A DNA stretch of 64,000 nt from a virus. Where the stretch lies: positions 64,412 through 128,411 of the IMG/VR virus record IMGVR_UViG_3300008266_000033, one strand, 5' to 3'. The notes under the pieces are model-generated. The model was given only the letters and a program-made list of their open reading frames with translations, ran no database searches and had not been told where the DNA came from. The first letter of the stretch is position 1; each line of letters starts with the position of its first letter. Below, piece by piece: positions 1 through 64,000 of the stretch. Both the position numbers and the translations under genes were made by a program.

Positions 1-1114
1 TATCTCCAATCATAATTTTATCATAAGAACCAGCAATTTTATCTGCTTCTAATACATCATCTTTAGCTCCTGCTCGGTTAATTTGAGAAGGTGAAATAAT
101 TGGAATTTTTAATTCTTTAGCTAAACCTTTAGCATCAGTAAATACATCATCAATTTCATCCTTACGTTCTTTTCGAGGTTTTCGAGTTTTTAGCAAATCA
201 AGATAATCAATGAAAATAGCATCTGGGGTGAAATCATATAGAGATTTAAGTTTTTTCAAGTGTTGCTCAATAGTATCTAATGAGGCTCTTCTTGGTGAAT
301 ATTCCTTAATAATAATAGTTCCAGGAAGTGAATTAATTACTTCTTCTACTTTATCCCTATGATTAGATAATCTATCTACTGGAATTTTAGTTAAATTAGC
401 GTCAAAACGTTTACCTACATAAGATTCACCTAATTCTAAGGCATAGTAAACTATATTATAACCTAATGAGGCAGCATGAGCAGCCATATCCACGATAGCC
501 CAAGATTTACCTCCTCCAGGATTACCAAAAATTAATACTAAGTCTCCTTTTCCATAACCGCCTTGAGTAACCTCATTAAATTTAGGCCATGGAAATGGTA
601 TAGGAGCCCTATCTTCGTCTCGATATCTAGTTTCAATATCTTTTGTGTATTCGTGTCCGATTGTTTTGTCTTGTCCTGAACGTAATGCATTATCAATTAA
701 GGTTCTAATAGAGTCATAATCTCCAAGTTTTAATAAGTCTACTGAGGATAATAAGGCTCCTTTTAAATTTTGATTTTTACAGAATTTAGAGAATTCTTTT
801 TGTACATATTCTAAATCTTTAGCTTCAGTTGATGCTTCATATGCTTCTTTTAATTGTTCTTTAATAGAAACTTTCAATACATCATTATCTAATTTTTTTA
901 GCTCAATCTTTAATACCTCTATTGTAGGGGTAGTATGATATTTGTGGTAATATGATAGTATTTCTTTTAGAACCCACTTATGTGCTTGGTTACTAAAATG
1001 TTCTTCATCTAAAACATCATGTACATTATTTAAAAATTCTTTATTTGTTAATAAAGAAGCAATTACTTTAACCTGGAAATTAATTCCATAGCTTTCTAGA
1101 GATGATAGGGTCAT
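1..1114 (-). CDS. dnaB: DnaB/T4 gp41-like replicative helicase (3' end runs off the window; not in the ORF track)
   Basis: Manual translation from the ATG at 1114 (MTLSSLESYGINFQVK...). Shows Walker A FGNPGGGKS, YALELGE, IFIDYLD and SQINR...IAGS motifs of SF4 helicases. Confidence 0.9.
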   Translation of the reverse strand, partial: MTLSSLESYGINFQVKVIASLLTNKEFLNNVHDVLDEEHFSNQAHKWVLKEILSYYHKYHTTPTIEVLKIELKKLDNDVLKVSIKEQLKEAYEASTEAKDLEYVQKEFSKFCKNQNLKGALLSSVDLLKLGDYDSIRTLIDNALRSGQDKTIGHEYTKDIETRYRDEDRAPIPFPWPKFNEVTQGGYGKGDLVLIFGNPGGGKSWAIVDMAAHAASLGYNIVYYALELGESYVGKRFDANLTKIPVDRLSNHRDKVEEVINSLPGTIIIKEYSPRRASLDTIEQHLKKLKSLYDFTPDAIFIDYLDLLKTRKPRKERKDEIDDVFTDAKGLAKELKIPIISPSQINRAGAKDDVLEADKIAGSYDKIMIGD

Positions 1115-1118
1115 GTTT

Positions 1119-2162
1119 TTATTTTTTAATTGAATTTAAAATTCTAAATGTGTCTTTTAACCAAAGTTCAACTCCTTTTATAATAATAGCTAAATCATCT
1201 TGATTAGCTAAATGTAGAAATTCTTTAGTTTTCAATTCAGGGATGGGACTATCAACTGTTTCAATAATAAACTCTTTTTCATTATCATCTATCAACGGGT
1301 TTTTAAGATCCATTAATCTATAAAAATTCTTTACATTCTCAAAGTCATGTAATACCCTTGAGTAAATTTTATTATCTTTTAGTTTAGTTTCACAGATATT
1401 AAATATATCGTCTAATGAAAGAATAGTTTGTCCTACCTCAGGAAATTTTTCTATCAGTGTTTTTGGTCCTAAATCTTTTACTCCAGGAATTTTATCTGAG
1501 GTATCTCCTACTAATGTTTTATAAATAATAAAGTTTTCAGCTAATACTCCAAATTTTTCCCTAATTAATGCTTTATTATAAAATACTTTTTCACCAGTTT
1601 TATAAACTGTAATATTATCATCTATTAACTGGAAAAAATCTTTATCATTAGAAGCAATAAAAACCTGAGAATTATATTGGGTTGAAAGGTGAGTGGCTAA
1701 AAATGCTATAATATCATCAGCCTCTACTTTACTTATTGATAAAGTTTTAACAGGTAAACATTGAAGATAATTTATTAGCCTAGATATTTGGTCTACTTGA
1801 GCATCTACTTCAGTTGACTTATCTTCAAAAATATCCCAATTGGTGATTTTATTTACATTTCGTCCAGATTTGTATTCGGGGAGTAAGTTCTTCCTGTTTG
1901 TGGAAGAACCTACCCCATCAAATACTACATAAACTGAAGTGGGTTTGGTGTGGTTAATTAGGCTTCCTAATGATCTTAAAAAGCCTCCTAACCCACCAAT
2001 ATGGGCGTTATTTTGATTAACGTAATTTAAAACTGCAAAGTTTCTTAAAAATAAATTTAAACCATCAACTAATAATACTCTATCATTTTTACTGAAGGAT
2101 GTTTCTTTTTCGTGTTCTAAACTTACCTCTTCTAGCAGTTTTAAATATTCTTTCTTTCCCAT
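1119..2162 (-). CDS. 5'-3' exonuclease / flap endonuclease (T4 RNase H, PolI N-terminal-like)
   Basis: LLVDGLN, VVFDG, YKSGR, EADDIIA, SNDKDFFQL, GDTSDKIPGVKDLGPKT motifs. Confidence 0.93.
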   Translation of the reverse strand: MGKKEYLKLLEEVSLEHEKETSFSKNDRVLLVDGLNLFLRNFAVLNYVNQNNAHIGGLGGFLRSLGSLINHTKPTSVYVVFDGVGSSTNRKNLLPEYKSGRNVNKITNWDIFEDKSTEVDAQVDQISRLINYLQCLPVKTLSISKVEADDIIAFLATHLSTQYNSQVFIASNDKDFFQLIDDNITVYKTGEKVFYNKALIREKFGVLAENFIIYKTLVGDTSDKIPGVKDLGPKTLIEKFPEVGQTILSLDDIFNICETKLKDNKIYSRVLHDFENVKNFYRLMDLKNPLIDDNEKEFIIETVDSPIPELKTKEFLHLANQDDLAIIIKGVELWLKDTFRILNSIKK

Positions 2163-2163
2163 A

Positions 2164-3240
2164 TTAATCTTCAGATGTATCTACTTCTCCATTAGCTTCA
2201 TCTTCAGTAACAATCTTGAAATTGGTACCTCCTAAAATCTTAGCCCATTCATCAGCATGTTCTTTTTTATACTTATCTACTGATAGAGGTGTATCTTTAA
2301 TAAAACCATGTGCTGTCATAATAATAGAACCTCTAGTAGAAATCCCATTGATGTGATTTTTATCTACTGAAACTTTAGTTCGTTTAGCAAACTCAACATC
2401 TTTTTTATCTTTAACAGCCTTGATTTTATTTGTACCTGCATTAGCAATATTACCAAAAGTAACAATTAGTGAGGCATCAAAAAACATCGTATTTCCTCCT
2501 TTATTTTTCATTTTAGGTTGTTCCATAGGAAGCGAAGGTTTTTCAACCCATACTTTATTTACACAAACAAATGTATTTGTATAAGGAGAATTTTCTTTAC
2601 GTGAAAGTACAATCTTTTGATTTACAAAATTACCAAACTGTTGAGACATAGCACCAGCATTCCACTCATTACTATTTGATGATTTTTCAATACTCATTTT
2701 GCAAGGAATAGAACCTACTGAATCCCATAAAAATAATAGATCATAAGGTAAATTGCCTTTAGCTTGTTCATCCAAAAGATCTAAAATAAATGCAGCAACA
2801 TCTTCTACAGATTGTAAAGAACTTCTATCAGCATAGATAAAAAATCCTTCATAATTTTGTATTTCACCTGTAGCTGGATCAATAACTTCGTTCACATCAA
2901 AACCCATAGTTTTAAGATGTCCAAAATCAAATTTCATCTCAGTTACTATTAGTACTGGAAGGATTCCTGCTTTTTGAGCATTAACTGCTGCTTCAATAAG
3001 TGCAGTAGTTTTACCTGTATCAGAGTGTCCTCGGAGTAATGTAATATGACCCATAGGAATACCTGGAAGCGAGATAATATCTGATAAAGCTTCCGAAACT
3101 GGTATCCATTTCTGTTCTTTGAACTTAACATTTGAATTTAGAAGTTTCTTATCTTTAAACTTATTTAGGTCAAACCCTTTTTTAAGTTCAGAGGAAACAG
3201 CCTCATTCAAAGAAGTTGACTTCTTTGTTATTGTTGTCAT
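2164..3240 (-). CDS. uvsX: RecA/UvsX-like recombinase
   Basis: Walker A GHSDTGKTT, WDSVGS, GG...F.AS; lies next to the SSB and helicase genes. Confidence 0.88.
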   Translation of the reverse strand: MTTITKKSTSLNEAVSSELKKGFDLNKFKDKKLLNSNVKFKEQKWIPVSEALSDIISLPGIPMGHITLLRGHSDTGKTTALIEAAVNAQKAGILPVLIVTEMKFDFGHLKTMGFDVNEVIDPATGEIQNYEGFFIYADRSSLQSVEDVAAFILDLLDEQAKGNLPYDLLFLWDSVGSIPCKMSIEKSSNSNEWNAGAMSQQFGNFVNQKIVLSRKENSPYTNTFVCVNKVWVEKPSLPMEQPKMKNKGGNTMFFDASLIVTFGNIANAGTNKIKAVKDKKDVEFAKRTKVSVDKNHINGISTRGSIIMTAHGFIKDTPLSVDKYKKEHADEWAKILGGTNFKIVTEDEANGEVDTSED

Positions 3241-3256
3241 AAAATTTAGTTTTTAA

Positions 3257-4093
3257 TTATTCCTCGGAAAATAAAGCATCAAACTTTTCTGAAGTCTTTG
3301 CTTTTTTACCACCCATTTTCTTTTCAGTTACTTTAGCGGTAATACTTTCTGATTCTTCTTTCCAAGGTGCTTCACTTGGGGTTTCAGCTTCTTCTGTATC
3401 CTCAATAACTTCTCCATTTTCATCTTCTGGGTTTAGCCAGTTTTGAAGAGTAGTTTTGATTTCTTCATAAGAATGTTTCTTGTTGATTTCCAAAATATTA
3501 GGTTGTTCTGTTAACCAAAGTTCAGCTTGTTTAGCATCATCACTAAGAGGAGTAGTTTTTGGTTTTACTCGGATAGTACATTTGATGCCTTTACGTCCAG
3601 CAATATCAGCTTCAACAGCCTCTACATTAAAATCACGACCCTCAGTAACATCAGTATAATCACCATAATCTTCATCTTCAGCAATACCTAATAGTTGCAT
3701 GTAAATTTCTTTACCAAACTCCCAAAGACGAACACCCATATCTTCTTCACCACGTACAATTACTGGTGCAAAAATACGCATTTTTGGATCAAGCTTTTTA
3801 GCTAGGGACCAATTTTCTTTATCTGATGTTGAGCGAAGTTTTTTAGTAAACTCTACAATAGGGTCTGATTCATCCCAATTAGTAAGAGCAAAAATAGGAT
3901 ACTTAGCGAACCCATAGTGAACATAAACTTCTTTAAAAGGATTAGCTTTATCGGATTTAGAAGGTACGATACGAACCTGGTGTTTACCTACTTTTGGTTT
4001 CCAAAAGATTTTTGAATAATCAACTTTTTCTTTTTTTGCCCCTGGTTTTTGCTGTAGAGACTCCAGCCTGTTTTTGATTTTACTTAAATCCAT
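3257..4093 (-). CDS. gp32-like single-stranded DNA-binding protein
   Basis: FWKP..G...VRIVP, WEFGK, D.TEGRDF, acidic C-terminal tail ending FDALFSEE. Confidence 0.85.
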   Translation of the reverse strand: MDLSKIKNRLESLQQKPGAKKEKVDYSKIFWKPKVGKHQVRIVPSKSDKANPFKEVYVHYGFAKYPIFALTNWDESDPIVEFTKKLRSTSDKENWSLAKKLDPKMRIFAPVIVRGEEDMGVRLWEFGKEIYMQLLGIAEDEDYGDYTDVTEGRDFNVEAVEADIAGRKGIKCTIRVKPKTTPLSDDAKQAELWLTEQPNILEINKKHSYEEIKTTLQNWLNPEDENGEVIEDTEEAETPSEAPWKEESESITAKVTEKKMGGKKAKTSEKFDALFSEE

Positions 4094-4145
4094 AAAATTT
4101 GTTTTTAAAACGGTTAATAAATGTGGTTAATTCTAAATCGTGGCG

Positions 4146-4177
4146 ATAATATAATGAAAAGGCCTTAAAATTCCAAC
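4146..4177 (-). promoter_or_regulatory. Bacteroidota-type -33/-7 promoter upstream of the SSB-UvsX operon
   Basis: Sense GTTG-N20-TATATTAT, same spacing as six other copies. Confidence 0.65.
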
Positions 4178-4190
4178 CTGAATGATTAAC

Positions 4191-4577
4191 TTATAATTCA
4201 ATTATTTTGTATAATTTGGTGTTAAGTGATTTAAATTCGTTTTGTTGAGTTAATAATATGCAATTTTTATAATGATTCCAATTAACTCTAAAGGAAGGAT
4301 CTACTATACCCCCATTGAGTCTTTTTATCAGTTCATTTAATGCATTTATGGTATATAATGTATTAGTGTCTTTTTTTCTATGTACTGAAATAGTATTAGG
4401 AGGTAAACTACCAATGTTACCACTGTCTGTATTATAGGTAATTACATATTCATCAGTAGATTTTACATAAAGTATAAATAATTTATCGTAGTTTATAACA
4501 TAATCAGTAGATATAGTTTCTATCAGATCTTCTAAATTATCTATTTGAGTAAATGAAGCAAATAATTTGTTATTCAT
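4191..4577 (-). CDS. hypothetical protein
   Basis: 128-aa ORF preceded by the ATATTTATAA motif (4597-4606). Confidence 0.75.
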   Translation of the reverse strand: MNNKLFASFTQIDNLEDLIETISTDYVINYDKLFILYVKSTDEYVITYNTDSGNIGSLPPNTISVHRKKDTNTLYTINALNELIKRLNGGIVDPSFRVNWNHYKNCILLTQQNEFKSLNTKLYKIIEL

Positions 4578-4616
4578 TTTTAAAGAGTCGATTTTGTTAT
4601 AAATATCAACTCTTTT

Positions 4617-5903
4617 TTATGAAAAAGTGTAGTCGGATCCTTTATTTATTTTTATAGTGAGTTTTTTTCTTTCAAATATTTTTTGAATCTCTAATAATAA
4701 ATCTTTTTCTTTTCTATCTACATCAAATAAAAAACTATCATAAACATATAAAATAAGTTTAGTTTTTTTACCTACCAATAACTTATGTATTTCTAATAGA
4801 ATTTCAATATTGTTGGCTGTTTCATAGTGTTGTAGTAAATAGTTAAATAATTTTTGAGGATTCATATCATTTAACTTATCCCTATAAAATCTATAATTAG
4901 AAACAGGACATTCAATAAATCCACCATAATTAAAATCATCCCACAACTTATCTATAAATGTGCTTATTTTCTTAAAAAACTCGATATGACTGTATTCTTG
5001 TTTTATACCGCCATATAAATTTTTAAAAATGATTTCCTTAGCATCATCATACGAAACATCATAAGTTTTAGAAAATTCATTATAAACGTTATCTTCAAAA
5101 TTAAAATCTATTAATTGAGCAGCCAATGTAGGATGATAGGCTGAAATATCAAACTCAACCAATAAATCATTTGAAGGAACAAAACTTTCTCTAACTTTAT
5201 TGTCTTTAGGTAATGCAGCAAAATTTATACCATTAAATGAATTTGAAGGTCGTTTGGTTGTAGTGTATAAATTATATTCTGTAAAAATCTTATTTTCTAA
5301 TATAGAGTATTCTGGGTGGGGTAGATCAAAATGATCATAAAATGAAGATGGGCTTAAAGTTAATCCATTTCTTTCTATACCTAAAAAGGCTAATGGGGCT
5401 TTAGTATTTAAAAATTCTAATTCTTTAGGATAATTTAAAGGCAAATACTTTTGAATTAACTTAAATAAATCCTCACAATATTCATAATGTTTAGTTATAG
5501 GAATTATTCTATTTAAATCAGATATATCAGAATGTTTTGAATAAAAATAATTATAAACTAAATTATCAGGATACTTAAACCCATCAGGCATTAAATAAGT
5601 TAAATCATATAAGTTTTTATAGGGCAGATGATATAGTTTTTGTTTTTTATTAATCACATATATTTCATCTATATCCTTTAATAGCGCGTCTATTAGCATT
5701 TTATTAAGCGAGAATCCCTCGTTGTGGCACACGCACAACATATAACCCTTCTCATCTATAAACGGTTTAATAAAGATAAGACTTATTTCGCTTAAAGAAG
5801 GATGATAATAATGATGGTAAGGAACAATCTCTAAAAATACCTTTTTAAATTTTTTTTCCTTTAATTCTTCAAACTGTTCATCAGTTTCTATTAACCAGTA
5901 CAT
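4617..5903 (-). CDS. short, divergent family A DNA polymerase-like protein
   Basis: T.RPS, motif A FDISAYHP, motif B AKEIIFKNLYGG, motif C YVYDSFLFD; only 428 aa. Confidence 0.75.
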   Translation of the reverse strand: MYWLIETDEQFEELKEKKFKKVFLEIVPYHHYYHPSLSEISLIFIKPFIDEKGYMLCVCHNEGFSLNKMLIDALLKDIDEIYVINKKQKLYHLPYKNLYDLTYLMPDGFKYPDNLVYNYFYSKHSDISDLNRIIPITKHYEYCEDLFKLIQKYLPLNYPKELEFLNTKAPLAFLGIERNGLTLSPSSFYDHFDLPHPEYSILENKIFTEYNLYTTTKRPSNSFNGINFAALPKDNKVRESFVPSNDLLVEFDISAYHPTLAAQLIDFNFEDNVYNEFSKTYDVSYDDAKEIIFKNLYGGIKQEYSHIEFFKKISTFIDKLWDDFNYGGFIECPVSNYRFYRDKLNDMNPQKLFNYLLQHYETANNIEILLEIHKLLVGKKTKLILYVYDSFLFDVDRKEKDLLLEIQKIFERKKLTIKINKGSDYTFS

Positions 5904-5907
5904 GAGG

Positions 5908-5939
5908 TAAAGATAATAAAAATATTATATTTAACCAAA
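5908..5939 (-). promoter_or_regulatory. Bacteroidota-type -33/-7 promoter (probably near-leaderless mRNA)
   Basis: Sense TTTG-N20-TATCTTTA-CCTC-ATG. Confidence 0.7.
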
Positions 5940-5952
5940 TTTAATTATTTTT

Positions 5953-7311
5953 TTAAATAAATCTGTTTATATATTCTAAATAAGTATTTTCAGAATCGTA
6001 TGCAAATGAACCACTTTTAACATTAGCAAGACTACTAACAACACCAAATTTTTCAGCTGGTTGACCAGGTGCACTAAACCAACCTCTAATAGGAGTACGT
6101 GATTGTGCTGTTATAGGATATAATGTGGGGTCTTTAGCAGTTTTATAAGGTATACCACCATCAACCCCTCCATCTGAGTTATCTAGGTTAGTAGTAGCTA
6201 AAATCAAAGGAGATTCTGGAATGCTAGATAAAAAACTATTATTTATAACTAAATTATTTATTTGATTTAAATAAGTAAAAGTAGGAGTATATCTTTGTAT
6301 AAATCTATCAGGGGGTCCTGGGTTTGCGGTAAGATTTGGAGTTCCTGTAACAGTTCCAGGATATGTAGTAGTTAAATCATTATTTGGACCTCCTAAAAAT
6401 TCACCATTTTCTAAATCTAAATTAGTTACATTAAAAGAAAATGGTAATATAGAAGTACCGTTATATATTGTAGGATTAGGTAAATCTAATTCGGTATCAT
6501 TTAAAGTAGTTTCTAATACTGATTCACCATTATATGTTGTAGGATTAGGTAAGTCTAATTCAGTAGAATTTAATGAAAAATATAATAAAGGCTCACCTAA
6601 TGAAGTCTGACCTAATATATCATTATAAGTTACAGGATTAGAAAAATCCAATTCTGTAAAATCTAAAATATTGTTATTATTTAATAAAAATTCTTCAGAA
6701 TTAAGATAAGCTGTAGGATTTGATGAATCATAAATAGTATAATCTAAAATATTATTACTATTTAAATAAAATGTTGGAGAATCAACATAAGATATAGGAT
6801 TAGGTGAATCTAATTCTGTAAAATCTAAAACACCATCAATACTTAAAAACCCAGCCCCACTATAAACTGAGATATTTAGTGGATCTAAATAAGTAAAATC
6901 TAAAACATTGACAGTACTTAAAAGTCCAGCTCCAATATAAACTGAGGGGTTGGGTAAATCATAATTGGTTGCTTCTAGGGAATTATATAATATAGAAATA
7001 CCATCATATGTTGAAGGATTTGGTAAATCTAATTCGGTTTGTTCTAAAGTATATTCTAATGGGGCCCCACCATATGTTGCTATACCTCCTAAATCTAAAA
7101 CAGTTTGATCTAAAGAATTAGCTAATACAGAATTATTACTAAAAATTGAACTTTCTAAATCTAAAACAGTTTGGCCTAAAGAATTAGCTAATGTCAGATT
7201 ATTATTTGTTGGGGGTGTTCCTAAACCTAAATCAGTTTGACTAAGTAAATTAACTAATTGTGATTCTCCATTAAGATAATTTTCTTGAGAAGGATTAAAA
7301 ATATAAGCCAT
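5953..7311 (-). CDS. acidic repeat protein (L-x-x-T-x-L-D-L-P-N-P repeats), probably virion-associated
   Basis: About 13 imperfect repeats; sits at the end of the baseplate cluster; late motif at 7318-7327. Confidence 0.7.
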   Translation of the reverse strand: MAYIFNPSQENYLNGESQLVNLLSQTDLGLGTPPTNNNLTLANSLGQTVLDLESSIFSNNSVLANSLDQTVLDLGGIATYGGAPLEYTLEQTELDLPNPSTYDGISILYNSLEATNYDLPNPSVYIGAGLLSTVNVLDFTYLDPLNISVYSGAGFLSIDGVLDFTELDSPNPISYVDSPTFYLNSNNILDYTIYDSSNPTAYLNSEEFLLNNNNILDFTELDFSNPVTYNDILGQTSLGEPLLYFSLNSTELDLPNPTTYNGESVLETTLNDTELDLPNPTIYNGTSILPFSFNVTNLDLENGEFLGGPNNDLTTTYPGTVTGTPNLTANPGPPDRFIQRYTPTFTYLNQINNLVINNSFLSSIPESPLILATTNLDNSDGGVDGGIPYKTAKDPTLYPITAQSRTPIRGWFSAPGQPAEKFGVVSSLANVKSGSFAYDSENTYLEYINRFI

Positions 7312-7317
7312 ATTTTA

Positions 7318-7998
7318 TTATAAATATTGGGCAAATTTAAGATAATCTTTTTTTAAATAATTATCAAATTGGGGTAGTTTATTTTTTTTCATAGTTAATT
7401 CAACTATGTTTTTATTAGTATTATAAACAGATTGTTCACTACCAGTTAATTTCCAATTAATTTGAAAAGGAACATAAAGATACCAATCAATATCAGGATC
7501 TTTATTTGAGAGTTTATCAAAAATTTCTTTTGATATTTCTATATAAATAAATTCATTTGCCTTTTTACAAAAATATCTTACAAAAGTTCCATTTTTATAA
7601 TCTTCTTCGGTAGGTTTGTTAAAAGCAAAATAAGGAATAGCAATTTGTTTTTCTAATTCTTCTTCAGGATAATCTTTTGCATTTAAATATTCACGAAGAA
7701 TAGAAAAATTATTATATTTAAATATTTCTTCATCTGAATAGGCATTAATTGGACCTTCAGGATCAATATAAGGATATATTGTTGAATAAGATTTGGATAA
7801 AGTAGCCTGGTTAATTGATGTTGGAGGATTTAATATTAATTTTTGTACAATTGAATCTTGTGGTGTTTTTCCTGTAAAATATTCACCTTTAGAGGTTTCC
7901 CAATAATACCCTATATAATCATCTCCAGTAGATTCAATAATAAATTTTCCTCCATCAGTATATAAATTTGTTTTTATTTGAGATTTAGGATAATACAT
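7318..7998 (-). CDS. hypothetical baseplate-region protein
   Basis: 226-aa ORF directly downstream of the baseplate hub gene. Confidence 0.7.
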   Translation of the reverse strand: MYYPKSQIKTNLYTDGGKFIIESTGDDYIGYYWETSKGEYFTGKTPQDSIVQKLILNPPTSINQATLSKSYSTIYPYIDPEGPINAYSDEEIFKYNNFSILREYLNAKDYPEEELEKQIAIPYFAFNKPTEEDYKNGTFVRYFCKKANEFIYIEISKEIFDKLSNKDPDIDWYLYVPFQINWKLTGSEQSVYNTNKNIVELTMKKNKLPQFDNYLKKDYLKFAQYL

Positions 7999-8040
7999 TG
8001 TTATAGTGAATTTATTTTTTAATTAAATTAACTTGTTCTT

Positions 8041-11000
8041 CTAATTTGCATTAAGTCTAAAATTACTAATTTTACCACCTTTACTTATAATAGCTGAATC
8101 AAATGCTGAGGCTTGAGCCCATGTTGCAGGATATAAATTTCCATTTCGAGGACCATTATTACCTACTGATATTAACATACTAACTACTTCTAATGTAGGT
8201 ACTAAATCTACTTTACCCCCAAAAACAGACCCATGGCTGTATATCCCAGGTTTAGTTCTCCAAAGTCCATTTCCAATTTCATCTACTTCATACCATATAC
8301 TTCTCCAAGTTTTTTCACCTTCCCATATAAAAGGAATTTTATAACTGTACATTAGTTTTAAAAGAAGACCTCTTAAACTTGCCATTTGTAAACCAGTATA
8401 AGTAAATCCATATTTATAAGTTCTATAAGTTGTTGGGTTAAGATTCCAATCTACTATATTTGATATACCATTACCAATACCAATACCACTTACACCATCA
8501 AATCCTAATTGATATTTTTGTCCTCGTTGTCCTTTAGATATATTTTTTCCTGATGCATCAAACCAATCACCACCTCGTTCAAAAGCTTGACCTGGGTTTA
8601 TTACTTCAATACCAATACCATGTACGTTTGGGTCAGGACTGAACTTTGAACCTTGGGTTATATATTTAAAACGTTCATCAGCTAATCTTTCAACATGTCC
8701 ATCACCATCTAAAACAAAGGGAGCACTAGGAACCCATCCTTTTGTGCTACGAAGACTTGTACCATTTGATAAACAATGTGGGTTCCAACAAGCTTCTACA
8801 ACATGTAAACCTTTATCTCCAGCCCAATTAGTACCTTGAATATAAGTAGCAGTATGATGTAAATATATACGAGATTTTGGAAAAATTTTAGGTTTTGCTA
8901 TAGTTAAATTACTACCCCAACTACCTTGATCAGTTGCACTAGAAAGTTGGTATTTATCTACACACCAACCTGAAGGTTCTGATTTTACATATACATGATC
9001 TGTTCTAGTTCTTTGATTTGAAGGACATCCTGTTGCTGGATCTGCAGAACCAACCCCAGTAAAAGCTGCATCTTTATATGAACCCCCTGATGATGATGCT
9101 TTCTTTTGCTTTTTCTTTTTCTTTGCTGCAGGTGCTGCTGCTGTATTATCAGCACTTTTTCCTACAATTACTGAATCAATTTTTGTTTCCCAAAGATTAT
9201 TTTTAACAGTATGGGTAATTCCTTTAATTAAAATCTCTACAGCATCAGGATAATTAGAAGGAAGAAACTCAGTGTTAAGATTAAATTTTTGAAAAATTTT
9301 CATTCCTGATAATCCATCCATAGTTAAAGATACATTAATAGGAATAAATCCTGAACCTGCTGAAACAGTTGAATTTGATTTATATTCATTAGCTTTTCCT
9401 TTATTAATGAAATAAACCAAATTAGATAAAATACTTTTATTAGCTTCCCATACTTCAGGTTGCCAAACTATATTAGAAGAATCTCCTCCTCCTACAACAT
9501 ATTGGAAAAATGTACCTGAAGCCCCTATTAGTGAATCAGGAGTATCATCTGGATTAGTACTTGACTCATTTCCATCGGTTACAATTTCTGCAAATCTAGT
9601 AAATAATCCTCTATTTAATCTTGAAAAAGCTGTTGTGTCTTCTCCAACAGATTTTTTATTAGCTGCAGCTCCAATAGAAATAATTGTAGCAAAATCTGGA
9701 GGAATGGTTGTTTGGAAGTCTAATTGTTTAACCATAGAACCTTCCCCTATAAAAGTAATAGGATTTCCTTGTGAATCTTGTCCTGAAAGTGCTTTAAACC
9801 CAGAAACATTGAATGTAGTTGTTGGTCTTACTGTTGCTCCTACTGTTTGTAATACAGTATCTCTATAAGGATAAGGATTTTTATCAATAATTTTTAATTC
9901 ATTGTTTTCTTGATCTACAAAAACTTCTAATGTATTTGAACTGCCTAAAGCTCTTGATATTTCATTTAATACTTCATTTAAAAACTGTTTTAATGATACC
10001 CTGTTTGTTTTTTCATCTACAAGATCATTTATTTTTTCTAATAAAAAGTCAAAATTTACATAAACATTCATTAAATCTCCATAATATGATGTTGTTCCTG
10101 AGGAGAATAAGAAAGGATCAAGATCTTTAAAAAACTCATAAGTAAAACTACTATCAACATTAGTTGCTCCAGGAAATAATGCTTGAGGGTTAATAGTATC
10201 AGTTCTAGAAACTATGCATACTCTAGGATCTGCACTAATTGTTAATTCATTTACTGGAATTAGATTTTTTCCTCGCTCATAATTTATTTTTAATGATGGA
10301 TCTCCATTAAATCTTAATACATAACTTGATTGAATTTCAGCTAATAATCTGTTGAATTTTACATAATATTGAGATGTAGCAGAACCTTGAAATTTTAATC
10401 TAGCAAAGGTTTTTTCACCAACACTTATTCCTGTTATTGGAGTACCTACTTCTGACCAAACATATCCTGTTGCACCAATTATTTTTTTAGCAACTGTATA
10501 ATACAATGCTCCTATAGCATTTTGATCTCTATAAAGATCTATAGGGTCTGGGGTTGTTTTGTTAGCATCTATAGGGGCAGGTTCATTTAAGAGTTTTTGA
10601 GAGTTCATTTTTAACCCTTCAATAATATCTCCTACACTTCTTAAATTAAGAGTAATATCAAAAGTACCATCAGGAGAATAACTCCAATTAAAATTTATAA
10701 CTTTTCCAAATAAAGCATCATAATTTCCATTACTTTCTTTTTTTACTGTTTTTATAGCACTTAACATATCACTTATATATTTTGCCGCAGGATCAAAAAA
10801 GAATTCTTGCAAGGTATTATCACCTCCATCTGTAAATATATTAAATTTATTATCTACATAAACAACATTCCCCCATTCTAAAAGCATATAATACCCTAAA
10901 CGCAAATAAAGAGCCTCTATTATTTCTAATTGTTCTGAATTATATGCTTTAATTTTTACAACAGCTGATGTTGTATATCCATCACCATCGGTTTTTACTT

Positions 11001-11415
11001 CTATGGAACTTATACCCATCATAGGTCTAAAACCTAGTGTTTTTCCTCCGGTTCCATAAGCTCCTTCTGAACTAATTCCATATCTTAATTCATTATAAGT
11101 TGATGAATCTCGAGGTGCTACTGTACCTGCTTCAACTCCTGGATCAGTAAATACTACGGGTGAAGTACCAGCAAATAATACATATTTTTTAGCTAATTCA
11201 AGTCCTTTTAAACCTAGTGAATTTACAAATTTATAATTACTATTACCTTTAAATTCAACTGAAGACATTAACCTAACATAAGCTACTTTAGAATTTTTAT
11301 AAATAGTTCCAGCTAAATTAGAGTCACTAGAATTAAAATTTCTTCCTAAAAAATCTTGTCTAACTTTAACTTGTTCATCTACATAAGTTTCAAAACTTTC
11401 ACCTAATATATTCAT
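8041..11415 (-). CDS. baseplate hub-like protein with C-terminal N-acetylmuramoyl-L-alanine amidase domain
   Basis: N-terminal hub-like region (LEWG, FNWSY..DG.FDITL); C-terminal IYLHHTA...GIGIEVIN...IYSHG...KVD Zn-amidase motifs. Confidence 0.7.
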   Translation of the reverse strand: MNILGESFETYVDEQVKVRQDFLGRNFNSSDSNLAGTIYKNSKVAYVRLMSSVEFKGNSNYKFVNSLGLKGLELAKKYVLFAGTSPVVFTDPGVEAGTVAPRDSSTYNELRYGISSEGAYGTGGKTLGFRPMMGISSIEVKTDGDGYTTSAVVKIKAYNSEQLEIIEALYLRLGYYMLLEWGNVVYVDNKFNIFTDGGDNTLQEFFFDPAAKYISDMLSAIKTVKKESNGNYDALFGKVINFNWSYSPDGTFDITLNLRSVGDIIEGLKMNSQKLLNEPAPIDANKTTPDPIDLYRDQNAIGALYYTVAKKIIGATGYVWSEVGTPITGISVGEKTFARLKFQGSATSQYYVKFNRLLAEIQSSYVLRFNGDPSLKINYERGKNLIPVNELTISADPRVCIVSRTDTINPQALFPGATNVDSSFTYEFFKDLDPFLFSSGTTSYYGDLMNVYVNFDFLLEKINDLVDEKTNRVSLKQFLNEVLNEISRALGSSNTLEVFVDQENNELKIIDKNPYPYRDTVLQTVGATVRPTTTFNVSGFKALSGQDSQGNPITFIGEGSMVKQLDFQTTIPPDFATIISIGAAANKKSVGEDTTAFSRLNRGLFTRFAEIVTDGNESSTNPDDTPDSLIGASGTFFQYVVGGGDSSNIVWQPEVWEANKSILSNLVYFINKGKANEYKSNSTVSAGSGFIPINVSLTMDGLSGMKIFQKFNLNTEFLPSNYPDAVEILIKGITHTVKNNLWETKIDSVIVGKSADNTAAAPAAKKKKKQKKASSSGGSYKDAAFTGVGSADPATGCPSNQRTRTDHVYVKSEPSGWCVDKYQLSSATDQGSWGSNLTIAKPKIFPKSRIYLHHTATYIQGTNWAGDKGLHVVEACWNPHCLSNGTSLRSTKGWVPSAPFVLDGDGHVERLADERFKYITQGSKFSPDPNVHGIGIEVINPGQAFERGGDWFDASGKNISKGQRGQKYQLGFDGVSGIGIGNGISNIVDWNLNPTTYRTYKYGFTYTGLQMASLRGLLLKLMYSYKIPFIWEGEKTWRSIWYEVDEIGNGLWRTKPGIYSHGSVFGGKVDLVPTLEVVSMLISVGNNGPRNGNLYPATWAQASAFDSAIISKGGKISNFRLNAN

Positions 11416-11717
11416 ATAACATTATTTAAACTATTAAAACTTGATAAAATTCTTGATGGATTAACAGGAATTCTTATTTGGATTCCTTCTGGGATTATTA
11501 ATGAATTTTGGGGTATTGAAGGATTAGCAGAAGATATTATCCACCAATATGATTGATTTCCATAATATCGTTGAGCTAAAAGATCAAATCTATCTCCCTG
11601 GGTTGTATAGACATATGTGTCGTTTTCATTCAAAGGAATTTCAGGGTATATAACAGTTTGGTATAACTGTTTTCCATTTATCTTTTTCTTAGGTACATTT
11701 ATATATCTATTAGACAT
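11412..11717 (-). CDS. LysM-domain baseplate protein (P2 gpX/T4 gp53-like)
   Basis: TTQGDRFDLLAQRYYGNQSYWWII..AN...IPEG.QIRIP. Confidence 0.85.
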   Translation of the reverse strand: MSNRYINVPKKKINGKQLYQTVIYPEIPLNENDTYVYTTQGDRFDLLAQRYYGNQSYWWIISSANPSIPQNSLIIPEGIQIRIPVNPSRILSSFNSLNNVI

Positions 11718-11736
11718 GTTAAAAAAATATTAACCA

Positions 11737-13953
11737 TTAGGGAGTATCTCCCAATATATCATTTATTATTTGTTGTTGATTTTGAGGAGGAGCACTATTA
11801 TCTGGAGGATCAGGAACAGTACCTGGGTCTGGAGGGAGCCCTCCTCCATTATTTTGATTGTTTAAATCAAGAGTTGGGATATCATCGCCTTGTTCGACAT
11901 TAACAGTTATATTAAATGTTTTATTTTGATCAATATATTGTTCATATAAATTATATTCATTTTTATCTTCTATATTATCAAGATTATAATCAGTATTTAA
12001 ATCATCCTCTAAAATATTATTAACTTTAATAGATTGTAATTTTGGCACAAAATTATGAATAGGAATAAAATTAAACCCAGATACTTTAATCATATGAGGT
12101 AATTCATATTCGGTATCCCAAGTTGCATTAGAATCATTCATTTCATAACTAAATCCTGTTATAATACCTAGTTGTTGAATAAAATAACCTCCTATACTTA
12201 ACACAACAAAATTTCCTCTCATATATCCTGTTTCACTATAATTTGGGGCGCATGCTGAGGCTAAATAGTTTAATTTATTATATAATGATTTTAATTCAAT
12301 TTGTGATTGTGCATATACTGTCCAAGATAATGAGACTTTTCTATCAAAACCAGTGTAATTATAAAATTTTTCACCTCTTCCTAAATATCTATAATCTTGC
12401 CATTCTGTACTATAAGTATCAGAAATTTGATCTAGATATGCTCTAAATTGGATATAATTTATAGCCACATTATTTAATGAAACATCTTCTGAACCAAGAG
12501 AAAAAACATCTGTTAATAATTGATAATCTATTATACCTATTCTAAAAGGTATTAAATCAGGAAGAGTTGAAGTATTATTACTGATAGATATACCAGGATT
12601 TGTTTTATATATAGGATAAAGATTTAATTTATCATAAGAATTTATACCTGCAGTATTTCCTAAATTATTACCAACAAAAGTCCCATAAACCTTCTTATCT
12701 AAAGGATTTCCAGGATCTCCTAAAAGATATCTTGATTCTATAGTAGATTTAAGTTGTGAATTATATGGGTTATATTCTCCATCTTGAATAACAGACTCAT
12801 TATTATTTAAAGGTTTTATTATTTCATTTATCTTTTGTCTAAAATCACGTTGTCTAAGATTAGGAATATAACCTTTATATGATCTTTCATTAAAGTAATT
12901 ATCATTACCCCTAACAGTAACAATATTACTATCTGTTGATCCAGCTTCCATTAATTGATTATATCCTAAAGTATAATAATTTATTTCAGGATTTGTAATA
13001 TCGTTAACTAAATTAGTTTTTACAGAAGGATTATCTAAACGAATTCTAGTTCTTCCTATTCCTAAAATAGAATTAGGTCCTCCAGGATAATTAAACAAAA
13101 TATCAGGATCAGTGCCTATATAATCCAATGATATATTACTTGGATTATCATTTAGAAATTTTTTACCATATAGTCTAATTAAACGATTATCTGTTTGAAT
13201 TTCTGTATTTTTTACTACATCAGAATATTTTCTTAAATCTCCAGGACCACCACCAATTAATCCTTGTTTATTAAGATGTAAACCTAAAGGACCTCCTATA
13301 ACTTGAGCTAATGTATTTATTGGATTATAAATACCTTCATTATAAATAAGAGGATTTAAATTAGCAGGATTTAAGAATCCACCTATTACAGTGTTTGATG
13401 AAATTGTTCTAGTTGATTGAGAAGGAAGAGCAGATTTAGAAAGTATATTTTGTTTTAAAATAAAAAGATTTCCTTCAGTAGATTTAAAAAATTTAGTTAT
13501 TCTTTCAAAATCATTTGTTACAGCTTTTGGTAATAAACCTCCTCCTCTAATAAGCCAATCAGGTCCTCCTGTTCCAGCAGCAGCTGGTTTTAAAGAAACA
13601 CTAGTTCCAGAAAAATCAAATAAACTTTTATTTAATGTTCCATCTTCTATACCTCCAACAATAATTCTTGCTGTATTTAATATACCAGAATATAATAAAA
13701 TTGGTCCAACAATTGGTGCAAGACCATCAGCAATTGCACCAATTGCCGAGAGACCTGCTTTACCTAAAACTTCAAAATTTGATGGATCAGGATTGTATGA
13801 AATATTAAAATTAAGATCATTTGTAGTATTTAACTGTTCATTAGTTGCAGGGATAGCTGTTTGAATATAAGGTTGATCAGAAGATCCACCCCCTGACTCA
13901 TCATGTCCAAATTTTAAAGATTTAAGATTGGTTGTAAGATTTATTAAAGCCAT
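11737..13953 (-). CDS. baseplate/tail tube initiator-like protein
   Basis: C-terminal FRAYLDQISD...W..YLGRGEKFYNY.GF.R..S.SW region; lies between tape measure and LysM genes. Confidence 0.6.
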   Translation of the reverse strand: MALINLTTNLKSLKFGHDESGGGSSDQPYIQTAIPATNEQLNTTNDLNFNISYNPDPSNFEVLGKAGLSAIGAIADGLAPIVGPILLYSGILNTARIIVGGIEDGTLNKSLFDFSGTSVSLKPAAAGTGGPDWLIRGGGLLPKAVTNDFERITKFFKSTEGNLFILKQNILSKSALPSQSTRTISSNTVIGGFLNPANLNPLIYNEGIYNPINTLAQVIGGPLGLHLNKQGLIGGGPGDLRKYSDVVKNTEIQTDNRLIRLYGKKFLNDNPSNISLDYIGTDPDILFNYPGGPNSILGIGRTRIRLDNPSVKTNLVNDITNPEINYYTLGYNQLMEAGSTDSNIVTVRGNDNYFNERSYKGYIPNLRQRDFRQKINEIIKPLNNNESVIQDGEYNPYNSQLKSTIESRYLLGDPGNPLDKKVYGTFVGNNLGNTAGINSYDKLNLYPIYKTNPGISISNNTSTLPDLIPFRIGIIDYQLLTDVFSLGSEDVSLNNVAINYIQFRAYLDQISDTYSTEWQDYRYLGRGEKFYNYTGFDRKVSLSWTVYAQSQIELKSLYNKLNYLASACAPNYSETGYMRGNFVVLSIGGYFIQQLGIITGFSYEMNDSNATWDTEYELPHMIKVSGFNFIPIHNFVPKLQSIKVNNILEDDLNTDYNLDNIEDKNEYNLYEQYIDQNKTFNITVNVEQGDDIPTLDLNNQNNGGGLPPDPGTVPDPPDNSAPPQNQQQIINDILGDTP

Positions 13954-14026
13954 TTATTTTTAAGGAATTTTATTTTCCTTTTTTGCCTTTTTATTTTATA
14001 TTTTTTTATTTAATCTAGTGGGGTAT

Positions 14027-14230
14027 TTATTGAACAATTGGGCTCCTGATATGTCCCCCCTTTTTCTTACCGCCTGCTTTTACAGCTAATGGAGAAGGAA
14101 TATTTCCATTATCAGTATCAACTGTTCGTTGAACAATTGGGCTCCTGATATGTCCCCCCTTTTTCTTACCGCCTGCTTTTTCAGTTAATGGAGTATCTTT
14201 ATTTAAAAATTTGTCTTCTAAACTAGCCAT
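14027..14230 (-). CDS. small basic protein with internal duplication
   Basis: KAGGKKKGGHIRSPIVQ occurs twice; own late motif at 14248-14257. Confidence 0.7.
   Translation of the reverse strand: MASLEDKFLNKDTPLTEKAGGKKKGGHIRSPIVQRTVDTDNGNIPSPLAVKAGGKKKGGHIRSPIVQ
14030..14180. repeat. 52-bp perfect direct repeat, period 99 bp
   Basis: 14030-14081 is identical to 14129-14180. Confidence 0.9.
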
Positions 14231-14265
14231 GATTTATATGTTTTTTATTATAAATATTAATTTTT

Positions 14266-16860
14266 TTATTTTAGTATTTCAGTACTTAAACCTTCATTTA
14301 ATTTTACCCCACTTATTGATATTACTGGGTTATAATTTTTATTAGCTATAGTATTGTTTAACATGTCTAATTTATTTAACATATTTTCTAATATTTTTAA
14401 TGAATTAGTTCCTAAGTATGCTTCACCAGTATCTACTTTTGCAAGCCCTCCTTTTAATACTACACCTCCATTAGCTAATTCTTCTATATTTACTCCTTGA
14501 GCTTGTTGTACTATTCCTTCAGGATAAGCACCTGGATTACCTAATATATCTTGGATTAATTGTTTATTATCTGTTGACATAGGGGTTCTACTGTTGTCAG
14601 GATCTCTACCTGAGGCATGAAATATCGCTCTAGCATTAGCTATATCATCAATATCCATTCCTGGGATGAATACTCCTGATCCCCCAAATGCATTAGCTGT
14701 TCCACTAATTGCTCCCATAGATACAGTATCTAATATTTGCATTCCTGAACCACCTAAAGATTCAAGATATCCTCCAATTCCTGTATTTGTAGTTCTTTTA
14801 TCTGAAAGAAAATCATATTGATCTTTTAAAGTTTGAGCTACAGCAACACCAGCTGCTAAACGTCCTGCTGCTCTACCAAAACCACCCATTTTACCTCCAC
14901 CACCAGGTCCACCAGGTCCCGGACCACCCCCCGGTCCGCCAGGCATTTGATTAACAACAAATACTTTTTGAATTCCAGTAACCATTCTTGTAACACCATG
15001 AAATAAAGTCATGATAGCAGCCCCCATTCCTATAGTCCCTGCTACTGGAAGAATATATTTTATTCCTGGGATTTTAGTTATATTAGAAAGCATATCAAGA
15101 ACTGTTTGAGACATTTTTCCTAAAGGTCCTTCAACTAAAGATACAAACTGGCCTTTAATTTTTTTTATAGTATTTTCAAATTTTTCCTGGTTATCCAGTT
15201 CCATTTTAGCTACATCAAAATTCTTATTTCTTAAAGTTAGCTTTTCTAATTCTGCTGCTTTTTCATATTCTCCATTTTCTCTATAAGCCTTCATTTGTTT
15301 TTCTAATTCAATTCTTGAAGCCTTATCTAAATTATTCAATTGTTCTTTTTTAATTAAAGTATCTACTAATTCATCTGATGTCATTCCTATAGCTTTAGCT
15401 AAGGCATTTTGTTGAATAACATTTAAGTTTTGGAAATCATTTAAACTTCCAACATTTCTCATTAATTCTTCCGCAGCTCCTGCTGAATCCCCCATTAAAG
15501 CTAAATATCTAGCTTTTTCTAAATTTAAATCCCGGCCTGTTAATAATTCTGCTTCTAATTCTGCAGTTATAGATTCCTCAAAATTTAATAAACTATTTGA
15601 AGCTTTTTTAGCATCTTGTAAAGTTAATCCTAATTTTTGTGTTTGGATTACTGCTTTTGCTATTAGATCAGGACTACCTTTGTATTGGGCAAATAATTGA
15701 CCATTTACTTTAGCTACTTCTTGAATAATTTTTTTATTATTTAATAATCTTGGGGTTTGTTTTCCTATAGCATTAACTATACCAACTGCATCTTGTCCTG
15801 TTAATTGAGCTAATTGTTCAAATCGAGCTGCTTCTTCATTATTTAAACCTAATCTAGTTGTTAAATCTATATTATTTTTTAATACCTGATCTGAAAACAT
15901 AACAGATGTTCCAAAAGCATCATTAAGACTTAAAAAAGCAGTTTTTAAATTTTCTTGATTAAGAAGAATATCTGAGGTGTTTCCTGCAATTTTAGAAAAG
16001 TTTTCATTTAAAATATGAGATTCTTCAGTTATTAAACCTAAAGATTTAGATATTTCTCTGGTTCTTTTATTAAATTCGTTTGCGATATCTATAACGAATT
16101 TAAAAGCTGCAATTATTAAACTTAATTGTACTAAAGGATCTTTTAAAGCTGTTGCCACACCACTAAATATTCCTTTAATACCAGTTCCTAATACTAAAAA
16201 TGAATTTCCAGATTTTGCAGCTTCACGAAGATCAGCATTCATCTGTTTAAAATATTTACTGTCAATTCCTATTTTAGCAAGTGTTTTTTGGATTCCATTA
16301 AAAAATGCCCCAGTTACTCCTAATGTTTTTTCAATATTTTTTTCTGTTTCATATAATTCCTCAGCTAATTCATTTAATCTAGTTAAATAACCTGTTCTTT
16401 GATCTAAAGCTTTAGTCAACTCTTGTTGCATCTGGAGATTTAATCCAGTTACTCTAGCTTGGGATAATTCATATTTTAAAATTTCTATTTCGGCTTTAAC
16501 CTTTTTTGAAATAGATTTTAATTCAACAGAATCTAAAGTTCCTCCTTCTTTTTTATGGTAATTTAATTTTCTAGCTAATGAATCTAATTCATCATAACTA
16601 TCTACTATCTTATCAGCAGCTGATTGGGTAGCCCCTAAACCATCAACTAATTTTTCAACAGATCTAGCAATATTACCAAAAATTCCTTCTAAAATTCTAA
16701 CTTCATAAGTTAAATCATTAACAAGTTTAGCGGCTTTACTTATATTACCCCCTAAATTATTAATTTCTGCATTTACATCAGCAAAGCCTGTACCTCCTAG
16801 ATCTTTAATTCTTTGATCTAAATCTCTAATTTGTCTTTCTAAATCTGCAAAAGTAGCCAT
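14266..16860 (-). CDS. tail tape measure protein
   Basis: 864-aa helical, Ala/Leu/Gly-rich protein with hydrophobic segments and C-terminal LANGGVV...GEA motif; follows tube and chaperone genes. Confidence 0.85.
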   Translation of the reverse strand: MATFADLERQIRDLDQRIKDLGGTGFADVNAEINNLGGNISKAAKLVNDLTYEVRILEGIFGNIARSVEKLVDGLGATQSAADKIVDSYDELDSLARKLNYHKKEGGTLDSVELKSISKKVKAEIEILKYELSQARVTGLNLQMQQELTKALDQRTGYLTRLNELAEELYETEKNIEKTLGVTGAFFNGIQKTLAKIGIDSKYFKQMNADLREAAKSGNSFLVLGTGIKGIFSGVATALKDPLVQLSLIIAAFKFVIDIANEFNKRTREISKSLGLITEESHILNENFSKIAGNTSDILLNQENLKTAFLSLNDAFGTSVMFSDQVLKNNIDLTTRLGLNNEEAARFEQLAQLTGQDAVGIVNAIGKQTPRLLNNKKIIQEVAKVNGQLFAQYKGSPDLIAKAVIQTQKLGLTLQDAKKASNSLLNFEESITAELEAELLTGRDLNLEKARYLALMGDSAGAAEELMRNVGSLNDFQNLNVIQQNALAKAIGMTSDELVDTLIKKEQLNNLDKASRIELEKQMKAYRENGEYEKAAELEKLTLRNKNFDVAKMELDNQEKFENTIKKIKGQFVSLVEGPLGKMSQTVLDMLSNITKIPGIKYILPVAGTIGMGAAIMTLFHGVTRMVTGIQKVFVVNQMPGGPGGGPGPGGPGGGGKMGGFGRAAGRLAAGVAVAQTLKDQYDFLSDKRTTNTGIGGYLESLGGSGMQILDTVSMGAISGTANAFGGSGVFIPGMDIDDIANARAIFHASGRDPDNSRTPMSTDNKQLIQDILGNPGAYPEGIVQQAQGVNIEELANGGVVLKGGLAKVDTGEAYLGTNSLKILENMLNKLDMLNNTIANKNYNPVISISGVKLNEGLSTEILK

Positions 16861-16894
16861 TAACTATATGTTTTATTATAAATACAAAAAGGTA

Positions 16895-17173
16895 TCACTT
16901 TTTTGATACCTTTGTTGTATATGTTGGTTTTTCTTTAGGGATGATGTTATCTGCTTTAGCCTGTTTTAAAACAGATATTGATTTATTTACTACATCTTCG
17001 GTGTCGTCCTTAGAATACTTCGTTTTATAATGTTGATATATTTTATTATAAGTGAATTTTCTTAACCAAATGGGCATGTTATAAACTGTTTCAAAATTAT
17101 AACCTCCCTGTCCCCAAAAAACTATTTCATGTATTTCGGAAAATAAAAAATCTCTATACTCAGGCGTCAGGCC
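16895..17173 (-). CDS. tail assembly chaperone C-terminal extension (gpT-like), probably reached by frameshift
   Basis: Frame is open from the T7 run (17174-17180): GLTPEYRDFLFSEIHEIVFWGQGGYNFETVYNMPIWLRKF...; the ORF track starts it only at the internal ATG 17077. Confidence 0.65.
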   Translation of the reverse strand, partial: GLTPEYRDFLFSEIHEIVFWGQGGYNFETVYNMPIWLRKFTYNKIYQHYKTKYSKDDTEDVVNKSISVLKQAKADNIIPKEKPTYTTKVSKK

Positions 17174-17921
17174 AAAAAAAGTTAAGAGTAATTGGTACGT
17201 TGATGTCCTCCTCTACACCGCTTTCGAATTGATAAGTATATTTTAAGTCTATTCCTGGGGATATTGTAGCTACATATTCTCTAAATGCTTTGGCATCTCG
17301 AGCTAATAAACCATTGTTAATAAAATTATTTATAGTTTCTGGTGAACTATCTCCATTAACTGAGATTATCATGTGTCTAAGTCTAGTAACTAGTTCAAAA
17401 TTATCTTTAGGATTAATTTTCTTTAATCCTTTGATTTCTTTATCTATATTTTGTTCATCTTTATTAGTTAATAACTTAAATGTTATTTTATTATTTGTAT
17501 TAGGAAGTTTAAAACTAAATTCATTTCTTCCTGGTGAAACTAAATTATCAACAACAAGAGATTTTTCTTTTAGTTGAGTTAAATCTACAGTAACTTTCTC
17601 TGTAGAACTATTAGCATAAGAATAATAACTAAAAGTATAGTCTTTTCCATATCCTAAAATTCTAGCAGATAACATTAAAAGATCTTTATCACCTATCAAA
17701 AGATCATCATAATTGAATTTAGTCACCACCATTGATTGGAGTAATTTATCAATTACTATCCCCTGTTCAATATAGTTTCTGTTAGTTAAAATATCTTCTT
17801 CCCTAGCAGTCATGTATTTCATTTCTACTTTTCCGGATGCTAAAGGAGAATCTGGTGGGTAAAGTAAACCCTTAGAGGGTAATTCAATTATTTCCGTTGG
17901 GAAATTAAAATTTGATTCCAT
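17160..17921 (-). CDS. tail assembly chaperone / baseplate hub assembly protein (gp26/gp51-like)
   Basis: IELPSKG..Y, MTAREEDIL, L.IGD, ARILGYG, ends NFFWPDA; lies between tube and tape measure. Confidence 0.75.
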   Translation of the reverse strand: MESNFNFPTEIIELPSKGLLYPPDSPLASGKVEMKYMTAREEDILTNRNYIEQGIVIDKLLQSMVVTKFNYDDLLIGDKDLLMLSARILGYGKDYTFSYYSYANSSTEKVTVDLTQLKEKSLVVDNLVSPGRNEFSFKLPNTNNKITFKLLTNKDEQNIDKEIKGLKKINPKDNFELVTRLRHMIISVNGDSSPETINNFINNGLLARDAKAFREYVATISPGIDLKYTYQFESGVEEDINVPITLNFFWPDA

Positions 17922-17980
17922 TTAATATAACTTTTTTAAATTAAAGATTGTTATTTTATTATAAATATCATAAAAAAAAT

Positions 17981-18010
17981 AAAAAAAGGCTCGGGACATC
18001 CAAGCCTTTT
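17981..18010 (-). terminator. intrinsic terminator after tail tube gene
   Basis: Sense AAAAGGCTTGGATGTCCCGAGCCTTTTTTT. Confidence 0.75.
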
Positions 18011-18027
18011 AAAATTTTTTAAATTTA

Positions 18028-18516
18028 TTAGAAGTTTAGTACACAGTAATCAGGTTGAACTGTCATAGTAATACTCTGAGCAGCAGATTCATTATCATAG
18101 CTATATTCACCAAAGTTAGCTTCAGTGATTAAAGCTCCTTTAATAATCCATTCAGAAACAATATCTCCTACAGGACCTAATACGTTAAAAGTAAGATCTC
18201 TTTTATAGAAGTCCGAATACCCATCTCTACCTGTTACAGATTCATGATGTAAACGTACCCATTCCATTACTGCTTGAGCACCAGATGGTGTAATAGGATC
18301 AAATAGTGTAAAAGTAATTGTACCCCATTTAGATTTACCCTTAACAAATCTTTGAATGTTTATATGGTTAAGAGCAATTGATTCTTGAGTTAATGTAATA
18401 GCACTTACTCCTTTAATTATATATGAAGGAATACCTCCAATATACATAACAAATCTGTTTTGCTGTTTGGGTTCAAATGGAGTAAAAAATATTTCGTTTG
18501 GATTTAAAATTGCCAT
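18028..18516 (-). CDS. tail tube protein (gp19-like)
   Basis: FEPKQQNRF, GKSKW..IT.TLFDPI, EW..LHHES.TGRDGY..FYK; follows the sheath gene. Confidence 0.88.
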   Translation of the reverse strand: MAILNPNEIFFTPFEPKQQNRFVMYIGGIPSYIIKGVSAITLTQESIALNHINIQRFVKGKSKWGTITFTLFDPITPSGAQAVMEWVRLHHESVTGRDGYSDFYKRDLTFNVLGPVGDIVSEWIIKGALITEANFGEYSYDNESAAQSITMTVQPDYCVLNF

Positions 18517-18554
18517 GTCTTTTTATTATTTTTTATTATAAATATCAATTTTTT

Positions 18555-18586
18555 AAAAAAGGGGTGGGTTATTAATCCACCCCTTT
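18555..18586 (-). terminator. intrinsic terminator after tail sheath gene
   Basis: GGGGTGGATT-AAT-AACCCACCCC followed by a T-run. Confidence 0.8.
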
Positions 18587-18593
18587 AAAAATT

Positions 18594-20663
18594 TTAATCA
18601 AAAGTTACTCCAGTTGGTGTGATGTTGAATGTTAAGTAAATAAATTCAGCTGTTTTAGTTGGTTGTAAATAAATTTGACCAACTAACTGATTTCTATCTA
18701 TCACATCTGGTGTATTGTTTGAATCATCCATTACTATTCTAAAAGCATATAATCCTTGACGTTGTTGAACACTTGCTAAATATGGATCAACTTGAGATAA
18801 GAAACTATTTCTTGTAGCTATAGTATTTTGTTCAAACACTAATGTATTAGCTACTTGAGAAATATATGATTTAAGAGCAATTAATAAACGACGAACATTT
18901 ACTCTATCAAGTGCTGAGGCTTTTAATTGTAAGGTTTTCTGACCATATACCACAATACCTTGTCCTGGGAATGTTGCAATTGGATTTACTTTATTTTGGT
19001 ATAAGTTATCACGAGTTGATTGAGATAATTTTTGTTCAACTCTAATTACAGTTGATAAACCACCTCTATTAATGCCTGCAGGAGCAAACCAAGGTTCAGC
19101 AATGTAGTCATTATTTGAATACACACCAGCAATCATAGTTGAAGCAGGTACCCAAACATTTTTACCTGTTGCTGGGTCAACTATTTGACACCATGGCCAA
19201 TAAGCAGCAGCATATGATGTATCTCTAGATGATGCTTGTGAAATAACTTCTTGAGCAGTTGAAGCATATCCAACTAAATCTACTACATATATATTATCTC
19301 CTCTTTCTTGAGTATTATTTATAATTGTAGATATTTTGGAAGTATGAGTTGTGAATTCATCTATTAATCCTGGGGTGAATAATATGTTGAATCTATAATC
19401 ATCTTGATTTGATAATAGATTAATCATATTAGTATAATTAGCTGCTACTAATCCTTGAGAATTATTTTCTTCAATTTCATTCCAAAATTTAGTCCCTGCT
19501 TTTACATCACCCGTAGCTCCAGTAAATGAACCACTTTGAGCAATAGGAAGTGAAGCTGTATATTGAGATTTAAATTGTCCATTATTGTCAAAATAATTTG
19601 GAGTTAATTGATTAACTGATTTAACTCTTATATATCTACTTCCATTTGGATAGGAACCACTTAATTCAATTTGATTAGTTGAAGGATTGTAATTATAAAT
19701 ATAATCACCTATTACTTTAGAAATATAATTAGAAGTAAAAGGATCTAATGATACAGTAAAAGTTTCTAATACTGTTGGGGAATTAGTAACATCATCTCCT
19801 TGTCTAATTAATATTGTAAATTGACCTGAAGAAGATACTGGGTTAATGATTTGCCATCTTATGTTATTAACTGAGCCGCTTACTAAAGCACCAGCACTAT
19901 CTTCACTTCCTGAGCTATTCATAATAACTCCTTCAGAGATAGTTTCTAATACAAATGATGGTTGATTTGTTCCTCCTGTAAACGATACTGTAGTACTTCC
20001 TGAAATAAATGAATATGTATTTCCTGTTAATCCGTTTACTCCAGTAGTTGAGTTAAATAAAATTCCTGTAGAAGCAGAAACACTTGAGGTAATGTATTGT
20101 AAAGAAGTATTATAAGGAGATACAGAAGCACTAGCATTAAATGCGGCAACTACAGCTGTTGTTGTGTTTGCAGCAGATGAACCAGATGATACATAAATTG
20201 CAGTACTAGTATTAGTTGGTAATGAACTTCCTGTTACAGTAAATGTAATTCCTCTAACACTAAATGATGCTGAACCAACTGAAGCAGCACCGGTATGAAG
20301 ATAAGTAAATTCTGCATTAGCTGATGCTGTAGTAGCTAAAATATTACTATTAATAGTAGTAGAAATTGCAGGAGAATATGAACCAGAAACTACTCTTGCT
20401 ACTAATAATGATAAGCCATTATTATTAAAATAATTATAAGCGGCAATAGAAGTAAAATAAGAATACGTATCACTTCCGCTTAATAATACATCCCCAAATT
20501 TACTAACATAGTCACTATAAGAAGTTACTATAGTAGGTAATTCAACAGGTCCTTTAACTGTAGGTCCGATAATAGCGGCTCCTACAGTTACTGGTTGTTG
20601 TCTGATAAAAGACTGGTCGTTTTCTATTGCTAAAACACCAGGTGATAATAAAACGTTAGCCAT
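18594..20663 (-). CDS. contractile tail sheath protein (gp18-like)
   Basis: LSPGV...END, GPTVKGP, YWPW, WFAPAG.NRG, VNPIATFPG.G, YGQKTL, RVNVRRL, FEQN, PTKTAEFI. Confidence 0.95.
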   Translation of the reverse strand: MANVLLSPGVLAIENDQSFIRQQPVTVGAAIIGPTVKGPVELPTIVTSYSDYVSKFGDVLLSGSDTYSYFTSIAAYNYFNNNGLSLLVARVVSGSYSPAISTTINSNILATTASANAEFTYLHTGAASVGSASFSVRGITFTVTGSSLPTNTSTAIYVSSGSSAANTTTAVVAAFNASASVSPYNTSLQYITSSVSASTGILFNSTTGVNGLTGNTYSFISGSTTVSFTGGTNQPSFVLETISEGVIMNSSGSEDSAGALVSGSVNNIRWQIINPVSSSGQFTILIRQGDDVTNSPTVLETFTVSLDPFTSNYISKVIGDYIYNYNPSTNQIELSGSYPNGSRYIRVKSVNQLTPNYFDNNGQFKSQYTASLPIAQSGSFTGATGDVKAGTKFWNEIEENNSQGLVAANYTNMINLLSNQDDYRFNILFTPGLIDEFTTHTSKISTIINNTQERGDNIYVVDLVGYASTAQEVISQASSRDTSYAAAYWPWCQIVDPATGKNVWVPASTMIAGVYSNNDYIAEPWFAPAGINRGGLSTVIRVEQKLSQSTRDNLYQNKVNPIATFPGQGIVVYGQKTLQLKASALDRVNVRRLLIALKSYISQVANTLVFEQNTIATRNSFLSQVDPYLASVQQRQGLYAFRIVMDDSNNTPDVIDRNQLVGQIYLQPTKTAEFIYLTFNITPTGVTFD

Positions 20664-20720
20664 ATTTTATTTAATTTTTTTAAGTTTTGTTATAAATATG
20701 GCAACCCTTTGCGAAAAACT

Positions 20721-20972
20721 TTATTGAGAAGATATAAACTCGCCTTTAGCTAAATCTATAGAACCTTCACCATATTTTTCTTGTAATGTTTTTGCTAAAT
20801 TTATCTCAGTTTGTTTTAAATTAAGTATTTGTTTTTTTAAACTTTCTTTTTCTAATTCAATTTGATGAAATTGAAATTCACATTGTCCGAATTTAATAAT
20901 TAATTCAGAACGTTTTTGTTCTAAATTTTTTAATTGAGAGATCTCTTCTTGTGTTAAAACTTTTGTTGTCAT
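20721..20972 (-). CDS. small coiled-coil protein
   Basis: 83 aa with heptad pattern, ends KYGEGSIDLAKGEF. Confidence 0.7.
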   Translation of the reverse strand: MTTKVLTQEEISQLKNLEQKRSELIIKFGQCEFQFHQIELEKESLKKQILNLKQTEINLAKTLQEKYGEGSIDLAKGEFISSQ

Positions 20973-20985
20973 AAATTTTTATTTG

Positions 20986-22620
20986 TTAATTAAATGATGA
21001 TGAACGCCAAGCGGTTCCATTATAAATATATAAAAGATTTGTAGAAGGGTTAAAATACATAGAACCTGTTTTAGGAGAGGATGGGTTGTTTGTATTGGTT
21101 GGTATCATAATAGAGCCTGATAAATTAGTATCTACATCTACTGTAAAACCATCTTTTCTAGTAGTATTATTACCTATACCAACTATGAATGAAGAACTAA
21201 CATTACCTTGAACATTATAAGAACCAAATACTGTTTGGCTTGAGCCCGAGGCTATTGTGTTAAATCCCCCAGCATGTGAATAATCTCCTAATGCTATTGT
21301 TCCAGTTCCTTCGGCGTGTGAATAATCTCCTATTGCTTGAGTACCAAATCCTTCAGCATGTGAACCATCTCCTGTTGTTGCAGAGCCTTTTCCTTCAGCA
21401 TGTGAGTAAGCTCCATTTGTTGTAGTAGCTTCTCCTTCGGCATGTGAACGAAGACCTATTGCTAAAGTACTGTATCCTTCAGCATGTGAATAATCTCCTC
21501 TTGCTTCTGTACCAGTTCCTTCAGCATGTGAATAATCTCCTCTTGCTTCTGTACCAGTTCCTTCAGCATGTGAATTAATACCCGTTGCTAAAGTATTATA
21601 TCCTTCGGCATGTGAATAATTACCAAATGATATTGTATTTTCTCCTTCAGCGTGTGAAAATGCTCCTATTGCTATTGTAGCAGATCCTTCAGCATGAGAC
21701 CAATCTGCTAATGTTACTGTATTACCTCCTTCAGCATGTGAATAGGATCCTAATGTAAGACTAGTATTTCCTTCAGCATGTGAATAAGCTGCAGATGATA
21801 TTGTTTGATCACCTGTCCAATTTTTTACTCCATATATTAAATCACCTACATAAGCTGTAGTTGTATTAATTAAAGAAGTATATAATTCAATTATTGTTTC
21901 TGTAGTATAATATGATTGACTTATTTTAAATGATGTTATTCCATAATTATTATCAAATAGGGCATCATATACTAACAATTGATTATTTGTAATAAACTCA
22001 CCACTAACATCTCCATAAGCCGCAGATAATGTTACTATGCCACTTGATATTGATGCTGAGTATGCGGTGTTTGTGCCTGTGAGAGAGGATCTTCCTTCGG
22101 CATGTGAATAATCTCCTAAAGTTAATGTTAATCCTCCTTCTGCATGTGAGTAAGAGCCTGAAGCTATTGTACTATTTCCTTCAGTATGAGAATAATTTCC
22201 AAAAGCTACTGTTGATGATCCTTCAGCATGTGACCAATGTCCTTTAGCTTGAGCATCATTTCCTTCAGCATGTGATGCATCTCCTATTGCATCTGTATCT
22301 GCTCCTTGAGCAAAAGAATATTGACCTGATGCTACAACATTTGTATCTCCAAATTGTAAAGATTGACTAGCTGCTATAAATGTAAAACTAACATCTCCAC
22401 CAAATGCTCCTCCATTATTGAATTGAACTTGTGTATTTGAACCACCTGGTGTTCCACTACCACCTCCACCTACTGCGGTTGAAGTAGTATAACTAATGAC
22501 ACCTGAAGCAGAATTATAAACTAATATATTAGTTAATGATGATGCTGTGGGTAAATTATTTAATAATAAAGAAGCTGTTGAACTTCCACTAATTATAATA
22601 TCTGATGTTATTAATCCCAT
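20986..22620 (-). CDS. tail fibre/adhesin with YadA-head-like 14-aa SHAEG repeats
   Basis: 18 xSH(A/T)(E/G)G repeats; probable true start at ATG 22620 (MGLITSD), not 22680. Confidence 0.8.
   Translation of the reverse strand: MGLITSDIIISGSSTASLLLNNLPTASSLTNILVYNSASGVISYTTSTAVGGGGSGTPGGSNTQVQFNNGGAFGGDVSFTFIAASQSLQFGDTNVVASGQYSFAQGADTDAIGDASHAEGNDAQAKGHWSHAEGSSTVAFGNYSHTEGNSTIASGSYSHAEGGLTLTLGDYSHAEGRSSLTGTNTAYSASISSGIVTLSAAYGDVSGEFITNNQLLVYDALFDNNYGITSFKISQSYYTTETIIELYTSLINTTTAYVGDLIYGVKNWTGDQTISSAAYSHAEGNTSLTLGSYSHAEGGNTVTLADWSHAEGSATIAIGAFSHAEGENTISFGNYSHAEGYNTLATGINSHAEGTGTEARGDYSHAEGTGTEARGDYSHAEGYSTLAIGLRSHAEGEATTTNGAYSHAEGKGSATTGDGSHAEGFGTQAIGDYSHAEGTGTIALGDYSHAGGFNTIASGSSQTVFGSYNVQGNVSSSFIVGIGNNTTRKDGFTVDVDTNLSGSIMIPTNTNNPSSPKTGSMYFNPSTNLLYIYNGTAWRSSSFN
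21475..21575. repeat. exact 42-bp tandem duplication within the SHAEG array
   Basis: tccttcagcatgtgaataatctcctcttgcttctgtaccagt x2 plus a partial third copy. Confidence 0.85.
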
Positions 22621-22639
22621 TTTTTCATTTATTTTTTTA

Positions 22640-24304
22640 TTATGGTGTAACAGTTGTTCCTCCTGAATATGAGGTTCCATTCCATTTTTGGATAACTAAA
22701 TTTGCACCTGATGGAGCTATTCTCCAACTACCTACTGATCCACTAGCTCCTAAATATATAGCACAGTCATTTGATGTATTAGTAGATCCACTAGTTATTG
22801 TTAAACTTCCTGAAGTTACAATACTTCCTGAATTTGATAATATACCAGAAGGTACATCTAATGTCATTTTTTTAGTAGTTGAACCTAAAGTAAAACCACT
22901 ATCATAATGCCATTCAAATGAACTAGCTGCAGAAGTATTAAGAATTGAATTAATATATTTTATTGGTCTGTTTACATCTCCTGTAGAAATAGGATATACT
23001 GAAAAATTAGTACCTCCTGCAAAATAAGTATTAATAGTACTACTTTTTGGTAATGTTACTATTGCTGCTCTTGAACCAGTAATTCCATTTCCTGCATCAA
23101 CTTGAAAAGTAGTATATGCTGAGGATCCATTGTTTGTATTAACAATATCTGCTGATTGAAGACTATTTTGATTAGCAGTAATATTTAATGAACCAGTTAT
23201 TATAGCTGAACCTGTTACTATTAATGAACCTGTTAATCTTGCAGTATTGTTTGTATAATTAAATGTAAAATTACCTGAACCGCTAAAAGCTGATCCACTA
23301 TTAAATTGGATTTGAGTATCTGAACCACCAGGTGTAGTTGATGGTCCACCACCAGATCCAGTTGCAACTGTTAAGCTAAATTGATTACCATTGCCTTTTG
23401 TGAATGTAATTGTATTCGAGCTTACAGAAGCTGTTAAAAGAGCTGTAAGAGCATAAGAAGATGTCGTTGCAAAAGATGCTGTTCCTAATAATGAACCAGT
23501 AGCAATTAAATTTTCTAATGTTAATTGTCCGTTTATATTATTATAAGAACTACTAACTACCCCACCAAAAAGACCACCTCCTGCATTGTATTGAAGACTA
23601 TTTATGGGGGCAGATGATGCCCCAGATCCTGTTTTAGCTAATAAAGCTATAACTCCTGGTGTTGCATAACTTACCTCTAGGGTAGCTATATTTGAAGAAG
23701 ATATATTGATATATGAAGCACTGATTGCTTGAGAGGCTGATTGAGCCCATGAAGAAGTTCCTAATAATGAACCTGTAAATGATCCAGTAAATGAACCTGT
23801 TGCTCTTAATCCAAATGAAGAACTATAAACTAAATCAGGTACCCCTCCAAAAGCACTTCCACTATTATATTGAATTTCTGTTGGATTACCACCAGGTGTT
23901 GTTGGGCTTCCGCCACCTCCACCAGAACCTGTAGTATGGACTACACCAGTTGTAGTATCAACTACTAAAAATTTAGTTCCTGATGATTTATCAATTAATG
24001 AACCTGTTATAATAACATTACTACCTGAAACTACTAAAGCGTAATTTGAAGGATTTCCCATTTTAATTTGATTATCGGAAAATACTTCTAATATAGATAA
24101 ACCAGATATATTATTTACAGAAAATAATGAACCTGATAAGTTGTCCATTATTTTTAGAATTGAACCTGTAGTACCTACAAAATTTACTGAACCTGAAGGT
24201 TCAACTAATAAAACTATAGGGTTAGCTGCACTACCACTAAATTGCATTAATGATTGGCTAGGGATTATAAATATATCGTTGTTAGTATTCGATTGTAATG
24301 ACAT
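22640..24304 (-). CDS. Ser/Gly/Thr-rich tail fibre protein
   Basis: TGSFTGS and PGG.xTxIQ(Y/F)NSGSAF repeats; lies in the fibre cluster. Confidence 0.75.
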   Translation of the reverse strand: MSLQSNTNNDIFIIPSQSLMQFSGSAANPIVLLVEPSGSVNFVGTTGSILKIMDNLSGSLFSVNNISGLSILEVFSDNQIKMGNPSNYALVVSGSNVIITGSLIDKSSGTKFLVVDTTTGVVHTTGSGGGGGSPTTPGGNPTEIQYNSGSAFGGVPDLVYSSSFGLRATGSFTGSFTGSLLGTSSWAQSASQAISASYINISSSNIATLEVSYATPGVIALLAKTGSGASSAPINSLQYNAGGGLFGGVVSSSYNNINGQLTLENLIATGSLLGTASFATTSSYALTALLTASVSSNTITFTKGNGNQFSLTVATGSGGGPSTTPGGSDTQIQFNSGSAFSGSGNFTFNYTNNTARLTGSLIVTGSAIITGSLNITANQNSLQSADIVNTNNGSSAYTTFQVDAGNGITGSRAAIVTLPKSSTINTYFAGGTNFSVYPISTGDVNRPIKYINSILNTSAASSFEWHYDSGFTLGSTTKKMTLDVPSGILSNSGSIVTSGSLTITSGSTNTSNDCAIYLGASGSVGSWRIAPSGANLVIQKWNGTSYSGGTTVTP

Positions 24305-24325
24305 ATTATTATTTTGTTATAAATA

Positions 24326-25483
24326 TTATAAGGTTTGCCAAGGTCTAAATCTGTATCGATGAGCAAAATAATTTTGTTCTACTTCTTGTGGGGTTAATGC
24401 TCTGTTATAGACTTGAAATAAATAAAAATAGGCATCTGATTGGTATGCAGTTCCTAAAGCAGATGCTGGAGTAGGTCCATTTATTGATCCTTCTAATTGT
24501 CTATCAGTAGCACCAACCCAAGCACCTAAAGATAGTGCTGAATTACTTCCTAGATAATTTCCAGTAGTGCTAGCTCCTGAAACTGTATCCCCAACTGTTT
24601 TATATCCATTTACATAAAGTTTAACTCTTCCATTATTTGCAGGTTGAGTATAATCAAATGTTATACATACATTTATGGGTTCTTTATCAGGAATAGTATA
24701 TTGAGTATTAGTAATAATAATAGGTCTTCTTGTTGTTCCTCCTATAGATTGAGGATTTTCACTAAATTCAGCTCTTATATAATATGGATTAGTAGTAACA
24801 TTGGGTAAAGGAGTATCAGTAGTTTTATCCCATGCTGAAGGGAAAAATAAACCTATATAAAAATGTCTGTTTTCTCCTAAATTACTACCTATCCATCCTG
24901 GTCCTGATTCTACTATAATATTATCAGCATATTTAGCTACTAACATTGGAAAATTTCTACGAGGAAACCAATCTCTACTAGTAAGACCACTAGATATACT
25001 TTGGGCTATTTGTTTAGAATAATCTATTTCAAACCACAAGTTTATAGTAAAAGTAGGAGAAGTTCCTGTAGCTATATTTCCTCCTCCTCCTTGTGTGGTT
25101 CCTTTAATTGAACCTGTTCCTACAAATACATTATCTAATATTTTTCCAAAATTAACGAATGAACTACTCATAGGAGTATTTAAATCAGTTCCAGGGATTA
25201 CATAACTTGAACTAGCTTTTATATGAATTCTTCCTTGATCTATAGAATCCCATGAAGGAACTACTGCTACTGAACCAGATAAACTACCACTATAATTATT
25301 TTTAGTTAAATCATACCATATATCTCCTGAGCCTGGATAGCTTAAAGGATTAGCAGCATCTACATATAATACTAAACCATCGGAAACTTGTTTAGGTCCA
25401 TATGCTACTGATCCTGAGTGATTACTAAATAGACCACCAGAGGTAATTAAAACACTACCTGAGGCTGATGAAACTATAGACAT
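24326..25483 (-). CDS. LamG/concanavalin A-like lectin domain virion protein
   Basis: GLVLYVDAAN..SYPGSG..WYDL, KLYVNG, YNRALT..EV.QNY. Confidence 0.85.
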   Translation of the reverse strand: MSIVSSASGSVLITSGGLFSNHSGSVAYGPKQVSDGLVLYVDAANPLSYPGSGDIWYDLTKNNYSGSLSGSVAVVPSWDSIDQGRIHIKASSSYVIPGTDLNTPMSSSFVNFGKILDNVFVGTGSIKGTTQGGGGNIATGTSPTFTINLWFEIDYSKQIAQSISSGLTSRDWFPRRNFPMLVAKYADNIIVESGPGWIGSNLGENRHFYIGLFFPSAWDKTTDTPLPNVTTNPYYIRAEFSENPQSIGGTTRRPIIITNTQYTIPDKEPINVCITFDYTQPANNGRVKLYVNGYKTVGDTVSGASTTGNYLGSNSALSLGAWVGATDRQLEGSINGPTPASALGTAYQSDAYFYLFQVYNRALTPQEVEQNYFAHRYRFRPWQTL

Positions 25484-28000
25484 TTATAATATTGTTTTTA
25501 ATTTTGGAACATCTTTTCTTTCAGCAAATATTTGATAATGGAAATTAGGAGTTAATGTATTTGATCCTATAATAACTTTATTATCTATGATATCTAATAT
25601 ATGAAGATTTTGATATTCTCCAACACTAGTTAAATTAACTGTTATTGTATCTTGATCTATTAACCAACTCCATTCCTCAGGTAATTCAATTATGTGAGAA
25701 TTTGATTTACCTCTTACAAACACACTATGTTCTGGTCCTTCGGTTACACCATATTGTAGATATTTACCTTCTTGTGTTTTATGGGGTACAATAAATGATT
25801 TTGTTGTAGCACCGAATGAACCTGATACTTCTAATGTATATTCAGGAGTAATTTTATTTATACCTAATCTATTAGTACTAATATCCCAAAATACTCCTAT
25901 CTGATTACTTGCTGAAACAGGATATAATGATTGAGAGGTACTTCCTGAATAAAAAGATAAATATCCTGTAGGTCCTGGATTGATATAACTTGGTATATTA
26001 ATAGAGGCTGTTACTGGATCTGCTGAGTAGGTAACTGATACTCCAGATCCTGTAAATTCTATCATTCTGGAACTGGTTATATTAGAACCGGATTTAACTT
26101 TTACTCGTTGATATTCATCACTAGATGTATAATATAATTGTCCTGTAGTTGGATTATATGTTATTATATTTGAGATTGATGATGTTGTGGCCAATCCTGT
26201 GAAAAACACAGAACTGGTTGTATATAACGATGAAGAAAATACTGCCCCAGAAGACGATAATATATAAGTTCCTCCTGAGTTGCTAACTATTAAACTTCCT
26301 GTTAATTGTACTTGATTTGAGGAAGATATAAAATTAAATGTTGTTGCACCAGCAGGTGATGAACCACTATTATATTGAATATTTCCATTAACTCCTGCAG
26401 TGCCTGGTATATGGATAGATGCTGTGTTTGTATTTACTTGAGTTGGAACAACTCCACTTCCTGAAAATAAAAACGATGAAGCGGTTGGAACTAATGAATT
26501 ATTAGAGGTACTTTGAACTGAAGGTAAACCTGAAGGAGAAGATATAGTAATAGTTGCTGTTCCTGAAGAGGTAGCAACTGTTGCTCCTACAAAATTAATA
26601 GTTGTATTTGAACCTTTATTAGCTCCATTATCTTGAATTATTACACCACTGGTTGCTGGGATAAAAATACTTGCTGTATTTCCAACTACTGAAACTGTAG
26701 ATACTCCTGAACCTGAGAAATTTAATAGTTTAACTATATTTGAGGAGTCAACAGCACCATCTTTAGCTACTTTCATTGTTCCATCAATAGTAGCAACATT
26801 TCCTGCCACACTAACATCTAAATTATCAGCAAAATTTAATGTAAATGCTGAACCTTCACCACTTCCTCCATCTTGGATTTGAACCCCTCCTAAAATACTA
26901 CTAGAAACTGATATAGTTGCAACTCCTCCTACTACACTAGCAGTAATAAAATCAGTAAAATTTAAAGTAACTGCTTGATTGGTAACACCCCCATCATCTT
27001 GAACTCCAACAGTACCATTTATTCTAATATTAGGAGTATAATTTATATAATCAATTTCAATATTAGAATTTCCAGTTAAAGGAACATATGAAGCGGTAAG
27101 TGCTCTAGAAGCAGTACTTGCAAAAGAAGCTGTTCCAAATAATGATCCACTGAATGAGCCAGTAAATGAACCTGTTGCTATTGTATTAAATAAAGTTGTT
27201 TGTCCACCTGATACTATTAAACTTCCAGTAATTGTTTGATTTCCATTAAATTGATTAGAGGATGTAGTGGCAAATGCCCCAGTTTGTGCAACTAACAAAT
27301 ATGGAGACAACATTGAAGATGTTTGAGCTATAAGTAGATATCCACTTAAATCTGGGGGTGTTAATGCACTAGTACTTTGGGTGTAAAATAATTGTCCTGT
27401 AGTGTTGTCATAGGTTAAAATATAACCACCACCTACTCCTTGTGTTAAACCTGGAAGATTTGTTGAACCCGTAACAGTTAAATTACCTGAGATGATCTGG
27501 TTTCCTCTAAAAATATTAGAAGCAGTTGTAGCAAATGCCCCAGTTTGAGCTATCAATAGATAAGGAGCTAACATCGAAGATGTTTGAGCTATCAATAGAT
27601 AAGGCCCCAACATTGATGCTGTTTGATTTACTAATAAGTAATTTCCTAATAATCCTGCGCTTGAAGTAGTATAAATTTTGCCAGTTGATGAATCGTATGT
27701 TACAAAATTAGTTGCTGTAGCAGAAGTACCTAAACTATCTATTATTAATTCAGCTGAGCTTCCTGAAAGTAAAAATGTATTATTATTAAATTGTTTTCCA
27801 TTTACAACTAATTTATATACAGGAGATGGATTGATAGTATTAATACCAACATTTCTAGAGGCACTAACATATAAAATTCCTAACCCTGCATTAATATCAT
27901 AACCAGTAGTCCCGCTTAAACCATCAATAATTCTATAAACGTGTTCATCATAAATTATCTGACCATCGACAATACCACCAGAAGGAATATAATTTGGCAT
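25484..28000 (-). CDS. long tail fibre with C-terminal intramolecular chaperone/autocleavage-like domain
   Basis: VGINT..P...L.V.G fibre motifs, repeated xQDxG..xxTLNF units, C-terminal KSFIVPH...EGPE...IELP..W...AERKD. Confidence 0.78.
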   Translation of the reverse strand: MPNYIPSGGIVDGQIIYDEHVYRIIDGLSGTTGYDINAGLGILYVSASRNVGINTINPSPVYKLVVNGKQFNNNTFLLSGSSAELIIDSLGTSATATNFVTYDSSTGKIYTTSSAGLLGNYLLVNQTASMLGPYLLIAQTSSMLAPYLLIAQTGAFATTASNIFRGNQIISGNLTVTGSTNLPGLTQGVGGGYILTYDNTTGQLFYTQSTSALTPPDLSGYLLIAQTSSMLSPYLLVAQTGAFATTSSNQFNGNQTITGSLIVSGGQTTLFNTIATGSFTGSFSGSLFGTASFASTASRALTASYVPLTGNSNIEIDYINYTPNIRINGTVGVQDDGGVTNQAVTLNFTDFITASVVGGVATISVSSSILGGVQIQDGGSGEGSAFTLNFADNLDVSVAGNVATIDGTMKVAKDGAVDSSNIVKLLNFSGSGVSTVSVVGNTASIFIPATSGVIIQDNGANKGSNTTINFVGATVATSSGTATITISSPSGLPSVQSTSNNSLVPTASSFLFSGSGVVPTQVNTNTASIHIPGTAGVNGNIQYNSGSSPAGATTFNFISSSNQVQLTGSLIVSNSGGTYILSSSGAVFSSSLYTTSSVFFTGLATTSSISNIITYNPTTGQLYYTSSDEYQRVKVKSGSNITSSRMIEFTGSGVSVTYSADPVTASINIPSYINPGPTGYLSFYSGSTSQSLYPVSASNQIGVFWDISTNRLGINKITPEYTLEVSGSFGATTKSFIVPHKTQEGKYLQYGVTEGPEHSVFVRGKSNSHIIELPEEWSWLIDQDTITVNLTSVGEYQNLHILDIIDNKVIIGSNTLTPNFHYQIFAERKDVPKLKTIL

Positions 28001-28024
28001 ATTTTTATTTTTTTATTATAAATA

Positions 28025-28891
28025 TTAAGATTTAATGTTTTTAATATCAGAAACCACTTCTGTTGTAAAAGTTAATTTAGATCTATTAGAGAATTTTTTA
28101 ATAGAATTCAAATCTTTTTGTATTACATCAGGAATTAAATACCCAGCTAATTTAAAAGTAAAAGTACATTTAACTATCCTATCTTCAGTTTCTGAAACTT
28201 CTATAGTATCAGTAAATGAATCTATTGTAACCTTAAATTTAAAACGTTCAGGCTCACCCCAATAAGAATCTGATGCGTATTGCATCATTTCTATTAATTT
28301 ATTCATCTGTTCTACATAATATGTAAACATTACACATTCATATGTTGCTGTAACAAAATCAGGAACAACAACAGCATAATATGTTTCTTCAGGAATAGTA
28401 TTATTTAAAATAGAAAAATTATCATAATAATTTTTAGGAGAATATTTTTTTACTGAAACACCATAATTAATGGGATTATTAGCATCTAATTTATTTGTAA
28501 CTGTTCTATTTTTATCTAAAGATGTTCTTTTAAATACTATTAAAGGACTCATTCCTTTACCTTTTAAATCTCTATAATACCCATCTTTTTGATATGATTT
28601 CCATTTTTCAGGGGAGCCATAAATTATAGGTACAGGAATTCTTTGTTCATTTTGTAAAACAGAAGGTTTTATAATATTTTCAAAATAATAAAATACAGCT
28701 TCATCTAAATCTTGTATATTGATACTAAAAGGTTTTGTTGTATCTCCTTTAAATGAAGTTTGTAAAGCTCTATTATTTTTGTCAGGTACAGAATCATTAG
28801 GATTCCCTGATTCTTTATCATAAGCAGTATGTTGACCTATTGATATTTCTTTTTGAGTTTTAGGAATAGGTTTACGTCCTTGTTGTGCCAT
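28025..28891 (-). CDS. tail sheath stabiliser/terminator (gp15-like)
   Basis: VPIIYGSPEKW, P.IVFKR, F.F.L.GYL.P; follows the neck genes. Confidence 0.7.
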   Translation of the reverse strand: MAQQGRKPIPKTQKEISIGQHTAYDKESGNPNDSVPDKNNRALQTSFKGDTTKPFSINIQDLDEAVFYYFENIIKPSVLQNEQRIPVPIIYGSPEKWKSYQKDGYYRDLKGKGMSPLIVFKRTSLDKNRTVTNKLDANNPINYGVSVKKYSPKNYYDNFSILNNTIPEETYYAVVVPDFVTATYECVMFTYYVEQMNKLIEMMQYASDSYWGEPERFKFKVTIDSFTDTIEVSETEDRIVKCTFTFKLAGYLIPDVIQKDLNSIKKFSNRSKLTFTTEVVSDIKNIKS

Positions 28892-29400
28892 TATAATCTA
28901 GTTTTATCAATATTATATTTATCAGCAGGAACATAATGAGTTTTACATATAATAGATACATCCCAACCAAAATTAGATAATCCTGGGTTTAATGGGTTTG
29001 TTTCATTTGGGAAATCGGGATCTTTACCTACAAATAATTGATTATTAATTATAGTATCTACTTCAAAATAACCTTCTTGATACATAATAACATCACCAAT
29101 TTCAGGGAGTACATTTGCTATTTTTAGATCATCTAATAGGAAAGCAAAATTAGCCCCCCAAATTAAATCAACACCAAACCCATTAGTTGGATAAGATTGA
29201 TCATTTCTTTCAACTAAACAATTAAGTAATACTGGAGGGTTAAAATATTTATTTTGAGCAGCTTCCCCATAAATATTAGTTTTAGTTTTTTCTAAAATAT
29301 ATTTATAATATGCTGCTTGTTGAGTAATGATATCTCCCATTAACTCTCGGTTAATATATCTAAATACAGAAATATCTCTAGATGAGCCAAATAATGCCAT
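28891..29400 (-). CDS. neck/head-closure protein (gp14-like)
   Basis: NIYGEA, PEIGD.I.Y...YFEV; synteny. Confidence 0.7.
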   Translation of the reverse strand: MALFGSSRDISVFRYINRELMGDIITQQAAYYKYILEKTKTNIYGEAAQNKYFNPPVLLNCLVERNDQSYPTNGFGVDLIWGANFAFLLDDLKIANVLPEIGDVIMYQEGYFEVDTIINNQLFVGKDPDFPNETNPLNPGLSNFGWDVSIICKTHYVPADKYNIDKTRL

Positions 29401-29401
29401 A

Positions 29402-30559
29402 TTATCCTATATATATTGTTAATGGTACTTTATTTAATTCTTGAATTCTAAAGTCACTTTCATCTTTTCTTCTTTCCAATAATGCTTTATTAGAAGTCTC
29501 ATCAAGATAAGTTCTTAATCTTTCAATTAAAGCTGTTCTTTCATTAGCTGCGGCTGAAATTAAATCAGCAGCATTTAACCTAACTTCACTATTAGGAATG
29601 GGTACATTATCGTATTTACCTCTAACATATCCTAACATTTCTTTACATAATGCTAAAGTATATTCAAAAATCCACGATCTACCAACTGAATTTATTTGGG
29701 TATAAGTAGGATTAGTATAAGGTACATTAGATACATTAGTTATACCACTTCCACTTCCAGGATATGTAATTGAATTTAATAATCTATCTTCAGTTTTAAT
29801 ATATCTAAACCAAAGATTATGATGATTTCGTGGAATAGGAAATATTTTTAATCGATTATTTATAATTTCAAATGTATAATTAGATAATCGGATTTGCTCA
29901 CTCATTTCTAATTGTTGTAAAACCTGCATATCATAATTTACAGGTGACATTAGAAAATTCAATGCTGGGCTAAAACTACCAAATCCAAATGAATTAATAG
30001 CATTAGCAGCTCCAAATCCTGAACCTAATCCAGCATAAGGATCATAAAATCTAGTTAATGCAGGAGGTGCTTGATAAAATACTTGTTTTATTTCTATAGG
30101 ACTAGTAATACTTTGCGAAACAGCCCATTCATTTAAATCATATTCTTGAACTCCTGGTTGTAAATGTAATGAACCTGAATACCATGTTACATTTCCACCA
30201 ACACCAGCCTCTGCTCCATATTGTTCAGATATTTTAATTACATTGGCTAAATTAGGAGTAATTAATGCATTATTTAATGAAACTATATCTTCTGTGGGGG
30301 TACCATCTAAGGTCAAAATATTATCCCTAACTTTATAGGCATATAATTCATTACCATAAGTAGTAACAGCCATTTCAAAAGCTGTATAAAAATTTATATT
30401 CTGTAGTTCAACTTCCATTATAGGATATCCTAAACGTTGAGCACAGAATTTAGCTACTTTATCTGCATCTAATTGAAATTGGAGATCAGTATCATAAAAT
30501 CCAAAAGGAGTATCTCCTATAGAAAATGAACTAGATCCAGGCCAAATAGGTTTGTTCAT
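29402..30559 (-). CDS. neck protein (gp13-like)
   Basis: RLGYP..EVEL, WIFEYTLAL.KE.LG.VRGKY, ends P..IYIG. Confidence 0.8.
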   Translation of the reverse strand: MNKPIWPGSSSFSIGDTPFGFYDTDLQFQLDADKVAKFCAQRLGYPIMEVELQNINFYTAFEMAVTTYGNELYAYKVRDNILTLDGTPTEDIVSLNNALITPNLANVIKISEQYGAEAGVGGNVTWYSGSLHLQPGVQEYDLNEWAVSQSITSPIEIKQVFYQAPPALTRFYDPYAGLGSGFGAANAINSFGFGSFSPALNFLMSPVNYDMQVLQQLEMSEQIRLSNYTFEIINNRLKIFPIPRNHHNLWFRYIKTEDRLLNSITYPGSGSGITNVSNVPYTNPTYTQINSVGRSWIFEYTLALCKEMLGYVRGKYDNVPIPNSEVRLNAADLISAAANERTALIERLRTYLDETSNKALLERRKDESDFRIQELNKVPLTIYIG

Positions 30560-30581
30560 GGCGGTTTTTGTTATAAATATG

Positions 30582-30613
30582 AAAAAAAGAAGGCTCGTCT
30601 AATTGACGAGCCC
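30582..30613 (-). terminator. intrinsic terminator
   Basis: GGCTCGTC-AATTA-GACGAGCC followed by TTCTTTTTTT. Confidence 0.8.
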
Positions 30614-30632
30614 TTATATAAATATATATTTT

Positions 30633-30959
30633 TTAAACTAATGAACCTGATCTCCAAGCTCCTCCTAACCAAACAAACATTTTATAACCGCCAGAACCAC
30701 TTCCAAACAAAAATTGACCTTCTGAGCCATTAAATGTAGGAGCAATCCCTGATAATGAAGCTGTTGGAGTTAATAAAGCCCCAAAAACATTATTTATAGT
30801 TAATAATCCTGAAATATCAGTAGATCCTGTAATTATTAAAGATCCTGAGGTGGTGAAAGAACCAGTTACAGCATGTGAACCAGTAAAATATTCAAAATTA
30901 GCATCTAATTCTTGAATTGTTAATGCTGAACCTTTGGTTTGTCTGTATGTTAGTGCCAT
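30633..30959 (-). CDS. short fibre-like virion protein
   Basis: R..KGSALT..ELDANF N-terminus, TGS repeats, VW.GGAW C-terminus like the other fibres. Confidence 0.65.
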   Translation of the reverse strand: MALTYRQTKGSALTIQELDANFEYFTGSHAVTGSFTTSGSLIITGSTDISGLLTINNVFGALLTPTASLSGIAPTFNGSEGQFLFGSGSGGYKMFVWLGGAWRSGSLV

Positions 30960-30984
30960 TTTTTTGTTATAAATATTAAAGGGT

Positions 30985-31470
30985 TTATGAAGATGCTACT
31001 ACATATTCAAGTTGAATGTTAGAACCAGATGCTTTTGCTTTTACAGTATCATAATAATAAAAATTAGAATAATATGTTTCATCAACATAATTTTCAACTA
31101 CATAATCATTAGTTGATGAAGCATTAAATTCAGCATTACTTAACATTAATGATTTTTTAGAATCTAATTGAAAAATTGAACTTTCATTACCTGTAGAAAT
31201 CAAGTATATTTCAGCTGATCCAGTAGAAGATAAATTAGTAATTCTTATATATTTTACTTGATCCTTTACAAAAGATCCTGCAGTTTGTTGTTCTTCACTA
31301 TCTACAAATTTTAAAATTTCAATCCCTGAACCACTAAAAGTTGTTGATATAGTATCAACTCTTTTTACCATTTGATTAACGCCCGATATTGTAACAGTAT
31401 TTAAAGATGTTTCAATATTTTTATTAGGTAAAGTAATTTGTTCTGAGATGATAATTTTTAAATCAGACAT
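30985..31470 (-). CDS. hypothetical (putative structural) protein
   Basis: 161-aa beta-rich ORF containing YIRITNL. Confidence 0.65.
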   Translation of the reverse strand: MSDLKIIISEQITLPNKNIETSLNTVTISGVNQMVKRVDTISTTFSGSGIEILKFVDSEEQQTAGSFVKDQVKYIRITNLSSTGSAEIYLISTGNESSIFQLDSKKSLMLSNAEFNASSTNDYVVENYVDETYYSNFYYYDTVKAKASGSNIQLEYVVASS

Positions 31471-31498
31471 GGTGTTTTTATAATAAATATGATAAGAA

Positions 31499-32185
31499 TT
31501 AGTCTCTATATTCCATATAGACTTTTAAAATTTCTTCTACTATTTCATGGCGATGATTAGTTTTAAGAGTCATTACTTTAACTCCTTTAACCCGCTCTTC
31601 TAATCGTAAAAAGAAATCAATACCTGAATCTTTTCTAACTTTTAAGTCAATTTGGGCTATATCTCCACAGAATACCATTTTACCACCTCTACCTAAACGA
31701 CCTAACATCATTTCAGTTTGCTGGTGAGTAATATTTTGACATTCATCTACAATTACAAATGAATTAGGAAATGTTCTACCTCTCATAAATGCAAAAGGTA
31801 CTATCTCAATTTCACCTTCAGCTACCATTTTATCTATTCTATCTTTATCATAAAGTAAATAAAGATTAGCATAAATAGGAGCTAACCAAGGATCCATTTT
31901 TTCCTTTAAATCACCTGGTAAAAAACCAATTTCTTCTTTTGCTACTGTAGGACGAGTAATAATAATTTTCTCTATATCCTTTTTAAAAAACATATCTAGT
32001 GCAGATTGACAGGCAACTAATGTTTTACCTGAACCTGCCATACCTTTTAATAAAACTATCGGGTTTGAATATATTAACTGTTTGGCTTCTTTTTGTTCAT
32101 CGTTTAAAGTAAGCTTAAACTTAATTTCACCTTTAGGTTTTCTTTTTTCTTTGAAGATCTCGTCTTCATGGTGATTACTAGCCAT
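31499..32185 (-). CDS. phoH: PhoH-like ATPase
   Basis: GMAGSGKT, IGFLPG, FMRGRTF, DECQN, RLG, GD..QIDL, RH.IV. Confidence 0.95.
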   Translation of the reverse strand: MASNHHEDEIFKEKRKPKGEIKFKLTLNDEQKEAKQLIYSNPIVLLKGMAGSGKTLVACQSALDMFFKKDIEKIIITRPTVAKEEIGFLPGDLKEKMDPWLAPIYANLYLLYDKDRIDKMVAEGEIEIVPFAFMRGRTFPNSFVIVDECQNITHQQTEMMLGRLGRGGKMVFCGDIAQIDLKVRKDSGIDFFLRLEERVKGVKVMTLKTNHRHEIVEEILKVYMEYRD

Positions 32186-32203
32186 AATGTTTTATTATAA
32201 ATA

Positions 32204-32929
32204 TTAATCTCTTGTTGAAATTTTTACCAATTTATCAATTCCTGCTTCAACATGCATATGTTCAGGTAAACATAATTCAAAATCAAAACGTGAATCTAAA
32301 GGCAATACTAAATCTGTTTGAGAACCCCATCTGATAAGAGAAAATCTACTATTTTGAGTAAATAATTCATTTTGATCTGTAGTAAAAGGAACTATAACAT
32401 CTACATCCTCGTCTGCAATTTGTATCATATAATAAGAATAATCTAAAGATGGAGAATATACTTTATTCCACATTCTTTCATTATTTTTTACATAAGGAAT
32501 AACATGCTTTGGATTTATAACTCCATTTAATAGATTTTTTTCAACAGCCAACATAGGTTTATTACTTGATTCAATTGAATCTAATTGTTTATATTGTAAT
32601 ACACCTGTATATGGGATTCTATTAATATGAACATCATAAAATGACATGAATATACCAATTACAAGAGATGGTTTATTATAACTTTTATCACCCATTAATT
32701 CTTGTAATGAATAGTTCATACCCTTTACCTCAACCATAGCTTTTGAAGGATCCTCTACTATTTTTTGATATAAAACCACACCATCTGCTGGAGCGTAGAA
32801 ATGTTGATTATCTATATAAGTGGGGCGCATAGGATCCCTAAAGAAAAATGTATTTCCTAATTCTACTAGGGATAATTTTTCTAATTCGGCTACATCAGTA
32901 TCCAACCATTCTTCTATTGTTTTTGCCAT
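32204..32929 (-). CDS. psd: phosphatidylserine decarboxylase-family (pyruvoyl) enzyme lacking a membrane anchor
   Basis: FFRDP.R, APADG, IFMS.YDVH.NR.P, IRWGSQTD (G|S self-cleavage site). Confidence 0.8.
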   Translation of the reverse strand: MAKTIEEWLDTDVAELEKLSLVELGNTFFFRDPMRPTYIDNQHFYAPADGVVLYQKIVEDPSKAMVEVKGMNYSLQELMGDKSYNKPSLVIGIFMSFYDVHINRIPYTGVLQYKQLDSIESSNKPMLAVEKNLLNGVINPKHVIPYVKNNERMWNKVYSPSLDYSYYMIQIADEDVDVIVPFTTDQNELFTQNSRFSLIRWGSQTDLVLPLDSRFDFELCLPEHMHVEAGIDKLVKISTRD

Positions 32930-32930
32930 C

Positions 32931-33845
32931 TTATACTAACTGTTTGTAATAATCAACATAATTTAAATGCATAACCATACAGCTCAATAAAGCTCCTGAT
33001 TTCATATATTCTGATAGGTTAAAGAATACTGGTTCCATTCCTTCTTTAGCACATATTGCTTCTAATGAATTAATCTTATGTTTTTCATAAGCATAATCCT
33101 CATGAGTTTTACTTAATTCAGAAATATTAGAAGCACATAAAATTAAATTACCAAAACGAACTGAATTAGTAATACCACCCAAGGCATCATCTTCATCTAT
33201 GTCTATAACTTGAGTATATTTTTCTATATCGCGGATCTCTTCAGGATCAAACATCGACGTGCAAATCATAGTTTTTTCTTTACTGAGTGGAAAAATTGAA
33301 CAGTCCAAATGATATAAATAATCATCAACCATTTCAACATCAATAATATTCATACCAAATTGTTCCCGCATCCACTCATATGTTTTATGATCGGTACGGA
33401 TACCTGAACCACCAATATAATTATTACCTCCAATAAATTTAAGATCAGCCTCTCCTTCCCATTTATAAGGACATAAATGAGTATCATAATTCATTAATTT
33501 GAAAAATGCCTCTCCAATTTTTTCTTCTCCTATTCTAGGTTCTGAGGTGTAATTAGATAAAACTATATTATTTGAATCTTTAATATGAGGTAAATAAATA
33601 CCTAAATTAGCCACATATACTTGATCTTGAAAATCACCAAGAGATGGAAGTAAATATACTAACCCATCTCCTGATAGGAAATTATAAAGATCCATAAATT
33701 GTTTATAAGCTTTTTTTCTATTTACTTGTAGATCATCTGGTGATAATTCTTTCATCCAAATGTTATTAGGATTCTTAGTATCCAAAGTAAATGGGAAATT
33801 CATTACATAACTTGGGATGTTTAATTGTGATGGGGTTTCTTTCAT
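32931..33845 (-). CDS. amidinotransferase superfamily enzyme (arginine dihydrolase/citrullinase/DDAH-like)
   Basis: DQVYVAN, EGEAD, YHLDC, SEYMKSGALLSC. Probable start at ATG 33845 (MKETPSQ), because the ORF-track extension overlaps the promoter. Confidence 0.85.
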   Translation of the reverse strand: MKETPSQLNIPSYVMNFPFTLDTKNPNNIWMKELSPDDLQVNRKKAYKQFMDLYNFLSGDGLVYLLPSLGDFQDQVYVANLGIYLPHIKDSNNIVLSNYTSEPRIGEEKIGEAFFKLMNYDTHLCPYKWEGEADLKFIGGNNYIGGSGIRTDHKTYEWMREQFGMNIIDVEMVDDYLYHLDCSIFPLSKEKTMICTSMFDPEEIRDIEKYTQVIDIDEDDALGGITNSVRFGNLILCASNISELSKTHEDYAYEKHKINSLEAICAKEGMEPVFFNLSEYMKSGALLSCMVMHLNYVDYYKQLV

Positions 33846-33867
33846 ATTTGTTAACATTGATTTAACA

Positions 33868-33899
33868 TAAATATAATAAAACCTACTAAAAACCACAAG
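33868..33899 (-). promoter_or_regulatory. Bacteroidota-type -33/-7 promoter for the amidinotransferase-PSD cassette
   Basis: Sense CTTG-N20-TATATTTA. Confidence 0.65.
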
Positions 33900-33917
33900 T
33901 TAAATAAAAAGAAAAAC

Positions 33918-33942
33918 AAAAAGGGCCGCAAATTGCGGCCCT
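33918..33942 (-). terminator. intrinsic terminator after major capsid gene
   Basis: AGGGCCGCAA-T-TTGCGGCCCT followed by a T-run. Confidence 0.85.
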
Positions 33943-33964
33943 CTGTTTTTATATGTTATGTAGA

Positions 33965-35581
33965 TTAAAGAGTATTTAATCCAGATACATAAATTTTCCC
34001 ATAAAACTCGGGACGTAACATCTTCTTAGCGTAACGAGTCAAGAGACCTTTTCTTGGTGTAAAGGTATCAGGATCGTACACTAATGGAGTCATTACGAGT
34101 GGTACATAAGGAGCAAATACAGCACCTGCTTCTAAGAACTGGCTACCTCTGAAACCTAATAAAATAGTGTTTTCAGTCATGTATGGGTTCTTGTAAACAT
34201 TGTATCTACCATTCAATGAACCAGCTTTCTGAACACCAAACGCATATTGCATTTGAGCAGCATCACCATTGTTATTAGCAGCGAATCCTGGAATTGATTC
34301 AAGGATAGTTGCTACTGTAGGAGAGCATACTAAGAAGTTTGCACCACCACGAAGTGTTAATTGGTGAATTTTGTTGCTAAGTTTCTGAATCTTAGTACCA
34401 AGAGTTTGGAACCAACCACCTTGAGTATTATAGAATCCTAAAGTAGCTGCAGGAGTTGCTGATGCACCAGTAATAACAGTGTTATTAATTGCTGACCAAT
34501 ATTCAGTACCAGCTGCTGCATCTTGAATCAACATATCAAGAATTTCGAGGTCAATTTCCATAGAAATATACTCGCTCATGATGTTAGTTAATTCAGCTTC
34601 AGCATCGATATTTTGGTAAGCACTTAAATCTTGTGCATATTCAGGTGTCCAAACTGCCTTTAATTTACGTGTTTTAGCCACAATTGCTTGTGATTGCATT
34701 TTTACGTTAATTTCTGGGATTGCAATTGGGTTATTTTGACCATTCAACTGAGTGTTACCATCTTCAAAGTCGCCTCTCTTATTATCGGCTGTGGCTAATG
34801 AATGAGAAACAACAAATGTTAATGTTCCACCACCTACTTGTGAACCAGTTACTACAAATGTTACTGAAGTTCCGCTTGTAGTTGTGAAAGCTGGTAAATA
34901 AGTTAAAGCAACACTTGATGAATATGGAACAAAACTTCTAGCTGCTTCAAAATCTGTAGTAGTTGGTAAAGAAACTGTAATAGTTTTCCATTGACCTGCT
35001 ACAGCTGAAGCTGAGTAATCAGAATCAAAATTAAAAGTTGTACCCCAGTTAGCTGAACTAGTAGTTGAAGTAGCTGTAGATGCTGTGTTATTTACTGAGT
35101 AACCAAATCTACCAGCACCATAAAGACCACCATCAGTAGTGTTAGTAGCGAATGGATAGGTAGAGTTAACTGTTGAAGTACCACCGTACATTGAACCATT
35201 TTGAGTAAATGGAGCTTTGTTAGTACCGTATTGAAAATCTAGGAAGAATACTAGTCCAGAAGGTAAGTTCATTGGTTGAACTGAAACGAATTCTTTCGCT
35301 ACAATTTGACCAAATACCTTACGTACTAATGGAAGAGCAATACCAGCCCAGTTCTCACCTTGTCCTACTGTAAAAGTGTTATTTGTAGTAGAAGTAGTTG
35401 AGTTTTCAGTTACTAATTGTTTTGCTTGATTTTCAAGCAACATTGCCATGTTGTTTCTGTCGGCTTCTGTTAAACCTTCCAATAAACCGGTTTTAGACCA
35501 TTTAGAGGCCAATCTACCGGCATCACTTTGAAGTGATTTCCAAGGGTTAGCAGATTCCAATAATGATTGAATTGAGTTCAT
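33965..35581 (-). CDS. major capsid protein (gp23-like)
   Basis: LPLVRKVF, VSVQPMNLPSGLVFFLD, AKTRKLKA.WT.E.AQDL, EIDLEIL, RGGANF, APYVPL, FTPRKG..TRYA. Confidence 0.96.
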   Translation of the reverse strand: MNSIQSLLESANPWKSLQSDAGRLASKWSKTGLLEGLTEADRNNMAMLLENQAKQLVTENSTTSTTNNTFTVGQGENWAGIALPLVRKVFGQIVAKEFVSVQPMNLPSGLVFFLDFQYGTNKAPFTQNGSMYGGTSTVNSTYPFATNTTDGGLYGAGRFGYSVNNTASTATSTTSSANWGTTFNFDSDYSASAVAGQWKTITVSLPTTTDFEAARSFVPYSSSVALTYLPAFTTTSGTSVTFVVTGSQVGGGTLTFVVSHSLATADNKRGDFEDGNTQLNGQNNPIAIPEINVKMQSQAIVAKTRKLKAVWTPEYAQDLSAYQNIDAEAELTNIMSEYISMEIDLEILDMLIQDAAAGTEYWSAINNTVITGASATPAATLGFYNTQGGWFQTLGTKIQKLSNKIHQLTLRGGANFLVCSPTVATILESIPGFAANNNGDAAQMQYAFGVQKAGSLNGRYNVYKNPYMTENTILLGFRGSQFLEAGAVFAPYVPLVMTPLVYDPDTFTPRKGLLTRYAKKMLRPEFYGKIYVSGLNTL

Positions 35582-35612
35582 ATTATTTTAAATCTTTTTT
35601 TAGGGTTAATAA

Positions 35613-36593
35613 TTATTTTAATCCAGCTAATTTTTGCATTCTTGAGAATACATCATTAACTTCGATTATTGGTTGTTTTGTCTCTGGTTTTGAAATAACT
35701 TTAGAAGCTGAACCTAATGATTCTTTAATAGATGATTTGGTTTTGTTAGTATTTACCATTAAAGATTCATAAACTAGTTTTACTTCTTTTACATTTAATG
35801 CTTTATCAAAAGCACTTAAAACTTTAACTTTTTCAGACTCAGTCAATGATTTAGCTTTGAAAATCTTGTTGGTATAAAGAAGTTTTGCATTCAAAAGATT
35901 AATTTCGTTAAGTTCGCTTTTTAATGTTTTAATAACATCATATGCTTCTTTTAACTTTTCATCTTCTTCATCTTTTTTAGGAGCTGATTTTTTCTTATCT
36001 CTCATTGCTTGCATTTTCATCTTCATTGATTTTTCTTTTGCTGCTTCAGCTAAAAGTTCATCAATGCTGATTTCTTCTGCACCTCCCATTTCTTCTTCAC
36101 CACCCATTTCTGGTTGGCCACCTTCTAATTCTCCAGAAGCTACCATATCTTGAATTACATCTTCAATAAATTTGGTAAGATCTCCTTCTGACATGTCTTC
36201 GATGTTAAACTCTTCTTCAGTTTCCATTTCTTCGCCTTCTTCATCACCTTCGGCTTCGTAAAGTTCTTCTAAATCTTCACCTTCTTCCATTGGTTCTGAA
36301 TCTTTGTCTAATTCGGCTAGAAGTTCTTCTAAATCGAGTTCTCCTTCTTCCATTGATTCTTCGCCTTCTTCCATTTTCATATCGTCACCTTCATACATTT
36401 TTTCTTCATCCATGTACATGTTTTCTTCCATTTCATCCGCTTCATCTAATGCAGCGATTCTAGTGGCTAAGGTTTCTTTTAAAAATGGAGTAAAAGCTTC
36501 TTCTAAAGCAACTTTAGCTTGAGCTAATGCGGTTTCTTTTACTGCTTTGGCATCAGCGATAGCTTCTTTAAGCAGGTCTCTGTTTGATTCCAT
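35613..36593 (-). CDS. prohead core/scaffold protein (gp22-like)
   Basis: Very acidic and coiled-coil, many LxE sites, lies between protease and MCP, ends RMQKLAGLK. Confidence 0.8.
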   Translation of the reverse strand: MESNRDLLKEAIADAKAVKETALAQAKVALEEAFTPFLKETLATRIAALDEADEMEENMYMDEEKMYEGDDMKMEEGEESMEEGELDLEELLAELDKDSEPMEEGEDLEELYEAEGDEEGEEMETEEEFNIEDMSEGDLTKFIEDVIQDMVASGELEGGQPEMGGEEEMGGAEEISIDELLAEAAKEKSMKMKMQAMRDKKKSAPKKDEEDEKLKEAYDVIKTLKSELNEINLLNAKLLYTNKIFKAKSLTESEKVKVLSAFDKALNVKEVKLVYESLMVNTNKTKSSIKESLGSASKVISKPETKQPIIEVNDVFSRMQKLAGLK

Positions 36594-36626
36594 AAAATTT
36601 AATCCTCAAAATTTTTTGTTGGGAAA

Positions 36627-36690
36627 TATACTTATTAGTCAAGTATAATAAAAATAGATAGTTATCGATGCTATATCAGTAAAATAGCAT
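36627..36690 (-). promoter_or_regulatory. two-hairpin 5' leader of the scaffold-MCP operon
   Basis: Inverted repeats TATACTT/AAGTATA (36627-36647) and ATGCTAT/ATAGCAT (36668-36690). Confidence 0.45.
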
Positions 36691-36732
36691 ATTCGGGCAT
36701 ACATACCGCAAAAATTTTCAAAAAATCGATAT

Positions 36733-36783
36733 AAAAAAAGAAAGGCGCATTTCTGCGCCTCGATCCTAAAAGACTATTTTAGG
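36733..36783 (-). terminator. terminator (with an upstream hairpin) after prohead protease
   Basis: CCTAAAA-TAGTC-TTTTAGG, then AGGCGCA-GAAA-TGCGCCT followed by TTCTTTTTTT. Confidence 0.8.
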
Positions 36784-36790
36784 AGGGGTT

Positions 36791-37435
36791 CTAATATAAT
36801 GGGCATGTGCCATTAGCACATAAAATTTCGGTAATTAATTTATTTACTTTATTATATGGGTTTATATCGGTAGATTTACCTTCGGCTAATTGAACTGTTT
36901 TCATCCAAGATCCTGGATTTGATGGGTTTGATACTGCGTCCCATGTTAATAAATCAAAATCATCTTGAACTTCCATTACTTCTCCTACTTGTTCCAATGA
37001 ACCCATACCACGAGAAGAAATTCCAAATAATAGTTTATTTTTTATATAGGCTCCTAAAATTCTTCCTGATACTGTACCATATTCACCTGGATCAGAAAAT
37101 ACTTCTAATATTCCTTTTACATGATCACCATCCCACCATATTTTTCTGATTGCATGAGAGCCATTTTTTAAATTGATGATTTGGCTATCAGGATGGTCTA
37201 ATTCTCCCACTGTTTCAGTGGTACCCATATTAATTTTTTGCTGGAATTTATTTAATTCTCTTTCCCAAAGTTCTTTTTTATAATAACGACCATTACCATT
37301 TTTTACCTCTACAGTGGCTAATACCCCTTCAACAAATATGTTTTTATTTGAAGATATATTACCTAATCCTTCTATTAATTTAATAGGAGGAGTAGTATAA
37401 GTGAATGGTTTGGTTTCTATTAATAATTCTTTCAT
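36791..37435 (-). CDS. prohead core protease (gp21-like)
   Basis: N.NGRYY, GELDHP, SH.I, GISSRG.GS, DF.L..WD.VS.PS. Confidence 0.95.
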   Translation of the reverse strand: MKELLIETKPFTYTTPPIKLIEGLGNISSNKNIFVEGVLATVEVKNGNGRYYKKELWERELNKFQQKINMGTTETVGELDHPDSQIINLKNGSHAIRKIWWDGDHVKGILEVFSDPGEYGTVSGRILGAYIKNKLLFGISSRGMGSLEQVGEVMEVQDDFDLLTWDAVSNPSNPGSWMKTVQLAEGKSTDINPYNKVNKLITEILCANGTCPLY

Positions 37436-37441
37436 GAATAT

Positions 37442-38260
37442 CTATTTATTACTAAATTGTTTTTGATAAGCATTATCACCAATTGCGTTTCTATGGAGTT
37501 GATTAATCTCATCCCAACCATCATCATTTACATATATTTTATCTTTAGTACCATCATCATAAGTTATATTATATGATGTATCACCATTTTGGGTATATGT
37601 TCTAACTGTTTTTCCATTAATCTCAATAGAACCTTCATTTAATTCTTCTTTAATAATTTTAGAAATATGTTCACGAAGTTTAGATTCTTTTACAATTTTG
37701 GGAGCTACTTCAACACCTGCGGCTTTATATTTACCTTTTACTTCTTTAGTAGGAGTTGATTCTTTATAACCTATACCTTTAATACCAAATTGGCTGTTTT
37801 TAGTATAATACATGATATCTTTAGCTAAATTTTTAGCTACGATAGCCTTTAATTCTTCAACTGTTTTTTCAGAATTTTTAGGATCTTTCATCTCAACATA
37901 GTAACCTGTAAGAAATTGAGGTCCAAAAACATTATCAATATTTTTAGGATCTTTATAATCAAAACCTCTAGTTTCCATATCAACTATTTCTTTAGTTGGT
38001 TTAGATTCTATAGCTTTAGCTTCATTAATATTTTCATCAAAAATTTTAAACCAATCTGGTTTTTGATCTGATTGAGTTACTAAACCACCAATAAATCTTT
38101 CAGTTAAAATAGATTTATTTTTTAAAATTTTAGTAGCATCATTAAATGAAGTGTATTGATTTACATATTGAGGAAATATACGTCTTGCAGATTTCATAAA
38201 GAAATCTTTATCACCTTTTCCTTCTAAAATTAAATTATATTGTTCTTGTAGTGTTTTCAT
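37442..38260 (-). CDS. hypothetical head-associated protein with LxE-ending leaders
   Basis: Begins MKTLQEQYNLILE; internal SKLREHISKIIKEELNE. Confidence 0.7.
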   Translation of the reverse strand: MKTLQEQYNLILEGKGDKDFFMKSARRIFPQYVNQYTSFNDATKILKNKSILTERFIGGLVTQSDQKPDWFKIFDENINEAKAIESKPTKEIVDMETRGFDYKDPKNIDNVFGPQFLTGYYVEMKDPKNSEKTVEELKAIVAKNLAKDIMYYTKNSQFGIKGIGYKESTPTKEVKGKYKAAGVEVAPKIVKESKLREHISKIIKEELNEGSIEINGKTVRTYTQNGDTSYNITYDDGTKDKIYVNDDGWDEINQLHRNAIGDNAYQKQFSNK

Positions 38261-38263
38261 TTG

Positions 38264-38773
38264 TTAGTCTTTAAATAAGGTTATTAAATCATCTAAGTAA
38301 GATTCAGCTATATCTGTACCAAACAATACTTGAAATTCTTTATTTCTTTCATAGAAATTTATAGTTTGTTGTTTAGCACTTTTAATTAAAGGAACTAATT
38401 CATTAATTTTATTTTCAATATTATCAAATCCTAAAATTCTATTAGAAATAAATTTCTTTAATTTTTTGTCTTCAATGCCTAATGAATTAATGTAAGTTTC
38501 TAAATCAAATTTATCTTCATTTAGTTTACTTTTCCATAAATCCTTATGGTCTATTCCTTTAGCTTTTTTATGTAGTGCCTTAGCATTTACAGGTTTGAAT
38601 CCTAACTTATAATAGTAAATATTTTGAGCACCTTTAGCTTTTTTATTTGGATTAAAAGCATTAGGAGTAGCATAATTAGCTCCTACACCAGGAGTAAAAG
38701 AAGCGCCACCACCAGTGGTGTTCATTTCTTTAATTTTTTTTCTAATTATTTCTCTAAGGTTAAGATTTTCCAT
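38264..38773 (-). CDS. hypothetical head-associated protein
   Basis: LREIIRKKIKE leader, then TTGGGASFTPG.G.NYATP.AF. Confidence 0.7.
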   Translation of the reverse strand: MENLNLREIIRKKIKEMNTTGGGASFTPGVGANYATPNAFNPNKKAKGAQNIYYYKLGFKPVNAKALHKKAKGIDHKDLWKSKLNEDKFDLETYINSLGIEDKKLKKFISNRILGFDNIENKINELVPLIKSAKQQTINFYERNKEFQVLFGTDIAESYLDDLITLFKD

Positions 38774-39614
38774 GGATTTTCTGTAATTCTTCTACTAATG
38801 AGCAATACTGAAGTAGATTTACTAAATCTTCATCTTTGATTTTATCTGATTCTTTTAATAAACTAGTAATTTCGTTTAATTTTATCTTTACTGATTCATC
38901 AGTAACTTTTTTAGTTAATGATAGTAAAGTTTTTTTAAACTCAAAAATCTTGGTATTATAAACTTCTTTTAATTTAACTATATTATCCGATGAATTAATA
39001 AATTCTTTTAGAATCAATTTCTGACCAGATGATAAATCCTTATATTTTTCGTTAAATTTTTCAAGTAAAATCTTATATGTTAAAACCCGAACATCTTTAT
39101 CGTAGCTTTTAAACTCAGAAATAACATCGTTTTCTACTTTTTGTTTATTGATAGTAGAAGCTGTTAAGTATTCTAATAAAGTGAGTTTATTATCTATAAT
39201 TTGTTTTGGATTTTTGGTCTTATTTTCTGAGGTGTAAAGCTCAATTAAGTTATATAATGAGGCTTGAGCTTTGTAATTAGGAAGTTTAGTTTGAAATAAT
39301 TCTTCTAAATTAAGAGTTTCTTTTATTTCTTTAACAAGATTATATTTTTGTCGTCTTAAAAGAGACTTATTTAAACCTTTAGAAGTTTCTATAACCGTAT
39401 TTAAAATAGACTCAGCTTTTGCTTCACTTATATTTCGATAGGAAAATAAAGTTTCATAAAGTTTATATTCTTTACCTAATTCTGTTTTTACAAAATATTT
39501 TTTCAAAATAGGTAAAGCTTTAGAATCTTTTCCTGATAAAGAATCGGCTGTGATTTTCCTTACTAAAATCTCAAATATAATTCCTGTGTTTCTAAGCTTA
39601 TTGTGCTTTATCAT
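38760..39614 (-). CDS. hypothetical protein of the head module
   Basis: 284-aa ORF between portal and protease; late motif at 39636-39645. Confidence 0.75.
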   Translation of the reverse strand: MIKHNKLRNTGIIFEILVRKITADSLSGKDSKALPILKKYFVKTELGKEYKLYETLFSYRNISEAKAESILNTVIETSKGLNKSLLRRQKYNLVKEIKETLNLEELFQTKLPNYKAQASLYNLIELYTSENKTKNPKQIIDNKLTLLEYLTASTINKQKVENDVISEFKSYDKDVRVLTYKILLEKFNEKYKDLSSGQKLILKEFINSSDNIVKLKEVYNTKIFEFKKTLLSLTKKVTDESVKIKLNEITSLLKESDKIKDEDLVNLLQYCSLVEELQKIHGKS

Positions 39615-39655
39615 TAGGATAAAAAGTTATTTTTGTTATAAATATGTAAAAAAGA

Positions 39656-41545
39656 TTAATCTTCCCGTATATTGTCTTCATCTAGTAAAGAGCTGGCTTC
39701 TTGTTCTTCTCTAAAAAGATTTAACTTTTTATCCAACCCTTCAAGTAATGATTTACTTTGTTTATAGTGTGTTTTACTTTCTAAATTTAATCCACTTTTG
39801 CCCTTTCCGATATCAGGTTGATCATCTACTTTCATAGCTTTTACTCCTAATCTATCTTTACCTAAAGCATTATCTTGAGTATTAATATCAGATGCTTTTT
39901 CTACAGGTCGTCCTAAAGGAATATTTTCATTATACCCATCAGGTAAGTTATCAGGATTTGAACCCATTCTACCTTTACCATATAGGAATGCTAAATCATG
40001 TGGTGTACCGTAAGATTTACCAGATTCTAATGGATCATTTCCTTCGTTTAATATTTGATTAAATCTAAATGCACGTTTTTGATCTTGTACAATTAAGTCT
40101 CTATATTCAGAATATTCATCTTCACTTAAATGGAATATATTATCATAAACCCAATCTGAAGGGAGTAACTTTTTATCTAAAACATCACCTGCTAATGCTA
40201 CTTTTTCTTTTAATAAAGCAATCCTTTCCTGATCATAAATAATAGATGGAGTTGTTAATGATAATTCAAAATTAGTTAAACTTTCATCTTTATATCCCTG
40301 AGTGTATAAATGGATTAATGCTATTTTATATAATTCAGATAAAGCAATTCTTTGAATTCTATCAATAGTACGAGCAAATCTAATATCTTCTGCTGCTAAA
40401 GTAGCTTTACCTGTTAAATCTTTATCATAACCCAAAAATGCTTTTGGTACTTTTAATGCAGCAAATAATTTATCTCTTAAATAAGCAACGTCTTGAATAC
40501 CATCATAATCTAATCCTTTTGTAGTATCAATTCTAGTAGCACTATCATTACCTCTAACAGGAATGTAAAAATCTTCTAACATGTTTTGCATGTTATATTT
40601 TAAATTATACTCACCTGTTTGAGGATCCATAAGAGGAGTACGTTTCATAGTGGTAATAGTTTTTTGCATAAAACCTTCTACCTCGTTTGGTGGAATACCT
40701 CCTACGTTAATATAAAATATACGTTTCTCAGGAGCTCTAGCTATTCTATGAATAAGCATAGCATCTTCCATTAAAGTATATTGTTTAAATATTTTTCTAG
40801 CTGGTTCCAAATATGATCTACCATAAGGTAAAAAATTCATATCTGTTAATAATCTAAAGTGAACTATTTCGTAATTATCAAAAGTTACTCTATTAGATTC
40901 TTTATTTAAAGCTTGATTAGGTAAAGTATAATATCCTGAGGTTCCACTATAAAAACCTTCAGGTGAATAAATAAATCTTACTGCAGCTGGATGTTCTCTA
41001 TCATAATGCTCTTCTCGTGAAATGTGATAAGCAGCATATGGAATTACATTATAAACACCAAATTTTTCAGCAATTTCTAATTTTAGGAAAAAGTCACCGT
41101 ATTTACACATTTGGCGAATCCAACTCCATAAATTAAACTCAACATTTAATACATCATAAAATAAATTATAAAGAATCTTTTGAATATCATCATTAGAACT
41201 TCTAATTTGTAATACTTCTCCTAAATCATTCTTTAATGTACATTCATCTGCTATAATATCTAAACTCGAAGCAACGATAGCATCAGCATCCATCACATCA
41301 TAGTCAGAATATATTTGAGGTCTTAAATATTGGTAATTTAAATTAAGTTGATTACCATATAAAGATGTAGCTGCGGGGGAGTAAATTCGATTGAATCTAT
41401 CTATAAGAGAGTTAGTGACTACATCACCGGAGGTTTGAATGGAATCAGTATCCATTACTGTTAATTGATTACCCCCAGTGTTTCTTATAACAACATCGGT
41501 TGAAAATAATCTTTGTAATCTTGAAAATATACTTTTATCAGCCAT
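39656..41545 (-). CDS. portal protein (gp20-like)
   Basis: DIIADE, KYGD.F, PYGRSYLE, EDAMLIHRI.RAPEKRIFY, EDFYIP.RG, ALKVPK, EDIRFAR. Confidence 0.95.
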   Translation of the reverse strand: MADKSIFSRLQRLFSTDVVIRNTGGNQLTVMDTDSIQTSGDVVTNSLIDRFNRIYSPAATSLYGNQLNLNYQYLRPQIYSDYDVMDADAIVASSLDIIADECTLKNDLGEVLQIRSSNDDIQKILYNLFYDVLNVEFNLWSWIRQMCKYGDFFLKLEIAEKFGVYNVIPYAAYHISREEHYDREHPAAVRFIYSPEGFYSGTSGYYTLPNQALNKESNRVTFDNYEIVHFRLLTDMNFLPYGRSYLEPARKIFKQYTLMEDAMLIHRIARAPEKRIFYINVGGIPPNEVEGFMQKTITTMKRTPLMDPQTGEYNLKYNMQNMLEDFYIPVRGNDSATRIDTTKGLDYDGIQDVAYLRDKLFAALKVPKAFLGYDKDLTGKATLAAEDIRFARTIDRIQRIALSELYKIALIHLYTQGYKDESLTNFELSLTTPSIIYDQERIALLKEKVALAGDVLDKKLLPSDWVYDNIFHLSEDEYSEYRDLIVQDQKRAFRFNQILNEGNDPLESGKSYGTPHDLAFLYGKGRMGSNPDNLPDGYNENIPLGRPVEKASDINTQDNALGKDRLGVKAMKVDDQPDIGKGKSGLNLESKTHYKQSKSLLEGLDKKLNLFREEQEASSLLDEDNIRED

Positions 41546-41567
41546 GACTATACGATAATGAATTTTT

Positions 41568-43151
41568 TTAAATTAACCAACTTAAGTTTTCCTTATTTCC
41601 ATTTATATCCATTTGATAAGGATTAGGAACATTACCATTAGGAGTATAAAGACCTTTATTAGATACTCTACTAACTCCTAAATTATTTAATGCTGCTCTA
41701 GCTAAGTCTTGATTTTGTGTTTTAAATTTTAAAGAAGTATCTCTTAAATACATTCCAATAGCAAAAGACATCACTAAATCATCATTATATCCTGATTGTG
41801 CTTCTGCTCTACCATTTTTCCAAACGAATACCTTCATTTCTTCTACTAATCGTTTAGATTGAATAATAACGGCTCTATCACCAACATATTCTCTGAATTT
41901 ATTAATTACTAATGGTCTTGATCTTAAAGACATAGTAAACCCAGGCACTTGACTTGTTGGATCTTGATAATAACCTTGAGAATAAGATTCAGCATTAAAA
42001 CTTTCATTTTTAGGAGAATAATAAAAATTTCTATATCCTTTTTCTAAAATAGTTTCAACTGTTGACCATCCTATGTTTGAATTTTCAACAGCTAGTAATG
42101 CCTCATTATATTCAGTTGCTATTGATATTAATAATAAGGCAAATTCTTTAGGAGCCAATTGACCTTTATATTCAGCTACTTGTGTGTTTGTTTCTATATC
42201 AAAAACATGAAATGCTGAAAAGTCTTTACTATCTCCTCTAGCAACGTCAGCCGTTACCATATAATTTCTAGAATAATCAACAGGTTCCCAAATCCATAAG
42301 TTTTGTTCAGTACCCCTTTTTTCTAATGGTTCTTTCAAATATGTGTTTTCATAAAACTCAATTAATTCAGGATAAAATACTACATCTCCTGATGTTGAGA
42401 AATTACAGTCACATTCTTGAGCTGCTAATCTAGGATCTCCTAAATCTTCATCTTGTTTTCGTCTCCAAGCATCATCTCGTTCTGGGTGTACAAACCAAGG
42501 TAATTTAATTGGTAAGAAGTTATTTTCTTTATTTTCAGCTTTTACCCATGTTTGGTGAAACCAATTACCTGTACCATATGGAGTAGATAATACTATAGCA
42601 CCACCACCAGTGGCTAATGTTTGTTGAGCTGAGGCCCAAATCTCACCAATTCCTTCAATAAATGCTGCCTCGTCTATAATTAATAGTGATACTGCTTCTG
42701 ATCGACCTGAATCTGCTGCTGCTGAAACTGCTTTAATTTGGGAACCATTAGATAATCTTAAACTTAATTTATTATCTTCTTCTGCTTTTATTTTTAACCA
42801 GGAAGGTAAATTACTATACATAAATTTTACCTTGGTTACCATGTTTTTAGCAGTTTCAGTTTTGGTTGCTATACATAATACATTTCGGTCTTTGTTAAAT
42901 AACATTAACCAAAGTGAATAACCTGCTGTTAATGTTGATATACCTAATTGTCTTGACTTTAAAACTATTGAATTAGGATTATCTTTCCATAACTTTAATA
43001 CTTTATCCTGAAATGGATAGAGGCCAAACATTATTCGGCCTCGGGTAGGATGCTGTATATAACAGTATTTACGCATAAAATGTCCAGGGTCATTGGCACA
43101 TTGTAAATACTCTTGTTTAATTATTTCTTTATAATTGGGTTCAGAACTCAT
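41568..43151 (-). CDS. terL: terminase large subunit (gp17-like)
   Basis: KSRQLG.ST, IIDEAAFI, STPYG.GN.F, DVARG...D.S, VENSNIG, NDDLVM. Confidence 0.96.
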   Translation of the reverse strand: MSSEPNYKEIIKQEYLQCANDPGHFMRKYCYIQHPTRGRIMFGLYPFQDKVLKLWKDNPNSIVLKSRQLGISTLTAGYSLWLMLFNKDRNVLCIATKTETAKNMVTKVKFMYSNLPSWLKIKAEEDNKLSLRLSNGSQIKAVSAAADSGRSEAVSLLIIDEAAFIEGIGEIWASAQQTLATGGGAIVLSTPYGTGNWFHQTWVKAENKENNFLPIKLPWFVHPERDDAWRRKQDEDLGDPRLAAQECDCNFSTSGDVVFYPELIEFYENTYLKEPLEKRGTEQNLWIWEPVDYSRNYMVTADVARGDSKDFSAFHVFDIETNTQVAEYKGQLAPKEFALLLISIATEYNEALLAVENSNIGWSTVETILEKGYRNFYYSPKNESFNAESYSQGYYQDPTSQVPGFTMSLRSRPLVINKFREYVGDRAVIIQSKRLVEEMKVFVWKNGRAEAQSGYNDDLVMSFAIGMYLRDTSLKFKTQNQDLARAALNNLGVSRVSNKGLYTPNGNVPNPYQMDINGNKENLSWLI

Positions 43152-43564
43152 AAAATTAATAATATAGAAATAATAAGTAACCCAATACTAGTACCAATTA
43201 AAACATTCTTTACATTTTTGGTAGTAGTTAATTTAGAATCTAAGGTTTTTATTTTTTCTGTTTTTAAAGAATCTACTTGTTGATAAGTATTTATCTGTTT
43301 AATATATGATTCTTCTTTTTTTCCCATTAATGAAATAGCATCATTTAAATAATAGATTTTTTTATTTAAACTAGCTGTATCTTCTTTAATTAATTCTAAT
43401 TCATCAGCACATAAATCACCACTTTCTAGATCAAATATTATCTGTTTAGATACTGATAAAGGAAGACATATTACTGTATCATTATTTATTGTTGTAACGG
43501 TTTGTGAAATAAGCGGAGACACCATTAGAGCTAAACTTATTAATAAGAGATATGTTTTTTTCAT
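43148..43564 (-). CDS. putative spanin-like subunit (signal peptide, coiled coil, C-terminal hydrophobic helix)
   Basis: Hydrophobic N- and C-termini; overlaps the upstream gene by 83 nt. Confidence 0.5.
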   Translation of the reverse strand: MKKTYLLLISLALMVSPLISQTVTTINNDTVICLPLSVSKQIIFDLESGDLCADELELIKEDTASLNKKIYYLNDAISLMGKKEESYIKQINTYQQVDSLKTEKIKTLDSKLTTTKNVKNVLIGTSIGLLIISILLIL

Positions 43565-43820
43565 ATTGTTTACGTAAATTAATTAATTTTTTCTGATTAT
43601 CTTGTAATACTGAATCTATTGTGGTTAATGAATCTTGGATTTGTATTAATTTAAAATTTAATGAATCTATTTTTTTAGATTCTAATTTAATTTCAATAGC
43701 TAAACTATCAATTTTTTTATCAGTAGTATTCTCTACTTTTGGTATAAAAGGGTTCCAAGTAATAAAAATTCCTAATAAAACTACCAATATAACTAAAAAT
43801 ATTTTATCCTGCGTTTTCAT
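43482..43820 (-). CDS. putative i-spanin (N-terminal TM plus coiled coil)
   Basis: IFLVILVVLLGIFITW followed by heptad KIDSL repeats. Confidence 0.5.
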   Translation of the reverse strand: MKTQDKIFLVILVVLLGIFITWNPFIPKVENTTDKKIDSLAIEIKLESKKIDSLNFKLIQIQDSLTTIDSVLQDNQKKLINLRKQYEKNISLINKFSSNGVSAYFTNRYNNK

Positions 43821-44337
43821 CTGAACCTTGTGATTTTAATTGTTTTTCTAATGATCTAACTTTTTTTGCTAAAAAAGCTAATTCTTTATTAGCTAATTTT
43901 AATTTTTGGTTTTTATTTGGTTCTAATTCTGTAAGATTTAGTTCATTAGTAGTAGCTCTTATTCTTTGACCAGGGGCAGCAGTTTTTAGTGCTTTTACAA
44001 CAGCTGATTTTTGTTGAATTTTAGGATCTTGTTGAACTGAAGTTTCTTCTTCATTACTAGATGTAGCTATAATATCTATTGTTCCTTCAGATAAAGTTTC
44101 AATAATAACTTCTTTAATATATTCTTTAAACTTAGATTTAGTCATTTTATTAGATTCATCTAAATTAAAACCTACATTAGCACCAGGAGAAGTTTTAACA
44201 AATGATTTATAATGATTATATAATCTAATAACCTTTACAAGATCATCTTTTATTGATTCTAGTTCTTTCATTTGATCAGAATCCTCACCAAATTTTTTAA
44301 CCAAATAAGATTTTAAATTTCCGTAATAATCTTTCAT
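43804..44337 (-). CDS. hypothetical protein with internal head-targeting-like helix
   Basis: LDESNKMTKSKFKEYIKEVIIETLSE; late motif at 44351-44360. Confidence 0.7.
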   Translation of the reverse strand: MKDYYGNLKSYLVKKFGEDSDQMKELESIKDDLVKVIRLYNHYKSFVKTSPGANVGFNLDESNKMTKSKFKEYIKEVIIETLSEGTIDIIATSSNEEETSVQQDPKIQQKSAVVKALKTAAPGQRIRATTNELNLTELEPNKNQKLKLANKELAFLAKKVRSLEKQLKSQGSDENAG

Positions 44338-44371
44338 ATAAAGTATTTTGTTATAAATATATTAAAAGGAT

Positions 44372-44395
44372 AAAAAAAGCCCACTTATGTGGGCT
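44372..44395 (-). terminator. intrinsic terminator
   Basis: AGCCCAC-ATAA-GTGGGCT followed by TTTTTT. Confidence 0.8.
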
Positions 44396-44415
44396 TAACT
44401 AATAAATATATAAAC

Positions 44416-44946
44416 TTAAATAAAATTTACTGGTAATTTTAATTTAATAGAATTAATACGTTCTTCAGTTGTACCTGAAATGGTATAATATGTATTTTGA
44501 TTAATATCCAGTATTTCTCTTATTATATAATCAATATAATTTCTATATTCAACGTCTATGGTACGAACACCATTATCCTCGATTTCAAGACCATCAGGCG
44601 CTATATAAAATATATAATCGTATTTTTCAATAAAATTACGAGCATAATTGGTAAAATTAATTTTATCAATAAAACTTATAGATTTAGCCGCTTGAGTAAA
44701 AGCCATAACATCAATAACAGTTCTATCTGTTATAATATTAGGTTTCATAAGCTCAGAACAACGTTCAGCCAAAAATATAGTTTGACCTTCAATAGTACTA
44801 TCTGTATTTAATGGAATACCTAAATCACGTAAATATTTACTGCGTTCAGTAGCAAACTCATAGTCTTTAAATTCAGGTAACTGTTTGAGAGCATTTACCA
44901 ATGTAGTTTTACCTACAGACATTGTACCACAAAATCCTATCTTCAT
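44416..44946 (-). CDS. NadR/Ttd14-like P-loop nucleotide kinase (AAA_28)
   Basis: GTMSVGKTT, ITDRT..D, YDYIFY, EDNGVR, G..EER. Confidence 0.8.
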   Translation of the reverse strand: MKIGFCGTMSVGKTTLVNALKQLPEFKDYEFATERSKYLRDLGIPLNTDSTIEGQTIFLAERCSELMKPNIITDRTVIDVMAFTQAAKSISFIDKINFTNYARNFIEKYDYIFYIAPDGLEIEDNGVRTIDVEYRNYIDYIIREILDINQNTYYTISGTTEERINSIKLKLPVNFI

Positions 44947-44961
44947 AATTTTTTATTTAAT

Positions 44962-45201
44962 TTAAAAACGAGCCTTTGCAGAACCACCCTTATACCAAGG
45001 AAGTCCTTCTCTTGATTTTAAACGATCTTTAAACTGTTTTTCAGTGTACCTAATTCCATAAAGATACCATTCTTTAGTACCATCAGGATTAATCAATGCG
45101 GGTCCATCCCAATTATGGATTTTTCCATCCCAAATATACATTTGAGTACCATCGGGTTTAGTGGTTTTTTTAGATTGGGGAAAGGGGGTTTTTTGTTCCA
45201 T
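44962..45201 (-). CDS. hypothetical protein with H.xDGPA motif
   Basis: GKIHNWDGPALINPDGTKEWYLYG. Confidence 0.7.
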   Translation of the reverse strand: MEQKTPFPQSKKTTKPDGTQMYIWDGKIHNWDGPALINPDGTKEWYLYGIRYTEKQFKDRLKSREGLPWYKGGSAKARF

Positions 45202-45206
45202 AGTTT

Positions 45207-45386
45207 TTAGTATAGTTCAGGGTGAAAAGTATAAATTTTTCCAGTTTGTACTTCTTCAAGATATATTACTTGTTCGTCTGTCCACTCAATAGTATCAATA
45301 TCTCTCATATCTTGGAGAATAAAGTTTTTGTTGTTAGTGGTTACAATCTCTGATGAACCATCTAAAAATGTTACGTAGAATTGCAT
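45207..45386 (-). CDS. small acidic hypothetical protein (59 aa, not in the ORF track)
   Basis: MQFYVTFLDGSSEIV...FHPELY*; own promoter directly upstream. Confidence 0.65.
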   Translation of the reverse strand: MQFYVTFLDGSSEIVTTNNKNFILQDMRDIDTIEWTDEQVIYLEEVQTGKIYTFHPELY

Positions 45387-45410
45387 GTTTTTGTGGTTTT
45401 AATTATGACG

Positions 45411-45442
45411 TAAAGATACGAATGGCCTCTTGCGAGGCCAAA
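45411..45442 (-). promoter_or_regulatory. Bacteroidota-type -33/-7 promoter with a GCAA-loop hairpin in its spacer
   Basis: Sense TTTGGCCTCGCAAGAGGCCATTCGTATCTTTA. Confidence 0.7.
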
Positions 45443-45473
45443 CGTTTATATTACTTTAATATGACTTTTTTTC

Positions 45474-45713
45474 TTAAGCAACTGTTTCAGATACTTTTTT
45501 ACGGCGAAAAGACATATAATACATAACATCTGCAACTTCATCAGTAATCCTACGACGACCTGCAATCATGTTTGAAATATGAGACGTTGAATACCCAGTA
45601 CGTTCTGAAATGGTATTAATGTCTCCTTGACGAGTACGAGCTTTGTAAAATTGCAAAATTGCTGTACGGTTCATTCTGCGCTTGAGCGACTTTCTACGAT
45701 TTGTGTTTCTCAT
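45474..45713 (-). CDS. small basic helix-turn-helix protein
   Basis: INTISERTGYSTSHISNMIAGRR (XRE-like HTH). Confidence 0.7.
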   Translation of the reverse strand: MRNTNRRKSLKRRMNRTAILQFYKARTRQGDINTISERTGYSTSHISNMIAGRRRITDEVADVMYYMSFRRKKVSETVA

Positions 45714-45735
45714 AACATTTATTTTTTAATTTATA

Positions 45736-45767
45736 TAAAGATACGAATGATTTTTTTATAAACCAAC
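45736..45767 (-). promoter_or_regulatory. Bacteroidota-type -33/-7 promoter
   Basis: Sense GTTG-N20-TATCTTTA. Confidence 0.7.
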
Positions 45768-45768
45768 C

Positions 45769-47097
45769 TTAATTTAAAAGACTTTCTGCTACATAGATTC
45801 CTTGCGCACCTGATACTGTAATACCACGAGCACTTAAAGCATCACCTACAAAATGTACATTTGGATATTCAGTTAGTGCTAGATTTGTATAATCAACTAA
45901 TGGTTCAGGAGATAAATATTTTACCTCAGGTATATACATTCCCCAATCATCACCAAATTGAAATACCTCGTTCATTTGGTCAATAAAGTTAAGAATATAA
46001 TCTGCGTATTCACTAAATGCGTCTGTAAACCATGATAATTCAGCAATTTGATAACTATCAACAATATTACTTTCAGATGTTAATGATGGTTTACGTGTTA
46101 AATTAGGTGAATAGTATAAACCGCTTTTTTTAGTTACTGGTAGATCCATTTGACATTTTTTAACTACATCTCTACACCATTCAAATGGATTTTCAATACC
46201 TTTGATTTCCATCAGAATACCAAAATTGGTCATATCGTTTCTAAATTCTTCACCTTTTTTAGCATGACCGTTGTAACTAATATCTCCATATGTTTCCTCT
46301 ACTGCCACATAAGCTGCATTATTGTTAGTGCAGAATGAGCGTAATGATATATTATCAAACTTTTGATATAGTTTAAAATCATAACTAACATCAATTAATT
46401 TTTGAAAATATTTTTGTGGTGCTTCAAAACGTACACCTATTTGTACCGATTTTGGTTCAGTTGGTAGTTTATAATCGTCTGCTAGTTGTTTACCAAAGTC
46501 AATACCTGATTTACCTACCGCAAAGATTAGTTCATCATAAGTAAGACTTTTTACTTTACCCAATTTTATAGGAATATTTGAGTATCCTAAAGTATTTTTA
46601 TTAAAATTAATACTAATAACTTCTGTTTCCCAACTAAATTTAACACCTTTATCAACTAAATAGTCATACCAACGTTTTCCTATTTCGTGTAGATAATCTG
46701 TACCTATATGATATACGGGAAATAAACGGAGACCGAAGTGAGGTTTGATGAAGTCGGGTTCTGCTTGGGGGTTAGAATACATAATTTTAGAGGGATCAGG
46801 ATGAAAACGCTTCCACATTTCAATAGCCTGATCCATTAATTCATATGCTTTGTCTTCACCACAATATTTACTTAATTGGCCACCAATTGCAGTATGATAT
46901 GTTAATTTGCCATCAGAGAATCCTCCAGCTCCTGCGAAACCTGTCATAACTTCCTCAGGTTTACGAGTATAAGGATCTTTACCTTTATCAATTATTGTAA
47001 TAAGTTCACCTGGGTAGTTATTATCTACTAATTTTAGGGCAGCACTAATTCCAGCTACTCCACTTCCTACAATTATAATTTTATTTGTATTTTTCAT
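45769..47097 (-). CDS. FAD-dependent oxidoreductase (COG2509-like)
   Basis: IVGSGVAG Rossmann motif, GAGGFSDGKL, GVRFE, RSFC.N, NGH, TNFGIL, PEVKY, GD...RG....G. Probable start at ATG 47097. Confidence 0.85.
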   Translation of the reverse strand: MKNTNKIIIVGSGVAGISAALKLVDNNYPGELITIIDKGKDPYTRKPEEVMTGFAGAGGFSDGKLTYHTAIGGQLSKYCGEDKAYELMDQAIEMWKRFHPDPSKIMYSNPQAEPDFIKPHFGLRLFPVYHIGTDYLHEIGKRWYDYLVDKGVKFSWETEVISINFNKNTLGYSNIPIKLGKVKSLTYDELIFAVGKSGIDFGKQLADDYKLPTEPKSVQIGVRFEAPQKYFQKLIDVSYDFKLYQKFDNISLRSFCTNNNAAYVAVEETYGDISYNGHAKKGEEFRNDMTNFGILMEIKGIENPFEWCRDVVKKCQMDLPVTKKSGLYYSPNLTRKPSLTSESNIVDSYQIAELSWFTDAFSEYADYILNFIDQMNEVFQFGDDWGMYIPEVKYLSPEPLVDYTNLALTEYPNVHFVGDALSARGITVSGAQGIYVAESLLN

Positions 47098-47098
47098 A

Positions 47099-47716
47099 TT
47101 ATTTATATTTCCATTTAAATCCAAAGGCAGTTTTTTGTCTTCCTAATATACAATCCTTTATTTGAGACATCAAGTTACTTGTTTTGCCTGTTTGTTCTTT
47201 TATCCATAAAGCTGCTTGACCTTTACTTTCCCATTCTTTAATAATATTACCATTTAAATCACATTGTAAAACAGGTTTAGCTTGTTTACGTTTAGCTATA
47301 CCCATATTTTTTGTATGTTCTTCTGTAAAGGGTTTTGGTTTTCCTTTATTACTTTTACTTATTTTAGTTTTAACTTCATCTGTATAATACTGAGAGTGGT
47401 TTCTTTCTTTTAATGTTTTACTTATTTTTTCCCCAGAACCTGGTCTTGGTTTTCTCATTTTTTGTTTTTGTTCTTCAGTATAGCTTGAAGGACCACCCCC
47501 ACCATTATTTTTATTTTCTAATTTGAATCCCCAACATTTAAACTGCTCTATCCAATAACTTTCCCAAAATTTCCAATCTTCAACTTCATCAATTATTTCT
47601 AATTTAATATTAGTTCCATATGTATTATAATGTTTGTGTTTACGTCTGATTGGATTTTTAGCCTTTCCAACATAAAATGGAACACCATCTCTTTCTAATA
47701 TATAAATTTTAGTCAT
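47099..47716 (-). mobile_element. free-standing GIY-YIG homing endonuclease with NUMOD DNA-binding repeats
   Basis: IYIL...FYVGK, E.YWI, L.NKN.GG.G, NUMOD3-like (TDEVKTKISKSNKGK), C-terminal NUMOD1-like (V.Q.DL.G..IKEW.S...A...G..KTA.GFKW). Confidence 0.85.
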
Positions 47717-47760
47717 ATTATTTTATTATACATATTCTAAAATTCCGTCAGACCATCCCC

Positions 47761-47792
47761 CTAATATACGATTTTTTATTTAATATTCCAAA
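47761..47792 (-). promoter_or_regulatory. Bacteroidota-type -33/-7 promoter
   Basis: Sense TTTG-N20-TATATTAG. Confidence 0.65.
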
Positions 47793-47794
47793 TT

Positions 47795-47822
47795 AAAAGT
47801 GGCACCCTTTTAGGGGTGCCAC
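47795..47822 (-). terminator. intrinsic terminator
   Basis: GTGGCACCC-CTAAAA-GGGTGCCAC followed by TTTT. Confidence 0.8.
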
Positions 47823-47876
47823 AGCTACCATAATTTATCTCTTGTTAGAGCGACCAGCTATGAATTGGTCTGTATG
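47820..47876 (-). ncRNA. candidate structured RNA (three-way junction plus pseudoknot) in a 3' UTR
   Basis: P1 CAUA/UAUG, P2 GACCA/UGGUC, P3 CUCU/AGAG; the P2 loop CAUAGC is complementary to downstream GCUGUG. Confidence 0.4.
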
Positions 47877-50621
47877 TTATTTTTTAAGTCCTGCAATTTT
47901 TTGCATACGCAAAAATTCTTCAGATTTATTTTCTTTTAAATTATATTTGAAATTTGTTGTACCTGTAGAAGATGTGGTTCCTGAGGGTTTATTTTGAGGT
48001 GTTGTGGATGGGTTTTCTAAATTTTTATCTTTATTATATTCAGTAAATGCATCTCTTATAGCATTTTTTAATTTATTTGAATCTTTTTTTAAATTAGGTC
48101 CTAAAAAAGGAATTATTTCTCTTAATATTATTTGAATAGCACCTTCAGGTGTTTTTATATAACCAAATAAGGTTTTTAAATATCCATCTTTTACAATACT
48201 ATTAACAACATTTTGAGTATCTTTATTATCAATTTCTTGGATTCTATTTCTTAAACCTGTAAAAACAGATTGAATTTTTATATTATCTTGTTTTAAATCT
48301 TTATCAAGAGTATTAAAAATAGCTAATACTAATTCTTTAAATTCATCTTGAGTATCAATTTTAGACATATAATTTTTTAAACTTGTCCTTTGGGATATAG
48401 TGTCACCTATTTTATTAACAGCTGGTAAAGTTTTATTTTTATCTTGAAGTTTATCAAAATAACTTTTTTTAGTTTCACCTTTTCCTAAAAATACATAATT
48501 TCCTCCAGGTTGAGGATTAAATCCTATATCTTTAAGATCATTTTTTTCTTCATCAGATAATTCATCAGTATTTAATATACTTAAAGTATTATCTGCTTCA
48601 GAAGCATACATACTACCTAATAAAGCTAATAGTTGAACTTTTTTATTTTTTACATCATCATCTGATACCCCAAATTCATTAAATATATCATCAATCAGTG
48701 CTTCATTTAAGTAAAGTAATGTTTGATTTTTTATTTCTTGAAGTTTTTGAATTTGAGCTTGTGTGTCTTTACCTGGACGAGTTGATATTGCTTTGGCTCT
48801 AGGTTTTAATGTTACTCCTAAAATTCCTGAATATTTTTTGGTTAAACTATCAGGTGATTTTCTTAGGGTTATAATTAATTTAGCTAATTTTTTAGCTTTA
48901 TCTGATGTTTGATTACCTTTATAATCACCTTTAATAATATTATTTAAAGTAGTATCACTAAGATTAATAATATTTTTTTCACCTAATTCAGAATAAATAT
49001 TAAGTTCAGGACTAGTACGAGATAATACAAATCCTATTTGACCATTTCTATTAAATTTAGAAATATTTTCTACATCCTGTTTTATTTTACTAGGTTCAGG
49101 TGGAGGTATGTCAAGAATAATAGGTTTAGTTTCTTCTTCATCAGATTTAGGTTCATCAGATTTAGGTTTTTCTGGTTTTGGTTTTTCTCTAGGAGTTAAA
49201 TCAGGAGCTAAAAATTGATAATAAAGTAATTTTATTGGATCTCCTTGTTCAGAAGTTTCAATATCACTTTTTATTTTTTGAAATGAAGATTGGGTTTCTA
49301 AATTATCTTGAGCTTTTTGTATTTTTTGATCATCAATACCATCAGTAGTATTAACTTTCTTATATTTTATATTTACATCAAAATCTTCACCATATGTTTT
49401 TTTAATGAGTTTTTCTATTTTTTCACCAGCCGCTTTAGCTACTTTTTCAGATGAATCTAAACGTTTAGCATTTAAATCTCCTCCATCACCAGCTACATTA
49501 CTATCATCTCCTTGATTATGAGATACAGAAGAACCATAATCTATTTCTAAATCAATTTTAGATAATTTTTGACCTTTATTATCTTTAAATTTATTATTTA
49601 AGTCTTCTATTGTTTTTTTAACTAATTCATCTGATGCTTTATTTACATCATCTTCAGATAAATCTCCTTCACCAGTATCATATGTTTGAGCAGTAGTCGC
49701 ATTACTATCATCATCTGAAAAATCGATACCTTGAGTATCAACATTATTATTTTCAAGATTTTTTACTACTTGATCAGAATCTACAGTAATATCAACATCA
49801 CCCCCAGAAATTGGTTTAATAACTTCATCAGCATTTTGATCAAAATCTGAATCTTGGGATAAATCTAATACTCCTTGAATATCTTTATCAGCTAAAGCTC
49901 CACTAGGACCATATTCTCCTTCTACTGCTATATCGGCTGCTAAAGCTATAGTAGGAGCTGCTACTCCTTGTAATACAGAGGCCGCAGCTAAAATAGGCAT
50001 AAAAGTTTTAAAACCTTTAAGTAATCCTGGGAATTTTTTTCTTAGAAATTTTAAAACTCCTCCTTCTTGCGAATTGTCTGTGTATTTTTTATTTCTTAAT
50101 GAAACTATAGTAGGAGGAATTGATGCATCTTCAAGAGAATACCCTGACAATACTGTGTATGCTACTCCTGGTTGGAGACCTTGTTTCTTTTTTGATTTTT
50201 CATCAGCATTGATAAGTATTCCTTCATATTCAGCATCTGGAAGAGAATCTCCATCCCATTTAAATATATCTCCTGGTTCTAATTGATTTAATTGAGATAA
50301 TTCAGTAAATGAACCTTTATCTGCTTCTGATAAAGGTTTATTAGGTGTAATAATACTTTGAAAAGCTCTTAAAAAATCTTTAGAACTTTTAAAAACTTTT
50401 AATTTATTTAATTCTTTAAAAACTTCTTTAGGAGAATAACCAGCTTGTTTTATATCATCAAGAACATTTTTTATAAATTCTTTAGATTCAGGTTGAAGTT
50501 TTTGATAATTTTGTTGAATTTTATTATCTCCAGCAAATTCTAATAATATATCATTAGATTTAAATTCAATTCCTGCTAATTGTTGCATACGCAGAAATTC
50601 ACCATTTAAAGACTTCTCCAT
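47877..50621 (-). CDS. large putative internal/ejection protein with RMQ(K/Q)(L/I)AG at both termini
   Basis: EFLRMQQLAG (N-terminus) and EFLRMQKIAG (C-terminus); central hydrophobic stretch; several LxE sites. Confidence 0.7.
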   Translation of the reverse strand: MEKSLNGEFLRMQQLAGIEFKSNDILLEFAGDNKIQQNYQKLQPESKEFIKNVLDDIKQAGYSPKEVFKELNKLKVFKSSKDFLRAFQSIITPNKPLSEADKGSFTELSQLNQLEPGDIFKWDGDSLPDAEYEGILINADEKSKKKQGLQPGVAYTVLSGYSLEDASIPPTIVSLRNKKYTDNSQEGGVLKFLRKKFPGLLKGFKTFMPILAAASVLQGVAAPTIALAADIAVEGEYGPSGALADKDIQGVLDLSQDSDFDQNADEVIKPISGGDVDITVDSDQVVKNLENNNVDTQGIDFSDDDSNATTAQTYDTGEGDLSEDDVNKASDELVKKTIEDLNNKFKDNKGQKLSKIDLEIDYGSSVSHNQGDDSNVAGDGGDLNAKRLDSSEKVAKAAGEKIEKLIKKTYGEDFDVNIKYKKVNTTDGIDDQKIQKAQDNLETQSSFQKIKSDIETSEQGDPIKLLYYQFLAPDLTPREKPKPEKPKSDEPKSDEEETKPIILDIPPPEPSKIKQDVENISKFNRNGQIGFVLSRTSPELNIYSELGEKNIINLSDTTLNNIIKGDYKGNQTSDKAKKLAKLIITLRKSPDSLTKKYSGILGVTLKPRAKAISTRPGKDTQAQIQKLQEIKNQTLLYLNEALIDDIFNEFGVSDDDVKNKKVQLLALLGSMYASEADNTLSILNTDELSDEEKNDLKDIGFNPQPGGNYVFLGKGETKKSYFDKLQDKNKTLPAVNKIGDTISQRTSLKNYMSKIDTQDEFKELVLAIFNTLDKDLKQDNIKIQSVFTGLRNRIQEIDNKDTQNVVNSIVKDGYLKTLFGYIKTPEGAIQIILREIIPFLGPNLKKDSNKLKNAIRDAFTEYNKDKNLENPSTTPQNKPSGTTSSTGTTNFKYNLKENKSEEFLRMQKIAGLKK

Positions 50622-50643
50622 TATACTATTTTATTTATACATA

Positions 50644-51117
50644 TTAACAAATCCATAAAGGTTTTTTGTCGGGTATTTTTTTCCACCCTAAACCCTTAAC
50701 AGCTATTTTATCGTTAATATAAAAGTTTCTATATCCTTCAATTACATCTGATTTTCTAAACTCCTCAGGCATACATTGAGGTGGTGGGGTAAAACCATTA
50801 TCAGGTAAATTAGGTTTATTATATTGTAACCAAACTAATATTTTTTTAGTGGCATGTTCTTTACCATATCGTAACTCAAATTCATTACATATTTCTAAGC
50901 CATGCTGTACCAACCAATCATAATGTTGTATTGATTCACGTACCCATTTTGTTGAAGGGTGATTAACATGAGCACGTTTATATGGGGCAGATGAACCAAT
51001 TTCCCAATGTGCTGTACAACACATTTGTGCTGATTCAATTTGCATTTTACGAATATGATCGTCTGCTAGTTGTTGTGCGGCCTTAATAGGGTCAGCATCA
51101 ATATAAAATATGTTCAT
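50644..51117 (-). CDS. pyrimidine-dimer DNA glycosylase (DenV-like family)
   Basis: MNIFY.D.DP..AA..L.D.H..KM..ESAQM, H.NHP...W.R.S, E...RYGK.H, PQCMP. Probable start at ATG 51117. Confidence 0.75.
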   Translation of the reverse strand: MNIFYIDADPIKAAQQLADDHIRKMQIESAQMCCTAHWEIGSSAPYKRAHVNHPSTKWVRESIQHYDWLVQHGLEICNEFELRYGKEHATKKILVWLQYNKPNLPDNGFTPPPQCMPEEFRKSDVIEGYRNFYINDKIAVKGLGWKKIPDKKPLWIC

Positions 51118-51129
51118 ATGTTTTTTTGG

Positions 51130-51161
51130 TAAATATACGAACAAATTTTTTGAATCCCAAA
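51130..51161 (-). promoter_or_regulatory. Bacteroidota-type -33/-7 promoter
   Basis: Sense TTTG-N20-TATATTTA. Confidence 0.7.
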
Positions 51162-51163
51162 TT

Positions 51164-51352
51164 TTAACCCATAGAATCTTGAATCATTTCAATCTTTGAA
51201 ACTATAGATTCAAGTTCAGATCTCATTTCTGGGTGTTGTTTCTGTATTGCTCTTATATCTAAAATTAGATCTGATAGTTGGTCTAATGGACTTTCTGTTA
51301 GTCTTTTTTTAAGAGCCTCTTTAATTAGTTTGGTGATAAGTTGATTTTTCAT
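51164..51352 (-). CDS. small protein with LIKE...LTE leader
   Basis: MKNQLITKLIKEALKKRLTES. Confidence 0.7.
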   Translation of the reverse strand: MKNQLITKLIKEALKKRLTESPLDQLSDLILDIRAIQKQHPEMRSELESIVSKIEMIQDSMG

Positions 51353-51492
51353 TAGCCTTGTCCTACTGATAATTTTATATAATTTTTGGAGCTTTTCAAA
51401 CCAGAACTTCTTTTTTTGGAATGAACTCCTTTTCTTCTAACTTTTGGTTTTTCTATTCTTTTAGGTGTGGATTGTGTTTTTGCTTTTGCCAT
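51352..51492 (-). CDS. 46-aa highly basic protein (not in the ORF track)
   Basis: MAKAKTQSTPKRIEKPKVRRKGVHSKKRSSGLKSSKNYIKLSVGQG*; fills the gap exactly with a TAATG overlap. Confidence 0.7.
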   Translation of the reverse strand: MAKAKTQSTPKRIEKPKVRRKGVHSKKRSSGLKSSKNYIKLSVGQG

Positions 51493-51493
51493 T

Positions 51494-51760
51494 TTAGTAT
51501 TCTTCTATTTTTAATTTTAAATTAGTAGTTCCTTTTATAACTCGATGCCATTCTAATGCAGGTATAACTATTTGATCTCCAGGATTTAATTGTTTTGGTA
51601 AAGAATCTTCTTGTTGATAAGACCAACCTATACCTTCTAAAATTGTTATTTGCCTTGTTTTAAGATCTCTATGCCACATAAGTTCAATAGGATCTATATT
51701 TTCGTCAAATATACGAATTTTAGTATCTTCAGATATTATATTATCTTGGTATGGTTTCAT
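51494..51760 (-). CDS. cupin-fold protein
   Basis: WHRD...EG.GW...L.PGD...IP...WHRV; probable start at ATG 51760. Confidence 0.7.
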   Translation of the reverse strand: MKPYQDNIISEDTKIRIFDENIDPIELMWHRDLKTRQITILEGIGWSYQQEDSLPKQLNPGDQIVIPALEWHRVIKGTTNLKLKIEEY

Positions 51761-52167
51761 TTTATAGGACCTCCAACAACCCAAGCATCACAAGTTCGAG
51801 CTGAGGCGCATTTGAATTTAAGCATTCTACAGTATCCTAATTTTCCAGCTTCAATAACATCAAATGGATCTTCTGTACCTTCATCATCTCCTATCCCTTT
51901 AGCAATACAATCTAATGTTTTAGTTGTAACATCAAATGCGGCACAATTACCACATAAAGATTTTTTTGCTTCTTCTACATTATCCAATTGCCACATTTCT
52001 GCTTTTTTAGCCCAAAACTTTTGATTTGGTTCATTTGGATTTAAAGGTCCATAACCATATTCATCAATAGCTTTTTGTCTATTTTGCAGATTCAATTCTA
52101 TGTTTTGAGTTGGAGCAGGACATTTATCCAATTCAGCTTCACTTAGTATGTTAATTAGTTTTATCAT
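51757..52167 (-). CDS. Cys-rich hypothetical protein with leader MIKLINILSE
   Basis: CGNC, GYC, C...RTCDAW. Confidence 0.75.
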   Translation of the reverse strand: MIKLINILSEAELDKCPAPTQNIELNLQNRQKAIDEYGYGPLNPNEPNQKFWAKKAEMWQLDNVEEAKKSLCGNCAAFDVTTKTLDCIAKGIGDDEGTEDPFDVIEAGKLGYCRMLKFKCASARTCDAWVVGGPIK

Positions 52168-52934
52168 TTTGTTTTACCCCATTTTTTACCTTTACCAGGT
52201 GTTTTACATTGAGCGGGTGTAGGACGACATGAAGGATATTTAGCACGTTTTTCACCTTTTTGTCTACCACAAGGTTTACATTTACCATTGCGGCATGTAT
52301 TACAATCTACCCATCCACCTGTTTTACCAGGAGCACCTTTGCGTTTAAACCAGGTGCGCAGAGTTTCTTTTTGTGCTTCGGTTAATTCTTCTGTAACTAT
52401 TTTTTTATAACTATTTTTAATATTATTTATTCTTTTTAGCCATTCTTCTTTATAATTAATACCATTTGGAGCGGGTTTATCTGTTACAAATTGCTCAATT
52501 CTTGGTTCAATATAAATTAAAAAACCTCTTATTATACCTAATATAGATGAGAGCAGTTTTGGGTTGCTGGGAATATTATTGATATTATCTTTAAGAAAAT
52601 CAAAATAATTTTTACCATTTATTATTGGTTTTCTTAATTGTTGCATCATAAGAGTAAGTTCTTTAGTTGCATTTTCATCTTTTCCCATTTTAGTAATTTG
52701 ACTAAAATTAAGAGATATAAGTGTGCTAAAATCTACTAAAAAATCTTTAACCTCAGCAGGAGTAGATGCTTCTTTTAAATCTTTCCAGATTTTACCTTTA
52801 CGACACCTAACGATAGCACCTGATTTATAAGCAGAAGGTTTATCAAATTTGCGATCTGCAATACGTTTACAACGATCAGCTTTCTTTTTTTCTTCTAAAA
52901 GAATTTCATTTAATATATCAATAAGTTTTACCAT
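52164..52934 (-). CDS. modular Cys/basic protein with leader MVKLIDILNEILLEE
   Basis: Basic Cys module, then LKE, helical insert, LTE, and a second basic Cys module (WVDCNTC...KPCGR...YPSCRP). Confidence 0.75.
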   Translation of the reverse strand: MVKLIDILNEILLEEKKKADRCKRIADRKFDKPSAYKSGAIVRCRKGKIWKDLKEASTPAEVKDFLVDFSTLISLNFSQITKMGKDENATKELTLMMQQLRKPIINGKNYFDFLKDNINNIPSNPKLLSSILGIIRGFLIYIEPRIEQFVTDKPAPNGINYKEEWLKRINNIKNSYKKIVTEELTEAQKETLRTWFKRKGAPGKTGGWVDCNTCRNGKCKPCGRQKGEKRAKYPSCRPTPAQCKTPGKGKKWGKTK

Positions 52935-55900
52935 GATTTCTTTTGAGTAAAGAATTGAGTTAAATCTTTAGAAATTGTTTCTTTTAAATCACTTTCAACC
53001 ATTTTTAAATCATTCATACCATATACTCTTTGGTAAGATCTTTCTACATCAGCATATCCACCTTCAATACTATTATTATTTAATGTACTTTTTCCGGATA
53101 AGGTTTTAACTATTTTACCTTTATCATCAGATAATACCCATTTAGGATATAAAGTAGATCTTTCTTTATCAACAGGTAATAATGCATATGTGTTTGAACC
53201 ATCTTTTATAATAAAAGGTAATCCCCATATTAATGTAGCATATTCTGTATTTTGATCGTATTTTTCAGCTAATGTCATAATAGCTTTTCTTTCAGAATCG
53301 GATAAAGCAGTCCATTGAGAATATAACATTGGTCTAGGATCAATTTGCTGTTCAGGCATATCTGATAAATTTTCTAACTGTTCATCATCAATGTTAGTAT
53401 TGGCTTCATATTCCCAAGAATCAAATAATTTAGAATAAATTTCAAATAATTGCTTTAATTTAGGATCTTTAATATACTTGGATGCTTCTTTTGGTAAAAA
53501 GTCAAGATTTTTAATTTGTTTATTTACATAATCTGAGGTTACTTTTTCACCAAAGTATTTATCTAAATATTCATATGTTAAATATCCATCAAATGTATCA
53601 GCATACTTTTGTTTAGCGGCATCATCCAAATATTTTACATAAGGTAATGGAATTGGGTCTGCAGAATAATTAGTATGTCTAAATCTGAAAACTGCATATC
53701 GTTTTGCTAATGCTTCATTATCCTTTAAGGCAGAATATGAGAATTTTTGTCCACTATCGATAGCAACATTAGCTAATGTGGTTGATCTACCTTCTAAATT
53801 AATTTTATATTTAGGTAAGATAGCTAAAATATCAGGAGTAATTGCATTTTTAGAGGCTTTACCTTGAATATAGAGAATTTTTTCATCTTGAGTTAATTCT
53901 TTAAATTCATCTAAAGTTAAGTTTTTACCCGAAGCAAATTTTCTACCTCTTTCAACTGGTGATAAAGCAATTGGTTTAAAGTAATCTTTTAAATCTTTAA
54001 TTTTAGCCCATGTATCAGGAGGTACTATTTTTTCTATACCTTCCCAACCATTAGCACGTATATCACCTCTATTATTAGCTCCTGTAACAATATATGTTTT
54101 ACCATCTGCTGTTACTTGAATTACAAAAGCATGCCATTGATCATCAAAGCTTCCTTTAGGACCAGATGATGGTTTATTTCTATCAAATACAAAATAGAAT
54201 GTAGGTGATTGATCACCAAATCTATAATAATCATAATTTGTGTTTCCTATTTGAGTAACACACCACCCGTATTTTTTCGTACCTTTTTCTACTGGATTGT
54301 AAGAAATACATTTATGTACATCATCTCCTTTATAGATTTCTATTCCGTTTTTATCATAGATTTTATCAGCATCTGTAGATACTGTATTTTCTTCTCCTTC
54401 TACTGATTTTCCTGCTGCAGGAAATAATGCATCCATCATTTGTTCAAATGGTTCCCATGTCCAATTTCTAGGGTCTAGGTATGCATTGTTAATCATTAAA
54501 CGTTTAGGAACAAATTGATCTATATCTTCTTTTGATATGGTACTTCCTTCTTGTCCAGCAAATTTTAAATCATCTTTTTTGGTCATGAAGCGAGCTACAT
54601 AAGATTGAGCTGTATTTCTATCAATTCCTTCTTTTTCAACAAACTTTTTTATTGCTTCTTTTTTAGCTTTTTCTGGGTTTTCAGGGATTGAGGCAATTAA
54701 TTTAATCATATCCTCAAATGAGTATTGGTTAATATCTAAGTATTTGTTACTCTTTTTTAATTCATCTGGTAGAACAACTATATCTAATTTTTGTGCTAAT
54801 GAACCTTTAATTTGATCAAAACGTTGAATCAATTGTTTTGCAGCATTTTGATCATATCCTTTTTCATCTTTCCAACGATCAAGAGTAGCATTAATTACTT
54901 TATCACTATATTCATTTAATTGATCAGGTTCAGCATTATCATTAATTTTTAATGCTTGTAAAATTTGTTCTTTGGTAGCATTTCCATCAGCAAATATCTT
55001 ACTGTCATCTATATTTTTTTCATCAGGATCAGGTAATCTTAAAGCTTTTCCTGATTTAAAATACTTACTATAAATATATAGTTGACCAGCTTGTGGATTT
55101 TCTGTTTGAGTTTGAGCTATTAATATAGGTTCTCCTTTGTAATAAGATAATACAAAAGTAGATCTCATACTTCTAACATAATCACCATCACCTTTTATCC
55201 ATCCTACCCAAGTTTCTTTAGGTTCAATTCCTAATTTATTAAAAACACTTAAAACTCTTTGTCTAGTTCTATTATCAACATTTTTACCATAGAAAGAAAC
55301 TGAGGCTCCTACTCTTCCTTTAGAAACATCATATTTTCCTATTTTTAAATCTAAAACGGGGAATGAGCTAGGATCTTTAATTTTACTACTAGGTGCTTTT
55401 ACTCTAATTTCATCTAAACCTGTTGCGCTAAAGTCATCTGATTTTAAATCAACAGTAATATCTCTTAAAGTATCTTTAACCCATTTTTGTTGTGATGGAG
55501 TTAATTCTTCGTTTATTGCGTTTTCTATAAATAAAATAAATTCATCATCATCTAATTGATATACTTCTTGGAAAAAGAATTCTCTAGCTCTTAAATCATC
55601 AGAAAGTCCACTATCAATAAAAGCATTATTTAAAGCATCAAAAATGAATTTACCATAACGAATATCTGATGGTTCGTTTTTAAGTAAATCTACTTTATCA
55701 ACTACTGCTTGATTAGCTTCTTTATCTCCTTTAAATCCTTGTAATGAAATTAATTCATATAAACCTTTAATTAATTCGTGAACTAACATTGGAAAACAAA
55801 TTGCACGAGCTTTAATTGTAATACCTGAATCTGCTTCGATTATTTGGCTTTCAGTTAAAATATTTTTTATTTTATCTTCAATCTCATTTTTAAAATCTTC

Positions 55901-56644
55901 AAAACCTTCTTCATCATCACTAAAAAAGAATTTTTCCCAAACTAAATTATTTATTGCGTCTTCAGATTTAAGTTTAACAATAGTATTAATGATTTCATCA
56001 TAATATTCATTATTTTCATCATCATCCTCATCTTGCAATGATTTAAAATAATCTATAACTGCTTGTCTATAATATTTAAATCTATTAGGAACTAGAACTT
56101 CAATTTCTTTCATAATTACTTTAGAAGAACCACCAGCCATTTTTTGTCCTTGTGCTAACATAGACAAAAACATAGCTATTGCGTTTTCATCATCATAAAC
56201 ACCAAATACTTTTTTCATTATTTGGTTGTAATTTTCTACTAATGATGGATCTAAATCATCTAAATGTTCTTTAAATAAATAGAATGCAAATGCCCCACGC
56301 AATGCAGCACCTTGTGTAATTGCGTTAGTAATACGACGACGAGATTCTGGTGAAAGGGCTTCATCTAATTCTCTTCCTACCTCAGCCATATCCACTATTT
56401 TAGCATCTAAAACAATACCTTCTTGATCAATGATAGGGTAAAGTTCTTTAACCATATCTACAGCTAATTGTTCTAACTGTGCTTTATATGGTGCTTCTGC
56501 TCTAATGATTTGAGATAACAATCGTTGAGAAGACATCATAGCCTGCATGAGATTTTCATTACCTAACATATCTTTTAGGTTCTCTGAAGACTTTTTATTT
56601 AATTTTTGTAATGTTTTAGAGCTAAAAAAATCTTTGTATTCCAT
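52928..56644 (-). CDS. large modular protein (putative polyprotein)
   Basis: 1238 aa; junctions IMKEIEVLVP, ILTE/IIE, GLDEIRVKAP, QLNE, DLKE. Confidence 0.75.
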   Translation of the reverse strand: MEYKDFFSSKTLQKLNKKSSENLKDMLGNENLMQAMMSSQRLLSQIIRAEAPYKAQLEQLAVDMVKELYPIIDQEGIVLDAKIVDMAEVGRELDEALSPESRRRITNAITQGAALRGAFAFYLFKEHLDDLDPSLVENYNQIMKKVFGVYDDENAIAMFLSMLAQGQKMAGGSSKVIMKEIEVLVPNRFKYYRQAVIDYFKSLQDEDDDENNEYYDEIINTIVKLKSEDAINNLVWEKFFFSDDEEGFEDFKNEIEDKIKNILTESQIIEADSGITIKARAICFPMLVHELIKGLYELISLQGFKGDKEANQAVVDKVDLLKNEPSDIRYGKFIFDALNNAFIDSGLSDDLRAREFFFQEVYQLDDDEFILFIENAINEELTPSQQKWVKDTLRDITVDLKSDDFSATGLDEIRVKAPSSKIKDPSSFPVLDLKIGKYDVSKGRVGASVSFYGKNVDNRTRQRVLSVFNKLGIEPKETWVGWIKGDGDYVRSMRSTFVLSYYKGEPILIAQTQTENPQAGQLYIYSKYFKSGKALRLPDPDEKNIDDSKIFADGNATKEQILQALKINDNAEPDQLNEYSDKVINATLDRWKDEKGYDQNAAKQLIQRFDQIKGSLAQKLDIVVLPDELKKSNKYLDINQYSFEDMIKLIASIPENPEKAKKEAIKKFVEKEGIDRNTAQSYVARFMTKKDDLKFAGQEGSTISKEDIDQFVPKRLMINNAYLDPRNWTWEPFEQMMDALFPAAGKSVEGEENTVSTDADKIYDKNGIEIYKGDDVHKCISYNPVEKGTKKYGWCVTQIGNTNYDYYRFGDQSPTFYFVFDRNKPSSGPKGSFDDQWHAFVIQVTADGKTYIVTGANNRGDIRANGWEGIEKIVPPDTWAKIKDLKDYFKPIALSPVERGRKFASGKNLTLDEFKELTQDEKILYIQGKASKNAITPDILAILPKYKINLEGRSTTLANVAIDSGQKFSYSALKDNEALAKRYAVFRFRHTNYSADPIPLPYVKYLDDAAKQKYADTFDGYLTYEYLDKYFGEKVTSDYVNKQIKNLDFLPKEASKYIKDPKLKQLFEIYSKLFDSWEYEANTNIDDEQLENLSDMPEQQIDPRPMLYSQWTALSDSERKAIMTLAEKYDQNTEYATLIWGLPFIIKDGSNTYALLPVDKERSTLYPKWVLSDDKGKIVKTLSGKSTLNNNSIEGGYADVERSYQRVYGMNDLKMVESDLKETISKDLTQFFTQKKSW

Positions 56645-56645
56645 A

Positions 56646-56930
56646 TTATCGTATAAATATTCTATTTAATGTAAATAAGAATTCTTCTTCACCATATCCC
56701 ATATCTTCATATATTTTAGATATTTCTACTAAACTATTAACATCATCTGGGACTTCGCTTAGTGCTTGTTTAAAATCAGCTATATATTCTTCAGGATCTT
56801 CAAATTCAAGCTCTTCTGCTGTATCTGCCATATCTTGTACTAGAGCTGCTTTTAATGTATCTAACGAAACAGGAATAATCCCACCTGGGGATTTTACCTT
56901 AATTTCATTTAAAAGATCAACTAGTTTCAT
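56646..56930 (-). CDS. small acidic protein with leader MKLVDLLNEIKVKSP
   Basis: 94 aa; D/E-rich after the leader. Confidence 0.75.
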   Translation of the reverse strand: MKLVDLLNEIKVKSPGGIIPVSLDTLKAALVQDMADTAEELEFEDPEEYIADFKQALSEVPDDVNSLVEISKIYEDMGYGEEEFLFTLNRIFIR

Positions 56931-57163
56931 TTTGATAATTTTTTAAAGCGAGCAGCAATTTTTTTAGCCATTTCTTCTTCCTTCATCATAGCCTTTGGTC
57001 TAGGATTAGGAGCTTTATCTTTATCAGGAACTAAGGATCTACGTTTAGGTTTAGTTCCAGTTTCTTCTTTTTCTTTGGTTCCTGGTTTAGTTATAGTTTC
57101 GTTTTCTTTTAAAGAATTTAAAAGTTCTTCTTTAATAATTCTACGGAGTTCTGAAAGATTCAT
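56927..57163 (-). CDS. small protein with leader MNLSELRRIIKEE
   Basis: 78 aa; K/P/E-rich. Confidence 0.7.
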   Translation of the reverse strand: MNLSELRRIIKEELLNSLKENETITKPGTKEKEETGTKPKRRSLVPDKDKAPNPRPKAMMKEEEMAKKIAARFKKLSK

Positions 57164-57178
57164 AGTTTATTTGTTTTT

Positions 57179-57727
57179 TTATCCGAAATATTGATTTTCA
57201 AAATACAATACTTCAAAGTTATTAGATACGTTAATTAATTGGGCTGCGTTTAATAAATCAGCATATTCTGCTACTGATGTTTTTTGGATAATTCTTAATT
57301 CTTGTAAGAAATCAAAAGTAGCTAAATCTGCTGGAAATACTTCTGCTGAATTTGAGTTATATTTGGCAAATAGATCATATTCTAATTGATATGCTTTATT
57401 TACTACATCGATAAGATTAGAAAATACAGGAATCATTTTAACCGAAGGAATAACAGGCATTACATTCCAACTAGTTAAATAATTTTGTATTTTTTCAGCA
57501 TGAGTTAACTCATTATCTGCTTCTGCTTTAAAATAAGCTGCTGCTTTTTTATATGCTTTATCTTCACACCAGTTAGATGCGTTTCTATAGAAATAGTGAG
57601 CAGTATATTCGTCACCTATTCTTTCAATAAGCATTTTAGCTACTTCAGGTGATAAAGTTTTAGGAATTAAAACTTCTGATTGTGAAGCAGGTTGTATTTC
57701 GTTAAGTAAATTTAACTTATTATTCAT
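57179..57727 (-). CDS. ferritin-like protein
   Basis: E..A..FY....WC....Y..AA.YF..EA..E..HA.K..Y; E; D.AT.DFLQ....Q..EY ferroxidase pattern. Confidence 0.85.
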   Translation of the reverse strand: MNNKLNLLNEIQPASQSEVLIPKTLSPEVAKMLIERIGDEYTAHYFYRNASNWCEDKAYKKAAAYFKAEADNELTHAEKIQNYLTSWNVMPVIPSVKMIPVFSNLIDVVNKAYQLEYDLFAKYNSNSAEVFPADLATFDFLQELRIIQKTSVAEYADLLNAAQLINVSNNFEVLYFENQYFG

Positions 57728-57739
57728 ATCAATTTATTT

Positions 57740-58642
57740 TTACCAGTAACCACTAAAGTTTTTAGAACCACCCAAAGATTTCCAATATCTACCTATTCGG
57801 CAAGACCAATATGAGGCTTTAGTTCTATCTGTCTTTTGTGCACATTTGTGTCGTTTAGCAAAAGCATTTCTAGCTTTAGGATCATTTATTTTTGTTGATA
57901 AACCACCTGAATCTCCAAAAGATACTTTTCTAACTTTACCTTTATCCATTACATAAACATAGAATTTCTTACCTGAAGATCCTCCACGTTTTGGTTTACC
58001 AATTTGTACTTTTTTGCCTTGATATTCTGCTTCATTTAAATCTAATAAATGTTTATAATCATCATAAACATCATAATCTATTAAAATAGACATAATATTA
58101 TTTAAATCAAATTTAGGAGCAGAATATGCATCTAATAAATCTTGATATAAATCTGAATCAGGGCCCCAATCATTACTAACATAAGTTAGAATTTTTTCAT
58201 AAGGTACAGCAGATACCATATCAGCCATTTCTATATCTTCCATTCCTCCTAATGTATCTCCAAAAATGTCAAGAGTTTCTTCAATCATAGGCATATCTAA
58301 GGGTACTAATTTACCCTCATATAAACCATATTGACCTAAATCAGTTTCTAATATAATTTCTTTATCTAATCCTGATAAACTAACGGCATTGCGAGAATAT
58401 AAATAACGAGCTTCAGCCCATAAATCTAAAAATGATTTAGAGCCATATCGGAATGTGTTTTCAGTAAGCGGTTTTTTATTGTCTATATGATATTTCATAT
58501 TTTCGGTCATAACCACTTGCGCTTTTAAACCTTCATTTAATATAGGCGCTTTAGAACAACCACCACCACATCCACAACCACAGTCATGTTTTACATTTTG
58601 TTTTAATAAAACTTCTCTAATGATTTTTTTGATGTTTTCCAT
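57740..58642 (-). CDS. modular protein (CxCxC N-terminus; LNE-preceded basic C-terminal module)
   Basis: IKKIIREVLL leader; LNEAEYQGKKVQIGKP...KVSFGD...RHKC...YWSC. Confidence 0.75.
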   Translation of the reverse strand: MENIKKIIREVLLKQNVKHDCGCGCGGGCSKAPILNEGLKAQVVMTENMKYHIDNKKPLTENTFRYGSKSFLDLWAEARYLYSRNAVSLSGLDKEIILETDLGQYGLYEGKLVPLDMPMIEETLDIFGDTLGGMEDIEMADMVSAVPYEKILTYVSNDWGPDSDLYQDLLDAYSAPKFDLNNIMSILIDYDVYDDYKHLLDLNEAEYQGKKVQIGKPKRGGSSGKKFYVYVMDKGKVRKVSFGDSGGLSTKINDPKARNAFAKRHKCAQKTDRTKASYWSCRIGRYWKSLGGSKNFSGYW

Positions 58643-58653
58643 AATTATAAATA

Positions 58654-59787
58654 TTACTGTATTTTGACAAATTCTCCATCTATCAATTCATAAATATGGG
58701 TAGCTGAAGTTGCTATTTTTTTAGTTTGAACAATTGATTCATTGTGTTTTATTCCAAACATATTTCTATCATAACGATATGAAGCCACAAAATATGGATA
58801 GTAATCACCTTGAGGGATTTGTGGGGGTAATAAATAGTAAGGAGCAGATAAACTATATAAATTTTCTCCTTGAGGTATAAGTTGGATTTCTCCTTGTGTT
58901 ATAATGTTTACATTTTCTGATCCATAAGAATTACTTCCATATTCAGGACCATAAATTAATTTTCTGATTAAATTTTCATTCTTTACAGGAGCTATAAATT
59001 TTGTAGTATTAGGCATTCCTACTAAACCTTTATCAATAAGAAACTTTTTTAATTTTAAAATGAATTCTTCAACTTCAGGTTCATTTTCATATCTAGTAAA
59101 ACCACTCCATCTTATAAAATCACCTGCAGATGGTTCTGATCCTCCTGATTTTTTATGAGAGATAAAAATTTGAGGATTACTATCTTGATCAAATAAGAAA
59201 AAATCTGCTTTTGGTGTTTTAGGTTGAGTTGCAGCTCCTATAATATTATTATAAATTTGTCCTCCAACTATTATATTGATAGGTTCTCCATTATTTTGTT
59301 CAATACGAGTTTGAATTTTTTCTGAGAGTAATCTTAGATTATAATCTTCAACTTTTGTACCTGAGCCTTTGCCTTTACCTCCAAAATATGGATCTTTTAA
59401 TAAATCAGAAATACTATATTCTGTTCCTGAATCGTCTTTAAAAAACTTAAATAAATTTATATCTTTAGGGGAAAATAATTTTATTCTAGCATCTTCTGCT
59501 TTTTCAAAAGCCTCTTGATATTCAGGTTTTGAAAATTCTAAAGCAGTAGAACTTCCGTTAACTAATTCAAATGGAACTTTATTTTTAATTCTAGTGGCTA
59601 GATCTTTAAATCTATAACCTCCTCGTTTTTTTAAATCTCCAAATGATAGTTGCTTAAAAATTTCGTGTAAACCCATTTGTTCAAAAACTGATTCCAAAAT
59701 TAAGATATCCTGTTCATTATTCATGTCAGGATATCCTTTTGGAAATTTATATGCTATTTTATTTAAGAATGTATCTAAAATGTCCAT
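58654..59787 (-). CDS. putative PD-(D/E)xK-fold nuclease with N-terminal leader
   Basis: E.YNL...TPKADF...IFISHK; leader YKFPKGYPD...ILE...LHE. Confidence 0.5.
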   Translation of the reverse strand: MDILDTFLNKIAYKFPKGYPDMNNEQDILILESVFEQMGLHEIFKQLSFGDLKKRGGYRFKDLATRIKNKVPFELVNGSSTALEFSKPEYQEAFEKAEDARIKLFSPKDINLFKFFKDDSGTEYSISDLLKDPYFGGKGKGSGTKVEDYNLRLLSEKIQTRIEQNNGEPINIIVGGQIYNNIIGAATQPKTPKADFFLFDQDSNPQIFISHKKSGGSEPSAGDFIRWSGFTRYENEPEVEEFILKLKKFLIDKGLVGMPNTTKFIAPVKNENLIRKLIYGPEYGSNSYGSENVNIITQGEIQLIPQGENLYSLSAPYYLLPPQIPQGDYYPYFVASYRYDRNMFGIKHNESIVQTKKIATSATHIYELIDGEFVKIQ

Positions 59788-60299
59788 TATGCTGGTACTT
59801 CAGGTGTTTCTTCTTCTGGTGCTTCTTCTGGTGTTTCTGGTGGTGCTTCACCTGTTTCTTCTGGTGGTGTTTCACCTTCTCCTGGTTCTTTTTCAGGTTG
59901 TTCTGGGGCTGTAAAGTAAAGTAGTCTTGCTATTGCTTCGGCTGCTCTTTCTTCTTCATCTAAATTAAGTAAATAATATTTTTTACCTTCTACTTGAGCT
60001 ATCCAACTTCTATCAGTATGAATTATATAAAATAATTGGTTATTTTTTAATTCAATTTGAAAAGTGGTTGGTCTAGGAGCAATCCATGCTACATCTTCAA
60101 CAAATAAATTATAATTTGTGGTTAAAAGATCTATTAAAACTTGCTTTAATTCAGGAAACTTAGATAATATAGGTATAACATTATCATCTAGTGATATGTC
60201 TCCAGAATTTGGCATATCTAAATCTACGGACTTTTGTTTAGAAGACCAAACTTGCTTAACTAAAGTTTTAATTTTATCTTTTAATTCAGACTTAGTCAT
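59787..60299 (-). CDS. hypothetical protein with acidic Pro/Glu tail
   Basis: MTKSELKDKIK leader; EETPE repeats at the C-terminus. Confidence 0.7.
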   Translation of the reverse strand: MTKSELKDKIKTLVKQVWSSKQKSVDLDMPNSGDISLDDNVIPILSKFPELKQVLIDLLTTNYNLFVEDVAWIAPRPTTFQIELKNNQLFYIIHTDRSWIAQVEGKKYYLLNLDEEERAAEAIARLLYFTAPEQPEKEPGEGETPPEETGEAPPETPEEAPEEETPEVPA

Positions 60300-61108
60300 T
60301 ACTTACCTTTTAATTTAGAAATTACTTTTTCAGCTAGTTTCTTTTTATATTCATTAAGTACTGGTTCTTCATCAGAGTAATCTACATATTCCATAATGTA
60401 ATGCATAGGTTCACCTTGAGGTTCATCTTCACTTTGTAGATAATCAGAAACAGATTGTAAATAATCTTGAGCTTTAGTTAATTTGGATTGAACCCATGCA
60501 TCTAATTGTTCCCCATCATCTATAAGATTAGCTAATTTATCAACATTTTGCTTAATAGATGTTAATTGAGAATCAGCCATGCTTGATTCATCATTTTGTT
60601 GCATCCAATCATCTTCTTTAAGCATAGCTTTTTTAATAGCTAAATCTCTTGCAGCTAAATAATCTTTAGAATCAATTTTTCCATCAGGTTTTCCTTCAGG
60701 TCCTGTTAAATCTTTACCTTTTTTTTCAGGAATTGGTTTCATTAAAGCAGATTTAACTGCTTCTTTAATTTTTGATTGAGTTTCTTTTTTCATTGTACTT
60801 TTAGCTCTTTTTATTGAAGAACCTTTAGCCATTTTTTCAGCATCTTTACCATATTTACTAACTAATGATCTTTTATTAGTGGCGATCATAGCATTAAAAT
60901 ATTCTTGGGCTAATTCTTCTTCTTTATCAGATAAACCTTCAGAAACTTTAAGTGCTTTTTTAAGAGGTTTAATTGCTTTTTCTCTTTTTTTCTCTAAAGA
61001 TTTAGTTAATTTAGCTTTTTTGGCACCAGGTTGAGTTTGAGGTTTTCCTGTTTTAGCTAAATTAGTAGCTAAAGCATATGCTAACCCTGTTTTCTCTTTT
61101 TTTGTCAT
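60299..61108 (-). CDS. modular hypothetical protein
   Basis: Basic N-terminus, DGKIDSKDY, MA.SQL...L.AWVQSKLT.A.DYL; LKE/LNE linkers. Confidence 0.7.
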   Translation of the reverse strand: MTKKEKTGLAYALATNLAKTGKPQTQPGAKKAKLTKSLEKKREKAIKPLKKALKVSEGLSDKEEELAQEYFNAMIATNKRSLVSKYGKDAEKMAKGSSIKRAKSTMKKETQSKIKEAVKSALMKPIPEKKGKDLTGPEGKPDGKIDSKDYLAARDLAIKKAMLKEDDWMQQNDESSMADSQLTSIKQNVDKLANLIDDGEQLDAWVQSKLTKAQDYLQSVSDYLQSEDEPQGEPMHYIMEYVDYSDEEPVLNEYKKKLAEKVISKLKGK

Positions 61109-61530
61109 TACATTTCTTCGTCTGAGGAAATCTGAGTTCTGGTGAAATAAGTTAAAACATTACCTATTTGTCTAGTAAGTTTTTTATCTCCTAATTTTTT
61201 AGATGCTTTTAGAGCTTGCATTAACTCTTTTTGAACTTGTTCAGGAGTAGTTAATTCAGTATCTCCTTCATCATCCATAGGCATTTCATCAGCAGGCATT
61301 TCTTCTGGTGCTTCTTCAGCAGGCATTTCTTCTTCTGCTGGTACTTCTTCTTCTGCTTTTTTGGCCTCTTCTAATTCATCTTCAGGAGTTTCCATTTCCT
61401 TAAGAATCATTTCTTTAATTTTAGCTTTTAAAGAAGATTTAGTATATGTTTCTTGCATTTCTTCCTCAGGCATAAAACCTTCTGTTAATATACCTGCAAG
61501 TTTTTGCATTCTTTTAATATCTAAGCTCAT
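61108..61530 (-). CDS. acidic scaffold-like protein with N-terminal RMQKLAG
   Basis: MSLDIKRMQKLAGILTE; SSLKAKIKEMILKE. Confidence 0.75.
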   Translation of the reverse strand: MSLDIKRMQKLAGILTEGFMPEEEMQETYTKSSLKAKIKEMILKEMETPEDELEEAKKAEEEVPAEEEMPAEEAPEEMPADEMPMDDEGDTELTTPEQVQKELMQALKASKKLGDKKLTRQIGNVLTYFTRTQISSDEEM

Positions 61531-61557
61531 AATATTTTTATTTTATTTATAAATATG

Positions 61558-62172
61558 TTATTTTTTTAAAAAAGTATCTAGTATAGTTCCAATAGAGCCT
61601 ACCTTTTGTCTAACAAATATAGATTCTTCATTATTTAATCGTCTGTGGGCTTTATTAAAGGAAATACCTAATAAAGCTACAAACCTTCCACTTAAATCAT
61701 CAATAGCATAAAAATATAGTGATTCACCAGGAATATCTGTAAATGAATGTAGATTATATTCTTCAGTAGCAGTTTTAGTTAAAATTTCTAAATTTCCCTC
61801 TTTATAAACTCTAGATAATAATTTAGGAAATAACGATACTGGAATATTATGAAATGTATCTGTTATAGAATGAGTTTGTGGAGAGGTTTTTTCAAAAAAT
61901 ATTGAGAATTTTTGAATTGATTTTCCTGTAGGGTAAAAATGACCTCCATTGTGGAATTGAGCTATCCATATTCTATCACACTCAATAATCTCCATTATAT
62001 TATGAAGTTGCTGATCAATTAAATTATTATTATCAATAGATTCTTTTAAAGGATCATATTTTTTAGCTATTTTTTCTCTAAACCAGGCTACTACCATAGG
62101 TCCAATAACAGCAGTTATTAGAGCAACAAATATAGTAACCCACTGTTGAGTAACTACAAATAAATTAATCAT
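61558..62172 (-). CDS. putative holin (single N-terminal TM plus GAF-like domain, T4 T-like)
   Basis: TIFVALITAVIGPMVVAWF, then CDRIWIAQFHNG GAF-like pattern. Confidence 0.55.
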   Translation of the reverse strand: MINLFVVTQQWVTIFVALITAVIGPMVVAWFREKIAKKYDPLKESIDNNNLIDQQLHNIMEIIECDRIWIAQFHNGGHFYPTGKSIQKFSIFFEKTSPQTHSITDTFHNIPVSLFPKLLSRVYKEGNLEILTKTATEEYNLHSFTDIPGESLYFYAIDDLSGRFVALLGISFNKAHRRLNNEESIFVRQKVGSIGTILDTFLKK

Positions 62173-62178
62173 GTTAGG

Positions 62179-62751
62179 TTAGGTTTTTTTGAGGTTTTGT
62201 AAGTATTTGATTGTCTCTTCTTTACTTTCAAGTAACCTTTGTTTTGAAGAACCTATCCATCTTTCAACATCTCCAGCTTCGGTAATGTATGATTGATTAG
62301 ATTCATTTATTAAATCCTCCATCCAGGATTCAAAATCAACTATTAAATTATCAATGTCATTATTGATTATATTTTTTTCATATTCATCCCATAAACCTAG
62401 TCTTCTTAATTCTGTTTCAAACTCAATTTGACAACCATAACATCTTTTATACTGGATGTAAAATGGTTTATCGTATTTGTGTTTCATTAGCTTATTACAG
62501 CTAGTACAGAACAAGGGAAAAGAGGCAGATTTTTTAGCAGTATCTAATTTGGTAAAATTTTGTTTAATACCATTTTTAATGGTCCATTTTCTACCATCTT
62601 CTTCCCAAACATCACCTTCTTTATGAGATTCTTCTTTTTTTGTATAACCTACTCCAGAAGTAGAACGTTCCCCATATTTACCTTGAACTAAATTACGAAG
62701 GCGCTGGATGTCTTTCTTTTGGAATTCTTTCTTTAAAACTGATTCTGACAT
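62179..62751 (-). CDS. hypothetical Zn-ribbon protein
   Basis: C..C (CTSC) and CYGC; EGDVWEE.G..W.IKNGIK. Confidence 0.7.
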   Translation of the reverse strand: MSESVLKKEFQKKDIQRLRNLVQGKYGERSTSGVGYTKKEESHKEGDVWEEDGRKWTIKNGIKQNFTKLDTAKKSASFPLFCTSCNKLMKHKYDKPFYIQYKRCYGCQIEFETELRRLGLWDEYEKNIINNDIDNLIVDFESWMEDLINESNQSYITEAGDVERWIGSSKQRLLESKEETIKYLQNLKKT

Positions 62752-62756
62752 TGGAG

Positions 62757-63137
62757 TTATTTTTTCTTATTCATTGGGGTTTCCCCTTTTAATTTAGCAA
62801 TTCTTTCCTTAGCGGCTTTAGCTTTTTCAGAAATTTCTTTTTTAGTACTTCTGTAGCTTTCCATTTCAGTTTCTAATTCATTTAATTGAGATTCAAACTC
62901 TTTGAGTAATTCATTAGCTGTTCTATTAGCTTCTGATCTATTTTTATATACTCCGTGAGTTTCATCTTTATTAATTTCATCAAAAACTGTAACTTCACAA
63001 ACCATATCTTCTTTAGCCATTCCCATTTTAGGACGTTTTACTTGATAAACCTTTCCAATATCATCATATACTTCATATTGGGGTTCGGTTTCTTCTAATA
63101 TTTCTAAAATAAGTGATTTTAATTGTGACAGTTTCAT
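62757..63137 (-). CDS. hypothetical protein with leader MKLSQLKSLILEILEE
   Basis: 126 aa; late motif at 63155-63164. Confidence 0.72.
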   Translation of the reverse strand: MKLSQLKSLILEILEETEPQYEVYDDIGKVYQVKRPKMGMAKEDMVCEVTVFDEINKDETHGVYKNRSEANRTANELLKEFESQLNELETEMESYRSTKKEISEKAKAAKERIAKLKGETPMNKKK

Positions 63138-63170
63138 AATTATTATATTTTTATTTATAAATATATATTT

Positions 63171-64000
63171 TTAACGAGAAGGTTCGTTATATATTACATT
63201 TCCTTTATCATACAAATCTTTTAATACATTTAAATCTCGTTTTGAAAGTGAACCTATAAAAGGATAAAATTCATCTTTTACAACTTGATTTTTTGGTATT
63301 AAAATAATAAATGGTTGGTCTCCATAGGGTAGAAATGTATAATAAGGACCTAAATCAACCAATTCTAATGTATAATCTGCTTTAAAAACATCAGTATCTA
63401 TGATAGCTTTGCATCTATGAATTTTTCCTGTATCAAAATCAAGACTAGAGGGTTTGTTTATCTTAATTTCCTGTAAACCATCTATATCTTTAAGTAGATT
63501 TTTAGGATCTTCAATTGTAAAATATTCTTTTGTAAGTCTAGTAAAATACTCTCCAGATAAATTGTAAGAAAATCTATTTAACATTCCCGTAGGAGGACCA
63601 ACAACTAATTGTTGTGGTAATTCATTTTTTATTTTTTCAAATATTTCAGGTTTAAGAGTTACAAGAATATTTGGTCCTATAGATTGATATGTTTTAGAAC
63701 AACAAAGATCAGAAATAGAACGATCTGTTAATTTCATTCCTTTATAAGAAATAGTTCCTGAAAACATTCCTGGATATTTTTCAGGATTAACAGCATGTTC
63801 AACTGTATAAACTAATAATCCTGAGGGTCGTTTTATAGAAATTTCATCTATATTATATTTTTTATAGTATTTATCTAAGATAGGAGAATTAATATATTGT
63901 TTAAATATTTTTAGTAAAGTTACTTTTTTATTTCCAGGGGCTCGTTTTAAAGCATCTTTTATAACCTCATCATCGAATTTAGCAATAACATCTCCTGCTT
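63171..64000 (-). CDS. modular protein (putative polyprotein), 5' end outside the window
   Basis: Frame is open from the window edge (AGDVIAKFDD...); junctions NIDEISIKRP and GLQEIKINKP. Confidence 0.7.
   Translation of the reverse strand, partial: AGDVIAKFDDEVIKDALKRAPGNKKVTLLKIFKQYINSPILDKYYKKYNIDEISIKRPSGLLVYTVEHAVNPEKYPGMFSGTISYKGMKLTDRSISDLCCSKTYQSIGPNILVTLKPEIFEKIKNELPQQLVVGPPTGMLNRFSYNLSGEYFTRLTKEYFTIEDPKNLLKDIDGLQEIKINKPSSLDFDTGKIHRCKAIIDTDVFKADYTLELVDLGPYYTFLPYGDQPFIILIPKNQVVKDEFYPFIGSLSKRDLNVLKDLYDKGNVIYNEPSR

Follow-up and report, generated by a model that had tools for sequence, protein, structure and literature searches.

The locus raises the question of why unrelated protein blocks, in several genes of one phage, are preceded by the same short peptide. 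The window, i.e. the whole 64-kb stretch of DNA that was analysed (64,000 nucleotides), is part of a 128,411-bp contig of a T4-like phage whose hosts are marine flavobacteria. Several proteins of the region under study (Table 1) are built from interchangeable small modules. A single joint of nine residues connects these modules and conforms to the cleavage rule of the phage's own head protease. Judged from sequence, the modules probably form a kit of small, reshufflable proteins that is packed, cut and injected by the phage.

Table 1 Features discussed in the text (positions in the window; the arrow marks the predicted cut after Glu)
Feature	Position	Strand	Basis and remarks
Putative scaffold protein, 326 aa, very acidic	35613..36593	-	between protease and major capsid protein; 15 (L/I)xE sites
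Prohead protease, T4 gp21 family	36791..37435	-	Pfam Peptidase_S77, PHROG 207
Two genes, 136 aa and 256 aa	51757..52934	-	10-residue leader M-(I/V)-K-L-I-(N/D)-I-L-(S/N)-E
1238-aa cassette protein	52928..56644	-	ORF; blocks by BLAST against 120 homologues and alignment
Conserved core, aa 576-1238, putative cargo carrier	52931..54919	-	homologue alignment, AlphaFold
Cassette D, aa 413-575	54920..55408	-	alpha/beta domain; ends Q-L-N-E before core
Junction 2, G-L-D-E↓I-R-V-K-A-P (aa 409-418)	55391..55420	-	hub end; pLDDT <50 at aa 405-421
Acidic cassette, aa 181-270, net charge -15	55835..56104	-	between hub blocks B and C
Junction 1, V-I-M-K-E↓I-E-V-L-V-P (aa 177-186)	56087..56116	-	left border of acidic insert; pLDDT <50 at aa 180-185
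94-aa stand-alone cassette gene	56646..56930	-	ORF; leader, junction and acidic 85-aa body (net charge -13)
78-aa gene	56927..57163	-	homologue fused to cassette D via junction in other phages
140-aa acidic protein	61108..61530	-	second leader kind M-S-L-D-I-K-R-M-Q-K-L-A-G-I-L-T-E; motif at 61492-61512
275-aa 3' part of cassette protein cut by contig end	63171..63998	-	ORF, pattern search

A search of the six frames of the window with the pattern [LIMV]xE[IV]x[VI]xxP returned exactly five matches, all in real minus-strand ORFs (56886-56912, 56087-56113, 55391-55417, 63450-63476 and 63825-63851). This confirmed the five junctions in three genes of the original prediction, with coordinates that agree within a few bases, but the third gene, although it carries its junctions, is incomplete. 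When residues were shuffled inside every minus-strand ORF segment of 60 aa or more (69 segments, 21,259 aa), 0.20 ± 0.46 matches were expected and five or more were reached in none of 2000 shuffles. The blocks behind the junctions (90, 163, 85, 125 and 98 aa) do not resemble one another significantly in pairwise comparison (best BLAST E 0.036), and two of the five are strongly acidic (net charges -15 and -13). The junction, with the consensus L-(D/N/K)-E-I-K-(V/I)-N-x-P, was found to be far more frequent than the five copies first noted: the contig holds 29, most of them just outside the window, and 120 homologues of the 1238-aa protein hold 253.

Selection appears to act on the junction peptide, because synonymous sites vary at about the background rate; codon use was found to be near background when 97 junctions from 23 related contigs were compared. 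The recombination that had been proposed to occur at junction codons is plausible, but what is conserved in the motif is its protein sequence. Within this one genome, 26 of 29 copies encode position 6 of the motif by ATA or GTA, against a genome background of roughly 0.4-0.5. This bias points to recent duplication or gene conversion, and copies within one genome are therefore not independent.

Homologues of the 1238-aa protein differ by whole cassettes of 60-250 aa. For the parsing of borders, anchors were sought in 51 proteins (the window's own and P0001-P0050); site A/B was parsed in 13 proteins, B/C in 27 and C/core in 22, yielding 7 + 23 + 22 = 52 inserts from homologues that are related to one another. 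The cassette starts directly after (L/I)xE with I-x-(V/I)-x-x-P in 50 of these 52 inserts (the exceptions read IKFQKP and IKVNKF), and 51 end in (L/I)xE just before the carrier resumes, one in VxE. The tripeptide (L/I)xE can be taken as the mark of both cassette ends, because it is present also where no IKVNxP follows. Cleavage by gp21 is described as occurring C-terminal to Glu after L/I-X-E (PMC9026906), and the borders of the 52 parsed inserts conform to this rule at the sequence level. The proposed cassette architecture holds, with borders exactly at xE↓I. The homologues are not colinear, their indels beginning at the junction, and AlphaFold places the junctions in linkers with pLDDT <50 between confident domains. 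Both observations that the original prediction had named as refuting it were looked for, and neither was made.

The 1238-aa protein, for which no family was found in Pfam or PHROG, consists of a three-block hub (A, aa 1-95; B, aa 96-180; C, aa 271-412), one cassette inside the hub, one after it and a 663-aa conserved core. In its AlphaFold model pLDDT falls below 50 at aa 94-99, 180-185, 266-272 and 405-421, i.e. at the cassette insertion points and all four borders, while the flanking domains are modelled at ~85-90. The acidic cassette ends in I-I-E, after which the hub resumes with ADSGITI. Homologues without the insert run SKVIINE↓ADSGITIKARA uninterrupted, which bears out the claim that the acidic block interrupts a continuous domain. 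This cassette is predicted to form a helical bundle (pLDDT ~85) with disordered ends at 180-185 and 266-272; its fold matches are generic only, and the label of DNA mimic, given earlier to the acidic cassettes, is a guess. If an inserted cassette were cut out at its two ends, the conserved hub would fall into three pieces, a consequence that counts against head cargo. The site of junction 2 is occupied in homologues by extra cassettes, each with its own copy of the junction. Cassette D, modelled at pLDDT ~90 over aa 422-536, gave weak fold matches to BLIP-like and cystatin-like proteins (Z 5.2-6.3), and elsewhere it occurs on its own behind leaders of three kinds, downstream of a NUDIX domain, N-terminal to the hub, or C-terminal to a hub that lacks the core. 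The core itself stands alone in many phages behind a 6-15-residue leader ending (L/I)xE↓YS(D/E)K; its model (mean pLDDT 83.8) gave no informative match in PDB or BFVD.

That cassettes exist both free and fused was found for the blocks after GLDE↓IRVKAP and GLQE↓IKINKP, but not for the 94-aa gene that had suggested it, for which no longer relatives were found (weak evidence). This gene does have the junction at its N-terminus as described, the 9-residue leader M-K-L-V-D-L-L-N-E (56904-56930) running into L-L-N-E↓I-K-V-K-S-P (56886-56915). In the 275-aa part, the cassettes 63468-63842 and 63174-63467 follow N-I-D-E↓I-S-I-K-R-P (63825-63854) and G-L-Q-E↓I-K-I-N-K-P (63450-63479), respectively; the last one is free in P0156 (115 aa) and occurs in at least eight other architectures. 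If the contig ends are joined, the reading frame is open across the join and the two junctions then end a tail-fibre-like protein. This counts against head cargo, because such a protein would be out of the prohead protease's reach. Against the join stands that the closest homologues, P0144 (81 % identity), P0145 and P0146, all three of which extend upstream, continue into a different module that is absent from the contig. The module of the 78-aa gene lies N-terminal to cassette D in P0123 and C-terminal to it in P0137.

Chains comprise up to 17 modules in this genome and 11 in one homologue. One chain may unite unrelated domains of effector type, as do the helical insert, alpha/beta cassette, hub and core in the AlphaFold model. 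The 10 cassettes of a 1795-aa array adjoining the window fall into three paralogous families (5 + 3 + 2). The sole functional label predicted for any cassette is that of Imm5-like immunity domains in homologues. Imm5 and Imm5_like (PF14423, PF21805) score above the Pfam cut-offs in cassettes of P0016, P0015, P0051 and P0147; in the phage's own genome the 1795-aa array reaches 15.9 and 14.9 bits, below the cut-off of 25, and the window proteins give no score with these Pfam models. In homologues, the same cassettes are found linked to Imm5-like and to NUDIX domains.

Free forms have short leaders ending (L/I)xE, of which at least three types can be distinguished by sequence. Leaders in the window read MKLVDLLNE↓, MIKLINILSE↓ and MVKLIDILNE↓, and free core forms begin M(I/K)(K/S)LxxILxE↓YS(D/E)K. 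Homologues of the 136-aa and 256-aa genes with the same leader were found in related contigs. A strict leader pattern matched 58 of 380 distinct Met-started ORFs of the 23 related contigs; in this genome it matched 5 of 171 ORFs, where shuffling gave 0.37. With a looser pattern 22 of 162 ORFs were matched (8.0 ± 2.7 in shuffles), among them those of the scaffold, of the protease and of a core-position protein beginning MKTLQEQYNLILE↓G. T4 ipII and ipIII start MKTYQEFIAE↓A (read from NC_000866), and their first 10 residues are described as a capsid-targeting sequence (PMC9026906), which the 10-residue amphipathic leader found here resembles in length and hydrophobic pattern. The leader of the R-M-Q-K-L-A-G type is followed directly by the junction (...RMQQLAGINE↓IKV...) in five of six such ORFs of related contigs. 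The same motif stands at the C-terminus of the scaffold (...F-S-R-M-Q-K-L-A-G-L-K; motif at 35622-35642), and the scaffold of Flavobacterium phage immuto has the same position and C-terminal motif (...SRWQKLAGIIK). It thus ends both scaffolds examined and serves also as N-terminal leader of other proteins. In immuto, the nearest cultured relative, leaders are present and no junction was found, which counts against head cargo; among cultured phages no carrier of the junction was identified.

The prohead protease is assigned to its family by a match to PF03420 (E 5.3e-24; 85 bits, where the cut-off is 27) and one to PHROG 207, the head maturation protease. It shares 28 % identity with JS10 gp21 and conserves the N-terminal E-L-L-I-E. 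With this gene at hand and (L/I)xE or VxE at the parsed borders, the data are consistent with the protease-released arrays of the original prediction, cleavage being deduced from sequence. The best-conserved part of the joint lies after the cut: among 259 instances, I-K-V-N-x-P has its K in 205 and its N in 174. This counts against head cargo, because the gp21 rule does not require I-K-V-N-x-P. The residue after the cut is bulky at joints (Ile, or Tyr in some lineages) and small at the leader-type sites examined (E↓A in T4 ipII and ipIII, LKE↓A in this phage's scaffold, LIE↓T in its protease), which also counts against it.

The best reading, to which a probability of about one half is given, is that these proteins are head-targeted cargo polyproteins, cut at each joint; we infer packaging, cleavage, injection and anti-defence function. 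The region would encode cargo on a standard plan, in which a module is a small domain of ~60-250 aa that starts I-K-(V/I)-N-x-P and ends (L/I)-x-E. Modules would come alone behind a short targeting leader ending (L/I)-x-E, strung together, or inserted into loops at the surface of a conserved carrier, which in the 1238-aa protein is the hub with the core. Leaders would take the proteins into the assembling prohead, where the gp21-type (S77) prohead protease would cut after Glu at every (L/I)-x-E joint, removing the leaders and freeing modules small enough to exit together with the DNA via the tail. Some modules at least would neutralise defence or toxin proteins once inside the host; Imm5-like immunity domains occur among the cassettes of homologues. 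The uniform joint would furthermore be a short shared sequence where cassettes swap between genes and phages. Joints have a dialect per genome, which counts in favour of this reading: Tyr follows Glu in 14 of 14 joints of genome L016 and in 12 of 12 of L018, and the joints of L010-L012 are mostly I-T. Such dialects are as would be produced by a shared trans-acting reader, or by gene conversion.

It is conceivable, though unlikely, that the joint is an uncut interdomain linker in long multi-domain chains, kept as a recombination adaptor or standard spacer. The predicted disorder of the junctions would be expected of a spacer and of a cut site alike, and the inserts lie in loops of a conserved hub that cleavage would cut apart. 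Some right borders are truncated junction copies (...LNEIKVNE↓AESG, ...INENKINE↓ADSG), as recombination within the motif predicts, and the copies of this genome have a common GAAATTAAA(R)TAAA core with unusual codon choice. T4-type phages are moreover described as shuffling at short conserved motifs (PeSL cassettes, PMC2839356). However, stand-alone proteins keep the motif at their extreme N-terminus, although no preceding domain is there to be linked; the near-background synonymous sites across the 23 contigs argue for selection on the peptide; and right borders keep (L/I)xE even without the rest of the motif. A pure spacer also leaves unexplained the leaders with the same terminal tripeptide and the leader that carries the scaffold motif.

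Less probable still is cutting of the joints by another protease, either a peptidase domain within the polyproteins or a host enzyme, before packaging or after injection. The hub contains a strand-helix element, FPMLVHE(L/I)IKGLYE, that is invariant in all 45 sequences listed (the window protein and 44 homologues). The hub model weakly but repeatedly matches M32 zinc carboxypeptidases (3hq2_B, Z 5.9 over 188 residues; 5e3x, Z 5.4; 5giv, Z 5.2), although these Z values lie below the noise level given for the tool and a Foldseek search with the hub had no hits. The hub motif is HExxK, with Lys at the position of a zincin's second His. An HExxH segment is present in P0145 and P0147, which carry the same junction, but hhalign found no relation between the hub and P0145, and no Pfam peptidase family was found in the hub, P0145 or P0147. 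Processing by an own zincin-like peptidase has been proposed for polyvalent phage proteins (PMC5512222); neither domain, however, is present in most junction-bearing proteins. That I-K-V-N-x-P is the first beta-strand of a diverged repeat domain, and the cassettes one old repeat family, is very improbable: the three paralogous families of the 1795-aa array and the strand-like start (...P-x-x-F-x-F-E-V) of many of its cassettes would fit, but predicted folds differ (helical bundle, alpha/beta domain, Imm5-like helical domains), the five window blocks lack mutual similarity, the motif is modelled as disordered and 37 of 55 cassette clustering groups are singletons.

Head-targeted cargo has its closest precedent in the T4 internal proteins (IPI, IPII, IPIII, Alt), with which the present system shares the S77 protease family, a ~10-residue leader ending (L/I)xE and small, often acidic cargo encoded away from the head genes; IPI* is described as an injected anti-restriction protein (PMC9026906). 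The modules found here, known from their sequences, differ in being also concatenated and inserted inside a carrier domain, in the 9-residue joint with its conserved part after the cut, and in having at least three leader types, one of which is common to the scaffold C-terminus. Polyvalent proteins of phages and conjugative elements (Iyer et al. 2017, PMC5512222) are likewise described as large proteins combining unrelated conflict-related domains, predicted to be packaged in the head and possibly cut into pieces. They are defined there by known enzyme domains (MuF, ADP-ribosyltransferase, zincin-like peptidase and others), whereas most modules here are small orphan domains with a fixed joint at every border; that account seems to include no standard junction peptide, as 'linker' has 0 occurrences in the text available. 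In giant phages (phiKZ, 201phi2-1, SPN3US) a diverged gp21 homologue is reported to cleave many inner-body and ejection proteins of the head behind the Glu of a short motif, which is present several times in a propeptide (PMC9026906). Their motif, S/A-x-E, is described as having no other determinants and their substrates as individual paralogous proteins, unlike the present chains, in which a long conserved joint connects unrelated cassettes. Polyimmunity proteins of polymorphic toxin systems (Zhang et al. 2012, PMC3482391) unite several unrelated immunity domains in one polypeptide, and Imm5-type domains are among the cassettes of homologues here; as far as they are described there, they are cellular and have no reported standard joint or leader. 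Here the proteins belong to a lytic-type myovirus, and a family could be assigned to a minority of cassettes only. A literature search for the motif strings found no paper carrying them.

If the joints are cut, they would provide a readable sequence code for proteins loaded into heads and injected by abundant marine phages. Hundreds of orphan mini-domains would become candidate first-minute counter-defence proteins, and leader, joint and cargo would constitute a design rule for loading foreign proteins into T4-like capsids. Even if uncut, the joints mark an unusually clear case of domain-level shuffling, with exact sequence-marked borders and whole domains inserted in loops of another domain.

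More tentatively, with odds somewhat against it, a plug-and-play delivery standard may be envisaged for a clade of T4-like phages from the sea. Flanking by (L/I)xE↓IKVNxP would make head cargo of any small protein, behind a targeting peptide or inside a carrier, and one targeting peptide would mimic the capsid-binding tail of the scaffold. The head protease would free every module and the joint would let phages trade modules, each phage injecting its own mix of inhibitors, including immunity-type proteins against host toxins, before phage gene expression. The genome-specific joint dialects would then reflect co-evolution of protease and site.

A six-frame search of the window with the pattern [LIMV]xE[IV]x[VI]xxP gave five matches (64 kb), at exactly the five places where the original prediction had put a recurrent junction. 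In consensus this junction is the peptide (L/I)xE^I-K-(V/I)-N-x-P, and it heads a cassette (the caret marks the predicted cut after Glu). Shuffling of residues within each protein gave 0.20 ± 0.46 matches, and none of 2000 shuffles reached five. The blocks following these junctions (85-163 aa) had been described as unrelated to each other, and indeed their best pairwise E is 0.036; two of the five are strongly acidic. With a relaxed pattern 29 junction copies were found contig-wide, of which a 1795-aa protein holds 17, a 500-aa protein four and a 123-aa protein one (Table). Ten cassettes of the 1795-aa protein sort into three paralogous families (5 + 3 + 2). At E ≤ 0.001 the 1238-aa protein of the window has 174 relatives in the database; the 120 listed among these range from 681 to 1967 aa and hold 253 junctions, at least one being present in 89 of the 120. 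The consensus over 259 instances reads L-(D/N/K)-E-I-K-(V/I)-N-(K/N)-P, with Lys in 205 and Asn in 174 of them, neither of which is required by the search pattern. The median length of a piece between two junctions is 125 aa. Searching for related loci with the 1238-aa protein alone returned nothing; with an alignment (A2) 23 loci were retrieved. The cultured Flavobacterium phage immuto lacks the junction, with 0 pattern matches in its DNA and none in its ORFs.

In BLAST comparisons the 1238-aa protein resolved into three hub blocks, A (aa 1-95), B (96-180) and C (271-412), with a variable insert between B and C (181-270), followed by the variable cassette D (413-575) and a core (576-1238) that many phages encode alone. 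Anchors were sought in 51 proteins, and the A-B, B-C and C-core borders were parsable in 13, 27 and 22 of these, respectively. Fifty of 52 inserts start right after (L/I)xE with I-x-(V/I)-x-x-P, and 51 of 52 end in (L/I)xE directly ahead of the resumed carrier; these counts do not represent independent events, since the homologues are mutually related. Insert-free homologues are uninterrupted (e.g. SKVIINE^ADSGITI), and the right border is sometimes a truncated copy of the junction (e.g. LNEIKVNE^AESG). Full colinearity of the homologues, or junctions inside folded domains, had been named as findings that would speak against cassettes joined in this way. The homologues are not colinear, and their inserts begin at the junction. 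In an AlphaFold2 model of aa 1-575 (50 aligned sequences; mean pLDDT 69.8), pLDDT fell below 50 at aa 94-99, 180-185, 266-272 and 405-421, which are the cassette insertion points, so that the idea withstood both checks.

Cassettes had also been predicted to occur both free and fused. This holds for cassette D and for the last cassette of the window; for the body of the 94-aa gene no fused form was found among longer proteins, in itself weak evidence. Free cassette D is found as proteins of 159-183 aa behind the leaders (short N-terminal peptides ending in (L/I)xE) MDNFDLKKYLxNNPLLNE^, MKEIQLKQLIKEILDE^ or MISLLNILNE^. Fused, it follows a homologue of the window's 78-aa gene (P0123), a NUDIX domain (P0137) or a core-less hub (P0139), or stands ahead of the hub (P0142). 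The last window cassette is free in P0156 (115 aa, MIKFSNILKE^IKITPH...) and occurs in at least eight other architectures. Furthermore, three related contigs encode a free 182-aa protein with a match to a cassette inside the 500-aa protein.

Table. Location of the features discussed (window coordinates unless stated otherwise; C1 is the entire 128,411-bp record)
Feature	Coordinates	Remarks
326-aa acidic protein (putative scaffold)	35613-36593 (-)	R-M-Q-K-L-A-G at 35622-35642
S77 prohead protease gene	36791-37435	T4 gp21-type
GIY-YIG-type homing endonuclease gene	47099-47716	PHROG 314, E 9.5e-10
914-aa protein	47877-50621	R-M-Q-K-L-A-G at 47889-47909 and 50571-50591
1238-aa protein	52928-56644 (-)	hub, acidic insert, cassette D, core
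Hub element F-P-M-L-V-H-E-(L/I)-I-K-G-L-Y-E	55750-55800	aa 284-297
94-aa gene	56646-56930 (-)
Ferritin-like protein	57179-57727	PF00210, E 1.2e-17
140-aa protein	61108-61530	R-M-Q-K-L-A-G at 61492-61512
Last window ORF	63171-63998 (-)	275 aa, cut by contig end
Tail-fibre-like 600-aa ORF	C1:1-1801
1795-aa protein	C1:4611-9998 (L001)	just past window end; starts MNEIKVKRP; 17 junction-delimited cassettes
123-aa gene	after 1795-aa gene, just past window end	starts MKLINLLSE^IKIQPP
500-aa gene	after 1795-aa gene, just past window end	starts MNEIKILKP; 4 junctions
immuto 'DNA polymerase phi-like protein' gene	L027 7725-8966; NC_055915 125626-126867	between protease and capsid protein

The window forms the second half of one 128,411-bp contig from a distant T4-like myovirus (G+C ~30 %), in which the minus strand bears nearly all genes. 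Portal, large terminase, sheath and gp21-type protease genes were all found, and the major capsid protein, a member of the Gp23 family, shares 57 % identity with its immuto counterpart. According to one review (PMC9026906), gp21 cleaves C-terminal to Glu after L/I-X-E and the first 10 residues of IPIII form the capsid-targeting sequence. In the T4 record ipII and ipIII start with MKTYQEFIAE^A. Leaders are also present in immuto, where proteins start with MIKLIDLLTE, MISIYNILKE and MKKQILSEQFRRMQKLAGIITE. The free core starts with M(I/K)(K/S)LxxILxE^YS(D/E)K, and this 10-residue leader starts 58 of 380 distinct Met-started ORFs on the 23 related viral contigs, an Ile-type junction following it in 15 of those 58; in three of these contigs (L016-L018) the Tyr variant E^YKVNKP follows. 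Five further ORFs start with a bare MNE^IKVNKP. On the present contig a strict leader was found in 5 of 171 ORFs, versus 0.37 in shuffles, and a looser one in 22 of 162, versus 8.0 ± 2.7; the looser set takes in the scaffold and the protease, as well as a protein starting with MKTLQEQYNLILE^G whose gene lies between those for protease and portal. The ferritin-like protein of the window also has a leader-like start, MNNKLNLLNE^I; if leaders target the head, it would be a packaged ferritin.

The 326-aa acidic protein encoded between protease and capsid protein is taken as the scaffold because of its position and composition. It has 15 (L/I)xE sites, and its C-terminal end is R-M-Q-K-L-A-G; the immuto protein at the same position ends with ...SRWQKLAGIIK. 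The 140-aa protein, an ORF of the contig's first half and the 914-aa protein carry the same motif at or close to their N-terminus, and the 914-aa protein has it at its C-terminus as well. Six ORFs of the 23 related contigs start with ...RMQQLAGI(N)E^, and in five of the six the junction comes next. In phage P22 scaffold C-termini bind the capsid protein, and by analogy R-M-Q-K-L-A-G may bind it in the present phage. The immuto gene annotated as coding for a 'DNA polymerase phi-like protein' is situated between those for protease and capsid protein; its product starts with MSNKDLLKQAIAEAK, like the present scaffold, and is probably the scaffold protein.

At the DNA level the junction copies of the contig have a common GAAATTAAA(R)TAAA core, and position 6 is ATA or GTA in 26 of 29 copies, versus a genome background of roughly 0.4-0.5. 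Synonymous usage at 97 junctions of the 23 related contigs is near background (e.g. GTA 40, GTT 14; ATA 19, ATT 15). A nucleotide signal for recombination or translation was rejected as the main constraint, since the codon bias of the contig is absent from these relatives. Judging from the sequences, we read this pattern as selection on the peptide, combined with duplication or gene conversion that took place recently within each genome. The joint has a dialect specific to each genome, which would be expected from a shared reader and from gene conversion alike. The usual coding sequence of the junction, GAA ATT AAA RTA AAx, places TAA in both other frames.

We infer, with a probability of about 0.5, that T4-like capsid targeting and processing has been extended to concatenated cargo. 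Against this stand the strong conservation after the cut site, which is unexplained, the bulky residue that follows Glu, the hub, which cleavage would split, and the doubtful status of the contig ends. That the joint stays uncut, as a linker or an adaptor for recombination, is unlikely. Cleavage by another protease than the gp21-type enzyme encoded on the contig is more doubtful still, and a diverged repeat strand is very improbable.

The nearest known parallels are the internal proteins of T4, the polyvalent proteins of phages (PMC5512222), the ejection proteins that are processed in giant phages (PMC9026906) and polyimmunity proteins, which combine immunity domains (Zhang et al. 2012, PMC3482391). 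In the available portions of these accounts neither a fixed joint at every module border nor cassettes inside a carrier domain are described. Six junction motif strings were found in no paper of the literature searched, that outside subscription journals, and the joint is not described there in work on Imm5/polyimmunity, polyvalent proteins, the capsid targeting sequence, immuto or T4-type internal proteins. Hints of cassette function come from Imm5, Imm5_like and DUF6931 domains in cassettes of homologues and from a sub-threshold score for one cassette of the 1795-aa array. The acidic cassettes might be DNA mimics, as originally suggested.

In the model the acidic insert forms a helical bundle with a pLDDT of about 85, and cassette D an alpha/beta domain with one of about 90. 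Fold searches gave weak matches under the tool's noise limit, to death-fold bundles for the insert (Z 6.5), to BLIP-like and cystatin-like proteins for cassette D (Z 5.2-6.3) and to M32 zinc carboxypeptidases for the hub (Z 5.2-5.9). The hub had no PDB sequence match and no Foldseek match, and hhalign found no relation to the HExxH-bearing relative P0145. The core was modelled confidently (pLDDT 83.8). It has no Pfam or PHROG family, no PDB sequence match and no Foldseek match to the PDB at E ≤ 0.001 (best VIA-align Z 5.1); its BFVD matches are unnamed phage proteins only, and an Atlas search with the core homologue P0072 gave only hypothetical viral clusters. The hub element F-P-M-L-V-H-E-(L/I)-I-K-G-L-Y-E follows a beta-strand, has invariant His, Glu, Lys, Gly and Glu and resembles the active-site helix of zincins, Lys replacing the second His. 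Two metagenomic relatives, P0145 and P0147, are junction-bearing polyproteins with HExxH (HEMIH, HEIVH) in a conserved module of ~100 aa that has no Pfam family.

When the contig ends were joined by script one frame stayed open, through which the tail-fibre-like ORF would fuse to the last window ORF. This circular join was dropped as a basis, because the three closest homologues of the last window ORF carry another upstream module, absent from the contig. Relatives of the tail-fibre-like ORF were found in none of the 23 related loci; the DLP_6 fibre match lies inside a 1775-aa protein and is uninformative on completeness. The homing endonuclease gene is located between the head module and the region rich in leaders. 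The contig end coincides exactly with a module border (window 63998), as if the assembly had broken at a variable cassette locus.
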